From contig OZ059900.1 in assembly GCA_964057225.1 (NCBI GenBank), positions 9,052,001 to 9,116,000 of the forward strand: a stretch of 64,000 bases of DNA, written 5' to 3'. This document shows positions 1 through 64,000 of the stretch, piece after piece. The notes beneath the pieces are model-generated. The model saw nothing but the letters and a program-made list of their open reading frames with translations, did not search any database and was not told where the DNA came from. Source of the DNA: Auanema rhodensis (taxonomy: Eukaryota; Animalia; Nematoda). How positions within the stretch are numbered: position 1 is the stretch's first letter; each line of letters starts with the position of its first letter. Position numbers and translations under genes: made by a program.

Positions 1-900
1 TCGGTGAAATGTAATAGTAGTTGTAAGAGTATGCAATTGAGAGATAGTAAAGGAACATCAGAATATGCGAACATAACATAGTAGTAGGAGGAAGCATTTA
101 TATGTGCATACACATATGGATAGACAAGTGCAATCACTACTGTGCAATTAAAACCACTTTGAACATCCGAAATCAAGAATTTCCAAAGCACTTGAATAAA
201 TTAACTACAAAGATTGAGTTTGAGGTTATACGGAAAATGATAGTTATCGTGAGACAGACATATATAATACAATATATAAATATATATTATATATATATAA
301 TATGACATCACAAAAAATGTGAAAATAATAGAAAAAACAGTACTTACAAGAATGAAATATATTGCGAATTTCCAAAATAATATTGAATGGGAAAAGGCCA
401 CTTCAAAAATTAGATAAACCAATCGTTCATTTAAGATTTAGCCTTGAATGTTAAGAACACAATTATGCATAATTTCCACTTGCCCCGTTAATTGTTTGAT
501 GGCCCCACAGGGACGTTTCCCTAGTCAAGAAGCTGTCATCAACTCAAATTGTTGCTAAAGCTCTGAAAATGCTAAAATATATTGAAACTTGCAACTAAAT
601 TAAGTAAACAAAACAGATTACAAGAATAATTACAACAGGATATTATATTTGAGCAAAAAAAATGTTACTATTCAGGGCATACTATCATCTCAGCATTTTT
701 ACCGAAACTTTGAAAGATATTTATGAATTATTGTATAAAGGTGCAACAGAGCTGCTTGCCAGCTAATTCAAAGTAACAAACAAACAAATGCATGAAAACC
801 TTCCAAAACATTTCATATTCACAATTTTTGAACTTTTTCCTCATAACTTAAATAGTTTTTGAAAGAAAGAAAGAATAACTAAGCTATTCACTCTATAAGA
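1..900. other. AT-rich non-repetitive flank; no supportable gene
   Basis: Only two short low-complexity ORFs overlapping a TA-rich tract (~260-305). The sequence grades into a degenerate satellite edge at ~886-900. Confidence 0.6.
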
Positions 901-3900
901 TTCCTTCTCTTTAATCATCTTCATTATTGAATTGAATTGTTTCGAAAATTTTTATTTCTCTTGAAATTTCAATCGATATCATCTCTTCCCTATACATGTT
1001 GTTTTGAAAATCAATATGGAATTATCTATAGTTTTGACTGTTACTTGTAATTCTCTATAGATCTCTCTTTCTGTTTAATCATTTTCAGTATTGAATTGAA
1101 TTGTTTCGAAAATTTTTATTTCTCTTGAAATTTCAATCGATATCATCTTTTACCTATACCTGTTGTTTTGAAAATCAATATGGAATTGTCTATAGTTTTT
1201 ACTTTTACTTGTGATTCTCTATAGATATTTTCTTCTCTTTAATCATCTTAAGTATTGAATTGAATTGTTTCGAAAATTTTTATTTCTCTTGAAATTTCAA
1301 TCGATATCATCTTTTACCTATACATGTTGTTTTGAAAATCAATATGGAATTGTCTATAGTTTTTACTTTTACTTGTGATTCTCTATAGATATTTTCTTCT
1401 CTTTAATCATCTTAAGTATTGAATTGAATTGTTTCGAAAATTTTTATTTCTCTTGAAATTTCAATCGATATCATCTTTTACCTATACATGTTGTTTTGAA
1501 AATCAATATGGAATTGTCTATAGTTTTTACTTTTACTTGTGATTCTCTATAGATATTTTCTTCTTTTTAATCATCTTAAGTATTGAATTGAATTGTTTAG
1601 AAAATTTTTATTTCTCTTGAAATTTCAATCGATATCATCTTTTACCTATACATGTTGTTTTGAAAATCAATATGGAATTGTCTATAGTTTTTACTTTTAC
1701 TTGTGATTCTCTATAGATATTTTCTTCTCTTTAATCATCTTCATTATTGAATTGAATTGTTTCGAAAATTTTTATTTCTCTTGAAATTTCAATCGATATC
1801 ATCTTTTACCTATACATGTTGTTTTGAAAATCAATATGGAATTGTCTATAGTTTTTACTTTTACTTGTGATTCTCTATAGATATTTTCTTCTCTTTAATC
1901 ATCTTAAGTATTGAATTGAATTGTTTCGAAAATTTTTATTTCTCTTGAAATTTCAATCGATATCATCTTTTACCTATACATGTTGTTTTGAAAATCAATA
2001 TGGAATTGTCTATAGTTTTTACTTTTACTTGTGATTCTCTATAGATATTTTCTTCTTTTTAATCATCTTAAGTATTGAATTGAATTGTTTAGAAAATTTT
2101 TATTTCTCTTGAAATTTCAATCGATATCATCTTTTACCTATACATGTTGTTTTGAAAATCAATATGGAATTGTCTATAGTTTTTACTTTTACTTGTGATT
2201 CTCTATAGATATTTTCTTCTCTTTAATCATCTTCATTATTGAATTGAATTGTTTCGAAAATTTTTATTTCTCTTGAAATTTCAATCGATATCATCTTTTA
2301 CCTATACATGTTGTTTTGAAAATCAATATGGAATTGTCTATAGTTTTTACTTTTACTTGTGATTCTCTATAGATATTTTCTTCTCTTTAATCATCTTAAG
2401 TATTGAATTGAATTGTTTCGAAAATTTTTATTTCTCTTGAAATTTCAATCGATATCATCTTTTACCTATACATGTTGTTTTGAAAATCAATATGGAATTG
2501 TCTATAGTTTTTACTTTTACTTGTGATTCTCTATAGATATTTTCTTCTCTTTAATCATCTTAAGTATTGAATTGAATTGTTTCGAAAATTTTTATTTCTC
2601 TTGAAATTTCAATCGATATCATCTTTTACCTATACATGTTGTTTTGAAAATCAATATGGAATTGTCTATAGTTTTTACTTTTACTTGTGATTCTCTATAG
2701 ATATTTTCTTCTTTTTAATCATCTTAAGTATTGAATTGAATTGTTTAGAAAATTTTTATTTCTCTTGAAATTTCAATCGATATCATCTTTTACCTATACA
2801 TGTTGTTTTGAAAATCAATATGGAATTGTCTATAGTTTTTACTTTTACTTGTGATTCTCTATAGATATTTTCTTCTCTTTAATCATCTTCATTATTGAAT
2901 TGAATTGTTTCGAAAATTTTTATTTCTCTTGAAATTTCAATCGATATCATCTTTTACCTATACATGTTGTTTTGAAAATCAATATGGAATTGTCTATAGT
3001 TTTTACTTTTACTTGTGATTCTCTATAGATATTTTCTTCTCTTTAATCATCTTAAGTATTGAATTGAATTGTTTCGAAAATTTTTATTTCTCTTGAAATT
3101 TCAATCGATATCATCTTTTACCTATACATGTTGTTTTGAAAATCAATATGGAATTGTCTATAGTTTTTACTTTTACTTGTGATTCTCTATAGATATTTTC
3201 TTCTTTTTAATCATCTTAAGTATTGAATTGAATTGTTTAGAAAATTTTTATTTCTCTTGAAATTTCAATCGATATCATCTTTTACCTATACATGTTGTTT
3301 TGAAAATCAATATGGAATTGTCTATAGTTTTTACTTTTACTTGTGATTCTCTATAGATATTTTCTTCTCTTTAATCATCTTCATTATTGAATTGAATTGT
3401 TTCGAAAATTTTTATTTCTCTTGAAATTTCAATCGATATCATCTTTTACCTATACATGTTGTTTTGAAAATCAATATGGAATTGTCTATAGTTTTTACTT
3501 TTACTTGTGATTCTCTATAGATATTTTCTTCTCTTTAATCATCTTAAGTATTGAATTGAATTGTTTCGAAAATTTTTATTTCTCTTGAAATTTCAATCGA
3601 TATCATCTTTTACCTATACATGTTGTTTTGAAAATCAATATGGAATTGTCTATAGTTTTTACTTTTACTTGTGATTCTCTATAGATATTTTCTTCTCTTT
3701 AATCATCTTAAGTATTGAATTGAATTGTTTCGAAAATTTTTATTTCTCTTGAAATTTCAATCGATATCATCTTTTACCTATACATGTTGTTTTGAAAATC
3801 AATATGGAATTGTCTATAGTTTTTACTTTTACTTGTGATTCTCTATAGATATTTTCTTCTCTTTAATCATCTTAAGTATTGAATTGAATTGTTTCGAAAA

Positions 3901-6900
3901 TTTTTATTTCTCTTGAAATTTCAATCGATATCATCTTTTACCTATACATGTTGTTTTGAAAATCAATATGGAATTGTCTATAGTTTTTACTTTTACTTGT
4001 GATTCTCTATAGATATTTTCTTCTTTTTAATCATCTTAAGTATTGAATTGAATTGTTTAGAAAATTTTTATTTCTCTTGAAATTTCAATCGATATCATCT
4101 TTTACCTATACATGTTGTTTTGAAAATCAATATGGAATTGTCTATAGTTTTTACTTTTACTTGTGATTCTCTATAGATATTTTCTTCTCTTTAATCATCT
4201 TCATTATTGAATTGAATTGTTTCGAAAATTTTTATTTCTCTTGAAATTTCAATCGATATCATCTTTTACCTATACATGTTGTTTTGAAAATCAATATGGA
4301 ATTGTCTATAGTTTTTACTTTTACTTGTGATTCTCTATAGATATTTTCTTCTCTTTAATCATCTTAAGTATTGAATTGAATTGTTTCGAAAATTTTTATT
4401 TCTCTTGAAATTTCAATCGATATCATCTTTTACCTATACATGTTGTTTTGAAAATCAATATGGAATTGTCTATAGTTTTTACTTTTACTTGTGATTCTCT
4501 ATAGATATTTTCTTCTCTTTAATCATCTTAAGTATTGAATTGAATTGTTTCGAAAATTTTTATTTCTCTTGAAATTTCAATCGATATCATCTTTTACCTA
4601 TACCTGTTGTTTTGAAAATCAATATGGAATTGTCTATAGTTTTTACTTTTACTTGTGATTCTCTATAGATATTTTCTTCTCTTTAATCATCTTAAGTATT
4701 GAATTGAATTGTTTCGAAAATTTTTATTTCTCTTGAAATTTCAATCGATATCATCTTTTACCTATACATGTTGTTTTGAAAATCAATATGGAATTGTCTA
4801 TAGTTTTTACTTTTACTTGTGATTCTCTATAGATATTTTCTTCTCTTTAATCATCTTAAGTATTGAATTGAATTGTTTCGAAAATTTTTATTTCTCTTGA
4901 AATTTCAATCGATATCATCTTTTACCTATACATGTTGTTTTGAAAATCAATATGGAATTGTCTATAGTTTTTACTTTTACTTGTGATTCTCTATAGATAT
5001 TTTCTTCTCTTTAATCATCTTAAGTATTGAATTGAATTGTTTCGAAAATTTTTATTTCTCTTGAAATTTCAATCGATATCATCTTTTACCTATACATGTT
5101 GTTTTGAAAATCAATATGGAATTGTCTATAGTTTTTACTTTTACTTGTGATTCTCTATAGATATTTTCTTCTCTTTAATCATCTTAAGTATTGAATTGAA
5201 TTGTTTCGAAAATTTTTATTTCTCTTGAAATTTCAATCGATATCATCTTTTACCTATACATGTTGTTTTGAAAATCAATATGGAATTGTCTATAGTTTTT
5301 ACTTTTACTTGTGATTCTCTATAGATATTTTCTTCTCTTTAATCATCTTCATTATTGAATTGAATTGTTTCGAAAATTTTTATTTCTCTTGAAATTTCAA
5401 TCGATATCATCTTTTACCTATACATGTTGTTTTGAAAATCAATATGGAATTGTCTATAGTTTTTACTTTTACTTGTGATTCTCTATAGATATTTTCTTCT
5501 TTTTAATCATTTTCAGTATTGAATTGAATTGTTTCGAAAATTTTTATTTCTCTTGAAATTTCAATCGATATCATCTTTTACCTATACATGTTGTTTTGAT
5601 AATCAATATGGAATTGTCTATAGTTTTTACTTTTACTTGTGATTCTATATAGATCTCTCTTTCTGTTTAATCATTTTCAGTATTGAATTGAATTGTTTCG
5701 AAAATTTTTATTTCTCTTGAAATTTCAATCGATATCATCTCTTCCCTATACATGTTGTTTTGATAATCAATATGGAATTGTCTATAGTTTTGACTGTTAC
5801 TTGTGATTCTATATAGATCTCTCTTTCTGTTTAATCATTTTCAGTATTGAATTGAATTGTTTCGAAAATTTTTATTTCTCTTGAAATTTCAATCGATATC
5901 ATCTTTTACCTATACATGTTGTTTTGAAAATCAATATGGAATTGTCTATAGTTTTGACTGTTACTTGTGATTCTATATAGATCTCTCTTTCTGTTTAATC
6001 ATTTTCAGTATTGAATTGAATTGTTTCGAAAATTTTTATTTCTCTTGAAATTTCAATCGATATCATCTTTTACCTATACATGTTGTTTTGAAAATCAATA
6101 TGGAATTGTCTATAGTTTTGACTGTTACTTGTGATTCTATATAGATCTCTCTTTCTGTTTAATCATTTTCAGTATTGAATTGAATTGTTTCGAAAATTTT
6201 TATTTCTCTTGAAATTTCAATCGATATCATCTTTTACCTATACATGTTGTTTTGAAAATCAATATGGAATTGTCTATAGTTTTTACTTTTACTTGTGATT
6301 CTCTATAGATATTTTCTTCTCTTTAATCATCTTCATTATTGAATTAAATTGTTTCGAAAATTTTTATTTCTCTTGAAATTTCAATCGATATCATCTCTTC
6401 CCTATACATGTTGTTTTGATAATCAATATGGAATTGTCTATAGTTTTTACTTTTACTTGTGATTCTATATAGATCTCTCTTTCTGTTTAATCATTTTCAG
6501 TATTGAATTGAATTGTTTCGAAAATTTTTATTTCTCTTGAAATTTCAATCGATATCATCTCTTCCCTATACATGTTGTTTTGATAATCAATATGGAATTG
6601 TCTATAGTTTTGACTGTTACTTGTGATTCTATATAGATCTCTCTTTCTGTTTAATCATTTTCAGTATTGAATTGAATTGTTTCGAAAATTTTTATTTCTC
6701 TTGAAATTTCAATCGATATCATCTTTTACCTATACATGTTGTTTTGAAAATCAATATGGAATTGTCTATAGTTTTTACTTTTACTTGTGATTCTCTATAG
6801 ATATTTTCTTCTCTTTAATCATCTTCATTATTGAATTAAATTGTTTCGAAAATTTTTATTTCTCTTGAAATTTCAATCGATATCATCTTTTACCTATACA

Positions 6901-9900
6901 TGTTGTTTTGAAAATCAATATGGAATTGTCTATAGTTTTTACTTTTACTTGTGATTCTCTATAGATATTTTCTTCTCTTTAATCATCTTCATTATTGAAT
7001 TAAATTGTTTCGAAAATTTTTATTTCTCTTGAAATTTCAATCGATATCATCTCTTCCCTATACATGTTGTTTTGAAAATCAATATGGAATTGTCTATAGT
7101 TTTGACTGTTACTTGTGATTCTATATAGATCTCTCTTTCTGTTTAATCATTTTCAGTATTGAATTGAATTGTTTCGAAAATTTTTATTTCTCTTGAAATT
7201 TCAATCGATATCATCTTTTACCTATACATGTTGTTTTGAAAATCAATATGGAATTGTCTATAGTTTTTACTTTTACTTGTGATTCTCTATAGATATTTTC
7301 TTCTCTTTAATCATCTTCATTATTGAATTAAATTGTTTCGAAAATTTTTATTTCTCTTGAAATTTCAATCGATATCATCTTTTACCTATACATGTTGTTT
7401 TGAAAATCAATATGGAATTGTCTATAGTTTTTACTTTTACTTGTGATTCTATATAGATCTCTCTTTCTGTTTAATCATTTTAAGTATTGAATTGAATTGT
7501 TTCGAAAATTTTTATTTCTCTTGAAATTTCAATCGATATCATCTTTTACCTATACATGTTGTTTTGAAAATCAATATGGAATTGTCTGTAGTTTTGACTG
7601 TTACTTGTGATTCTATATAGATATTTTCTTCTCTTTAATCATCTTAAGTATTGAATTGAATTGTTTCGAAAATTTTTATTTCTCTTGAAATTTCAATCGA
7701 TATCATCTTTTACCTATACATGTTGTTTTGAAAATCAATATGGAATTGTCTATAGTTTTTACTTTTACTTGTGATTCTCTATAGATATTTTCTTCTCTTT
7801 AATCATCTTCATTATTGAATTAAATTGTTTCGAAAATTTTTATTTCTCTTGAAATTTCAATCGATATCATCTCTTCCCTATACATGTTGTTTTGAAAATC
7901 AATATGGAATTGTCTATAGTTTTGACTTTTACTTGTGATTCTATATAGATCTCTCTTTCTGTTTAATCATTTTAAGTATTGAATTGAATTGTTTCGAAAA
8001 TTTTTATTTCTCTTGAAATTTCAATCGATATCATCTTTTACCTATACATGTTGTTTTGAAAATCAATATGGAATTGTCTATAGTTTTTACTTTTACTTGT
8101 GATTCTCTATAGATATTTTCTTCTCTTTAATCATCTTCATTATTGAATTAAATTGTTTCGAAAATTTTTATTTCTCTTGAAATTTCAATCGATATCATCT
8201 TTTACCTATACATGTTGTTTTGAAAATCAATATGGAATTGTCTATAGTTTTTACTTTTACTTGTGATTCTCTATAGATATTTTCTTCTCTTTAATCATCT
8301 TCATTATTGAATTAAATTGTTTCGAAAATTTTTATTTCTCTTGAAATTTCAATCGATATCATCTTTTACCTATACATGTTGTTTTGAAAATCAATATGGA
8401 ATTGTCTATAGTTTTTACTTTTACTTGTGATTCTCTATAGATATTTTCTTCTCTTTAATCATCTTCATTATTGAATTAAATTGTTTCGAAAATTTTTATT
8501 TCTCTTGAAATTTCAATCGATATCATCTTTTACCTATACATGTTGTTTTGAAAATCAATATGGAATTGTCTATAGTTTTGACTTTTACTTGTGATTCTAT
8601 ATAGATCTCTCTTTCTGTTTAATCATTTTAAGTATTGAATTGAATTGTTTCGAAAATTTTTATTTCTCTTGAAATTTCAATCGATATCATCTTTTACCTA
8701 TACATGTTGTTTTGAAAATCAATATGGAATTGTCTATAGTTTTTACTTTTACTTGTGATTCTCTATAGATATTTTCTTCTCTTTAATCATCTTCATTATT
8801 GAATTAAATTGTTTCGAAAATTTTTATTTCTCTTGAAATTTCAATCGATATCATCTCTTCCCTATACATGTTGTTTTGAAAATCAATATGGAATTGTCTA
8901 TAGTTTTGACTGTTACTTGTGATTCTATATAGATCTCTCTTTCTGTTTAATCATTTTCAGTATTGAATTGAATTGTTTCGAAAATTTTTATTTCTCTTGA
9001 AATTTCAATCGATATCATCTTTTACCTATACCTATATTTTCAGTATTGAATTGAATTGTTTCGAAAATTTTTATTTCTCTTGAAATTTCAATCGATATCA
9101 TCTCTTCCCTATACATGTTGTTTTGAAAATCAATATGGAATTGTCTATAGTTTTTACTTTTACTTGTTATTCTATATAGATATTTTCTTCTCTTTAATCA
9201 TCTTAAGTATTGAATTGAATTGTTTCGAAAATTTTTATTTCTCTTGAAATTTCAATCGATATCATCTTTTACCTATACATGTTGTTTTGAAAATCAATAT
9301 GGAATTGTCTATAGTTTTTACTTTTACTTGTTATTCTATATAGATATTTTCTTCTCTTTAATCATCTTAAGTATTGAATTGAATTGTTTCGAAAATTTTT
9401 ATTTCTCTTGAAATTTCAATCGATATCATCTCTTCCCTATACATGTTGTTTTGATAATCAATATGGAATTGTCTATAGTTTTTACTTTTACTTGTTATTC
9501 TATATAGATATTTTCTTCTCTTTAATCATCTTAAGTATTGAATTGAATTGTTTCGAAAATTTTTATTTCTCTTGAAATTTCAATCGATATCATCTTTTAC
9601 CTATACATGTTGTTTTGAAAATCAATATGGAATTGTCTATAGTTTTTACTTTTACTTGTTATTCTATATAGATATTTTCTTCTCTTTAATCATCTTAAGT
9701 ATTGAATTGAATTGTTTCGAAAATTTTTATTTCTCTTGAAATTTCAATCGATATCATCTCTTCCCTATACATGTTGTTTTGAAAATCAATATGGAATTGT
9801 CTATAGTTTTTACTTTTACTTGTTATTCTATATAGATATTTTCTTCTCTTTAATCATCTTAAGTATTGAATTGAATTGTTTCGAAAATTTTTATTTCTCT

Positions 9901-12900
9901 TGAAATTTCAATCGATATCATCTCTTCCCTATACATGTTGTTTTGATAATCAATATGGAATTGTCTATAGTTTTTACTTTTACTTGTTATTCTATATAGA
10001 TATTTTCTTCTCTTTAATCATCTTAAGTATTGAATTGAATTGTTTCGAAAATTTTTATTTCTCTTGAAATTTCAATCGATATCATCTTTTACCTATACAT
10101 GTTGTTTTGAAAATCAATATGGAATTGTCTATAGTTTTTACTTTTACTTGTTATTCTATATAGATATTTTCTTCTCTTTAATCATCTTAAGTATTGAATT
10201 GAATTGTTTCGAAAATTTTTATTTCTCTTGAAATTTCAATCGATATCATCTTTTACCTATACATGTTGTTTTGAAAATCAATATGGAATTGTCTATAGTT
10301 TTTACTTTTACTTGTTATTCTATATAGATATTTTCTTCTCTTTAATCATCTTAAGTATTGAATTGAATTGTTTCGAAAATTTTTATTTCTCTTGAAATTT
10401 CAATCGATATCATCTCTTCCCTATACATGTTGTTTTGATAATCAATATGGAATTGTCTATAGTTTTTACTTTTACTTGTTATTCTATATAGATATTTTCT
10501 TCTCTTTAATCATCTTAAGTATTGAATTGAATTGTTTCGAAAATTTTTATTTCTCTTGAAATTTCAATCGATATCATCTTTTACCTATACATGTTGTTTT
10601 GAAAATCAATATGGAATTGTCTATAGTTTTTACTTTTACTTGTGATTCTATACAGATCTCTCTTTCTGTTTAATCATTTTCAGTATTGAATTGAATTGTT
10701 TCGAAAATTTTTATTTCTCTTGAAATTTCAATCGATATCATCTTTTACCTATACATGTTGTTTTGAAAATCAATATGGAATTGTCTATAGTTTTTACTTT
10801 TACTTGTGATTCTCTATAGATATTTTCTTCTCTTTAATCATCTTAAGTATTGAATTGAATTGTTTCGAAAATTTTTATTTCTCTTGAAATTTCAATCGAT
10901 ATCATCTTTTACCTATACATGTTGTTTTGAAAATCAATATGGAATTGTCTATAGTTTTTACTTTTACTTGTGATTCTATATAGATCTCTCTTTCTGTTTA
11001 ATCATTTTCAGTATTGAATTGAATTGTTTCGAAAATTTTTATTTCTCTTGAAATTTCAATCGATATCATCTTTTACCTATACATGTTGTTTTGAAAATCA
11101 ATATGGAATTGTCTATAGTTTTTACTTTTACTTGTGATTCTCTATAGATATTTTCTTCTCTTTAATCATCTTAAGTATTGAATTGAATTGTTTCGAAAAT
11201 TTTTATTTCTCTTGAAATTTCAATCGATATCATCTTTTACCTATACATGTTGTTTTGAAAATCAATATGGAATTGTCTATAGTTTTTACTTTTACTTGTG
11301 ATTCTATATAGATCTCTCTTTCTGTTTAATCATCTTCATTATTGAATTAAATTGTTTCGAAAATTTTTATTTCTCTTGAAATTTCAATCGATATCATCTC
11401 TTCCCTATACATGTTGTTTTGAAAATCAATATGGAATTGTCTATAGTTTTGACTGTTACTTGTGATTCTATATAGATATTTTCTTCTCTTTAATCATCTT
11501 AAGTATTGAATTGAATTGTTTCGAAAATTTTTATTTCTCTTGAAATTTCAATCGATATCATCTCTTCCCTATACATGTTGTTTTGAAAATCAATATGGAA
11601 TTGTCTATAGTTTTGACTGTTACTTGTGATTCTATATAGATATTTTCTTCTCTTTAATCATCTTAAGTATTGAATTGAATTGTTTCGAAAATTTTTATTT
11701 CTCTTGAAATTTCAATCGATATCATCTCTTCCCTATACATGTTGTTTTGAAAATCAATATGGAATTGTCTATAGTTTTTACTTTTACTTGTGATTCTATA
11801 TAGATCTCTCTTTCTGTTTAATCATTTTCAGTATTGAATTGAATTGTTTCGAAAATTTTTATTTCTCTTGAAATTTCAATCGATATCATCTTTTACCTAT
11901 ACATGTTGTTTTGATAATCATTATGGAATTGTCTATAGTTTTTACTTTTACTTGTGATTCTATATAGATCTCTCTTTCTGTTTAATCATTTTCAGTATTT
12001 AATTGAATTGTTTCGAAAATTTTTATTTCTCTTGAAATTTCAATCGATATCATCTCTTCCCTATACATGTTGTTTTGATAATCAATATGGAATTGTCTAT
12101 AGTTTTTACTTTTACTTGTGATTCTATATAGATCTCTCTTTCTGTTTAATCATTTTCAGTATTGAATTGAATTGTTTCGAAAATTTTTATTTCTCTTGAA
12201 ATTTCAATCGATATCATCTTTTACCTATACATGTTGTTTTGATAATCATTATGGAATTGTCTATAGTTTTTACTGTTACTTGTGATTCTATATAGATCTC
12301 TCTTTCTGTTTAATCATTTTCAGTATTGAATTGAATTGTTTCGAAAATTTTTATTTCTCTTGAAATTTCAATCGATATCATCTTTTACCTATACATGTTG
12401 TTTTGATAATCAATATGGAATTGTCTATAGTTTTTACTGTTACTTGTGATTCTATATAGATCTCTCTTTCTGTTTAATCATTTTCAGTATTGAATTGAAT
12501 TGTTTCGAAAATTTTTATTTCTCTTGAAATTTCAATCGATATCATCTTTTACCTATACATGTTGTTTTGATAATCATTATGGAATTGTCTATAGTTTTTA
12601 CTTTTACTTGTGATTCTATATAGATCTCTCTTTCTGTTTAATCATTTTCAGTATTGAATTGAATTGTTTCGAAAATTTTTATTTCTCTTGAAATTTCAAT
12701 CGATATCATCTCTTCCCTATACATGTTGTTTTGATAATCAATATGGAATTGTCTATAGTTTTTACTGTTACTTGTGATTCTATATAGATCTCTCTTTCTG
12801 TTTAATCATTTTCAGTATTGAATTGAATTGTTTCGAAAATTTTTATTTCTCTTGAAATTTCAATCGATATCATCTTTTACCTATACATGTTGTTTTGATA

Positions 12901-15900
12901 ATCAATATGGAATTGTCTATAGTTTTTACTGTTACTTGTGATTCTATATAGATCTCTCTTTCTGTTTAATCATTTTCAGTATTGAATTGAATTGTTTCGA
13001 AAATTTTTATTTCTCTTGAAATTTCAATCGATATCATCTTTTACCTATACATGTTGTTTTGATAATCAATATGGAATTGTCTATAGTTTTTACTTTTACT
13101 TGTGATTCTATATAGATATTTTCTTCTCTTTAATCATCTTAAGTATTGAATTGAATTGTTTCGAAAATTTTTATTTCTCTTGAAATTTCAATCGATATCA
13201 TCTTTTACCTATACATGTTGTTTTGAAAATCAATATGGAATTGTCTATAGTTTTTACTTTTACTTGTGATTCTATATAGATCTCTCTTTCTGTTTAATCA
13301 TCTTCATTATTGAATTAAATTGTTTCGAAAATTTTTATTTCTCTTGAAATTTCAATCGATATCATCTCTTCCCTATACATGTTGTTTTGAAAATCAATAT
13401 GGAATTGTCTATAGTTTTTACTTTTACTTGTGATTCTATATAGATCTCTCTTTCTGTTTAATCATCTTCATTATTGAATTAAATTGTTTCGAAAATTTTT
13501 ATTTCTCTTGAAATTTCAATCGATATCATCTCTTCCCTATACATGTTGTTTTGAAAATCAATATGGAATTGTCTATAGTTTTTACTTTTACTTGTGATTC
13601 TATATAGATCTCTCTTTCTGTTTAATCATCTTCATTATTGAATTAAATTGTTTCGAAAATTTTTATTTCTCTTGAAATTTCAATCGATATCATCTTTTAC
13701 CTATACATGTTGTTTTGAAAATCAATATGGAATTGTCTATAGTTTTTACTTTTACTTGTGATTCTATATAGATCTCTCTTTCTGTTTAATCATCTTCATT
13801 ATTGAATTAAATTGTTTCGAAAATTTTTATTTCTCTTGAAATTTCAATCGATATCATCTTTTACCTATACATGTTGTTTTGAAAATCAATATGGAATTGT
13901 CTATAGTTTTTACTTTTACTTGTGATTCTATATAGATCTCTCTTTCTGTTTAATCATCTTCATTATTGAATTAAATTGTTTCGAAAATTTTTATTTCTCT
14001 TGAAATTTCAATCGATATCATCTCTTCCCTATACATGTTGTTTTGAAAATCAATATGGAATTGTCTATAGTTTTTACTTTTACTTGTGATTCTATATAGA
14101 TCTCTCTTTCTGTTTAATCATTTTCAGTATTGAATTGAATTGTTTCGAAAATTTTTATTTCTCTTGAAATTTCAATCGATATCATCTCTTCCCTATACAT
14201 GTTGTTTTGATAATCATTATGGAATTGTCTATAGTTTTTACTGTTACTTGTGATTCTATATAGATCTCTCTTTCTGTTTAATCATTTTCAGTATTGAATT
14301 GAATTGTTTCGAAAATTTTTATTTCTCTTGAAATTTCAATCGATATCATCTTTTACCTATACATGTTGTTTTGATAATCAATATGGAATTGTCTATAGTT
14401 TTTACTGTTACTTGTGATTCTATATAGATCTCTCTTTCTGTTTAATCATTTTCAGTATTGAATTGAATTGTTTCGAAAATTTTTATTTCTCTTGAAATTT
14501 CAATCGATATCATCTTTTACCTATACATGTTGTTTTGATAATCATTATGGAATTGTCTATAGTTTTTACTTTTACTTGTGATTCTATATAGATCTCTCTT
14601 TCTGTTTAATCATTTTCAGTATTGAATTGAATTGTTTCGAAAATTTTTATTTCTCTTGAAATTTCAATCGATATCATCTCTTCCCTATACATGTTGTTTT
14701 GATAATCAATATGGAATTGTCTATAGTTTTTACTGTTACTTGTGATTCTATATAGATCTCTCTTTCTGTTTAATCATTTTCAGTATTGAATTGAATTGTT
14801 TCGAAAATTTTTATTTCTCTTGAAATTTCAATCGATATCATCTTTTACCTATACATGTTGTTTTGATAATCAATATGGAATTGTCTATAGTTTTTACTGT
14901 TACTTGTGATTCTATATAGATCTCTCTTTCTGTTTAATCATTTTCAGTATTGAATTGAATTGTTTCGAAAATTTTTATTTCTCTTGAAATTTCAATCGAT
15001 ATCATCTTTTACCTATACATGTTGTTTTGATAATCAATATGGAATTGTCTATAGTTTTTACTGTTACTTGTGATTCTATATAGATCTCTCTTTCTGTTTA
15101 ATCATTTTCAGTATTGAATTGAATTGTTTCGAAAATTTTTATTTCTCTTGAAATTTCAATCGATATCATCTTTTACCTATACATGTTGTTTTGATAATCA
15201 ATATGGAATTGTCTATAGTTTTTACTGTTACTTGTGATTCTATATAGATCTCTCTTTCTGTTTAATCATTTTCAGTATTGAATTGAATTGTTTCGAAAAT
15301 TTTTATTTCTCTTGAAATTTCAATCGATATCATCTTTTACCTATACATGTTGTTTTGATAATCAATATGGAATTGTCTATAGTTTTTACTTTTACTTGTG
15401 ATTCTATATAGATCTCTCTTTCTGTTTAATCATTTTCAGTATTGAATTGAATTGTTTCGAAAATTTTTATTTCTCTTGAAATTTCAATCGATATCATCTT
15501 TTACCTATACATGTTGTTTTGATAATCATTATGGAATTGTCTATAGTTTTTACTTTTACTTGTGATTCTATATAGATCTCTCTTTCTGTTTAATCATTTT
15601 CAGTATTGAATTGAATTGTTTCGAAAATTTTTATTTCTCTTGAAATTTCAATCGATATCATCTCTTCCCTATACATGTTGTTTTGATAATCAATATGGAA
15701 TTGTGTATAGTTTTTACTGTTACTTGTGATTCTATATAGATCTCTCTTTCTGTTTAATCATTTTCAGTATTGAATTGAATTGTTTCGAAAATTTTTATTT
15801 CTCTTGAAATTTCAATCGATATCATCTTTTACCTATACATGTTGTTTTGATAATCATTATGGAATTGTCTATAGTTTTTACTTTTACTTGTGATTCTATA

Positions 15901-18900
15901 TAGATCTCTCTTTCTGTTTAATCATTTTCAGTATTGAATTGAATTGTTTCGAAAATTTTTATTTCTCTTGAAATTTCAATCGATATCATCTCTTCCCTAT
16001 ACATGTTGTTTTGATAATCAATATGGAATTGTGTATAGTTTTTACTGTTACTTGTGATTCTATATAGATCTCTCTTTCTGTTTAATCATTTTCAGTATTG
16101 AATTGAATTGTTTCGAAAATTTTTATTTCTCTTGAAATTTCAATCGATATCATCTTTTACCTATACATGTTGTTTTGATAATCATTATGGAATTGTCTAT
16201 AGTTTTTACTTTTACTTGTGATTCTATATAGATCTCTCTTTCTGTTTAATCATTTTCAGTATTGAATTGAATTGTTTCGAAAATTTTTATTTCTCTTGAA
16301 ATTTCAATCGATATCATCTCTTCCCTATACATGTTGTTTTGATAATCAATATGGAATTGTCTATAGTTTTTACTGTTACTTGTGATTCTATATAGATCTC
16401 TCTTTCTGTTTAATCATTTTCAGTATTGAATTGAATTGTTTCGAAAATTTTTATTTCTCTTGAAATTTCAATCGATATCATCTCTTCCCTATACATGTTG
16501 TTTTGATAATCAATATGGAATTGTCTATAGTTTTTACTGTTACTTGTGATTCTATATAGATCTCTCTTTCTGTTTAATCATTTTCAGTATTGAATTGAAT
16601 TGTTTCGAAAATTTTTATTTCTCTTGAAATTTCAATCGATATCATCTCTTCCCTATACATGTTGTTTTGATAATCAATATGGAATTGTCTATAGTTTTTA
16701 CTGTTACTTGTGATTCTATATAGATCTCTCTTTCTGTTTAATCATTTTCAGTATTGAATTGAATTGTTTCGAAAATTTTTATTTCTCTTGAAATTTCAAT
16801 CGATATCATCTCTTCCCTATACATGTTGTTTTGATAATCAATATGGAATTGTCTATAGTTTTTACTGTTACTTGTGATTCTATATAGATCTCTCTTTCTG
16901 TTTAATCATTTTCAGTATTGAATTGAATTGTTTCGAAAATTTTTATTTCTCTTGAAATTTCAATCGATATCATCTCTTCCCTATACATGTTGTTTTGATA
17001 ATCAATATGGAATTGTCTATAGTTTTTACTGTTACTTGTGATTCTATATAGATCTCTCTTTCTGTTTAATCATTTTCAGTATTGAATTGAATTGTTTCGA
17101 AAATTTTTATTTCTCTTGAAATTTCAATCGATATCATCTTTTACCTATACATGTTGTTTTGATAATCATTATGGAATTGTCTATAGTTTTTACTTTTACT
17201 TGTGATTCTATATAGATCTCTCTTTCTGTTTAATCATTTTCAGTATTGAATTGAATTGTTTCGAAAATTTTTATTTCTCTTGAAATTTCAATCGATATCA
17301 TCTCTTCCCTATACATGTTGTTTTGATAATCAATATGGAATTGTCTATAGTTTTTACTTTTACTTGTGATTCTATATAGATCTCTCTTTCTGTTTAATCA
17401 TTTTCAGTATTGAATTGAATTGTTTCGAAAATTTTTATTTCTCTTGAAATTTCAATCGATATCATCTCTTCCCTATACATGTTGTTTTGATAATCAATAT
17501 GGAATTGTCTATAGTTTTTACTGTTACTTGTGATTCTATATAGATCTCTCTTTCTGTTTAATCATTTTCAGTATTGAATTGAATTGTTTCGAAAATTTTT
17601 ATTTCTCTTGAAATTTCAATCGATATCATCTCTTCCCTATACATGTTGTTTTGATAATCAATATGGAATTGTCTATAGTTTTTACTGTTACTTGTGATTC
17701 TATATAGATCTCTCTTTCTGTTTAATCATTTTCAGTATTGAATTGAATTGTTTCGAAAATTTTTATTTCTCTTGAAATTTCAATCGATATCATCTTTTAC
17801 CTATACATGTTGTTTTGATAATCATTATGGAATTGTCTATAGTTTTTACTTTTACTTGTGATTCTATATAGATCTCTCTTTCTGTTTAATCATTTTCAGT
17901 ATTGAATTGAATTGTTTCGAAAATTTTTATTTCTCTTGAAATTTCAATCGATATCATCTCTTCCCTATACATGTTGTTTTGATAATCAATATGGAATTGT
18001 CTATAGTTTTTACTGTTACTTGTGATTCTATATAGATCTCTCTTTCTGTTTAATCATTTTCAGTATTGAATTGAATTGTTTCGAAAATTTTTATTTCTCT
18101 TGAAATTTCAATCGATATCATCTTTTACCTATACATGTTGTTTTGATAATCAATATGGAATTGTCTATAGTTTTAACTGTTACTTGTAATTCTCTATAGA
18201 TCTCTCTTTCTGTTTAATCATTTTCAGTATTGAATTGAATTGTTTCGAAAATTTTTATTTCTCTTGAAATTTCAATCGATATCATCTCTTCCCTATACAT
18301 GTTGTTTTGAAAATCAATATGGAATTGTCTATAGTTTCGACTGTTACTTGTGATTCTATATAGATCTCTCTTTCTGTTTAATCATTTTCAGTATTGAATT
18401 GAATTGTTTCGAAAATTTTTATTTCTCTTGAAATTTCAATCGATATCATCTTTTACCTATACATGTTGTTTTGAAAATCAATATGGAATTGTCTATAGTT
18501 TTTACTGTTACTTGTGATTCTATATAGATCTCTCTTTCTGTTTAATCATTTTCAGTATTGAATTGAATTGTTTCGAAAATTTTTATTTCTCTTGAAATTT
18601 CAATCGATATCATCTCTTCCCTATACATGTTGTTTTGAAAATCAATATGGAATTGTCTATAGTTTTTACTGTTACTTGTGATTCTATATAGATCTCTCTT
18701 TCTGTTTAATCATTTTCAGTATTGAATTGAATTGTTTCGAAAATTTTTATTTCTCTTGAAATTTCAATCGATATCATCTCTTCCCTATACATGTTGTTTT
18801 GAAAATCAATATGGAATTGTCTATAGTTTTAACTGTTACTTGTAATTCTCTATAGATCTCTCTTTCTGTTTAATCATTTTCAGTATTGAATTGTATTGTT

Positions 18901-21900
18901 TCGAAACTTTTTATTTCTCTTGAAATTTCAATCGATATCATCTTTTACCTATACATGTTGTTTTGAAAATCAATATGGAATTGTCTATAGTTTTTACTGT
19001 TACTTGTGATTCTATATAGATCTCTCTTTCTGTTTAATCATTTTCAGTATTGAATTGAATTGTTTCGAAAATTTTTATTTCTCTTGAAATTTCAATCGAT
19101 ATCATCTCTTCCCTATACATGTTGTTTTGAAAATCAATATGGAATTGTCTATAGTTTTTACTGTTACTTGTGATTCTATATAGATCTCTCTTTCTGTTTA
19201 ATCATTTTCAGTATTGAATTGAATTGTTTCGAAAATTTTTATTTCTCTTGAAATTTCAATCGATATCATCTCTTCCCTATACATGTTGTTTTGAAAATCA
19301 ATATGGAATTGTCTATAGTTTTAACTGTTACTTGTAATTCTCTATAGATCTCTCTTTCTGTTTAATCATTTTCAGTATTGAATTGTATTGTTTCGAAACT
19401 TTTTATTTCTCTTGAAATTTCAATCGATATCATCTTTTACCTATACATGTTGTTTTGAAAATCAATATGGAATTGTCTATAGTTTTTACTGTTACTTGTA
19501 ATTCTCTATAGATCTCTCTTTCTGTTTAATCATTTTCAGTATTGAATTGTATTGTTTCGAAACTTTTTATTTCTCTTGAAATTTCAATCGATATCATCTT
19601 TTACCTATACATGTTGTTTTGAAAATCAATATGGAATTGTCTATAGTTTTTACTGTTACTTGTGATTCTATATAGATCTCTCTTTCTGTTTAATCATTTT
19701 CAGTATTGAATTGAATTGTTTCGAAAATTTTTATTTCTCTTGAAATTTCAATCGATATCATCTCTTCCCTATACATGTTGTTTTGAAAATCAATATGGAA
19801 TTGTCTATAGTTTTTACTGTTACTTGTGATTCTATATAGATCTCTCTTTCTGTTTAATCATTTTCAGTATTGAATTGAATTGTTTCGAAAATTTTTATTT
19901 CTCTTGAAATTTCAATCGATATCATCTCTTCCCTATACATGTTGTTTTGAAAATCAATATGGAATTGTCTATAGTTTTAACTGTTACTTGTAATTCTCTA
20001 TAGATCTCTCTTTCTGTTTAATCATTTTCAGTATTGAATTGTATTGTTTCGAAACTTTTTATTTCTCTTGAAATTTCAATCGATATCATCTTTTACCTAT
20101 ACATGTTGTTTTGAAAATCAATATGGAATTGTCTATAGTTTTTACTGTTACTTGTGATTCTATATAGATCTCTCTTTCTGTTTAATCATTTTCAGTATTG
20201 AATTGAATTGTTTCGAAAATTTTTATTTCTCTTGAAATTTCAATCGATATCATCTCTTCCCTATACATGTTGTTTTGATAATCAATATGGAATTGTCTAT
20301 AGTTTTAACTGTTACTTGTAATTCTCTATAGATCTCTCTTTCTGTTTAATCATTTTCAGTATTGAATTGAATTGTTTCGAAAATTTTTATTTCTCTTGAA
20401 ATTTCAATCGATATCATCTCTTCCCTATACATGTTGTTTTGAAAATCAATATGGAATTGTCTATAGTTTCGACTGTTACTTGTGATTCTATATAGATCTC
20501 TCTTTCTGTTTAATCATTTTCAGTATTGAATTGAATTGTTTCGAAAATTTTTATTTCTCTTGAAATTTCAATCGATATCATCTCTTCCCTATACATGTTG
20601 TTTTGAAAATCAATATGGAATTGTCTATAGTTTCGACTGTTACTTGTGATTCTATATAGATCTCTCTTTCTGTTTAATCATTTTCAGTATTGAATTGAAT
20701 TGTTTCGAAAATTTTTATTTCTCTTGAAATTTCAATCGATATCATCTCTTCCCTATACATGTTGTTTTGATAATCAATATGGAATTGTCTATAGTTTTTA
20801 CTGTTACTTGTGATTCTATATAGATCTCTCTTTCTGTTTAATCATTTTCAGTATTGAATTGAATTGTTTCGAAAATTTTTATTTCTCTTGAAATTTCAAT
20901 CGATATCATCTCTTCCCTATACATGTTGTTTTGAAAATCAATATGGAATTGTCTATAGTTTCGACTGTTACTTGTGATTCTATATAGATCTCTCTTTCTG
21001 TTTAATCATTTTCAGTATTGAATTGAATTGTTTCGAAAATTTTTATTTCTCTTGAAATTTCAATCGATATCATCTTTTACCTATACATGTTGTTTTGATA
21101 ATCAATATGGAATTGTCTATAGTTTCGACTGTTACTTGTAATTCTCTATAGATCTCTCTTTCTGTTTAATCATTTTCAGTATTGAATTGAATTGTTTCGA
21201 AAATTTTTATTTCTCTTGAAATTTCAATCGATATCATCTTTTACCTATACATGTTGTTTTGAAAATCAATATGGAATTGTCTATAGTTTCGACTGTTACT
21301 TGTGATTCTATATAGATCTCTCTTTCTGTTTAATCATTTTCAGTATTGAATTGAATTGTTTCGAAAATTTTTATTTCTCTTGAAATTTCAATCGATATCA
21401 TCTTTTACCTATACATGTTGTTTTGATAATCAATATGGAATTGTCTATAGTTTTAACTGTTACTTGTAATTCTCTATAGATCTCTCTTTCTGTTTAATCA
21501 TTTTCAGTATTGAATTGAATTGTTTCGAAAATTTTTATTTCTCTTGAAATTTCAATCGATATCATCTTTTACCTATACATGTTGTTTTGATAATCAATAT
21601 GGAATTGTCTATAGTTTCGACTGTTACTTGTGATTCTATATAGATCTCTCTTTCTGTTTAATCATTTTCAGTATTGAATTGAATTGTTTCGAAAATTTTT
21701 ATTTCTCTTGAAATTTCAATCGATATCATCTTTTACCTATACATGTTGTTTTGAAAATCAATATGGAATTGTCTATAGTTTCGACTGTTACTTGTGATTC
21801 TATATAGATCTCTCTTTCTGTTTAATCATTTTCAGTATTGAATTGAATTGTTTCGAAAATTTTTATTTCTCTTGAAATTTCAATCGATATCATCTCTTCC

Positions 21901-24900
21901 CTATACATGTTGTTTTGATAATCATTATGGAATTGTCTATAGTTTTTCCTTTTACTTGTGATTCTATATAGATCTCTCTTTCTGTTTAATCATTTTCAGT
22001 ATTGAATTGAATTGTTTCGAAAATTTTTATTTCTCTTGAAATTTCAATCGATATCATCTCTTCCCTATACATGTTGTTTTGATAATCATTATGGAATTGT
22101 CTATAGTTTTTCCTTTTACTTGTGATTCTATATAGATCTCTCTTTCTGTTTAATCATTTTCAGTATTGAATTGAATTGTTTCGAAAATTTTTATTTCTCT
22201 TGAAATTTCAATCGATATCATCTCTTCCCTATACATGTTGTTTTGATAATCAATATGGAATTGTCTATAGTTTCGACTGTTACTTGTGATTCTATATAGA
22301 TCTCTCTTTCTGTTTAATCATTTTCAGTATTGAATTGAATTGTTTCGAAAATTTTTATTTCTCTTGAAATTTCAATCGATATCATCTCTTCCCTATACAT
22401 GTTGTTTTGATAATCATTATGGAATTGTCTATAGTTTTTCCTTTTACTTGTGATTCTATATAGATCTCTCTTTCTGTTTAATCATTTTCAGTATTGAATT
22501 GAATTGTTTCGAAAATTTTTATTTCTCTTGAAATTTCAATCGATATCATCTCTTCCCTATACATGTTGTTTTGATAATCAATATGGAATTGTCTATAGTT
22601 TCGACTGTTACTTGTGATTCTATATAGATCTCTCTTTCTGTTTAATCATTTTCAGTATTGAATTGAATTGTTTCGAAAATTTTTATTTCTCTTGAAATTT
22701 CAATCGATATCATCTCTTCCCTATACATGTTGTTTTGATAATCAATATGGAATTGTCTATAGTTTCGACTGTTACTTGTGATTCTATATAGATCTCTCTT
22801 TCTGTTTAATCATTTTCAGTATTGAATTGAATTGTTTCGAAAATTTTTATTTCTCTTGAAATTTCAATCGATATCATCTTTTACCTATACATGTTGTTTT
22901 GAAAATCAATATGGAATTGTCTATAGTTTCGACTGTTACTTGTGATTCTATATAGATCTCTCTTTCTGTTTAATCATTTTCAGTATTGAATTGAATTGTT
23001 TCGAAAATTTTTATTTCTCTTGAAATTTCAATCGATATCATCTTTTACCTATACATGTTGTTTTGAAAATCAATATGGAATTGTCTATAGTTTCGACTGT
23101 TACTTGTGATTCTATATAGATCTCTCTTTCTGTTTAATCATTTTCAGTATTGAATTGAATTGTTTCGAAAATTTTTATTTCTCTTGAAATTTCAATCGAT
23201 ATCATCTTTTACCTATACATGTTGTTTTGATAATCAATATGGAATTGTCTATAGTTTCGACTGTTACTTGTGATTCTATATAGATCTCTCTTTCTGTTTA
23301 ATCATTTTCAGTATTGAATTGAATTGTTTCGAAAATTTTTATTTCTCTTGAAATTTCAATCGATATCATCTCTTCCCTATACATGTTGTTTTGATAATCA
23401 ATATGGAATTGTCTATAGTTTTTACTGTTACTTGTGATTCTATATAGATCTCTCTTTCTGTTTAATCATTTTCAGTATTGAATTGAATTGTTTCGAAAAT
23501 TTTTATTTCTCTTGAAATTTCAATCGATATCATCTCTTCCCTATACATGTTGTTTTGAAAATCAATATGGAATTGTCTATAGTTTCGACTGTTACTTGTG
23601 ATTCTATATAGATCTCTCTTTCTGTTTAATCATTTTCAGTATTGAATTGAATTGTTTCGAAAATTTTTATTTCTCTTGAAATTTCAATCGATATCATCTT
23701 TTACCTATACATGTTGTTTTGATAATCAATATGGAATTGTCTATAGTTTCGACTGTTACTTGTAATTCTCTATAGATCTCTCTTTCTGTTTAATCATTTT
23801 CAGTATTGAATTGAATTGTTTCGAAAATTTTTATTTCTCTTGAAATTTCAATCGATATCATCTTTTACCTATACATGTTGTTTTGAAAATCAATATGGAA
23901 TTGTCTATAGTTTCGACTGTTACTTGTGATTCTATATAGATCTCTCTTTCTGTTTAATCATTTTCAGTATTGAATTGAATTGTTTCGAAAATTTTTATTT
24001 CTCTTGAAATTTCAATCGATATCATCTTTTACCTATACATGTTGTTTTGATAATCAATATGGAATTGTCTATAGTTTTAACTGTTACTTGTAATTCTCTA
24101 TAGATCTCTCTTTCTGTTTAATCATTTTCAGTATTGAATTGAATTGTTTCGAAAATTTTTATTTCTCTTGAAATTTCAATCGATATCATCTTTTACCTAT
24201 ACATGTTGTTTTGATAATCAATATGGAATTGTCTATAGTTTCGACTGTTACTTGTGATTCTATATAGATCTCTCTTTCTGTTTAATCATTTTCAGTATTG
24301 AATTGAATTGTTTCGAAAATTTTTATTTCTCTTGAAATTTCAATCGATATCATCTTTTACCTATACATGTTGTTTTGAAAATCAATATGGAATTGTCTAT
24401 AGTTTCGACTGTTACTTGTGATTCTATATAGATCTCTCTTTCTGTTTAATCATTTTCAGTATTGAATTGAATTGTTTCGAAAATTTTTATTTCTCTTGAA
24501 ATTTCAATCGATATCATCTCTTCCCTATACATGTTGTTTTGATAATCATTATGGAATTGTCTATAGTTTTTCCTTTTACTTGTGATTCTATATAGATCTC
24601 TCTTTCTGTTTAATCATTTTCAGTATTGAATTGAATTGTTTCGAAAATTTTTATTTCTCTTGAAATTTCAATCGATATCATCTCTTCCCTATACATGTTG
24701 TTTTGATAATCATTATGGAATTGTCTATAGTTTTTCCTTTTACTTGTGATTCTATATAGATCTCTCTTTCTGTTTAATCATTTTCAGTATTGAATTGAAT
24801 TGTTTCGAAAATTTTTATTTCTCTTGAAATTTCAATCGATATCATCTCTTCCCTATACATGTTGTTTTGATAATCAATATGGAATTGTCTATAGTTTCGA

Positions 24901-27900
24901 CTGTTACTTGTGATTCTATATAGATCTCTCTTTCTGTTTAATCATTTTCAGTATTGAATTGAATTGTTTCGAAAATTTTTATTTCTCTTGAAATTTCAAT
25001 CGATATCATCTCTTCCCTATACATGTTGTTTTGATAATCATTATGGAATTGTCTATAGTTTTTCCTTTTACTTGTGATTCTATATAGATCTCTCTTTCTG
25101 TTTAATCATTTTCAGTATTGAATTGAATTGTTTCGAAAATTTTTATTTCTCTTGAAATTTCAATCGATATCATCTCTTCCCTATACATGTTGTTTTGATA
25201 ATCAATATGGAATTGTCTATAGTTTCGACTGTTACTTGTGATTCTATATAGATCTCTCTTTCTGTTTAATCATTTTCAGTATTGAATTGAATTGTTTCGA
25301 AAATTTTTATTTCTCTTGAAATTTCAATCGATATCATCTCTTCCCTATACATGTTGTTTTGATAATCAATATGGAATTGTCTATAGTTTCGACTGTTACT
25401 TGTGATTCTATATAGATCTCTCTTTCTGTTTAATCATTTTCAGTATTGAATTGAATTGTTTCGAAAATTTTTATTTCTCTTGAAATTTCAATCGATATCA
25501 TCTTTTACCTATACATGTTGTTTTGAAAATCAATATGGAATTGTCTATAGTTTCGACTGTTACTTGTGATTCTATATAGATCTCTCTTTCTGTTTAATCA
25601 TTTTCAGTATTGAATTGAATTGTTTCGAAAATTTTTATTTCTCTTGAAATTTCAATCGATATCATCTTTTACCTATACATGTTGTTTTGAAAATCAATAT
25701 GGAATTGTCTATAGTTTCGACTGTTACTTGTGATTCTATATAGATCTCTCTTTCTGTTTAATCATTTTCAGTATTGAATTGAATTGTTTCGAAAATTTTT
25801 ATTTCTCTTGAAATTTCAATCGATATCATCTTTTACCTATACATGTTGTTTTGAAAATCAATATGGAATTGTCTATAGTTTCGACTGTTACTTGTGATTC
25901 TATATAGATCTCTCTTTCTGTTTAATCATTTTCAGTATTGAATTGAATTGTTTCGAAAATTTTTATTTCTCTTGAAATTTCAATCGATATCATCTTTTAC
26001 CTATACATGTTGTTTTGAAAATCAATATGGAATTGTCTATAGTTTCGACTGTTACTTGTGATTCTATATAGATCTCTCTTTCTGTTTAATCATTTTCAGT
26101 ATTGAATTGAATTGTTTCGAAAATTTTTATTTCTCTTGAAATTTCAATCGATATCATCTTTTACCTATACATGTTGTTTTGAAAATCAATATGGAATTGT
26201 CTATAGTTTCGACTGTTACTTGTGATTCTATATAGATCTCTCTTTCTGTTTAATCATTTTCAGTATTGAATTGAATTGTTTCGAAAATTTTTATTTCTCT
26301 TGAAATTTCAATCGATATCATCTTTTACCTATACATGTTGTTTTGAAAATCAATATGGAATTGTCTATAGTTTCGACTGTTACTTGTGATTCTATATAGA
26401 TCTCTCTTTCTGTTTAATCATTTTCAGTATTGAATTGAATTGTTTCGAAAATTTTTATTTCTCTTGAAATTTCAATCGATATCATCTTTTACCTATACAT
26501 GTTGTTTTGAAAATCAATATGGAATTGTCTATAGTTTCGACTGTTACTTGTGATTCTATATAGATCTCTCTTTCTGTTTAATCATTTTCAGTATTGAATT
26601 GAATTGTTTCGAAAATTTTTATTTCTCTTGAAATTTCAATCGATATCATCTCTTTCCTATACATGTTGTTTTGAAAATCAATATGGAATTGTCTATAGTT
26701 TCGACTGTTACTTGTGATTCTATATAGATCTCTCTTTCTGTTTAATCATTTTCAGTATTGAATTGAATTGTTTCGAAAATTTTTATTTCTCTTGAAATTT
26801 CAATCGATATCATCTCTTCCCTATACATGTTGTTTTGATAATCATTATGGAATTGTCTATAGTTTTTCCTTTTACTTGTGATTCTATATAGATCTCTCTT
26901 TCTGTTTAATCATTTTCAGTATTGAATTGAATTGTTTCGAAAATTTTTATTTCTCTTGAAATTTCAATCGATATCATCTCTTTCCTATACATGTTGTTTT
27001 GATAATCAATATGGAATTGTCTATAGTTTCGACTGTTACTTGTGATTCTATATAGATCTCTCTTTCTGTTTAATCATTTTCAGTATTGAATTGAATTGTT
27101 TCGAAAATTTTTATTTCTCTTGAAATTTCAATCGATATCATCTCTTCCCTATACATGTTGTTTTGATAATCATTATGGAATTGTCTATAGTTTTTCCTTT
27201 TACTTGTGATTCTATATAGATCTCTCTTTCTGTTTAATCATTTTCAGTATTGAATTGAATTGTTTCGAAAATTTTTATTTCTCTTGAAATTTCAATCGAT
27301 ATCATCTCTTCCCTATACATGTTGTTTTGATAATCAATATGGAATTGTCTATAGTTTCGACTGTTACTTGTGATTCTATATAGATCTCTCTTTCTGTTTA
27401 ATCATTTTCAGTATTGAATTGAATTGTTTCGAAAATTTTTATTTCTCTTGAAATTTCAATCGATATCATCTCTTCCCTATACATGTTGTTTTGATAATCA
27501 TTATGGAATTGTCTATAGTTTTTCCTTTTACTTGTGATTCTATATAGATCTCTCTTTCTGTTTAATCATTTTCAGTATTGAATTGAATTGTTTCGAAAAT
27601 TTTTATTTCTCTTGAAATTTCAATCGATATCATCTCTTCCCTATACATGTTGTTTTGATAATCAATATGGAATTGTCTATAGTTTCGACTGTTACTTGTG
27701 ATTCTATATAGATCTCTCTTTCTGTTTAATCATTTTCAGTATTGAATTGAATTGTTTCGAAAATTTTTATTTCTCTTGAAATTTCAATCGATATCATCTC
27801 TTCCCTATACATGTTGTTTTGATAATCAATATGGAATTGTCTATAGTTTCGACTGTTACTTGTGATTCTATATAGATCTCTCTTTCTGTTTAATCATTTT

Positions 27901-30900
27901 CAGTATTGAATTGAATTGTTTCGAAAATTTTTATTTCTCTTGAAATTTCAATCGATATCATCTTTTACCTATACATGTTGTTTTGAAAATCAATATGGAA
28001 TTGTCTATAGTTTCGACTGTTACTTGTGATTCTATATAGATCTCTCTTTCTGTTTAATCATTTTCAGTATTGAATTGAATTGTTTCGAAAATTTTTATTT
28101 CTCTTGAAATTTCAATCGATATCATCTCTTCCCTATACATGTTGTTTTGATAATCAATATGGAATTGTCTATAGTTTCGACTGTTACTTGTGATTCTATA
28201 TAGATCTCTCTTTCTGTTTAATCATTTTCAGTATTGAATTGAATTGTTTCGAAAATTTTTATTTCTCTTGAAATTTCAATCGATATCATCTCTTCCCTAT
28301 ACATGTTGTTTTGATAATCAATATGGAATTGTCTATAGTTTCGACTGTTACTTGTGATTCTATATAGATCTCTCTTTCTGTTTAATCATTTTCAGTATTG
28401 AATTGAATTGTTTCGAAAATTTTTATTTCTCTTGAAATTTCAATCGATATCATCTCTTCCCTATACATGTTGTTTTGATAATCAATGTGGAATTGTCTAT
28501 AGTTTTGACTGTTACTTGTGATTCTATATAGATCTCTCTTTCTGTTTAATCATTTTCAGTATTGAATTGAATTGTTTCGAAAATTTTTATTTCTCTTGAA
28601 ATTTCAATCGATATCATCTCTTCCCTATACATGTTGTTTTGATAATCAATATGGAATTGTCTATAGTTTTGACTGTTACTTGTGATTCTATATAGATCTC
28701 TCTTTCTGTTTAATCATTTTCAGTATTGAATTGAATTGTTTCGAAAATTTTTATTTCTCTTGAAATTTCAATCGATATCATCTCTTCCCTATACATGTTG
28801 TTTTGATAATCAATATGGAATTGTCTATAGTTTTGACTGTTACTTGTGATTCTATATAGATCTCTCTTTCTGTTTAATCATTTTCAGTATTGAATTGAAT
28901 TGTTTCGAAAATTTTTATTTCTCTTGAAATTTCAATCGATATCATCTCTTCCCTATACATGTTGTTTTGATAATCAATATGGAATTGTCTATAGTTTCGA
29001 CTGTTACTTGTGATTCTATATAGATCTCTCTTTCTGTTTAATCATTTTCAGTATTGAATTGAATTGTTTCGAAAATTTTTATTTCTCTTGAAATTTCAAT
29101 CGATATCATCTCTTCCCTATACATGTTGTTTTGATAATCAATATGGAATTGTCTATAGTTTCGACTGTTACTTGTGATTCTATATAGATCTCTCTTTCTG
29201 TTTAATCATTTTCAGTATTGAATTGAATTGTTTCGAAAATTTTTATTTCTCTTGAAATTTCAATCGATATCATCTCTTCCCTATACATGTTGTTTTGATA
29301 ATCAATATGGAATTGTCTATAGTTTCGACTGTTACTTGTGATTCTATATAGATCTCTCTTTCTGTTTAATCATTTTCAGTATTGAATTGAATTGTTTCGA
29401 AAATTTTTATTTCTCTTGAAATTTCAATCGATATCATCTCTTCCCTATACATGTTGTTTTGATAATCAATATGGAATTGTCTATAGTTTCGACTGTTACT
29501 TGTGATTCTATATAGATCTCTCTTTCTGTTTAATCATTTTCAGTATTGAATTGAATTGTTTCGAAAATTTTTATTTCTCTTGAAATTTCAATCGATATCA
29601 TCTCTTCCCTATACATGTTGTTTTGATAATCAATATGGAATTGTCTATAGTTTCGACTGTTACTTGTGATTCTATATAGATCTCTCTTTCTGTTTAATCA
29701 TTTTCAGTATTGAATTGAATTGTTTCGAAAATTTTTATTTCTCTTGAAATTTCAATCGATATCATCTCTTCCCTATACATGTTGTTTTGATAATCAATAT
29801 GGAATTGTCTATAGTTTCGACTGTTACTTGTGATTCTATATAGATCTCTCTTTCTGTTTAATCATTTTCAGTATTGAATTGAATTGTTTCGAAAATTTTT
29901 ATTTCTCTTGAAATTTCAATCGATATCATCTCTTCCCTATACATGTTGTTTTGATAATCAATATGGAATTGTCTATAGTTTCGACTGTTACTTGTGATTC
30001 TATATAGATCTCTCTTTCTGTTTAATCATTTTCAGTATTGAATTGAATTGTTTCGAAAATTTTTATTTCTCTTGAAATTTCAATCGATATCATCTCTTCC
30101 CTATACATGTTGTTTTGATAATCAATATGGAATTGTCTATAGTTTCGACTGTTACTTGTGATTCTATATAGATCTCTCTTTCTGTTTAATCATTTTCAGT
30201 ATTGAATTGAATTGTTTCGAAAATTTTTATTTCTCTTGAAATTTCAATCGATATCATCTCTTCCCTATACATGTTGTTTTGATAATCAATATGGAATTGT
30301 CTATAGTTTCGACTGTTACTTGTGATTCTATATAGATCTCTCTTTCTGTTTAATCATTTTCAGTATTGAATTGAATTGTTTCGAAAATTTTTATTTCTCT
30401 TGAAATTTCAATCGATATCATCTCTTCCCTATACATGTTGTTTTGATAATCAATATGGAATTGTCTATAGTTTTGACTGTTACTTGTGATTCTATATAGA
30501 TCTCTCTTTCTGTTTAATCATTTTCAGTATTGAATTGAATTGTTTCGAAAATTTTTATTTCTCTTGAAATTTCAATCGATATCATCTCTTCCCTATACAT
30601 GTTGTTTTGATAATCAATATGGAATTGTCTATAGTTTCGACTGTTACTTGTGATTCTATATAGATCTCTCTTTCTGTTTAATCATTTTCAGTATTGAATT
30701 GAATTGTTTCGAAAATTTTTATTTCTCTTGAAATTTCAATCGATATCATCTCTTCCCTATACATGTTGTTTTGATAATCAATATGGAATTGTCTATAGTT
30801 TTGACTGTTACTTGTGATTCTATATAGATCTCTCTTTCTGTTTAATCATTTTCAGTATTGAATTGAATTGTTTCGAAAATTTTTATTTCTCTTGAAATTT

Positions 30901-33900
30901 CAATCGATATCATCTCTTCCCTATACATGTTGTTTTGATAATCAATATGGAATTGTCTATAGTTTTGACTGTTACTTGTGATTCTATATAGATCTCTCTT
31001 TCTGTTTAATCATTTTCAGTATTGAATTGAATTGTTTCGAAAATTTTTATTTCTCTTGAAATTTCAATCGATATCATCTCTTCCCTATACATGTTGTTTT
31101 GATAATCAATATGGAATTGTCTATAGTTTTGACTGTTACTTGTGATTCTATATAGATCTCTCTTTCTGTTTAATCATTTTCAGTATTGAATTGAATTGTT
31201 TCGAAAATTTTTATTTCTCTTGAAATTTCAATCGATATCATCTCTTCCCTATACATGTTGTTTTGATAATCAATATGGAATTGTCTATAGTTTTGACTGT
31301 TACTTGTGATTCTATATAGATCTCTCTTTCTGTTTAATCATTTTCAGTATTGAATTGAATTGTTTCGAAAATTTTTATTTCTCTTGAAATTTCAATCGAT
31401 ATCATCTCTTCCCTATACATGTTGTTTTGATAATCAATATGGAATTGTCTATAGTTTCGACTGTTACTTGTGATTCTATATAGATCTCTCTTTCTGTTTA
31501 ATCATTTTCAGTATTGAATTGAATTGTTTCGAAAATTTTTATTTCTCTTGAAATTTCAATCGATATCATCTCTTCCCTATACATGTTGTTTTGATAATCA
31601 ATATGGAATTGTCTATAGTTTCGACTGTTACTTGTGATTCTATATAGATCTCTCTTTCTGTTTAATCATTTTCAGTATTGAATTGAATTGTTTCGAAAAT
31701 TTTTATTTCTCTTGAAATTTCAATCGATATCATCTCTTCCCTATACATGTTGTTTTGATAATCAATATGGAATTGTCTATAGTTTTGACTGTTACTTGTG
31801 ATTCTATATAGATCTCTCTTTCTGTTTAATCATTTTCAGTATTGAATTGAATTGTTTCGAAAATTTTTATTTCTCTTGAAATTTCAATCGATATCATCTC
31901 TTCCCTATACATGTTGTTTTGATAATCAATATGGAATTGTCTATAGTTTCGACTGTTACTTGTGATTCTATATAGATCTCTCTTTCTGTTTAATCATTTT
32001 CAGTATTGAATTGAATTGTTTCGAAAATTTTTATTTCTCTTGAAATTTCAATCGATATCATCTCTTCCCTATACATGTTGTTTTGATAATCAATATGGAA
32101 TTGTCTATAGTTTCGACTGTTACTTGTGATTCTATATAGATCTCTCTTTCTGTTTAATCATTTTCAGTATTGAATTGAATTGTTTCGAAAATTTTTATTT
32201 CTCTTGAAATTTCAATCGATATCATCTCTTCCCTATACATGTTGTTTTGATAATCAATATGGAATTGTCTATAGTTTCGACTGTTACTTGTGATTCTATA
32301 TAGATCTCTCTTTCTGTTTAATCATTTTCAGTATTGAATTGAATTGTTTCGAAAATTTTTATTTCTCTTGAAATTTCAATCGATATCATCTCTTCCCTAT
32401 ACATGTTGTTTTGATAATCAATATGGAATTGTCTATAGTTTCGACTGTTACTTGTGATTCTATATAGATCTCTCTTTCTGTTTAATCATTTTCAGTATTG
32501 AATTGAATTGTTTCGAAAATTTTTATTTCTCTTGAAATTTCAATCGATATCATCTCTTCCCTATACATGTTGTTTTGATAATCATTATGGAATTGTCTAT
32601 AGTTTTGACTGTTACTTGTGATTCTATATAGATCTCTCTTTCTGTTTAATCATTTTCAGTATTGAATTGAATTGTTTCGAAAATTTTTATTTCTCTTGAA
32701 ATTTCAATCGATATCATCTCTTCCCTATACATGTTGTTTTGAAAATCAATATGGAATTGTCTATAGTTTTGACTGTTACTTGTGATTCTATATAGATCTC
32801 TCTTTCTGTTTAATCATTTTCAGTATTGAATTGAATTGTTTCGAAAATTTTTATTTCTCTTGAAATTTCAATCGATATCATCTCTTCCCTATACATGTTG
32901 TTTTGATAATCAATATGGAATTGTCTATAGTTTCGACTGTTACTTGTGATTCTATATAGATCTCTCTTTCTGTTTAATCATTTTCAGTATTGAATTAAAT
33001 TGTTTCGAAAATTTTTATTTCTCTTGAAATTTCAATCGATATCATCTCTTCCCTATACATGTTGTTTTGATAATCAATATGGAATTGTCTATAGTTTTGA
33101 CTGTTACTTGTGATTCTATATAGATCTCTCTTTCTGTTTAATCATTTTCAGTATTGAATTAAATTGTTTCGAAAATTTTTATTTCTCTTGAAATTTCAAT
33201 CGATATCATCTCTTCCCTATACATGTTGTTTTGATAATCAATATGGAATTGTCTATAGTTTCGACTGTTACTTGTGATTCTATATAGATCTCTCTTTCTG
33301 TTTAATCATTTTCAGTATTGATTTGAATTGTTTCGAAAATTTTTATTTCTCTTGAAATTTCAATCGATATCATCTCTTACCTATACATGTTGTTTTGAAA
33401 ATCAATATGGAATTATCTATAGTTTTGACTGTTACTTGTGATTCTATACAGATCTCTCTTTCTGTTTAATCATTTTCAGTATTGAATTGAATTGTTTCGA
33501 AAATTTTTATTTCTCTTGAAATTTCAATCGATATCATCTCTTCCCTATACATGTTGTTTTGATAATCAATATGGAATTGTCTATAGTTTCGACTGTTACT
33601 TGTGATTCTATATAGATCTCTCTTTCTGTTTAATCATTTTCAGTATTGAATTAAATTGTTTCGAAAATTTTTATTTCTCTTGAAATTTCAATCGATATCA
33701 TCTCTTCCCTATACATGTTGTTTTGATAATCAATATGGAATTGTCTATAGTTTCGACTGTTACTTGTGATTCTATATAGATCTCTCTTTCTGTTTAATCA
33801 TTTTCAGTATTGAATTGAATTGTTTCGAAAATTTTTATTTCTCTTGAAATTTCAATCGATATCATCTCTTACCTATACATGTTGTTTTGAAAATCAATAT

Positions 33901-36900
33901 GGAATTATCTATAGTTTTGACTGTTACTTGTGATTCTATATAGATCTCTCTTTCTGTTTAATCATTTTCAGTATTGAATTGAATTGTTTCGAAAATTTTT
34001 ATTTCTCTTGAAATTTCAATCGATATCATCTCTTACCTATACATGTTGTTTTGAAAATCAATATGGAATTATCTATAGTTTTGACTGTTACTTGTGATTC
34101 TATATAGATCTCTCTTTCTGTTTAATCATTTTCAGTATTGAATTGAATTGTTTCGAAAATTTTTATTTCTCTTGAAATTTCAATCGATATCATCTCTTAC
34201 CTATACATGTTGTTTTGAAAATCAATATGGAATTATCTATAGTTTTGACTGTTACTTGTGATTCTATATAGATCTCTCTTTCTGTTTAATCATTTTCAGT
34301 ATTGAATTGAATTGTTTCGAAAATTTTTATTTCTCTTGAAATTTCAATCGATATCATCTCTTACCTATACATGTTGTTTTGAAAATCAATATGGAATTAT
34401 CTATAGTTTTTACTTTTACTTGTGATTCTATATAGATCTCTCTTTCTGTTTAATCATTTTCAGTATTGAATTGAATTGTTTCGAAAATTTTTATTTCTCT
34501 TGAAATTTCAATCGATATCATCTCTTACCTATACATGTTGTTTTGAAAATCAATATGGAATTATCTATAGTTTTTACTTTTACTTGTGATTCTATATAGA
34601 TCTCTCTTTCTGTTTAATCATTTTCAGTATTGAATTGAATTGTTTCGAAAATTTTTATTTCTCTTGAAATTTCAATCGATATCATCTCTTACCTATACAT
34701 GTTGTTTTGAAAATCAATATGGAATTATCTATAGTTTTGACTGTTACTTGTGATTCTATATAGATCTCTCTTTCTGTTTAATCATTTTCAGTATTGAATT
34801 GAATTGTTTCGAAAATTTTTATTTCTCTTGAAATTTCAATCGATATCATCTCTTACCTATACATGTTGTTTTGAAAATCAATATGGAATTATCTATAGTT
34901 TTGACTGTTACTTGTGATTCTATATAGATCTCTCTTTCTGTTTAATCATTTTCAGTATTGAATTGAATTGTTTCGAAAATTTTTATTTCTCTTGAAATTT
35001 CAATCGATATCATCTCTTACCTATACATGTTGTTTTGAAAATCAATATGGAATTATCTATAGTTTTGACTGTTACTTGTGATTCTATACAGATCTCTCTT
35101 TCTGTTTAATCATTTTCAGTATTGAATTGAATTGTTTCGAAAATTTTTATTTCTCTTGAAATTTCAATCGATATCATCTCTTACCTATACATGTTGTTTT
35201 GAAAATCAATATGGAATTATCTATAGTTTTGACTGTTACTTGTGATTCTATATAGATCTCTCTTTCTGTTTAATCATTTTCAGTATTGAATTGAATTGTT
35301 TCGAAAATTTTTATTTCTCTTGAAATTTCAATCGATATCATCTCTTACCTATACATGTTGTTTTGAAAATCAATATGGAATTATCTATAGTTTTGACTGT
35401 TACTTGTGATTCTATACAGATCTCTCTTTCTGTTTAATCATTTTCAGTATTGAATTGAATTGTTTCGAAAATTTTTATTTCTCTTGAAATTTCAATCGAT
35501 ATCATCTCTTACCTATACATGTTGTTTTGAAAATCAATATGGAATTATCTATAGTTTTGACTGTTACTTGTGATTCTATATAGATCTCTCTTTCTGTTTA
35601 ATCATTTTCAGTATTGAATTGAATTGTTTCGAAAATTTTTATTTCTCTTGAAATTTCAATCGATATCATCTCTTACCTATACATGTTGTTTTGAAAATCA
35701 ATATGGAATTATCTATAGTTTTGACTGTTACTTGTGATTCTATACAGATCTCTCTTTCTGTTTAATCATTTTCAGTATTGAATTGAATTGTTTCGAAAAT
35801 TTTTATTTCTCTTGAAATTTCAATCGATATCATCTCTTACCTATACATGTTGTTTTGAAAATCAATATGGAATTATCTATAGTTTTGACTATTACTTGTG
35901 ATTCTATACAGATCTCTCTTTCTGTTTAATCATTTTCAGTATTGAATTGAATTGTTTCGAAAATTTTTATTTCTCTTGAAATTTCAATCGATATCATCTC
36001 TTACCTATACATGTTGTTTTGAAAATCAATATGGAATTATCTATAGTTTTGACTGTTACTTGTGATTCTATACAGATCTCTCTTTCTGTTTAATCATTTT
36101 CAGTATTGAATTGAATTGTTTCGAAAATTTTTATTTCTCTTGAAATTTCAATCGATATCATCTCTTACCTATACATGTTGTTTTGAAAATCAATATGGAA
36201 TTATCTATAGTTTTGACTGTTACTTGTGATTCTATATAGATCTCTCTTTCTGTTTAATCATTTTCAGTATTGAATTGAATTGTTTCGAAAATTTTTATTT
36301 CTCTTGAAATTTCAATCGATATCATCTCTTACCTATACATGTTGTTTTGAAAATCAATATGGAATTATCTATAGTTTTGACTGTTACTTGTGATTCTATA
36401 TAGATCTCTCTTTCTGTTTAATCATTTTCAGTATTGAATTGAATTGTTTCGAAAATTTTTATTTCTCTTGAAATTTCAATCGATATCATCTCTTACCTAT
36501 ACATGTTGTTTTGAAAATTTTTATTTCTCTTGAAATTTCAATCGATATCATCTCTTACCTATACATGTTGTTTTGAAAATCAATATGGAATTATCTATAG
36601 TTTTGACTGTTACTTGTGATTCTATACAGATCTCTCTTTCTGTTTAATCATTTTCAGTATTGAATTGAATTGTTTCGAAAATTTTTATTTCTCTTGAAAT
36701 TTCAATCGATATCATCTCTTACCTATACATGTTGTTTTGAAAATCAATATGGAATTATCTATAGTTTTGACTATTACTTGTGATTCTATACAGATCTCTC
36801 TTTCTGTTTAATCATTTTCAGTATTGAATTGAATTGTTTCGAAAATTTTTATTTCTCTTGAAATTTCAATCGATATCATCTCTTACCTATACATGTTGTT

Positions 36901-38588
36901 TTGAAAATCAATATGGAATTATCTATAGTTTTGACTATTACTTGTGATTCTATACAGATCTCTCTTTCTGTTTAATCATTTTCAGTATTGAATTGAATTG
37001 TTTCGAAAATTTTTATTTCTCTTGAAATTTCAATCGATATCATCTCTTACCTATACATGTTGTTTTGAAAATCAATATGGAATTATCTATAGTTTTGACT
37101 GTTACTTGTGATTCTATACAGATCTCTCTTTCTGTTTAATCATTTTCAGTATTGAATTGAATTGTTTCGAAAATTTTTATTTCTCTTGAAATTTCAATCG
37201 ATATCATCTCTTACCTATACATGTTGTTTTGAAAATCAATATGGAATTATCTATAGTTTTGACTGTTACTTGTGATTCTATATAGATCTCTCTTTCTGTT
37301 TAATCATTTTCAGTATTGAATTGAATTGTTTCGAAAATTTTTATTTCTCTTGAAATTTCAATCGATATCATCTCTTACCTATACATGTTGTTTTGAAAAT
37401 CAATATGGAATTATCTATAGTTTTGACTGTTACTTGTGATTCTATATAGATCTCTCTTTCTGTTTAATCATTTTCAGTATTGAATTGAATTGTTTCGAAA
37501 ATTTTTATTTCTCTTGAAATTTCAATCGATATCATCTCTTACCTATACATGTTGTTTTGAAAATCAATATGGAATTATCTATAGTTTTGACTGTTACTTG
37601 TGATTCTATATAGATCTCTCTTTCTGTTTAATCATTTTCAGTATTGAATTGAATTGTTTCGAAAATTTTTATTTCTCTTGAAATTTCAATCGATATCATC
37701 TCTTACCTATACATGTTGTTTTGAAAATCAATATGGAATTATCTATAGTTTTGACTGTTACTTGTGATTCTATATAGATCTCTCTTTCTGTTTAATCATT
37801 TTCAGTATTGAATTGAATTGTTTCGAAAATTTTTATTTCTCTTGAAATTTCAATCGATATCATCTCTTACCTATACATGTTGTTTTGAAAATCAATATGG
37901 AATTATCTATAGTTTTGACTGTTACTTGTGATTCTATATAGATCTCTCTTTCTGTTTAATCATTTTCAGTATTGAATTGAATTGTTTCGAAAATTTTTAT
38001 TTCTCTTGAAATTTCAATCGATATCATCTCTTACCTATACATGTTGTTTTGAAAATCAATATGGAATTATCTATAGTTTTGACTGTTACTTGTGATTCTA
38101 TATAGATCTCTCTTTCTGTTTAATCATTTTCAGTATTGATTTGAATTGTTTCGAAAATTTTTATTTCTCTTGAAATTTCAATCGATATCATCTCTTACCT
38201 ATACATGTTGTTTTGAAAATCAATATGGAATTATCTATAGTTTTGACTGTTACTTGTGATTCTATACAGATCTCTCTTTCTGTTTAATCATTTTCAGTAT
38301 TGATTTGAATTGTTTCGAAAATTTTTATTTCTCTTGAAATTTCAATCGATATCATCTCTTACCTATACATGTTGTTTTGAAAATCAATATGGAATTATCT
38401 ATAGTTTTGACTGTTACTTGTGATTCTATACAGATCTCTCTTTCTGTTTAATCATTTTCAGTATTGAATTGAATTGTTTCGAAAATTTTTATTTCTCTTG
38501 AAATTTCAATCGATATCATCTCTTCCCTATACATGTTGTTTTGATAATCAATATGGAATTGTCTATAGTTTTAACTGTTACTTGTGAT
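901..38588 (+). repeat. 164-bp tandem satellite, left array (~230 monomers)
   Basis: Representative monomer: gaattgaattgtttcgaaaatttttatttctcttgaaatttcaatcgatatcatctcttccctatacatgttgttttgaaaatcaatatggaattgtctatagttttgactgttacttgtgattctatatagatctctctttctgtttaatcattttcagtatt. The tcg of ttcgaa is in exact 164 phase: 942 to 8978 (49 units), 9061 to 36449 (167 units), 36675 to 38479 (11 units). There is one 83-bp unit and one 226-bp unit. Confidence 0.99.
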
Positions 38589-39110
38589 CGATTGAAATTT
38601 CGAGAAAAATAAAAATTTTCGAAACAATTCATTTCAATACTGAAGATGATTAAACAGAAAGAGAGATCTATAGAGAATCACAAGTAACAGTCGGAACTAT
38701 AAACATTTCCATATTGATTATCAAAACAACATGTATAGGGAAGAGATGATATCGATTGAAATTTCAAGAGAAATAAAAATTTTCGAAACAATTCAATTCA
38801 ATACTGAAAATGATTAAACAGAAAGAGAGATCTATAGAGAATTACAAGTAACAGTCAAAACTATAGACAATTCCATATTGATTATCAAAACAACATGTAT
38901 AGGTAAAAGATGATATCGATTGAAATTTCAAGAGAAATAAAAATTTTCGAAACAATTCAATTCAATACTGAAAATGATTAAACAGAAAGAGAGATCTATA
39001 GAGAATTACAAGTAACAGTCAAAACTATAGATAATTCCATATTGATTTTCAAAACAACATCTATAGGGAAGAGATGATATCGATTGAAATTTCAACAAAA
39101 ATTAAAATTT
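38587..39110 (-). repeat. Inverted block of the same 164-bp satellite (~3.2 monomers)
   Basis: Reverse-complement monomers (gatatcgattgaaatttcaagagaaataaaaattttcgaaacaattcaattcaatactg...). The orientation switches at gtgAT|cgattg with a 2-bp AT overlap. Confidence 0.98.
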
Positions 39111-39314
39111 GATTTGATTTGATAAATTTGAAAGAAAAGTATGTGTTGTCTTTACTTTTATTTAATTTTTTATTGTTTCAATCTCATTCTTTTCATGAGC
39201 GCCATTAAAATTAACAAAGATATCGTTTTAAAAGAAGACAATGTTCATCTAAAATAATCTTGTTGTCTGTCCTCGATTGTGACAACAGAAGACTTACACT
39301 TTCCATCTAGATTT

Positions 39315-39344
39315 GGGTCGGCCGGGTCGCGAGCGAATAAATAG
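39315..39344 (+). promoter_or_regulatory. Candidate core promoter of gene A: GC-rich GGGTCG-gcc-GGGTCG followed by TATA-like ATAAATAG
   Basis: The most GC/CpG-rich non-coding patch in the cassette, ~180-205 bp upstream of the ATG. A polypyrimidine acceptor (ttttatttttttag, AG at 39433-39434) lies between it and the ATG and may be a 5'UTR intron or trans-splice acceptor. Confidence 0.35.
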
Positions 39345-39521
39345 CTCGATCGAATGCCACCTTCTCTCTTTTTTTCCTTCCTGTATTTCGATTTGGTGGC
39401 TGTTTCCTAGTAACCACACCTTTTATTTTTTTAGATTGGAATTAAGATCGATCATAATAAAAATTGTTCATATTCCTAGCGAAGAAGCATTTAAATACGC
39501 TAAAATTGTCCCGGCGAATAT

Positions 39522-40290
39522 ATGAAGAAAATACTCGCCATTTATCTCTACCTTGTGAACCATTTACATGCAGGTATTATAGTTAGATTATATAGTTTCA
39601 TAAATGAAAAGGTCATGTTTTGGCTGAAATTTGTTTTTTTCAGGCAGCACCAACGATGCTACTTACTTCTCTACATCAACGGCTTCTTCGCTAGACAGCT
39701 CTATTTCGTCTGTAGAAGCGACCGCTCCATCTTCAGCCTTCGACATGAACGAACAGTTGGCAAAGATAGCTAACATCTGCCTGACCCGTTCCGAGCACGA
39801 GCAGCTGACGGGTGGCCTTCTTCGATACAGGATAGCGCGACCGTTTAATTTTGTTTTGATAAACGAAGCGCAAGCTGTCATTGGTCTTGAAGAGCTACGT
39901 GCTGTGTTAGGCTTTGCCCCACCCGGAAATTGGACATACTATAAGGAACCCACGAGAGAGGAAATCGCAGCCGCCCTCAATATCGAGGAGTACTACGAGC
40001 TGATGGAACCGCGCAGTACCTGGCGTAGCCTCAATAGCACGTATTTCTTTGAAAAAAACTTCCCTCCCGCCATAGCGTTCTTAGACATTCGAATCCCAGA
40101 AATTCGTACCATTTATCGACATAAATTTGAAGAAATCCATCGTCGTCATGATCCAAAAGGGATAACAGACAAGAAAGAGGTTGATAGCATGATTGACAGT
40201 TTTAAACCCACATGGGAAAGAATCAGCAAAGCAATTGATAATATCTATTATGTAAATCATGGATGCCTGAATAACAACGGATTGCCTTAA
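39522..40290 (+). CDS. Gene A: two-exon gene, join(39522..39573,39644..40290), 232-aa putative secreted protein of unrecognised family
   Basis: Exon 1 encodes MKKILAIYLYLVNHLHA plus G, ending CAG|GTATTA. Exon 2 follows TTTTTTTCAG|. The phase-1 junction G|GC (Gly) joins in frame to STNDATYF...NGLP*. The N-terminus is signal-peptide-like, exon 2 is visibly more GC-rich than the flanks, AATAAA lies downstream, and the frame is preserved in the diverged twin copy. Confidence 0.85.
39574..39643 (+). other. 70-nt GT-AG intron of gene A
   Basis: gtattat...gtttttttcag; AT-rich; removing it fuses ORF 39522.. with ORF 39631..40290 in frame. Confidence 0.82.
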
Positions 40291-40356
40291 CATTGATAAT
40301 ATATTGTTATATGCATAATACATTGTATATTGTTTACTAGTGTATTGTAAATCGGA

Positions 40357-40362
40357 AATAAA
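40357..40362 (+). terminator. AATAAA polyadenylation signal of gene A
   Basis: Canonical hexamer 66 bp after the TAA stop, followed by T-rich sequence. Confidence 0.6.
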
Positions 40363-40410
40363 TGCTTTTAACGAATTTTTATTTCTACACGCATTAATGT
40401 CAAAACTGAA

Positions 40411-40478
40411 TATAGAGAATCACACGAAACAGTCAAAACTATAAACAATTCCATATTGATTTTCAAAGCAACATGTAT
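40411..40478 (-). repeat. Degenerate 68-bp fragment of the 164-bp satellite inside the palindrome spacer
   Basis: tatagagaatcacacgaaacagtcaaaactataaacaattccatattgattttcaaagcaacatgtat matches the reverse complement of monomer positions ~64-131 with about 4 mismatches. Confidence 0.93.
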
Positions 40479-40585
40479 CTCTTGCAAGTAATTAGCTCAC
40501 AAGGAATGACTTGCCCCATATGTTACTTTGACTCAATTTCAGTTTTGACATTAATGCGTGTAGAAATAAAAATTCGTTAAAAGCA

Positions 40586-40591
40586 TTTATT
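40586..40591 (-). terminator. AATAAA polyadenylation signal of gene B
   Basis: TTTATT on the + strand, the exact mirror of 40357-40362. Confidence 0.6.
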
Positions 40592-40651
40592 TCCGATTTA
40601 CAATACACTAGTAAACAATATACAATGTATTATGCATATAACAATATCTTA

Positions 40652-41426
40652 TCAATAGTAAGGCAATCCCTTCTTTTTCGGGCAATCATAATGTTGAAGA
40701 AAGATATTATCAGTTGCTTCCTCGATACTGTCATAAGTGGTTTCAAAACGGTCAATCATGCGATCAACATGTTTTCTGTCTGTTTTCCCTTTTGGATCAT
40801 GACGACGATGGATTTCTTCAAATTTATGTCGATAAATGGTACGAATTTCTGGGATTCGAATGTCCAAGAACGCTATGGCGGGAGGGAAGTTTTTTTCAAA
40901 GAAATACGTGCTATTAAGGCTACGCTTGATATTGCGTGGTTCCATCAGCTCGTAGTACTCCTCGATATTGAGGGCGGCTGCGATTTCCTCTCTCGTGGGT
41001 TTCTTATAGTATGTCCAATTTCCGGGTGGGGCAAAGCCTAACACAGCACGTAGCTCTTCAAGACCAATGACAGCTTGCGCTTCGTTCATCAAACCATTAT
41101 TAAACATTCGCGCCATCCCGTATCGAAAAATGCTACCCGCCAGCTGCTCGTGTTCGGGAATGGTCAGGCAGATGTTAGCTATCTTTGCCAACTGTTCGTC
41201 CATGTCGAAGGCTGAAGATGGAGCGGTCGCTTCTACAGACGAAATAGAGCTGTCTAGCGAAGAAGCCGTTGATGTAGAGAAGTAAGTAGCATCGTTGGTG
41301 CTGCCTGAAAAAAACAAATTTCAGCCAAAACATGACCTTTTCATTTATGAAACTATATAATCTAACTATAATACCTGCATGTAAATGGTTCACAAGGTAC
41401 AGATAAATGGCGAGTATTTTCTTCAT
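40652..41426 (-). CDS. Gene B: two-exon paralog of gene A, complement(join(40652..41304,41375..41426)), 234-aa putative secreted protein
   Basis: Mirror of gene A with the same exon-1 peptide and an identical intron. It differs by 40 amino acids plus a 2-residue extension (TAA to TAC, ending GLPYY*). No frameshift or premature stop. Confidence 0.85.
41305..41374 (-). other. 70-nt GT-AG intron of gene B
   Basis: Exact reverse complement of 39574-39643. Confidence 0.82.
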
Positions 41427-41603
41427 ATATTCGCCGGGACAATTTTAGCGTATTTAAATGCTTCTTCGCTAGGAATATGAACAATTTTTATTATGATCGA
41501 TCTTAATTCCAATCTAAAAAAATAAAAGGTGTGGTTACTAGGAAACAGCCACCAAATCGAAATACAGGAAGGAAAAAAAGAGAGAAGGTGGCATTCGATC
41601 GAG

Positions 41604-41633
41604 CTATTTATTCGCTCGCGACCCGGCCGACCC
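41604..41633 (-). promoter_or_regulatory. Candidate core promoter of gene B (mirror of 39315-39344)
   Basis: ctatttattcgctcgcgacccggccgaccc, an identical reverse complement. Confidence 0.35.
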
Positions 41634-41837
41634 AAATCTAGATGGAAAGTGTAAGTCTTCTGTTGTCACAATCGAGGACAGACAACAAGATTATTTTAGA
41701 TGAACATTGTCTTCTTTTAAAACGATATCTTTGTTAATTTTAATGGCGCTCATGAAAAGAATGAGATTGAAACAATAAAAAATTAAATAAAAGTAAAGAC
41801 AACACATACTTTTCTTTCAAATTTATCAAATCAAATC

Positions 41838-44800
41838 AAATTTTAATTTTTGTTGAAATTTCAATCGATATCATCTCTTCCCTATAGATGTTGTTTTGAA
41901 AATCAATATGGAATTATCTATAGTTTTGACTGTTACTTGTAATTCTCTATAGATCTCTCTTTCTGTTTAATCATTTTCAGTATTGAATTGAATTGTTTCG
42001 AAAATTTTTATTTCTCTTGAAATTTCAATCGATATCATCTTTTACCTATACATGTTGTTTTGATAATCAATATGGAATTGTCTATAGTTTTGACTGTTAC
42101 TTGTAATTCTCTATAGATCTCTCTTTCTGTTTAATCATTTTCAGTATTGAATTGAATTGTTTCGAAAATTTTAATTTTTGTTGAAATTTCAATCGATATC
42201 ATCTCTTCCCTATAGATGTTGTTTTGAAAATCAATATGGAATTATCTATAGTTTTGACTGTTACTTGTAATTCTCTATAGATCTCTCTTTCTGTTTAATC
42301 ATTTTCAGTATTGAATTGAATTGTTTCGAAAATTTTAATTTTTGTTGAAATTTCAATCGATATCATCTCTTCCCTATAGATGTTGTTTTGAAAATCAATA
42401 TGGAATTATCTATAGTTTTGACTGTTACTTGTAATTCTCTATAGATCTCTCTTTCTGTTTAATCATTTTCAGTATTGAATTGAATTGTTTCGAAAATTTT
42501 AATTTTTGTTGAAATTTCAATCGATATCATCTCTTCCCTATAGATGTTGTTTTGAAAATCAATATGGAATTATCTATAGTTTTGACTGTTACTTGTAATT
42601 CTCTATAGATCTCTCTTTCTGTTTAATCATTTTCAGTATTGAATTGAATTGTTTCGAAAATTTTAATTTTTGTTGAAATTTCAATCGATATCATCTCTTC
42701 CCTATAGATGTTGTTTTGAAAATCAATATGGAATTATCTATAGTTTTGACTGTTACTTGTGATTCTATATAGATATTTCCTTCTCTTTAATCATCTTCAT
42801 TATTGAATTGAATTGTTTCGAAAATTTTAATTTTTGTTGGAATTTCAATCGATATCATCTTTTCCCTATACATGTTGTTTTGAAAATCAATATGGAATTA
42901 TCTATAGTTTTGACTGTTACTTGTGATTCTATATAGATATTTCCTTCTCTTTAATCATCTTCATTATTGAATTGAATTGTTTCGAAAATTTTAATTTTTG
43001 TTGGAATTTCAATCGATATCATCTTTTCCCTATACATGTTGTTTTGAAAATCAATATGGAATTATCTATAGTTTTGACTGTTACTTGTGATTCTATATAG
43101 ATATTTCCTTCTCTTTAATCATCTTCATTATTGAATTGAATTGTTTCGAAAATTTTAATTTTTGTTGGAATTTCAATCGATATCATCTTTTCCCTATACA
43201 TGTTGTTTTGAAAATCAATATGGAATTATCTATAGTTTTGACTGTTACTTGTGATTCTATATAGATATTTCCTTCTCTTTAATCATCTTCATTATTGAAT
43301 TGAATTGTTTCGAAAATTTTAATTTTTGTTGAAATTTCAATCGATATCATCTTTTCCCTATAGATGTTGTTTTGAAAATCAATATGGAATTATCTCTAGT
43401 TTTCACTGTTACTTGTGATTCTCTATAGATATTTCCTTCTCTCTGATCATCTTCAGTATTTAATTGTATTGTTTCGAAAATTTTTATTTTTGTTGGAATT
43501 TCAATCGATATCATCTTTTCCCTATAGATGTTGTTTTGAAAATCAATATGGAATTATCAATAGTTTTGACTGTTACTTGTGATTCTATATAGATATTTCC
43601 TTCTCTCTGATCATCTTCAGTATTTAATTGAATTGTTTCGAAAATTTTTATTTTTGTTGGAATTTCAATCGATATCATCTTTTCCCTATAGATGTTGTTT
43701 TGAAAATCAATATGGAATTATCTCTAGTTTTCACTGTTACTTGTGATTCTCTATAGATATTTCCTTCTCTCTGATCATCTTCAGTATTTAATTGTATTGT
43801 TTCGAAAATTTTTATTTTTGTTGGAATTTCAATCGATATCATCTTTTCCCTATACATGTTGTTTTGAAAATCAATATGGAATTATCAATAGTTTTGACTG
43901 TTACTTGTGATTCTATATAGATATTTCCTTCTCTTTAATCATCTTCATTATTGAATTGAATTGTTTCGAAAATTTTAATTTTTGTTGGAATTTCAATCGA
44001 TATCATCTTTTCCCTATACATGTTGTTTTGAAAATCAATATGGAATTATCTATAGTTTTGACTGTTACTTGTGATTCTATATAGATATTTCCTTCTCTTT
44101 AATCATCTTCATTATTGAATTGAATTGTTTCGAAAATTTTAATTTTTGTTGGAATTTCGATCGATATCATCTTTTCCCTATACATGTTGTTTTGAAAATC
44201 AATATGGAATTATCTATAGTTTTGACTGTTACTTGTGATTCTATATAGATATTTCCTTCTCTTTAATCATCTTCATTATTGAATTGAATTGTTTCGAAAA
44301 TTTTAATTTTTGTTGGAATTTCAATCGATATCATCTTTTCCCTATACATGTTGTTTTGAAAATCAATATGGAATTATCAATAGTTTTGACTGTTACTTGT
44401 GATTCTATATAGATATTTCCTTCTCTTTAATCATCTTCATTATTGAATTGAATTGTTTCGAAAATTTTAATTTTTGTTGGAATTTCGATCGATATCATCT
44501 TTTCCCTATACATGTTGTTTTGAAAATCAATATGGAATTATCTATAGTTTTGACTGTTACTTGTGATTCTATATAGATATTTCCTTCTCTTTAATCATCT
44601 TCATTATTGAATTGAATTGTTTCGAAAATTTTAATTTTTGTTGGAATTTCAATCGATATCATCTTTTCCCTATACATGTTGTTTTGAAAATCAATATGGA
44701 ATTATCAATAGTTTTGACTGTTACTTGTGATTCTATATAGATATTTCCTTCTCTTTAATCATCTTCATTATTGAATTGAATTGTTTCGAAAATTTTAATT

Positions 44801-47800
44801 TTTGTTGGAATTTCGATCGATATCATCTTTTCCCTATACATGTTGTTTTGAAAATCAATATGGAATTATCTATAGTTTTGACTGTTACTTGTGATTCTAT
44901 ATAGATATTTCCTTCTCTTTAATCATCTTCATTATTGAATTGAATTGTTTCGAAAATTTTAATTTTTGTTGGAATTTCAATCGATATCATCTTTTCCCTA
45001 TACATGTTGTTTTGAAAATCAATATGGAATTATCTATAGTTTTGACTGTTACTTGTGATTCTATATAGATATTTCCTTCTCTTTAATCATCTTCATTATT
45101 GAATTGAATTGTTTCGAAAATTTTAATTTTTGTTGGAATTTCGATCGATATCATCTTTTCCCTATACATGTTGTTTTGAAAATCAATATGGAATTATCTA
45201 TAGTTTTGACTGTTACTTGTGATTCTATATAGATATTTCCTTCTCTTTAATCATCTTCATTATTGAATTGAATTGTTTCGAAAATTTTAATTTTTGTTGG
45301 AATTTCAATCGATATCATCTTTTCCCTATACATGTTGTTTTGAAAATCAATATGGAATTATCTATAGTTTTGACTGTTACTTGTGATTCTATATAGATAT
45401 TTCCTTCTCTTTAATCATCTTCATTATTGAATTGAATTGTTTCGAAAATTTTAATTTTTGTTGGAATTTCAATCGATATCATCTTTTCCCTATACATGTT
45501 GTTTTGAAAATCAATATGGAATTATCTATAGTTTTGACTGTTACTTGTGATTCTATATAGATATTTCCTTCTCTTTAATCATCTTCATTATTGAATTGAA
45601 TTGTTTCGAAAATTTTAATTTTTGTTGGAATTTCAATCGATATCATCTTTTCCCTATACATGTTGTTTTGAAAATCAATATGGAATTATCTATAGTTTTG
45701 ACTGTTACTTGTGATTCTATATAGATATTTCCTTCTCTTTAATCATCTTCATTATTGAATTGAATTGTTTCGAAAATTTTAATTTTTGTTGAAATTTCAA
45801 TCGATATCATCTTTTCCCTATACATGTTGTTTTGAAAATCAATATGGAATTATCTATAGTTTTGACTGTTACTTGTGATTCTATATAGATATTTCCTTCT
45901 CTTTAATCATCTTCATTATTGAATTGAATTGTTTCGAAAATTTTAATTTTTGTTGGAATTTCAATCGATATCATCTTTTCCCTATACATGTTGTTTTGAA
46001 AATCAATATGGAATTATCTATAGTTTTGACTGTTACTTGTGATTCTATATAGATATTTCCTTCTCTTTAATCATCTTCATTATTGAATTGAATTGTTTCG
46101 AAAATTTTAATTTTTGTTGGAATTTCAATCGATATCATCTTTTCCCTATACATGTTGTTTTGAAAATCAATATGGAATTGTCTATAGTTTCGACTGTTAC
46201 TTGTGATTCTATATAGATCTCTCTTTCTGTTTAATCATTTTCAGTATTGAATTAAATTGTTTCGAAAATTTTTATTTCTCTTGAAATTTCAATCGATATC
46301 ATCTCTTCCCTATACATGTTGTTTTGATAATCAATATGGAATTATCTATAGTTTTGACTGTTACTTGTGATTCTATATAGATATTTCCTTCTCTTTAATC
46401 ATCTTCATTATTGAATTGAATTGTTTCGAAAATTTTAATTTTTGTTGGAATTTCAATCGATATCATCTTTTCCCTATACATGTTGTTTTGAAAATCAATA
46501 TGGAATTATCTATAGTTTTGACTGTTACTTGTGATTCTATATAGATATTTCCTTCTCTTTAATCATCTTCATTATTGAATTGAATTGTTTCGAAAATTTT
46601 AATTTTTGTTGGAATTTCAATCGATATCATCTTTTCCCTATACATGTTGTTTTGAAAATCAATATGGAATTATCTATAGTTTTGACTGTTACTTGTGATT
46701 CTATATAGATATTTCCTTCTCTTTAATCATCTTCATTATTGAATTGAATTGTTTCGAAAATTTTAATTTTTGTTGAAATTTCAATCGATATCATCTTTTC
46801 CCTATACATGTTGTTTTGAAAATCAATATGGAATTATCTATAGTTTTGACTGTTACTTGTGATTCTATATAGATATTTCCTTCTCTTTAATCATCTTCAT
46901 TATTGAATTGAATTGTTTCGAAAATTTTAATTTTTGTTGGAATTTCAATCGATATCATCTTTTCCCTATACATGTTGTTTTGAAAATCAATATGGAATTA
47001 TCTATAGTTTTGACTGTTACTTGTGATTCTATATAGATATTTCCTTCTCTTTAATCATCTTCATTATTGAATTGAATTGTTTCGAAAATTTTAATTTTTG
47101 TTGGAATTTCAATCGATATCATCTTTTCCCTATACATGTTGTTTTGAAAATCAATATGGAATTATCTATAGTTTTGACTGTTACTTGTGATTCTATATAG
47201 ATATTTCCTTCTCTTTAATCATCTTCATTATTGAATTGAATTGTTTCGAAAATTTTAATTTTTGTTGGAATTTCAATCGATATCATCTTTTCCCTATACA
47301 TGTTGTTTTGAAAATCAATATGGAATTATCTATAGTTTTGACTGTTACTTGTGATTCTATATAGATATTTCCTTCTCTTTAATCATCTTCATTATTGAAT
47401 TGAATTGTTTCGAAAATTTTAATTTTTGTTGAAATTTCAATCGATATCATCTTTTCCCTATACATGTTGTTTTGAAAATCAATATGGAATTATCTATAGT
47501 TTTGACTGTTACTTGTGATTCTATATAGATATTTCCTTCTCTTTAATCATCTTCATTATTGAATTGAATTGTTTCGAAAATTTTAATTTTTGTTGGAATT
47601 TCAATCGATATCATCTTTTCCCTATACATGTTGTTTTGAAAATCAATATGGAATTGTCTATAGTTTCGACTGTTACTTGTGATTCTATATAGATCTCTCT
47701 TTCTGTTTAATCATTTTCAGTATTGAATTAAATTGTTTCGAAAATTTTTATTTCTCTTGAAATTTCAATCGATATCATCTCTTCCCTATACATGTTGTTT

Positions 47801-50800
47801 TGATAATCAATATGGAATTATCTATAGTTTTGACTGTTACTTGTGATTCTATATAGATATTTCCTTCTCTTTAATCATCTTCATTATTGAATTGAATTGT
47901 TTCGAAAATTTTAATTTTTGTTGAAATTTCAATCGATATCATCTTTTCCCTATACATGTTGTTTTGAAAATCAATATGGAATTATCTATAGTTTTGACTG
48001 TTACTTGTGATTCTATATAGATATTTCCTTCTCTTTAATCATCTTCATTATTGAATTGAATTGTTTCGAAAATTTTAATTTTTGTTGGAATTTCAATCGA
48101 TATCATCTTTTCCCTATACATGTTGTTTTGAAAATCAATATGGAATTGTCTATAGTTTCGACTGTTACTTGTGATTCTATATAGATCTCTCTTTCTGTTT
48201 AATCATTTTCAGTATTGAATTAAATTGTTTCGAAAATTTTTATTTCTCTTGAAATTTCAATCGATATCATCTCTTCCCTATACATGTTGTTTTGATAATC
48301 AATATGGAATTATCTATAGTTTTGACTGTTACTTGTGATTCTATATAGATATTTCCTTCTCTTTAATCATCTTCATTATTGAATTGAATTGTTTCGAAAA
48401 TTTTAATTTTTGTTGGAATTTCAATCGATATCATCTTTTCCCTATACATGTTGTTTTGAAAATCAATATGGAATTGTCTATAGTTTCGACTGTTACTTGT
48501 GATTCTATATAGATCTCTCTTTCTGTTTAATCATTTTCAGTATTGAATTAAATTGTTTCGAAAATTTTTATTTCTCTTGAAATTTCAATCGATATCATCT
48601 CTTCCCTATACATGTTGTTTTGATAATCAATATGGAATTATCTATAGTTTTGACTGTTACTTGTGATTCTATATAGATATTTCCTTCTCTTTAATCATCT
48701 TCATTATTGAATTGAATTGTTTCGAAAATTTTAATTTTTGTTGGAATTTCAATCGATATCATCTTTTCCCTATACATGTTGTTTTGAAAATCAATATGGA
48801 ATTGTCTATAGTTTCGACTGTTACTTGTGATTCTATATAGATCTCTCTTTCTGTTTAATCATTTTCAGTATTGAATTAAATTGTTTCGAAAATTTTTATT
48901 TCTCTTGAAATTTCAATCGATATCATCTCTTCCCTATACATGTTGTTTTGATAATCAATATGGAATTATCTATAGTTTTGACTGTTACTTGTGATTCTAT
49001 ATAGATATTTCCTTCTCTTTAATCATCTTCATTATTGAATTGAATTGTTTCGAAAATTTTAATTTTTGTTGGAATTTCAATCGATATCATCTTTTCCCTA
49101 TACATGTTGTTTTGAAAATCAATATGGAATTGTCTATAGTTTCGACTGTTACTTGTGATTCTATATAGATCTCTCTTTCTGTTTAATCATTTTCAGTATT
49201 GAATTAAATTGTTTCGAAAATTTTTATTTCTCTTGAAATTTCAATCGATATCATCTCTTCCCTATACATGTTGTTTTGATAATCAATATGGAATTATCTA
49301 TAGTTTTGACTGTTACTTGTGATTCTATATAGATATTTCCTTCTCTTTAATCATCTTCATTATTGAATTGAATTGTTTCGAAAATTTTAATTTTTGTTGG
49401 AATTTCAATCGATATCATCTTTTCCCTATACATGTTGTTTTGAAAATCAATATGGAATTGTCTATAGTTTCGACTGTTACTTGTGATTCTATATAGATCT
49501 CTCTTTCTGTTTAATCATTTTCAGTATTGAATTAAATTGTTTCGAAAATTTTTATTTCTCTTGAAATTTCAATCGATATCATCTCTTCCCTATACATGTT
49601 GTTTTGATAATCAATATGGAATTATCTATAGTTTTGACTGTTACTTGTGATTCTATATAGATATTTCCTTCTCTTTAATCATCTTCATTATTGAATTGAA
49701 TTGTTTCGAAAATTTTAATTTTTGTTGGAATTTCAATCGATATCATCTTTTCCCTATACATGTTGTTTTGAAAATCAATATGGAATTGTCTATAGTTTCG
49801 ACTGTTACTTGTGATTCTATATAGATCTCTCTTTCTGTTTAATCATTTTCAGTATTGAATTAAATTGTTTCGAAAATTTTTATTTCTCTTGAAATTTCAA
49901 TCGATATCATCTCTTCCCTATACATGTTGTTTTGATAATCAATATGGAATTATCTATAGTTTTGACTGTTACTTGTGATTCTATATAGATATTTCCTTCT
50001 CTTTAATCATCTTCATTATTGAATTGAATTGTTTCGAAAATTTTAATTTTTGTTGGAATTTCAATCGATATCATCTTTTCCCTATACATGTTGTTTTGAA
50101 AATCAATATGGAATTGTCTATAGTTTCGACTGTTACTTGTGATTCTATATAGATCTCTCTTTCTGTTTAATCATTTTCAGTATTGAATTAAATTGTTTCG
50201 AAAATTTTTATTTCTCTTGAAATTTCAATCGATATCATCTCTTCCCTATACATGTTGTTTTGATAATCAATATGGAATTATCTATAGTTTTGACTGTTAC
50301 TTGTGATTCTATATAGATATTTCCTTCTCTTTAATCATCTTCATTATTGAATTGAATTGTTTCGAAAATTTTAATTTTTGTTGGAATTTCAATCGATATC
50401 ATCTTTTCCCTATACATGTTGTTTTGAAAATCAATATGGAATTGTCTATAGTTTCGACTGTTACTTGTGATTCTATATAGATCTCTCTTTCTGTTTAATC
50501 ATTTTCAGTATTGAATTAAATTGTTTCGAAAATTTTTATTTCTCTTGAAATTTCAATCGATATCATCTCTTCCCTATACATGTTGTTTTGATAATCAATA
50601 TGGAATTATCTATAGTTTTGACTGTTACTTGTGATTCTATATAGATATTTCCTTCTCTTTAATCATCTTCATTATTGAATTGAATTGTTTCGAAAATTTT
50701 AATTTTTGTTGGAATTTCAATCGATATCATCTTTTCCCTATACATGTTGTTTTGAAAATCAATATGGAATTGTCTATAGTTTCGACTGTTACTTGTGATT

Positions 50801-53800
50801 CTATATAGATCTCTCTTTCTGTTTAATCATTTTCAGTATTGAATTAAATTGTTTCGAAAATTTTTATTTCTCTTGAAATTTCAATCGATATCATCTCTTC
50901 CCTATACATGTTGTTTTGATAATCAATATGGAATTATCTATAGTTTTGACTGTTACTTGTGATTCTATATAGATATTTCCTTCTCTTTAATCATCTTCAT
51001 TATTGAATTGAATTGTTTCGAAAATTTTAATTTTTGTTGGAATTTCAATCGATATCATCTTTTCCCTATACATGTTGTTTTGAAAATCAATATGGAATTG
51101 TCTATAGTTTCGACTGTTACTTGTGATTCTATATAGATCTCTCTTTCTGTTTAATCATTTTCAGTATTGAATTAAATTGTTTCGAAAATTTTTATTTCTC
51201 TTGAAATTTCAATCGATATCATCTCTTCCCTATACATGTTGTTTTGATAATCAATATGGAATTATCTATAGTTTTGACTGTTACTTGTGATTCTATATAG
51301 ATATTTCCTTCTCTTTAATCATCTTCATTATTGAATTGAATTGTTTCGAAAATTTTAATTTTTGTTGGAATTTCAATCGATATCATCTTTTCCCTATACA
51401 TGTTGTTTTGAAAATCAATATGGAATTGTCTATAGTTTCGACTGTTACTTGTGATTCTATATAGATCTCTCTTTCTGTTTAATCATTTTCAGTATTGAAT
51501 TAAATTGTTTCGAAAATTTTTATTTCTCTTGAAATTTCAATCGATATCATCTCTTCCCTATACATGTTGTTTTGATAATCAATATGGAATTATCTATAGT
51601 TTTGACTGTTACTTGTGATTCTATATAGATATTTCCTTCTCTTTAATCATCTTCATTATTGAATTGAATTGTTTCGAAAATTTTAATTTTTGTTGGAATT
51701 TCAATCGATATCATCTTTTCCCTATACATGTTGTTTTGAAAATCAATATGGAATTGTCTATAGTTTCGACTGTTACTTGTGATTCTATATAGATCTCTCT
51801 TTCTGTTTAATCATTTTCAGTATTGAATTAAATTGTTTCGAAAATTTTTATTTCTCTTGAAATTTCAATCGATATCATCTCTTCCCTATACATGTTGTTT
51901 TGATAATCAATATGGAATTATCTATAGTTTTGACTGTTACTTGTGATTCTATATAGATATTTCCTTCTCTTTAATCATCTTCATTATTGAATTGAATTGT
52001 TTCGAAAATTTTAATTTTTGTTGGAATTTCAATCGATATCATCTTTTCCCTATACATGTTGTTTTGAAAATCAATATGGAATTATCTATAGTTTTGACTG
52101 TTACTTGTGATTCTATATAGATATTTCCTTCTCTTTAATCATCTTCATTATTGAATTGAATTGTTTCGAAAATTTTAATTTTTGTTGGAATTTCAATCGA
52201 TATCATCTTTTCCCTATACATGTTGTTTTGAAAATCAATATGGAATTATCTATAGTTTTGACTGTTACTTGTGATTCTATATAGATATTTCCTTCTCTTT
52301 AATCATCTTCATTATTGAATTGAATTGTTTCGAAAATTTTAATTTTTGTTGAAATTTCAATCGATATCATCTTTTCCCTATACATGTTGTTTTGAAAATC
52401 AATATGGAATTATCTATAGTTTTGACTGTTACTTGTGATTCTATATAGATATTTCCTTCTCTTTAATCATCTTCATTATTGAATTGAATTGTTTCGAAAA
52501 TTTTAATTTTTGTTGGAATTTCAATCGATATCATCTTTTCCCTATACATGTTGTTTTGAAAATCAATATGGAATTATCTATAGTTTTGACTGTTACTTGT
52601 GATTCTATATAGATATTTCCTTCTCTTTAATCATCTTCATTATTGAATTGAATTGTTTCGAAAATTTTAATTTTTGTTGGAATTTCAATCGATATCATCT
52701 TTTCCCTATACATGTTGTTTTGAAAATCAATATGGAATTGTCTATAGTTTCGACTGTTACTTGTGATTCTATATAGATCTCTCTTTCTGTTTAATCATTT
52801 TCAGTATTGAATTAAATTGTTTCGAAAATTTTTATTTCTCTTGAAATTTCAATCGATATCATCTCTTCCCTATACATGTTGTTTTGATAATCAATATGGA
52901 ATTATCTATAGTTTTGACTGTTACTTGTGATTCTATATAGATATTTCCTTCTCTTTAATCATCTTCATTATTGAATTGAATTGTTTCGAAAATTTTAATT
53001 TTTGTTGGAATTTCAATCGATATCATCTTTTCCCTATACATGTTGTTTTGAAAATCAATATGGAATTGTCTATAGTTTCGACTGTTACTTGTGATTCTAT
53101 ATAGATCTCTCTTTCTGTTTAATCATTTTCAGTATTGAATTAAATTGTTTCGAAAATTTTTATTTCTCTTGAAATTTCAATCGATATCATCTCTTCCCTA
53201 TACATGTTGTTTTGATAATCAATATGGAATTATCTATAGTTTTGACTGTTACTTGTGATTCTATATAGATATTTCCTTCTCTTTAATCATCTTCATTATT
53301 GAATTGAATTGTTTCGAAAATTTTAATTTTTGTTGAAATTTCAATCGATATCATCTTTTCCCTATAGATGTTGTTTTGAAAATCAATATGGAATTATCTA
53401 TAGTTTTGACTGTTACTTGTGATTCTATATAGATATTTCCTTCTCTTTAATCATCTTCATTATTGAATTGAATTGTTTCGAAAATTTTAATTTTTGTTGA
53501 AATTTCAATCGATATCATCTCTTCCCTATAGATGTTGTTTTGAAAATCAATATGGAATTATCTATAGTTTTGACTGTTACTTGTGATTCTATATAGATAT
53601 TTCCTTCTCTTTAATCATCTTCATTATTGAATTGAATTGTTTTGAAAATTTTAATTTTTGTTGAAATTTCAATCGATATCATCTTTTCCCTATAGATGTT
53701 GTTTTGAAAATCAATATGGAATTATCTATAGTTTTGACTGTTACTTGTGATTCTATATAGATATTTCCTTCTCTTTAATCATCTTCATTATTGAATTGAA

Positions 53801-56800
53801 TTGTTTCGAAAATTTTAATTTTTGTTGAAATTTCAATCGATATCATCTCTTCCCTATAGATGTTGTTTTGAAAATCAATATGGAATTATCTATAGTTTTG
53901 ACTGTTACTTGTGATTCTATATAGATATTTCCTTCTCTTTAATCATCTTCATTATTGAATTGAATTGTTTTGAAAATTTTAATTTTTGTTGGAATTTCAA
54001 TTGATATCATCTTTTCCCTATACATGTTGTTTTGAAAATCAATATGGAATTATCTATAGTTTTGACTGTTACTTGTGATTCTATATAGATATTTCCTTCT
54101 CTTTAATCATCTTTATTATTGAATTGAATTGTTTTGAATAATATTATTTTTGTTGAAATTTCAATCGATATCATCTTTTCCCTATACATGTTGTTTTGAA
54201 AATCAATATGGAATTATCTATAGTTTTGACTGTTACTTGTGATTCTATATAGATATTTCCTTCTCTTTAATCATCTTCATTATTGAATTGAATTGTTTCG
54301 AAAATTTTAATTTTTGTTGGAATTTCAATCGATATCATCTTTTCCCTATACATGTTGTTTTGAAAATCAATATGGAATTATCTATAGTTTTGACTGTTAC
54401 TTGTGATTCTATATAGATATTTCCTTCTCTTTAATCATCTTTATTATTGAATTGAATTGTTTTGAATAATATTATTTTTGTTGAAATTTCAATCGATATC
54501 ATCTTTTCCCTATACATGTTGTTTTGAAAATCAATATGGAATTATCTATAGTTTTGACTGATACTTGTGATTCTATATAGATATTTCCTTCTCTTTAATC
54601 ATCTTCATTATTGAATTGAATTGTTTCGAAAATTTTAATTTTTGTTGGAATTTCAATCGATATCATCTTTTCCCTATACATGTTGTTTTGAAAATCAATA
54701 TGGAATTATCTATAGTTTTGACTGTTACTTGTGATTCTATATAGATATTTCCTTCTCTTTAATCATCTTTATTATTGAATTGAATTGTTTTGAATAATAT
54801 TATTTTTGTTGAAATTTCAATCGATATCATCTCTTCCCTATAGATGTTGTTTTGAAAATCAATATGGAATTATCTATAGTTTTGACTGTTACTTGTGATT
54901 CTATATAGATATTTCCTTCTCTTTAATCATCTTCATTATTGAATTGAATTGTTTCGAAAATTTTAATTTTTGTTGGAATTTCAATCGATATCATCTTTTC
55001 CCTATACATGTTGTTTTGAAAATCAATATGGAATTATCTATAGTTTTGACTGTTACTTGTGATTCTATATAGATATTTCCTTCTCTTTAATCATCTTTAT
55101 TATTGAATTGAATTGTTTTGAATAATATTATTTTTGTTGAAATTTCAATCGATATCATCTTTTCCCTATACATGTTGTTTTGAAAATCAATATGGAATTA
55201 TCTATAGTTTTGACTGTTACTTGTGATTCTATATAGATATTTCCTTCTCTTTAATCATCTTTATTATTGAATTGAATTGTTTTGAATAATATTATTTTTG
55301 TTGAAATTTCAATCGATATCATCTCTTCCCTATAGATGTTGTTTTGAAAATCAATATGGAATTATCTATAGTTTTGACTGTTACTTGTGATTCTATATAG
55401 ATATTTCCTTCTCTTTAATCATCTTCATTATTGAATTGAATTGTTTTGAAAATTTTAATTTTTGTTGAAATTTCAATCGATATCATCTTTTCCCTATAGA
55501 TGTTGTTTTGAAAATCAATATGGAATTATCTATAGTTTTGACTGTTACTTGTGATTCTATATAGATATTTCCTTCTCTTTAATCATCTTCATTATTGAAT
55601 TGAATTGTTTCGAAAATTTTAATTTTTGTTGAAATTTCAATCGATATCATCTCTTCCCTATAGATGTTGTTTTGAAAATCAATATGGAATTATCTATAGT
55701 TTTGACTGTTACTTGTGATTCTATATAGATATTTCCTTCTCTTTAATCATCTTCATTATTGAATTGAATTGTTTTGAAAATTTTAATTTTTGTTGGAATT
55801 TCAATTGATATCATCTTTTCCCTATACATGTTGTTTTGAAAATCAATATGGAATTATCTATAGTTTTGACTGTTACTTGTGATTCTATATAGATATTTCC
55901 TTCTCTTTAATCATCTTTATTATTGAATTGAATTGTTTTGAATAATATTATTTTTGTTGAAATTTCAATCGATATCATCTTTTCCCTATACATGTTGTTT
56001 TGAAAATCAATATGGAATTATCTATAGTTTTGACTGTTACTTGTGATTCTATATAGATATTTCCTTCTCTTTAATCATCTTCATTATTGAATTGAATTGT
56101 TTCGAAAATTTTAATTTTTGTTGGAATTTCAATCGATATCATCTTTTCCCTATACATGTTGTTTTGAAAATCAATATGGAATTATCTATAGTTTTGACTG
56201 TTACTTGTGATTCTATATAGATATTTCCTTCTCTTTAATCATCTTTATTATTGAATTGAATTGTTTTGAATAATATTATTTTTGTTGAAATTTCAATCGA
56301 TATCATCTTTTCCCTATACATGTTGTTTTGAAAATCAATATGGAATTATCTATAGTTTTGACTGTTACTTGTGATTCTATATAGATATTTCCTTCTCTTT
56401 AATCATCTTTATTTTTGAATTGAATTGTTTTGAATAATATTATTTTTGTTGAAATTTCAATCGATATCATCTTTTCCCTATACATGTTGTTTTGAAAATC
56501 AATATGGAATTATCTATAGTTTTGACTGTTACTTGTGATTCTATATAGATATTTCCTTCTCTTTAATCATCTTTATTATTGAATTGAATTGTTTTGAATA
56601 ATATTATTTTTGTTGAAATTTCAATCGATATCATCTTTTCCCTATACATGTTGTTTTGAAAATCAATATGGAATTATCTATAGTTTTGACTGTTACTTGT
56701 GATTCTATATAGATATTTCCTTCTCTTTAATCATCTTTATTATTGAATTGAATTGTTTTGAATAATATTATTTTTGTTGAAATTTCAATCGATATCATCT

Positions 56801-59800
56801 TTTCCCTATACATGTTGTTTTGAAAATCAATATGGAATTATCTATAGTTTTGACTGTTACTTGTGATTCTATATAGATATTTCCTTCTCTTTAATCATCT
56901 TCATTATTGAATTGAATTGTTTCGAAAATTTTAATTTTTGTTGGAATTTCAATCGATATCATCTTTTCCCTATACATGTTGTTTTGAAAATCAATATGGA
57001 ATTATCTATAGTTTTGACTGTTACTTGTGATTCTATATAGATATTTCCTTCTCTTTAATCATCTTCATTATTGAATTGAATTGTTTCGAAAATTTTAATT
57101 TTTGTTGAAATTTCAATCGATATCATCTTTTCCCTATACATGTTGTTTTGAAAATCAATATGGAATTATCTATAGTTTTGACTGTTACTTGTGATTCTAT
57201 ATAGATATTTCCTTCTCTTTAATCATCTTTATTATTGAATTGAATTGTTTTGAATAATATTATTTTTGTTGAAATTTCAATCGATATCATCTTTTCCCTA
57301 TACATGTTGTTTTGAAAATCAATATGGAATTATCTATAGTTTTGACTGTTACTTGTGATTCTATATAGATATTTCCTTCTCTTTAATCATCTTCATTATT
57401 GAATTGAATTGTTTCGAAAATTTTAATTTTTGTTGAAATTTCAATCGATATCATCTTTTCCCTATACATGTTGTTTTGAAAATCAATATGGAATTATCTA
57501 TAGTTTTGACTGTTACTTGTGATTCTATATAGATATTTCCTTCTCTTTAATCATCTTTATTATTGAATTGAATTGTTTTGAATAATATTATTTTTGTTGA
57601 AATTTCAATCGATATCATCTTTTCCCTATACATGTTGTTTTGAAAATCAATATGGAATTATCTATAGTTTTGACTGTTACTTGTGATTCTATATAGATAT
57701 TTCCTTCTCTTTAATCATCTTCATTATTGAATTGAATTGTTTCGAAAATTTTAATTTTTGTTGAAATTTCAATCGATATCATCTTTTCCCTATACATGTT
57801 GTTTTGAAAATCAATATGGAATTATCTATAGTTTTGACTGTTACTTGTGATTCTATATAGATATTTCCTTCTCTTTAATCATCTTCATTATTGAATTGAA
57901 TTGTTTCGAAAATTTTAATTTTTGTTGGAATTTCAATCGATATCATCTTTTCCCTATACATGTTGTTTTGAAAATCAATATGGAATTATCTATAGTTTTG
58001 ACTGTTACTTGTGATTCTATATAGATATTTCCTTCTCTTTAATCATCTTTATTATTGAATTGAATTGTTTTGAATAATATTATTTTTGTTGAAATTTCAA
58101 TCGATATCATCTTTTCCCTATACATGTTGTTTTGAAAATCAATATGGAATTATCTATAGTTTTGACTGTTACTTGTGATTCTATATAGATATTTCCTTCT
58201 CTTTAATCATCTTCATTATTGAATTGAATTGTTTCGAAAATTTTAATTTTTGTTGGAATTTCAATCGATATCATCTTTTCCCTATACATGTTGTTTTGAA
58301 AATCAATATGGAATTATCTATAGTTTTGACTGTTACTTGTGATTCTATATAGATATTTCCTTCTCTTTAATCATCTTTATTATTGAATTGAATTGTTTTG
58401 AATAATATTATTTTTGTTGAAATTTCAATCGATATCATCTTTTCCCTATACATGTTGTTTTGAAAATCAATATGGAATTATCTATAGTTTTGACTGTTAC
58501 TTGTGATTCTATATAGATATTTCCTTCTCTTTAATCATCTTTATTATTGAATTGAATTGTTTTGAATAATATTATTTTTGTTGAAATTTCAATCGATATC
58601 ATCTTTTCCCTATACATGTTGTTTTGAAAATCAATATGGAATTATCTATAGTTTTGACTGTTACTTGTGATTCTATATAGATATTTCCTTCTCTTTAATC
58701 ATCTTCATTATTGAATTGAATTGTTTCGAAAATTTTAATTTTTGTTGGAATTTCAATCGATATCATCTTTTCCCTATACATGTTGTTTTGAAAATCAATA
58801 TGGAATTATCTATAGTTTTGACTGTTACTTGTGATTCTATATAGATATTTCCTTCTCTTTAATCATCTTTATTATTGAATTGAATTGTTTTGAATAATAT
58901 TATTTTTGTTGAAATTTCAATCGATATCATCTTTTCCCTATACATGTTGTTTTGAAAATCAATATGGAATTATCTATAGTTTTGACTGTTACTTGTGATT
59001 CTATATAGATATTTCCTTCTCTTTAATCATCTTCATTATTGAATTGAATTGTTTCGAAAATTTTAATTTTTGTTGGAATTTCAATCGATATCATCTTTTC
59101 CCTATACATGTTGTTTTGAAAATCAATATGGAATTATCTATAGTTTTGACTGTTACTTGTGATTCTATATAGATATTTCCTTCTCTTTAATCATCTTTAT
59201 TATTGAATTGAATTGTTTTGAATAATATTATTTTTGTTGAAATTTCAATCGATATCATCTTTTCCCTATACATGTTGTTTTGAAAATCAATATGGAATTA
59301 TCTATAGTTTTGACTGATACTTGTGATTCTATATAGATATTTCCTTCTCTTTAATCATCTTCATTATTGAATTGAATTGTTTCGAAAATTTTAATTTTTG
59401 TTGGAATTTCAATCGATATCATCTTTTCCCTATACATGTTGTTTTGAAAATCAATATGGAATTATCTATAGTTTTGACTGATACTTGTGATTCTATATAG
59501 ATATTTCCTTCTCTTTAATCATCTTCATTATTGAATTGAATTGTTTTGAATAATATTATTTTTGTTGAAATTTCAATCGATATCATCTTTTCCCTATACA
59601 TGTTGTTTTGAAAATCAATATGGAATTATCTATAGTTTTGACTGATACTTGTGATTCTATATAGATATTTCCTTCTCTTTAATCATCTTTATTATTGAAT
59701 TGAATTGTTTTGAATAATATTATTTTTGTTGAAATTTCAATCGATATCATCTTTTCCCTATACATGTTGTTTTGAAAATCAATATGGAATTATCTATAGT

Positions 59801-62800
59801 TTTGACTGATACTTGTGATTCTATATAGATATTTCCTTCTCTTTAATCATCTTCATTATTGAATTGAATTGTTTTGAATAATATTATTTTTGTTGAAATT
59901 TCAATCGATATCATCTTTTCCCTATACATGTTGTTTTGAAAATCAATATGGAATTATCTATAGTTTTGACTGATACTTGTGATTCTATATAGATATTTCC
60001 TTCTCTTTAATCATCTTCATTATTGAATTGAATTGTTTCGAAAATTTTAATTTTTGTTGGAATTTCAATCGATATCATCTTTTCCCTATACATGTTGTTT
60101 TGAAAATCAATATGGAATTATCTATAGTTTTGACTGTTACTTGTGATTCTATATAGATATTTCCTTCTCTTTAATCATCTTTATTATTGAATTGAATTGT
60201 TTTGAATAATATTATTTTTGTTGAAATTTCAATCGATATCATCTTTTCCCTATACATGTTGTTTTGAAAATCAATATGGAATTATCTATAGTTTTGACTG
60301 ATACTTGTGATTCTATATAGATATTTCCTTCTCTTTAATCATCTTCATTATTGAATTGAATTGTTTTGAATAATATTATTTTTGTTGAAATTTCAATCGA
60401 TATCATCTTTTCCCTATACATGTTGTTTTGAAAATCAATATGGAATTATCTATAGTTTTGACTGATACTTGTGATTCTATATAGATATTTCCTTCTCTTT
60501 AATCATCTTCATTATTGAATTGAATTGTTTCGAAAATTTTAATTTTTGTTGGAATTTCAATCGATATCATCTTTTCCCTATACATGTTGTTTTGAAAATC
60601 AATATGGAATTATCTATAGTTTTGACTGATACTTGTGATTCTATATAGATATTTCCTTCTCTTTAATCATCTTCATTATTGAATTGAATTGTTTCGAAAA
60701 TTTTAATTTTTGTTGGAATTTCAATCGATATCATCTTTTCCCTATACATGTTGTTTTGAAAATCAATATGGAATTATCTATAGTTTTGACTGATACTTGT
60801 GATTCTATATAGATATTTCCTTCTCTTTAATCATCTTCATTATTTAATTGAATTGTTTCGAAAATTTTAATTTTTGTCGAAATTTCAATCGATATCATCT
60901 TTTCCCTATACATGTTGTTTTGAAAATCAATATGGAATTATCTATAGTTTTGACTGATACTTGTGATTCTATATAGATATTTCCTTCTCTTTAATCATCT
61001 TCATTATTGAATTGAATTGTTTTGAATAATATTATTTTTGTTGAAATTTCAATCGATATCATCTTTTCCCTATACATGTTGTTTTGAAAATCAATATGGA
61101 ATTATCTATAGTTTTGACTGATACTTGTGATTCTATATAGATATTTCCTTCTCTTTAATCATCTTCATTATTGAATTGAATTGTTTCGAAAATTTTAATT
61201 TTTGTTGGAATTTCAATCGATATCATCTTTTCCCTATACATGTTGTTTTGAAAATCAATATGGAATTATCTATAGTTTTGACTGATACTTGTGATTCTAT
61301 ATAGATATTTCCTTCTCTTTAATCATCTTCATTATTTAATTGAATTGTTTCGAAAATTTTAATTTTTGTCGAAATTTCAATCGATATCATCTTTTCCCTA
61401 TACATGTTGTTTTGAAAATCAATATGGAATTATCTATAGTTTTGACTGATACTTGTGATTCTATATAGATATTTCCTTCTCTTTAATCATCTTCATTATT
61501 GAATTGAATTGTTTCGAAAATTTTAATTTTTGTTGGAATTTCAATCGATATCATCTTTTCCCTATACATGTTGTTTTGAAAATCAATATGGAATTATCTA
61601 TAGTTTTGACTGATACTTGTGATTCTATATAGATATTTCCTTCTCTTTAATCATCTTCATTATTTAATTGAATTGTTTCGAAAATTTTAATTTTTGTCGA
61701 AATTTCAATCGATATCATCTTTTCCCTATACATGTTGTTTTGAAAATCAATATGGAATTATCTATAGTTTTGACTGATACTTGTGATTCTATATAGATAT
61801 TTCCTTCTCTTTAATCATCTTCATTATTTAATTGAATTGTTTCGAAAATTTTAATTTTTGTCGAAATTTCAATCGATATCATCTTTTCCCTATACATGTT
61901 GTTTTGAAAATCAATATGGAATTATCTATAGTTTTGACTGATACTTGTGATTCTATATAGATATTTCCTTCTCTTTAATCATCTTCATTATTGAATTGAA
62001 TTGTTTCGAAAATTTTAATTTTTGTTGGAATTTCAATCGATATCATCTTTTCCCTATACATGTTGTTTTGAAAATCAATATGGAATTATCTATAGTTTTG
62101 ACTGATACTTGTGATTCTATATAGATATTTCCTTCTCTTTAATCATCTTCATTATTGAATTGAATTGTTTCGAAAATTTTAATTTTTGTCGAAATTTCAA
62201 TCGATATCATCTTTTCCCTATACATGTTGTTTTGAAAATCAATATGGAATTATCTATAGTTTTGACTGATACTTGTGATTCTATATAGATATTTCCTTCT
62301 CTTTAATCATCTTCATTATTGAATTGAATTGTTTCGAAAATTTTAATTTTTGTTGGAATTTCAATCGATATCATCTTTTCCCTATACATGTTGTTTTGAA
62401 AATCAATATGGAATTATCTATAGTTTTGACTGATACTTGTGATTCTATATAGATATTTCCTTCTCTTTAATCATCTTCATTATTGAATTGAATTGTTTCG
62501 AAAATTTTAATTTTTGTTGGAATTTCAATCGATATCATCTTTTCCCTATACATGTTGTTTTGAAAATCAATATGGAATTATCTATAGTTTTGACTGATAC
62601 TTGTGATTCTATATAGATATTTCCTTCTCTTTAATCATCTTCATTATTTAATTGAATTGTTTCGAAAATTTTAATTTTTGTCGAAATTTCAATCGATATC
62701 ATCTTTTCCCTATACATGTTGTTTTGAAAATCAATATGGAATTATCTATAGTTTTGACTGATACTTGTGATTCTATATAGATATTTCCTTCTCTTTAATC

Positions 62801-64000
62801 ATCTTCATTATTGAATTGAATTGTTTCGAAAATTTTAATTTTTGTTGGAATTTCAATCGATATCATCTTTTCCCTATACATGTTGTTTTGAAAATCAATA
62901 TGGAATTATCTATAGTTTTGACTGATACTTGTGATTCTATATAGATATTTCCTTCTCTTTAATCATCTTCATTATTGAATTGAATTGTTTCGAAAATTTT
63001 AATTTTTGTTGGAATTTCAATCGATATCATCTTTTCCCTATACATGTTGTTTTGAAAATCAATATGGAATTATCTATAGTTTTGACTGATACTTGTGATT
63101 CTATATAGATATTTCCTTCTCTTTAATCATCTTCATTATTTAATTGAATTGTTTCGAAAATTTTAATTTTTGTTGGAATTTCAATCGATATCATCTTTTC
63201 CCTATACATGTTGTTTTGAAAATCAATATGGAATTATCTATAGTTTTGACTGTTACTTGTGATTCTATATAGATATTTCCTTCTCTTTAATCATCTTCAT
63301 TATTGAATTGAATTGTTTTGAATAATATTATTTTTGTTGAAATTTCAATCGATATCATCTTTTCCCTATACATGTTGTTTTGAAAATCAATATGGAATTA
63401 TCTATAGTTTTGACTGATACTTGTGATTCTATATAGATATTTCCTTCTCTTTAATCATCTTTATTATTGAATTGAATTGTTTTGAATAATATTATTTTTG
63501 TTGAAATTTCAATCGATATCATCTTTTCCCTATAGATGTTGTTTTGAAAATCAATATGGAATTATCTATAGTTTTGACTGTTACTTGTGATTCTATATAG
63601 ATATTTCCTTCTCTTTAATCATCTTCATTATTGAATTGAATTGTTTTGAATAATATTATTTTTGTTGAAATTTCAATCGATATCATCTTTTCCCTATAGA
63701 TGTTGTTTTGAAAATCAATATGGAATTATCTATAGTTTTGACTGTTACTTGTGATTCTATATAGATATTTCCTTCTCTTTAATCATCTTCATTATTGAAT
63801 TGAATTGTTTTGAATAATATTATTTTTGTTGAAATTTCAATCGATATCATCTTTTCCCTATACATGTTGTTTTGAAAATCAATATGGAATTATCTATAGT
63901 TTTGACTGATACTTGTGATTCTATATAGATATTTCCTTCTCTTTAATCATCTTTATTATTGAATTGAATTGTTTTGAATAATATTATTTTTGTTGAAATT
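41838..64000 (+). repeat. 164-bp tandem satellite, right array (~135 monomers, truncated by the window end); distinct subfamily
   Basis: Exact 164 phase from 41998 to 63974 (134 units). Diagnostic variants aaaattttaatttttgttg(g/a)aa, cttttccc and gatatttccttctc are essentially absent from the interior of the left array. Confidence 0.99.
48148..52083 (+). repeat. 328-bp dimeric higher-order repeat (12 copies)
   Basis: The left-array-type segment (ggaattGtctatagtttCgac...gatCTctct...gaTaatc) recurs every 328 bp from 48148 to 51756, alternating with right-array-type monomers. Confidence 0.92.

What the first reader, a model, noticed from the sequence alone, without database searches (positions are those of the whole stretch)
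38587..42361. Satellite-embedded palindromic gene pair encoding two divergent versions of a secreted protein: candidate undescribed diversification system
Seen: the only genes in ~60 kb of satellite are two intact convergent paralogs, one on each arm of an indel-free palindrome. The upstream DNA (746 bp, including two satellite monomers), the intron and the distal 3' flank are identical, but the mature proteins are strongly diverged. Known analogues: repeat-flanked variant-antigen genes (trypanosome VSG with 70-bp repeats), segmental conversion of Borrelia vlsE, arm-to-arm gene conversion in primate Y palindromes, and Drosophila Dox-family genes flanked by 359-bp satellite. Inference: the satellite and palindrome form a recombination-prone compartment that keeps regulatory DNA homogeneous while a host-, pathogen- or self/non-self-facing protein surface diversifies. 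I do not recognise the protein family or this arrangement.
Basis: partly seen in the sequence, partly recalled or inferred. Interest (0 to 1): 0.92.

Follow-up and report, generated by a model that had tools for sequence, protein, structure and literature searches.

The report
Palindromic pair of mobile secreted-protein genes
Two mirror-image copies of a small secreted-protein gene sit in a repeat array on the X chromosome of the worm Auanema rhodense: their surrounding DNA is identical while the proteins' outer surfaces have diverged fast, and the gene lineage has moved between worm genera next to a virus-like (Maverick/Polinton) protease gene.

Summary
An indel-free palindrome (1824-nt arms, 127-nt spacer) carries two intact convergent one-intron genes (232 and 234 aa). 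There are no differences in 952 nt of promoter, intron, 3' flank and inner satellite. Exon 2 has 57 differences in three patches. Both versions occur at equal depth in three DNA studies.

No other family locus has the satellite, there are no donor cassettes, the mutation spectrum is unbiased, and other notes of this scan report many inverted duplications in this genome.

The genome is Auanema rhodense and the contig is the X chromosome. The 164-bp satellite is one small local array.

Best reading: a fold-back inverted duplication whose arms are homogenised by gene conversion, while exposed residues of a secreted all-alpha protein diverge under diversifying selection. Buried heptad positions and all invariant family residues are kept.

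New here: the gene unit is 80-95% identical in DNA, non-coding parts included, to copies in Caenorhabditis remanei (dS about 0.2). That is incompatible with vertical descent. At five loci it lies directly downstream of an adenain-type Maverick/Polinton protease gene, so it is probably horizontally transferred cargo. The protein's function is unknown.

Other notes of this scan cover this same stretch; none covers other DNA with this gene.

The parts
904..38586 (+). Left part of the 164-bp satellite array, + orientation, in several sub-variant domains
   Evidence: Tandem Repeats Finder: period 164, 97-99% matches
38587..39110 (-). 3.2 satellite monomers in inverted orientation, forming the outer part of the left arm. 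38587-38775 is 8% unlike its partner; 38776-39110 is identical to 41838-42172.
   Evidence: Satellite inside the identical arms shows that the duplication copied host DNA after the gene was embedded.
39111..39521 (+). Upstream module of copy L (promoter and 5' UTR). It is homologous to the DNA just downstream of the Maverick protease stop codon at other family loci.
   Evidence: blastn 39135-39476 against C. remanei L011 (71%), L018 and L019. An RNA-like contig reaches 39433.
39522..39573 (+). Copy L exon 1 (signal-peptide-like N-terminus)
   Evidence: spliced contig in run X11
39574..39643 (+). Copy L intron (70 nt, GT..AG), identical in both arms
   Evidence: The joint 39641/41378 in an RNA-like contig equals removal of this intron. 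C. remanei has an intron at the same position.
39644..40290 (+). Copy L exon 2 with stop codon; product 232 aa
39787..39861 (+). Variable patch 1 (codons 66-90; mirror 41087-41161)
   Evidence: 17 nt differences; pN 0.26 against pS 0.06
40011..40032 (+). Variable patch 2 (codons 142-144 and neighbours; mirror 40916-40937)
40163..40300 (+). Variable patch 3 (codons 191-229 plus the stop region; mirror 40648-40785), covering the C-terminal helices
   Evidence: pN 0.30 against pS 0.13. Positions kept follow a 3/4 spacing.
40291..40410 (+). Copy L 3' flank. One difference from the mirror at 40300 (40291 also differs, in R's extension codons); identical from 40301 to 40410.
   Evidence: homologous to the C. 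remanei 3' flank
40411..40469 (-). Spacer part 1: fragment of a satellite monomer in inverted orientation (junction filler)
   Evidence: 64 nt (40411-40474), 91% identical to the reverse complement of a monomer
40470..40537 (-). Spacer part 2: native 3' flank of copy R, collinear with the C. remanei and chromosome-5 copies. This marks R as the parental copy and L as the fold-back copy.
   Evidence: blastn 40470-40537 against L011 10994-10926 (90%) and L017 (95%)
40652..41304 (-). Copy R exon 2 with stop codon; product 234 aa
   Evidence: the R version of patch 1 is present in RNA-like contigs
41305..41374 (-). Copy R intron
   Evidence: mirror of the L intron, identical
41375..41426 (-). Copy R exon 1
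41427..41837 (-). Upstream module of copy R
   Evidence: identical mirror of 39111-39521
41838..64000 (+). Right part of the 164-bp satellite array, + orientation. Its first 524 nt form the outer right arm.

Best explanation
What it is. A fold-back inverted duplication on the X chromosome of Auanema rhodense, inside a small single-locus 164-bp satellite. The duplicated unit is a roughly 1.4-kb gene module: promoter, a one-intron gene for a probably secreted, disulfide-bonded, all-alpha protein of about 215 mature residues, and a 3' flank. The module is the remnant of a Maverick/Polinton-associated cargo region. At other loci the same module starts directly after an adenain-type protease gene. 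The lineage is shared with Caenorhabditis at a DNA identity that only horizontal transfer explains.

How it works. Copy R is parental and copy L was made by fold-back copying. The loop kept 68 nt of R's flank plus a satellite scrap. This is shown by sequence geometry; the mechanism is inferred.

Short-tract gene conversion between the arms has since erased all differences in non-coding DNA (inferred from 0 differences in 952 nt against 5% at synonymous sites). Conversions that overwrite three surface patches are lost through selection. Once the patches were 25-30% diverged, heteroduplex rejection would also block them.

In those patches both copies changed, often at the same sites, with amino-acid changes about three times as frequent per site as silent ones. 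The buried a/d positions of the C-terminal helices, both conserved cysteines and all invariant family residues are kept. The locus therefore yields two folded proteins with different outer faces driven by the same promoter.

Expression and function. L is transcribed and spliced (shown). R is transcribed at least through patch 1 (shown). The ligand or function is unknown. My guess is an extracellular binding protein in a conflict, either with a pathogen or tied to the virus-like element.
For: Structure and reality.

Species and chromosome. The assembly size of 180.9 Mb equals that of the A. rhodense APS4 preprint. Its AT-1 probe matches 115,040 times at a 176-bp period. The X-retained probe XR-1 maps to this contig from 7.21 Mb.

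Mosaic. There are 0 differences in 952 nt of flank against 8 of 152 synonymous sites (p = 1e-7). Patches have pN 0.30 against pS 0.09 (Fisher p = 0.014, patches chosen post hoc). The rest of the CDS has 2 non-synonymous differences in 382 sites and 4 synonymous in 112. Difference sites fall in the family's most variable columns (Mann-Whitney p = 2.5e-10). All ten invariant or near-invariant residues are kept.

Divergence in place. Both copies are derived: about 11 sites L-derived, 10 R-derived and 18 where neither matches the outgroups. L and R are sisters, support 100/98.

Fold. AF2 pLDDT 89, pTM 0.81, all helices.

Horizontal transfer. dS to C. remanei GCK72_017164 is 0.20-0.24 and nt identity 83-84%, with an intron at the same position. 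Non-coding identity between Auanema loci and C. remanei is 71-95% over hundreds of bases. A neighbouring conserved enzyme exon is only 42% identical in protein. The tree mixes Auanema and Caenorhabditis on short branches.

Maverick link. The ORF upstream of family genes matches Pfam Peptidase_C5 (28.9 and 26.0 bits in intact relatives, cut-off 21.3). By tblastn it lies upstream of the family gene in L018, L019, L017, JU1783 L024 and, as its last 44 codons, in C. remanei L011. An intact relative is followed by an ORF resembling HNH-type Polinton pPolB. PRO is a core Polinton gene (PMC10748475). Maverick cargo transfer among nematode genera is published for two other families (10.1101/2022.07.12.499685).
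Against: - Gene conversion is inferred, not observed. The apparent strain differences at 41400, 41002, 40865 and 40083, each equal to the other arm's state, may be artefacts of collapsed, bubble-popped contigs.
- The dN/dS excess is significant only for patches chosen after seeing the data. For the whole CDS, p = 0.14.
- No complete Maverick (TIRs, pPolB, integrase) surrounds any family copy I could read. 12 of 14 related protease copies have no family gene within 1.5 kb, so the vector is circumstantial.
- The R-specific 3' half is absent from the RNA-like contigs.
- The signal peptide is judged by eye only.
- No spanning long read was examined.
Confidence: 0.6

Rival explanations
1. One reading: the satellite plus palindrome is a dedicated, recombination-prone diversification compartment, an undescribed system comparable to VSG or vlsE loci.
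For: The gene pair is the only coding DNA in 63 kb of satellite. The divergence is patch-restricted with an excess of amino-acid changes. Palindromes recur at family loci.
Against: No other family locus has the satellite. The satellite exists only here. There are no donor cassettes, and no paralogue matches either patch version. The spectrum is symmetric and there is no reverse transcriptase in the window. Both copies have full promoters. Other notes of this scan report many inverted gene duplications in this genome (unverified).
Confidence: 0.06
2. The inverted duplication is very recent, which is why the flanks are identical. The patches were then imported by ectopic conversion or recombination from diverged family variants that are not in this assembly: other alleles, or variants carried by co-infecting Mavericks.
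For: Maverick cargo is reported to be modular through recombination (10.1101/2022.07.12.499685). C. brenneri and C. remanei members share an identical 18-aa signal peptide on mature parts that are about 57% identical. The upstream module is shuffled relative to coding parts.
Against: L and R share derived residues inside the patches and are sisters. Neither patch version matches any sequence among 144 representative relatives or the own genome. Derived states are split evenly between the two copies.
Confidence: 0.13
3. Assembly or polishing artefact: two alleles or haplotypes of one gene were joined as a palindrome, or sparse differences were erased by polishing.
For: The arms are perfect in low-difference regions. 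I could not lay long reads. The Logan contigs are short.
Against: The assembly is PacBio HiFi of an inbred line. In three independent DNA studies both versions occur at about 1:1 and shared parts at up to about twice that depth. The same 3' flank is joined to two different spacer sides, in contigs 40301-40457 and 40416-40647. The outer satellite part of the arms keeps 16 differences.
Confidence: 0.04
4. One copy is simply decaying under relaxed constraint after duplication, with no positive selection.
For: Whole-gene dN/dS of about 1.9 is not significantly above 1. The R 3' half is not seen in RNA-like contigs.
Against: There are no indels, frameshifts or premature stops in either copy. All invariant residues, both cysteines and the buried heptad positions are kept. 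Outside the patches dN/dS is about 0.15. Changes are split between both copies. Neutral decay would also hit the flanks.
Confidence: 0.06
5. The palindrome is what is left of the two terminal inverted repeats of a Maverick that carried the gene in its TIRs and later lost its interior.
For: The protease appears to lie near element ends in this genome (note s1-383979). Palindromes occur at three family loci in two genera.
Against: The identical arms include 335 nt of host satellite on both sides and lack the protease and any terminus. In C. remanei the arm boundary (9718) lies inside the shared unit, which starts at 9453.
Confidence: 0.03

Closest known systems
Maverick/Polinton cargo genes exchanged between nematode genera (WASP proteases and KRMA kinases; Widen et al., bioRxiv 10.1101/2022.07.12.499685)
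   Same: An intron-bearing non-viral gene next to a Maverick core gene. Patchy, species-incongruent tree. High nucleotide identity across genera. Modular shuffling of N-terminal or upstream parts.
   Different: A different protein family: probably secreted, all-alpha, with no ubiquitin-like head, protease or kinase fold. It lies downstream of PRO, not between the TIR and the integrase. No complete element was found around any copy, so the vector is inferred.
Arm-to-arm gene conversion in sex-chromosome palindromes (primate Y and X ampliconic palindromes; from my own knowledge)
   Same: Inverted arms with a short spacer, identical in non-coding DNA, carrying gene pairs on a sex chromosome.
   Different: The arms are 1.8 kb rather than tens of kb to Mb. 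The coding regions are not homogenised: three patches are 25-30% diverged. Conversion is not directly shown here.
Concerted evolution with selection-maintained islands of divergence between duplicates (models of Innan and Teshima; the RHD/RHCE type of case; from my own knowledge)
   Same: Duplicates homogenised except where selection favours difference, giving sharp mosaic boundaries.
   Different: The contrast here is extreme (0% against about 30%), on a very small scale, in an inverted pair within satellite DNA.
Fold-back inverted duplications in A. rhodense satellite arrays
   Same: The satellite flips strand at a sharp junction, with mirror-image arms and a short loop.
   Different: This one carries a functional gene pair. 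Those described are pure satellite and much larger.
Segmental-conversion antigenic variation (trypanosome VSG, Borrelia vlsE) and diversity-generating retroelements
   Same: Patch-restricted variation of an exposed protein surface with constant flanks.
   Different: No silent cassette archive, no single expression site, no reverse transcriptase, and no adenine-biased spectrum.

Membership tests
Maverick/Polinton-borne cargo gene (horizontally transferred) | Lies next to Maverick core genes | tested here: met
   An adenain-type PRO ORF lies directly upstream at L018, L019, L017, JU1783 L024 and, as its last 44 codons, C. remanei L011.
Maverick/Polinton-borne cargo gene (horizontally transferred) | Lies inside a complete element bounded by TIRs, with pPolB and integrase | tested here: inconclusive
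   No pPolB, integrase or TIR was found in the 10-kb loci around family copies. The genome has at least 112 pPolB matches elsewhere.
Maverick/Polinton-borne cargo gene (horizontally transferred) | Gene tree incongruent with the species tree, and divergence far below the genome background | tested here: met
   dS 0.20-0.24 and non-coding identity 71-95% between Auanema loci and C. remanei. Mixed clades on short branches. A neighbouring enzyme exon is 42% identical in protein.
Maverick/Polinton-borne cargo gene (horizontally transferred) | Host-like gene structure (introns) | tested here: met
   One intron at the same position in A. rhodense and C. remanei, spliced in RNA-like contigs.
Palindrome with arm-to-arm gene conversion | Arms near-identical in non-coding DNA despite older coding divergence | tested here: met
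   0 differences in 952 nt against 8 of 152 synonymous sites, p = 1e-7.
Palindrome with arm-to-arm gene conversion | Direct trace of exchange: variants shared between arms across individuals or species | tested here: inconclusive
   Four contig variants equal the other arm's state, but double-depth collapsed contigs can produce this artefactually.
Cassette-based antigenic variation (VSG or vlsE type) | Archive of silent donor segments matching the variable patches | tested here: not met
   The own genome has 3 intact copies plus pseudogenes, and none matches either patch version.
Diversity-generating retroelement | Adenine-specific substitutions and a nearby reverse transcriptase | tested here: not met
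   Differences where L has A: 19; where R has A: 20. Transitions equal transversions. No long ORF other than the genes.
SXP/RAL-2 (Ani s 5-like) or WSN-domain proteins (labels that UniRef gives some relatives) | Match to the Pfam domain model | tested here: not met
   No such Pfam hit in L, R or any of 57 aligned relatives. No match by profile search of PDB sequences. Fold searches give a best Z of 5.2.
Germline-restricted (somatically eliminated) gene of A. rhodense | Lies between programmed break sites, in a low-coverage eliminated block | not testable with these tools
   The locus is on the X between retained-type XR-1 repeats (from 7.21 Mb) and gene-bearing DNA. The preprint says the central eliminated X region lacks large repeat blocks. 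Retention is therefore more likely, but break-site coordinates and coverage were not available to me.

The most novel reading that the evidence does not exclude
This is a third, previously unreported class of Maverick/Polinton-associated cargo: a hypervariable secreted all-alpha protein with no detectable fold relative. It spreads between nematode genera (Auanema and Caenorhabditis). After landing it is duplicated as a palindrome whose arms are homogenised while the exposed face is driven apart. On this reading it is a mobile host-interaction or conflict factor, not an ordinary host gene.
Probability: 0.3. Interest if true: 0.75.

Novelty: new member of a known kind. Interest (0 to 1): 0.58.

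Why it matters
It is an unusually clean natural example of two forces acting on one 1.8-kb duplicate. Homogenisation has been complete in non-coding DNA, while divergence is confined to the exposed residues of a folded protein.

It also adds a candidate third protein family to the short list of genes known to cross between nematode genera beside Maverick genes. This family is probably secreted and has a confident predicted fold without known relatives.

Both points can be tested directly with public HiFi and RNA-seq data of A. rhodense and with existing Caenorhabditis genomes.

It does not reveal a new kind of diversification machinery.

Tried and rejected
- **Protein identity.** Pfam on L, R and 57 relatives gave nothing. 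A profile against PDB sequences gave nothing meaningful. Foldseek against PDB, the ESM Atlas shape search and VIA-align wide gave no real match, best Z 5.2. The UniRef labels SXP/RAL-2 and WSN were not reproduced. The Polinton 'puORF' is excluded by size (300 aa or more).
- **Donor search.** No paralogue matches either patch version.
- **Satellite at other family loci.** None found.
- **DGR-like spectrum.** Absent.
- **Rfam.** Only sub-threshold chance hits.
- **Baseline palindrome frequency.** Whether palindromes are enriched at this family remains untested.
- **Strain polymorphism as proof of conversion.** Rejected as unsafe, because the contigs concerned have about double depth and may be collapsed.
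- **Germline-only reading.** Prompted by other notes and the PDE preprint, but judged less likely once the contig proved to be the X with retained-type repeats nearby and the array proved small. Still unproven.
- **TIR-remnant model of the palindrome.** Rejected, because host satellite lies inside the identical arms.
- **Neighbours as co-transferred genes.** The 334-aa ORF next to the C. remanei copy has no match in A. rhodense. One xanthine dehydrogenase exon found no match at E 1e-10 or better; another matched at 42%.
- **Gene identifiers.** A paper search returned nothing.

Full report
**The structure is real**

The window is 94% one 164-bp satellite. At 38587 the satellite flips strand, and an indel-free inverted repeat follows: arms 38587-40410 and 40538-42361, 1824 nt, 127 nt apart.

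The 77 mismatches are very unevenly placed:
- 16 in the outermost 190 nt of satellite
- none from 38776 to 39547
- one silent change in exon 1 (39548)
- none in the 70-nt intron
- 57 in exon 2, plus two in the stop/extension codons (40290, 40291) and one in the 3' flank (40300)
- none from 40301 to 40410

Most lie in three patches: 39787-39861, 40011-40032 and 40163-40300.

Each arm holds an intact gene with one intron. The products are 232 aa (L) and 234 aa (R) and differ at 40 residues. Every ORF of 80 aa or more in the window lies in the palindrome, except one of 84 aa in the non-satellite left edge.

Contigs of three independent DNA studies hold both versions of patches 1 and 3 without a mismatch and at near-equal depth (for example 71 against 68 and 56 against 58 in X1). 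The shared segments are at up to about twice that depth. Separate contigs join the same 3' flank to the two different sides of the spacer (40301-40457 and 40416-40647). An RNA-like run has a contig in which exon 1 is joined to exon 2 with the predicted intron gone. It has the L gene to 40330 at depth 40 and both versions of patch 1, L at 27 and R at 16. No long read was laid.

**Whose genome**

The genome measures 180,911,798 bases, the span reported for the new germline assembly of Auanema rhodense APS4 (bioRxiv 10.64898/2026.08.27.747507). That paper's AT-1 FISH probe matches it exactly 115,040 times at a 176-bp period. The lead came from another note of this scan (s1-393647), and I checked it myself.

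The paper's X-retained probe XR-1 maps to this same contig from 7.21 Mb, so the locus is on the X.

The 164-bp satellite is not one of the multi-megabase blocks. A conserved 22-mer occurs 410 times in the genome, 304 of them in this window, starting at the window's array edge.

The paper states that the small eliminated region in the middle of the X lacks large repeat blocks and that few eliminated genes are expressed. I therefore think the pair is more likely retained in the soma than germline-restricted. I could not test this.

**The mosaic**

By Nei-Gojobori counts the pair has 50.3 amino-acid-changing and 7.7 silent differences, giving dN 0.099 and dS 0.052.

- Silent coding sites (8 of 152) differ far more than non-coding arm DNA (0 of 952, p = 1e-7). 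A recent duplication followed by point mutation cannot explain the pattern.
- In the patches pN is 0.30 against pS 0.09 (p = 0.014, with patches chosen after the fact).
- Outside them there are 2 changing differences in 382 sites and 4 silent in 112, the mark of purifying selection.
- The 40 differing residues fall in the family's most variable columns (p = 2.5e-10). All ten invariant or near-invariant family residues, including both cysteines, are kept in both copies.
- Against the closest outgroups, about 11 sites changed in L, about 10 in R, and at about 18 sites neither copy has the outgroup state.
- L and R also share derived residues inside patch 3 and are sister sequences with 100/98 support. 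The divergence therefore arose in place and on both copies; it was not imported.
- The substitution spectrum is symmetric, with A-to-G 10, G-to-A 10 and transitions equal to transversions. This speaks against a DGR-like or other directed mutator.

**Where the changes sit in the protein**

The AlphaFold model built on 57 relatives is confident (pLDDT 89, pTM 0.81) and all-helical. Patch 3 covers the C-terminal helices, residues 194-220 and 222-228.

The residues kept in both copies are V197, M200, I201, F204, T207, I211, A214 and I218. They follow a 3/4 spacing, as the buried face of a helix does. Nearly every position between them differs, often with a change of charge (read directly). This is my reading of the sequence against the predicted helix, not a computed solvent exposure.

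The fold has no convincing relative in PDB or the ESM Atlas, and no Pfam family matches.

**Horizontal transfer**

The closest database protein is Caenorhabditis remanei GCK72_017164 at 74% identity. Further relatives occur in C. nigoni, C. brenneri, C. angaria, C. auriculariae and Auanema sp. JU1783.

- Codon alignment with the C. remanei gene gives 83-84% nucleotide identity and dS of 0.20-0.24, with an intron at the same position.
- Similarity continues into non-coding DNA. The upstream region 39135-39476 is 71% identical, the 3' flank is included in the 80% match, and 40470-40537 is 90% identical in inverted orientation.
- The C. remanei upstream region is 83% identical over 612 nt to that of a different A. 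rhodense paralogue, and 95% over 129 nt to an Auanema JU1783 locus.
- An exon of the conserved enzyme gene next door in C. remanei finds only a 42% protein match in A. rhodense.
- Silent sites are already saturated between Caenorhabditis species (established knowledge). Vertical descent between two genera therefore cannot give these values.
- In the family tree a clade of 11 sequences on short branches mixes A. rhodense, Auanema JU1783, C. remanei, C. brenneri and C. nigoni. Starred branches force at least three changes of label for each of the A. rhodense, JU1783 and C. remanei groups.

**The Maverick link**

Homology between C. remanei and three Auanema loci begins at exactly the same base (L011 9453). 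In the Auanema loci that base lies inside an ORF that runs up to the family gene.

- Intact relatives of that ORF match Pfam Peptidase_C5, the adenovirus endoprotease, above the curated cut-off (28.9 and 26.0 bits against 21.3). The copy at the paralogue scores 18.1.
- By tblastn the ORF lies directly upstream of the family gene at three A. rhodense loci and in Auanema JU1783. In C. remanei only its last 44 codons remain.
- This protease is a core Maverick/Polinton gene (PMC10748475).
- The genome holds at least 151 such protease matches and at least 112 pPolB matches. Typical elements have the two about 4.7 kb apart.
- An intact relative of our protease lineage is followed by an ORF resembling the HNH-bearing pPolB of nematode and oomycete Polintons. 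This rests on a feature search and is a lead only.
- Only 2 of 14 protease copies of this lineage have a family gene within 1.5 kb. The gene is therefore cargo-like, not a core gene.
- Transfer of Maverick cargo between nematode genera, with modular shuffling, is published for WASP proteases and KRMA kinases (10.1101/2022.07.12.499685).
- I found no complete element around any family copy, so the vector is inferred.

**How the palindrome formed**

Copy R continues collinearly with the C. remanei and chromosome-5 copies for 68 nt beyond the arm (40470-40537). L stops at 40410 and is followed by a 64-nt scrap of inverted satellite.

The identical part of the arms includes 335 nt of host satellite. 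So R, already embedded in satellite, was copied by a fold-back event with a 127-nt loop. This excludes the idea that the arms are leftover Maverick terminal repeats.

Other notes of this scan describe fold-back duplications in this genome's satellites and several palindromic gene pairs. These notes are unverified.

The C. remanei copy also lies in a perfect palindrome of at least 3952 nt. Two other A. rhodense family loci touch palindromes of 2287 nt (100% identical) and 1427 nt (97%). Whether this exceeds the genome's background I could not test.

**Verdict**

The most likely mechanism is arm-to-arm gene conversion that keeps promoter, intron and flanks identical, combined with diversifying selection, and later heteroduplex rejection, that keeps three surface patches apart.

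The satellite appears incidental, and no dedicated diversification system is needed.

The more notable result is that the gene belongs to a lineage moved between nematode genera next to a Maverick protease.

Open points are the direct proof of conversion, the missing R 3' half in RNA-like contigs, the soma-or-germline status of the locus, and the protein's function.

Noticed in passing
L011:9718-20813 (C. remanei CM021148.1, about 4.13-4.15 Mb): The C. remanei relative lies in a perfect inverted repeat of at least 3952 nt that runs to the locus end. The 3192 nt between the arms hold a second palindrome (1059-nt arms, 98%). The arm boundary falls inside the unit shared with Auanema.
   Followed up: partly
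L020:2166-7866 (G000 C3, about 16.904-16.909 Mb): A 2287-nt, 100% identical palindrome with fragments of the same gene family at the inner edges of both arms. The right copy runs 136 nt further into the spacer, so the fold-back junction cuts the gene's C-terminal part.
   Followed up: partly
window 40567-41021 (3' half of copy R): In the RNA-like run X11 the R version of patch 1 is present at depth 16, but no contig covers the R versions of patches 2 and 3. The L-type 3' part has depth 40, about the sum of both patch-1 versions (27 + 16). This could mean a recombinant form, early termination of R transcripts, or a contig artefact. It is unexplained.
   Followed up: no
window 904-64000; G000 C8 from 9,052,963: The 164-bp satellite is a single-locus array. 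It has 410 exact matches of a conserved 22-mer genome-wide, 304 of them here. About 36 reverse-strand copies lie beyond the window end, so a second inverted block probably follows. Sub-variant domains change at about 9033, 36480 and across the palindrome.
   Followed up: partly
P0001 and P0006 (C. remanei, C. brenneri): The two proteins share an identical 18-residue N-terminal signal-like peptide, although their mature parts belong to different subclades. The upstream DNA module is likewise shuffled relative to coding parts. This modularity is like that reported for Maverick cargo.
   Followed up: partly
P0008 / L024:10001-23103 (Auanema sp. JU1783): The 1478-aa database protein is an annotation fusion of a PI3-kinase gene with a downstream member of this family. 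A second member follows at 28557-29225, again preceded by the protease ORF.
   Followed up: partly
G000, many loci (e.g. C5:10,156,686 / 10,161,151; C8:10,802,901 / 10,807,633): A. rhodense carries a large Maverick/Polinton population, with at least 112 pPolB and at least 151 protease matches. In the commonest type the two genes are about 4.7 kb apart and many have open frames.
   Followed up: no
window 38543-38722: The strand-flip junction of the satellite forms a long hairpin. Rfam scores it weakly as plant miRNA precursors (30 bits against a gathering score of 85), which is a chance effect of the inverted repeat.
   Followed up: yes
L011:11108-12014, L017:3887-4327, L024:29398-30168: A second segment downstream of the family gene is also shared between C. 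remanei and both Auanema species at 81-86% identity. It is in opposite orientation in JU1783. Its coding content is unclear, and it is absent from the window's palindrome.
   Followed up: no

What the first reader, a model, noticed from the sequence alone, without database searches (positions are those of the whole stretch)
39748..40300. Extreme excess of amino-acid-changing differences between arms that are identical in non-coding DNA
Codon-by-codon hand comparison gives 40 amino-acid-changing codons plus a stop-to-Tyr change, against 6 purely synonymous codons (CTC/CTG in exon 1, GAG/GAA, CCG/CCA, CTC/CTT, TTA/TTG, ACA/ACT). There are zero differences in the 70-nt intron, in the 746 bp upstream and in the last 110 bp of the arm. 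Many changes are radical or multi-hit (CGT/ATT, CCG/ATG, TTT/AAT, TGG/AAG, AGC/GAG, NNN to KKK). Neutral divergence after duplication would spread changes into the intron and flanks, so this points to diversifying selection, with or without conversion that is resisted at these codons.
Basis: seen in the sequence. Interest (0 to 1): 0.85.

Follow-up and report, generated by a model that had tools for sequence, protein, structure and literature searches.

The report
Diverging gene twins in a palindrome
Two mirror-image copies of a secreted-protein gene in a nematode satellite array are identical in all flanking and intron DNA but differ at 40 amino acids in three patches; this is the known footprint of copy-correction (gene conversion) opposed by selection for different proteins, unusually clean here, in a gene family that also seems to have moved between nematode genera.

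Summary
The true arms are 38776-40410 and 40538-42172 (1,635 nt, no indels). They differ at 61 positions, all between 39548 and 40300. There are 40 amino-acid-changing codons, 6 synonymous codons and a stop/Tyr change. There are no differences in 926 nt of upstream, intron and 3' DNA.

Both copies are intact. Each is single-copy in three DNA studies, and both are spliced and transcribed. The pairwise ML dN/dS is 2.5 for the whole gene (p=0.02) and 3.6 in the three patches (p=0.004, patches chosen post hoc).

Synonymous sites inside the patches (dS about 0.12) are far more diverged than non-coding DNA (p about 4e-7). A recent duplication followed only by positive selection therefore cannot explain the pattern. 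The best reading is arm-to-arm gene conversion that homogenises everything except patches where amino-acid divergence is favoured, a "peak of divergence". That is a known kind of pattern.

The protein is secreted and all-helical, with no Pfam or PDB match. It belongs to a nematode family of about 188 clusters.

Unexpectedly, the gene with its UTRs is 80-82% identical in DNA to a Caenorhabditis remanei locus. If the genome is Auanema rhodense, as earlier notes of this scan state, family members are mosaics shared between Auanema and Caenorhabditis at dS 0.15-0.25, which suggests horizontal transfer.

The scan had already noted this locus on the same DNA.

The parts
38776..40410 (+). Arm A of the palindrome: 335 nt of satellite, then the 1,300-nt unique gene unit.
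   Evidence: It is 100% identical to its mirror over 38776-39547, while the next-best satellite match is 97.6%. The outer 189 nt (38587-38775) match other monomers better than the mirror does.
40538..42172 (-). Arm B of the palindrome (mirror coordinate = 80948 - x).
40411..40537 (.). 127-nt spacer. 40411-40478 is a satellite-like piece in the inverted orientation. 40479-40537 is unique DNA that continues gene B's 3' flank and is homologous to the C. remanei flank.
39522..39573 (+). Gene A exon 1 (signal peptide). It has one synonymous difference, at 39548.
   Evidence: The intron-less junction is seen in RNA-like run X10.
39574..39643 (+). Gene A intron, 70 nt, GT..AG, with 0 differences between the arms.
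   Evidence: the joints 39641/41378 and 39574/41303 are the spliced form.
39644..40290 (+). Gene A exon 2 up to the stop codon TAA (40288-40290). The protein is 232 aa.
40652..41304 (-). Gene B exon 2 up to the stop codon TGA (40652-40654). The protein is 234 aa, the same length as the C. remanei homolog.
41375..41426 (-). Gene B exon 1.
39748..39861 (+). Patch 1 (codons 53-92; mirror 41087-41200). It has 17 nt differences, 16 non-synonymous and 1 synonymous, and covers short helices and the start of the long helix 79-106.
   Evidence: (omega about 8, p=0.015).
40011..40032 (+). Patch 2 (codons 140-147; mirror 40916-40937). It has 6 nt differences and lies in a loop between helices.
40163..40300 (+). 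Patch 3 (codons 191-232 and tail; mirror 40648-40785). It has 35 nt differences (25%) and covers the C-terminal long helix 194-220 and the end of the protein, including the stop/Tyr change.
40301..40410 (+). Identical 3'UTR and downstream DNA. AATAAA lies at 40357-40362. RNA contigs stop before about 40385. The region is 91% identical to C. remanei.
904..38775 (.). 164-bp satellite (492-bp higher-order period) flanking the island on the left. The same array resumes at 42173-64000.

Best explanation
A 1,635-bp palindrome carries two convergent, intact, transcribed copies of a small secreted helical protein gene.

Inferred: the two arms are kept identical by frequent arm-to-arm (intrachromosomal) gene conversion, as in other inverted paralogs.

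Shown: three coding patches escape this homogenisation. There the copies have accumulated amino-acid changes faster than synonymous ones, on both copies.

Inferred mechanism:
- Conversion tracts that would overwrite a patch are removed by selection, because the two proteins are favoured to differ on parts of their surface.
- Once a patch is 15-28% diverged, heteroduplex rejection also blocks conversion.
- Synonymous differences inside the patches are dragged along. This is why the patches look 'old' (dS about 0.12, like the roughly 10% divergence of a third, unlinked copy) while the intron, promoter and UTR look newborn.

The same patches are the fast-evolving parts of the whole family, and the core between them is under purifying selection.
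For: - 0/926 non-coding differences against 61/709 in the CDS plus tail, with no indels.
- Synonymous divergence is far above non-coding divergence: 5/52 sites in the patches against 0/926, p=3.5e-7.
- Omega is 2.46 for the whole gene (p=0.019) and 3.57 in the patches (p=0.004). Against C. remanei, the blocks give omega 0.36-0.43.
- Derived states split 28 in A and 18 in B, randomly interleaved: 24 runs against 22.9 expected.
- The identical blocks between patches are 149 and 130 nt, within the usual 50-200 nt conversion tracts of Caenorhabditis paralogs. Conversion into introns and between inverted neighbours is documented there (PMC3966223).
- A 'peak of divergence' with low-divergence flanks is the predicted signature of selection under gene conversion (PMC3924837).
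- A-specific and B-specific patch contigs are each at 1x depth and shared parts at 2x in three DNA studies, so no identical donor exists elsewhere in the genome.
- Both copies are present, and the intron is removed, in RNA-like runs.
- A third copy is 85-90% identical and differs in the intron and upstream as well. This shows what unlinked paralogs look like without homogenisation.
Against: - No conversion event was observed directly. There are only two sequences and no population or sister-species data.
- In C. remanei the homologous gene also sits in an inverted repeat, with arms 100% identical including the patches. Inverted duplications at this locus may therefore simply be very young, which would make the window's patch divergence hard to place in time.
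- The family is strongly mosaic, so module import is plausible.
- The patch boundaries were chosen after seeing the data.
- 12 of 46 changed codons carry multiple hits, and codon models can overestimate omega when multi-nucleotide changes occur.
- A helical-wheel test for surface exposure of the variable residues was not significant (p=0.10 and 0.43).
Confidence: 0.55

Rival explanations
1. Module import. The palindrome is very young and began with identical arms. One or both copies then received the three patches by ectopic conversion or recombination from other, diverged family members or from an incoming mobile copy. The pattern would then reflect mosaicism rather than in-place divergence.
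For: Family members are clear mosaics. The C. remanei gene shares its 5' part with A. melissensis locus L002 (86-98% identical) and its core and 3' part with L004 (87-97%), while L002 and L004 share the Ser/Thr-rich segment. dS is 0.15-0.2 inside shared modules and above 1 outside them. One module boundary falls inside patch 1. The C. remanei palindrome is 100% identical.
Against: A and B are each other's closest known relatives in every patch: A-B identity is 85, 73 and 72%, against 61-82% to C. remanei. Both patch versions are at single-copy depth, so no identical donor survives in the genome. The third copy has an indel where patch 1 lies and a gap in patch 3. Derived states are interleaved base by base between A and B. 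Three separate short tracts would each have to coincide with a hypervariable region and spare the intron and the blocks.
Confidence: 0.2
2. Captured alleles. Two alleles of a single-copy gene, kept different at the patches by balancing selection and otherwise homogenised by ordinary recombination, were joined into one haplotype by an inverted duplication or template switch between homologues.
For: This gives the same footprint: peaks at the selected sites and identical flanks. The genome is rich in fold-back palindromes according to earlier notes. The inverted duplication includes 335 nt of satellite, so it looks like a single structural event.
Against: Divergence drops from 15-28% to 0 within tens of bases. 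Allelic recombination is unlikely to produce so sharp a drop. There is no polymorphism in the runs examined, so it could not be tested.
Confidence: 0.12
3. Recent duplication followed only by very strong positive selection, or by a local burst of mutation, with no homogenisation.
For: dN/dS is above 1. Non-coding DNA is identical.
Against: The upper 95% bound on neutral divergence from 0/926 is 0.32%. That predicts fewer than 0.5 synonymous differences, but about 7.7 are seen (p about 9e-7). No targeted mutator is known in nematodes.
Confidence: 0.05
4. One copy is decaying (relaxed constraint), or the pattern is an assembly artefact.
For: A has lost the last two codons relative to B and to C. 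remanei. The locus lies in a satellite, which is hard to assemble.
Against: Both reading frames are open, with no indels. Omega is significantly above 1 rather than about 1. Changes lie on both copies. Both are transcribed at similar contig depth. Both versions are recovered with 0 mismatches from short-read contigs of three independent DNA studies at 1:1:2 depth.
Confidence: 0.04

Closest known systems
Peaks of divergence in paralogs under gene conversion (human red/green opsin exon 5, RHD/RHCE; Innan 2003, Teshima and Innan 2008; reviewed in PMC3924837)
   Same: Paralogs are nearly identical in introns and flanks, with sharp local peaks of divergence at the amino-acid sites that selection keeps different. 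Linked synonymous sites are also elevated.
   Different: Here the copies form a 1.6-kb palindrome only 127 nt apart. There are three peaks with 15-28% divergence against literally zero outside. Whole-gene dN/dS exceeds 1. The function is unknown.
Converting inverted or adjacent paralogs in Caenorhabditis (hsp-16 inverted modules, col-12/13, fog-2/ftr-1; PMC3966223)
   Same: Nematode paralogs in close proximity, including tail-to-tail and head-to-head pairs. Conversion extends into introns, and tracts are mostly 50-200 nt.
   Different: Those cases mostly show homogenisation of coding sequence. This pair shows homogenised non-coding DNA with resistant coding patches.
Arm-to-arm gene conversion in sex-chromosome palindromes (PMC3403216)
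   Same: Inverted arms are kept almost identical by intrachromosomal conversion, and there are genes in both arms.
   Different: Those arms are kilobases to megabases long and their gene copies are kept identical. Here selection appears to oppose conversion inside the gene.
Accelerated evolution of secreted multigene families with conserved non-coding parts (snake venom PLA2, conotoxins, Hessian fly SSGP genes; recalled from my own knowledge, not re-read here)
   Same: The signal peptide, UTRs and introns are more conserved between paralogs than the mature-protein codons. The families are large and fast-evolving, and the products are secreted.
   Different: There is no evidence that this protein is a venom or effector. 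Between species the intron is not conserved (70%), and only the 3'UTR, the upstream element and the core are.
Horizontally transferred Maverick cargo genes in nematodes (WASP proteases, KRMA kinases; bioRxiv 10.1101/2022.07.12.499685)
   Same: Cross-genus near-identity of intron-bearing genes, patchy distribution, and modular (recombinant) gene structure.
   Different: The protein family is different. None of the called neighbour genes has a Pfam annotation typical of Mavericks within 10 kb of the four loci examined. The shared unit is only about 1.4-2.5 kb, comprising the gene and a small convergent partner gene.

Membership tests
Paralogs with selection-maintained peaks of divergence under gene conversion | Two paralogous copies exist in one genome | tested here: met
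   Inverted repeat. Depth A:B:shared is 1:1:2 in three DNA studies.
Paralogs with selection-maintained peaks of divergence under gene conversion | Neutral flanks and introns are far less diverged than the peak, including linked synonymous sites | tested here: met
   0/926 non-coding differences against dS 0.117 in the patches, p=3.5e-7.
Paralogs with selection-maintained peaks of divergence under gene conversion | Direct evidence of conversion, such as polymorphic tracts or paralogs clustering by species in the flanks but not in the peaks | not testable with these tools
   There are no other isolates or sister-species pairs. The runs laid show no variation.
Genes under positive or diversifying selection | dN/dS significantly above 1 | tested here: met
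   Pairwise GY94 ML gives 2.46 (p=0.019) for the whole gene and 3.57 (p=0.004) for the patches. In patch 3, NG86 omega is 1.5-3.3 in the cross-species pairs.
Genes under positive or diversifying selection | Positively selected sites under site models (M7/M8 or equivalent) on many sequences with recombination accounted for | not tested
   Only about 4-5 alignable subfamily sequences are available, the genes are mosaic, and PAML/HyPhy are not on hand.
Accelerated-evolution secreted families with conserved non-coding parts (PLA2, conotoxin, SSGP type) | Signal peptide, UTRs and introns are more conserved than the mature coding region between family members | tested here: inconclusive
   Met between A and B. 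Partly met across species: 3'UTR 91%, an upstream element 94-98%, and patches 61-81%. The intron, however, is only 70% identical.
Maverick-borne horizontally transferred cargo | Cross-genus similarity far above that of neighbouring or housekeeping genes | tested here: met
   On one A. melissensis contig, piki-1 is 38% identical in protein to C. remanei, while the family gene 5 kb away is 85% identical in protein and 84% in DNA, with dS 0.15. Caveat: that segment is bounded by runs of N.
Maverick-borne horizontally transferred cargo | Physical linkage to Maverick core genes (pPolB, integrase, capsid, fusogen) | tested here: not met
   None of the called genes within 10 kb of L001-L004 has a Pfam annotation typical of Mavericks. 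The window itself is pure satellite. No dedicated search for Maverick genes was run.
Two-gene toxin-antidote selfish elements of nematodes | Tightly linked gene pair inherited together | tested here: inconclusive
   A small convergent partner gene lies next to the family gene in L001, L003 and L004, with a remnant in L002. It is absent from the window except for about 22 nt.
Two-gene toxin-antidote selfish elements of nematodes | Maternal or paternal-effect toxicity rescued zygotically | not testable with these tools
   This needs crosses.

The most novel reading that the evidence does not exclude
The pair belongs to a small, horizontally mobile, recombining cassette: a secreted helical protein gene, usually with a small Cys-containing partner gene, often bracketed by or embedded in inverted repeats. 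This cassette moves between Auanema and Caenorhabditis. The palindrome would be an architecture that keeps two functionally distinct versions of a conflict protein (for example a toxin/antidote-like or recognition factor) side by side, while conversion maintains their shared regulatory and structural parts.
Probability: 0.2. Interest if true: 0.85.

Novelty: new member of a known kind. Interest (0 to 1): 0.6.

Why it matters
This is an unusually clean natural example of selection opposing gene conversion. There are zero differences in 926 neutral bases, against up to 28% divergence in 22-138-nt coding patches, and whole-gene dN/dS is above 1. It marks three short protein segments as the likely functional surface of an uncharacterised, fast-evolving secreted nematode family. 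It also offers a tractable pair for swap experiments.

The side result may matter more. Non-coding and synonymous similarity between Auanema and Caenorhabditis copies (dS 0.15-0.25) contrasts with a neighbouring housekeeping gene at 38% protein identity. This points to inter-genus transfer and module shuffling of a gene family not among the known Maverick cargos.

Tried and rejected
- Pfam gave no family for A or for seven relatives.
- The AlphaFold2 model (pLDDT 79, all-helical) has no significant match in the PDB by Foldseek or by VIA-align wide (best Z 5.3, at noise level for helical proteins), and none in BFVD viral structures.
- The ESM Atlas fold search failed three times. The Atlas sequence search gave no usable hit.
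- A helical-wheel test of whether variable residues avoid the hydrophobic face was not significant, so I do not claim surface exposure.
- A fragment search meant to recover the third copy from Logan proteins found only the A. melissensis homolog. An exact look-up of protein A found nothing.
- Rfam found nothing in the conserved upstream element.
- The four published A. rhodense FISH probes (AT-1, XR-1, XT-1, XT-2) do not match the window's 164-bp satellite. I could therefore not place the array among the named repeat families, nor verify the species myself.
- I first took the outer 189 nt of the reported arms to be old, unconverted arm edge. I rejected this because other monomers match them better than the mirror does.
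- My first guess, Hessian-fly-like SSGP genes, was dropped once the homologs proved to be nematode.
- A GC argument against contamination was withdrawn after correcting for N runs.

Full report
**What is there**

The whole 64-kb window is a 164-bp satellite with a 492-bp higher-order period. The only exception is a 2.7-kb unique island at 39111-41837. The island and 335 nt of satellite on each side form a palindrome.

The repeat finder reports arms 38587-40410 and 40538-42361. The outer 189 nt match other monomers better (95.8%) than their mirror (91.5%). From 38776 inward the mirror is the unique best match, at 100% against 97.6% for the next-best monomer. The true arms are therefore 38776-40410 and 40538-42172, 1,635 nt each, with no indel.

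The 127-nt spacer has two parts. The first is 68 nt of satellite-like sequence. The second is 59 nt that continue gene B's 3' flank and are homologous to the flank of the C. remanei gene.

Each arm carries one gene:
- Exon 1 is 52 nt and encodes a signal peptide.
- The intron is 70 nt, GT..AG.
- Exon 2 follows. The genes are convergent.
- A encodes 232 aa and B encodes 234 aa.

**Check of the observation**

The 61 arm differences all lie between 39548 and 40300. There are none in the 746 nt upstream, the intron, or the last 110 nt.

- 40 non-synonymous codons.
- 6 synonymous codons (9, 68, 140, 147, 164, 207).
- TAA in A against TAC in B.

The differences cluster in three patches:
- Patch 1, 39748-39861: 17 differences.
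- Patch 2, 40011-40032: 6 differences.
- Patch 3, 40163-40300: 35 differences, or 25%.

The patches are separated by blocks of 149 and 130 nt that carry one difference each. The contrast with non-coding DNA (p=1.6e-23) and the clustering (p=6e-20) are far beyond chance.

**Is it real DNA, and are both genes alive?**

I laid Logan contigs of four runs on the island. A-specific and B-specific patch contigs occur with 0 mismatches in runs from three DNA studies. Their depth is equal (for example 56.2 and 57.6 in X1), and the shared segments are at about twice that (111.6-143.8). So both versions exist once each, and neither patch version has an identical second copy elsewhere.

A transcriptome-sized run, X10, holds both versions of patches 1 and 3 at similar depth. 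It also holds a contig that joins exon 1 to exon 2 without the intron. Three more runs of the same study hold 87-92% of exon 2's words. RNA contigs end just after the AATAAA at 40357-40362.

The same runs reveal a third copy, 85-90% identical. It differs in the intron and upstream too. It has 51 nt replaced by 13 where patch 1 lies and a gap in patch 3, and it is weakly represented in the RNA-like run.

**Selection tests**

- Nei-Gojobori gives omega 1.87 for the whole gene. By region it is about 5 for codons 53-92, 2.7 for codons 191-229, and 0-0.3 elsewhere.
- A Goldman-Yang pairwise ML model that I coded gives kappa 2.3 and omega 2.46 for the whole gene (LRT against omega=1, p=0.019). It gives 2.9 for codons 53-229 (p=0.009) and 3.57 for the three patches together (p=0.004, patches defined post hoc).
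- Polarising with the C. remanei homolog, 28 differences are derived in A, 18 in B and 12 are unresolved. They are randomly interleaved, with 24 runs against 22.9 expected. Both copies have changed.
- Against C. remanei the blocks between patches are under purifying selection (omega 0.36-0.43), and the patches evolve at omega 1.3-1.8.
- In patch 3, Nei-Gojobori omega is 1.5-3.3 for the three cross-species pairs among C. remanei, A. melissensis L004 and B.
- In the family alignment the patches coincide with the variable columns and the blocks with the conserved ones.

**Why selection alone is not enough**

Zero differences in 926 non-coding bases bound neutral divergence below 0.32%. Yet about 7.7 synonymous differences are present, and dS in the patches is 0.117. 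That is 5 of 52 sites against 0 of 926, p=3.5e-7. The patches are therefore genuinely older than their surroundings.

This is the published signature of selection acting against gene conversion between duplicates, a peak of divergence with homogenised flanks (PMC3924837). Three documented features of Caenorhabditis paralogs fit the geometry here (PMC3966223):
- Conversion tracts are mostly 50-200 nt.
- Conversion extends into introns.
- Conversion occurs between inverted neighbours.

The patch dS is similar to the roughly 10% non-coding divergence of the unlinked third copy. This suggests that the copies arose at about the same time and that only the palindromic pair has been homogenised since. 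That chronology is inference.

**Rivals**

- Import of the patches from other family members is plausible in principle, because the family is mosaic (see "The family and an unexpected result" below). Four points count against it: A and B are each other's nearest relatives in every patch, both patch versions are at single-copy depth, derived states are interleaved, and three short tracts would each have to coincide with a hypervariable region.
- Two balanced alleles captured by an inverted duplication would give the same footprint and cannot be excluded. The drop from 15-28% divergence to 0 within tens of bases fits palindromic conversion better.
- Pseudogene decay and assembly artefact are contradicted by the open frames, omega above 1, expression of both copies and the independent read sets.

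**What the protein is**

It has a signal peptide, a disordered Ser/Thr-rich stretch and a helical domain of about 180 aa. The AlphaFold2 model has mean pLDDT 79 and pTM 0.72. An invariant Cys lies at position 63, and most members have a Cys near the C-terminus.

Patch 1 covers short helices and the start of the long helix 79-106. Patch 2 is a loop. Patch 3 is the long C-terminal helix 194-220 and the tail.

There is no Pfam family and no convincing PDB or viral fold match. A profile search finds 188 clusters at E below 0.001. The named members are all nematode:
- Many in C. remanei, including the run GCK72_008474-84.
- C. brenneri, C. angaria and C. auriculariae.
- Auanema melissensis (strain JU1783).
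- A distant member in Meloidogyne hapla.

No C. elegans protein was among the named members I checked.

**The family and an unexpected result**

Earlier notes of this scan identify this genome as Auanema rhodense. One of them, an mre-11 palindrome at an elimination boundary, matches the species' genome paper. I could not verify the species from this window. The four published FISH probes do not match this satellite.

If the species assignment is right, the gene is remarkably close to a C. remanei locus:
- 80-82% DNA identity over about 1.4 kb.
- 3'UTR 91% identical, and the aligned upstream part 82%.
- dS 0.21-0.25.

Independently, on an A. melissensis contig the piki-1 gene is only 38% identical in protein to C. 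remanei. A family gene 5 kb downstream on the same contig is 85% identical in protein and 84% in DNA, with dS 0.15. An upstream element is 94-98% identical between the genera.

Sliding comparisons show that the genes are mosaics of modules: a 5' region, a Ser/Thr-rich segment, and the core plus C-terminus. dS is 0.15-0.2 inside shared modules and above 1 outside them.

A small convergent partner gene accompanies the family gene in three loci. In one locus the pair is bracketed by inverted repeats of at least 285 nt. In C. remanei the gene lies in a 100%-identical inverted repeat of at least 3,952 nt.

The simplest reading is horizontal transfer and recombination of a small cassette, as described for Maverick cargo genes in nematodes (bioRxiv 10.1101/2022.07.12.499685). 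However, none of the called neighbour genes has a Pfam annotation typical of Mavericks.

Caveats:
- The A. melissensis segments are bounded by N runs.
- The species of the window rests on others' notes.

**Verdict**

It is a new, very clean member of a known kind of pattern, in an uncharacterised secreted family whose apparent inter-genus mobility deserves its own follow-up.

Noticed in passing
window 39111-41837 compared with L001:9453-11106, L002:9281-10940 and L004:28377-30173: The gene unit, including UTRs and upstream DNA, is 76-84% identical in DNA (segments up to 98%) between this genome, C. remanei and Auanema melissensis. dS is 0.15-0.25, while a neighbouring piki-1 is only 38% identical in protein. 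The genes are mosaics of modules. This suggests horizontal transfer and recombination between nematode genera.
   Followed up: partly
L001:10972-11828 (-), L003:11017-11750 (-), L004:29398-30173 (+) and 20619-21643: A small (162-191 aa) Cys-containing gene without a Pfam domain lies next to the family gene in C. remanei and in three A. melissensis places. It is convergent in L001 and L003, and in L004 its segment is inverted relative to the L001 arrangement. Only about 22 nt of it remain in the window. It may be a two-gene cassette.
   Followed up: partly
L001:9718-13669 and 16862-20813; L003:9045-9531 and 11796-12624: The homologous gene in C. remanei sits in a 100%-identical inverted repeat of at least 3,952 nt. 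In A. melissensis the two-gene module is bracketed by inverted repeats of at least 285 nt at 96-100% identity. Inverted repeats recur around this family.
   Followed up: partly
not in the window; contigs of runs X1, X5, X6 and X10 laid on 39458-39768, 40498-40672 and 40793-41490: A third copy is 85-90% identical and differs in the intron and upstream. It has 51 nt replaced by 13 where patch 1 lies and a gap in patch 3, and it has a different 3' flank. Its depth relative to A and B varies between DNA samples (about 1x, 2x and 2.7x). This could reflect sex-linkage or loss of the A/B locus from body cells.
   Followed up: no
window 38587-38588 and 38775-38776; 40411-40478: The satellite flips orientation at 38587/38588. 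The duplicated arm starts only at 38776. The satellite phase jumps by 50 nt across gene unit A: phase 151 before it and phase 100 after it.
   Followed up: partly
window 40282-40410 and 40538-40666: The convergent genes have identical, mutually complementary 3'UTRs 127 nt apart. Read-through from either gene would give a long hairpin RNA. The RNA contigs stop before about 40385, so no read-through was seen.
   Followed up: no
L001:9453-9700, L002:9324-9570, L004:28377-28548: An upstream non-coding element is 94-98% identical between C. remanei and A. melissensis, more conserved than the coding sequence. Thirty nt of it also appear upstream of the third copy in this genome (loose end at 39142). 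It has no Rfam match.
   Followed up: partly
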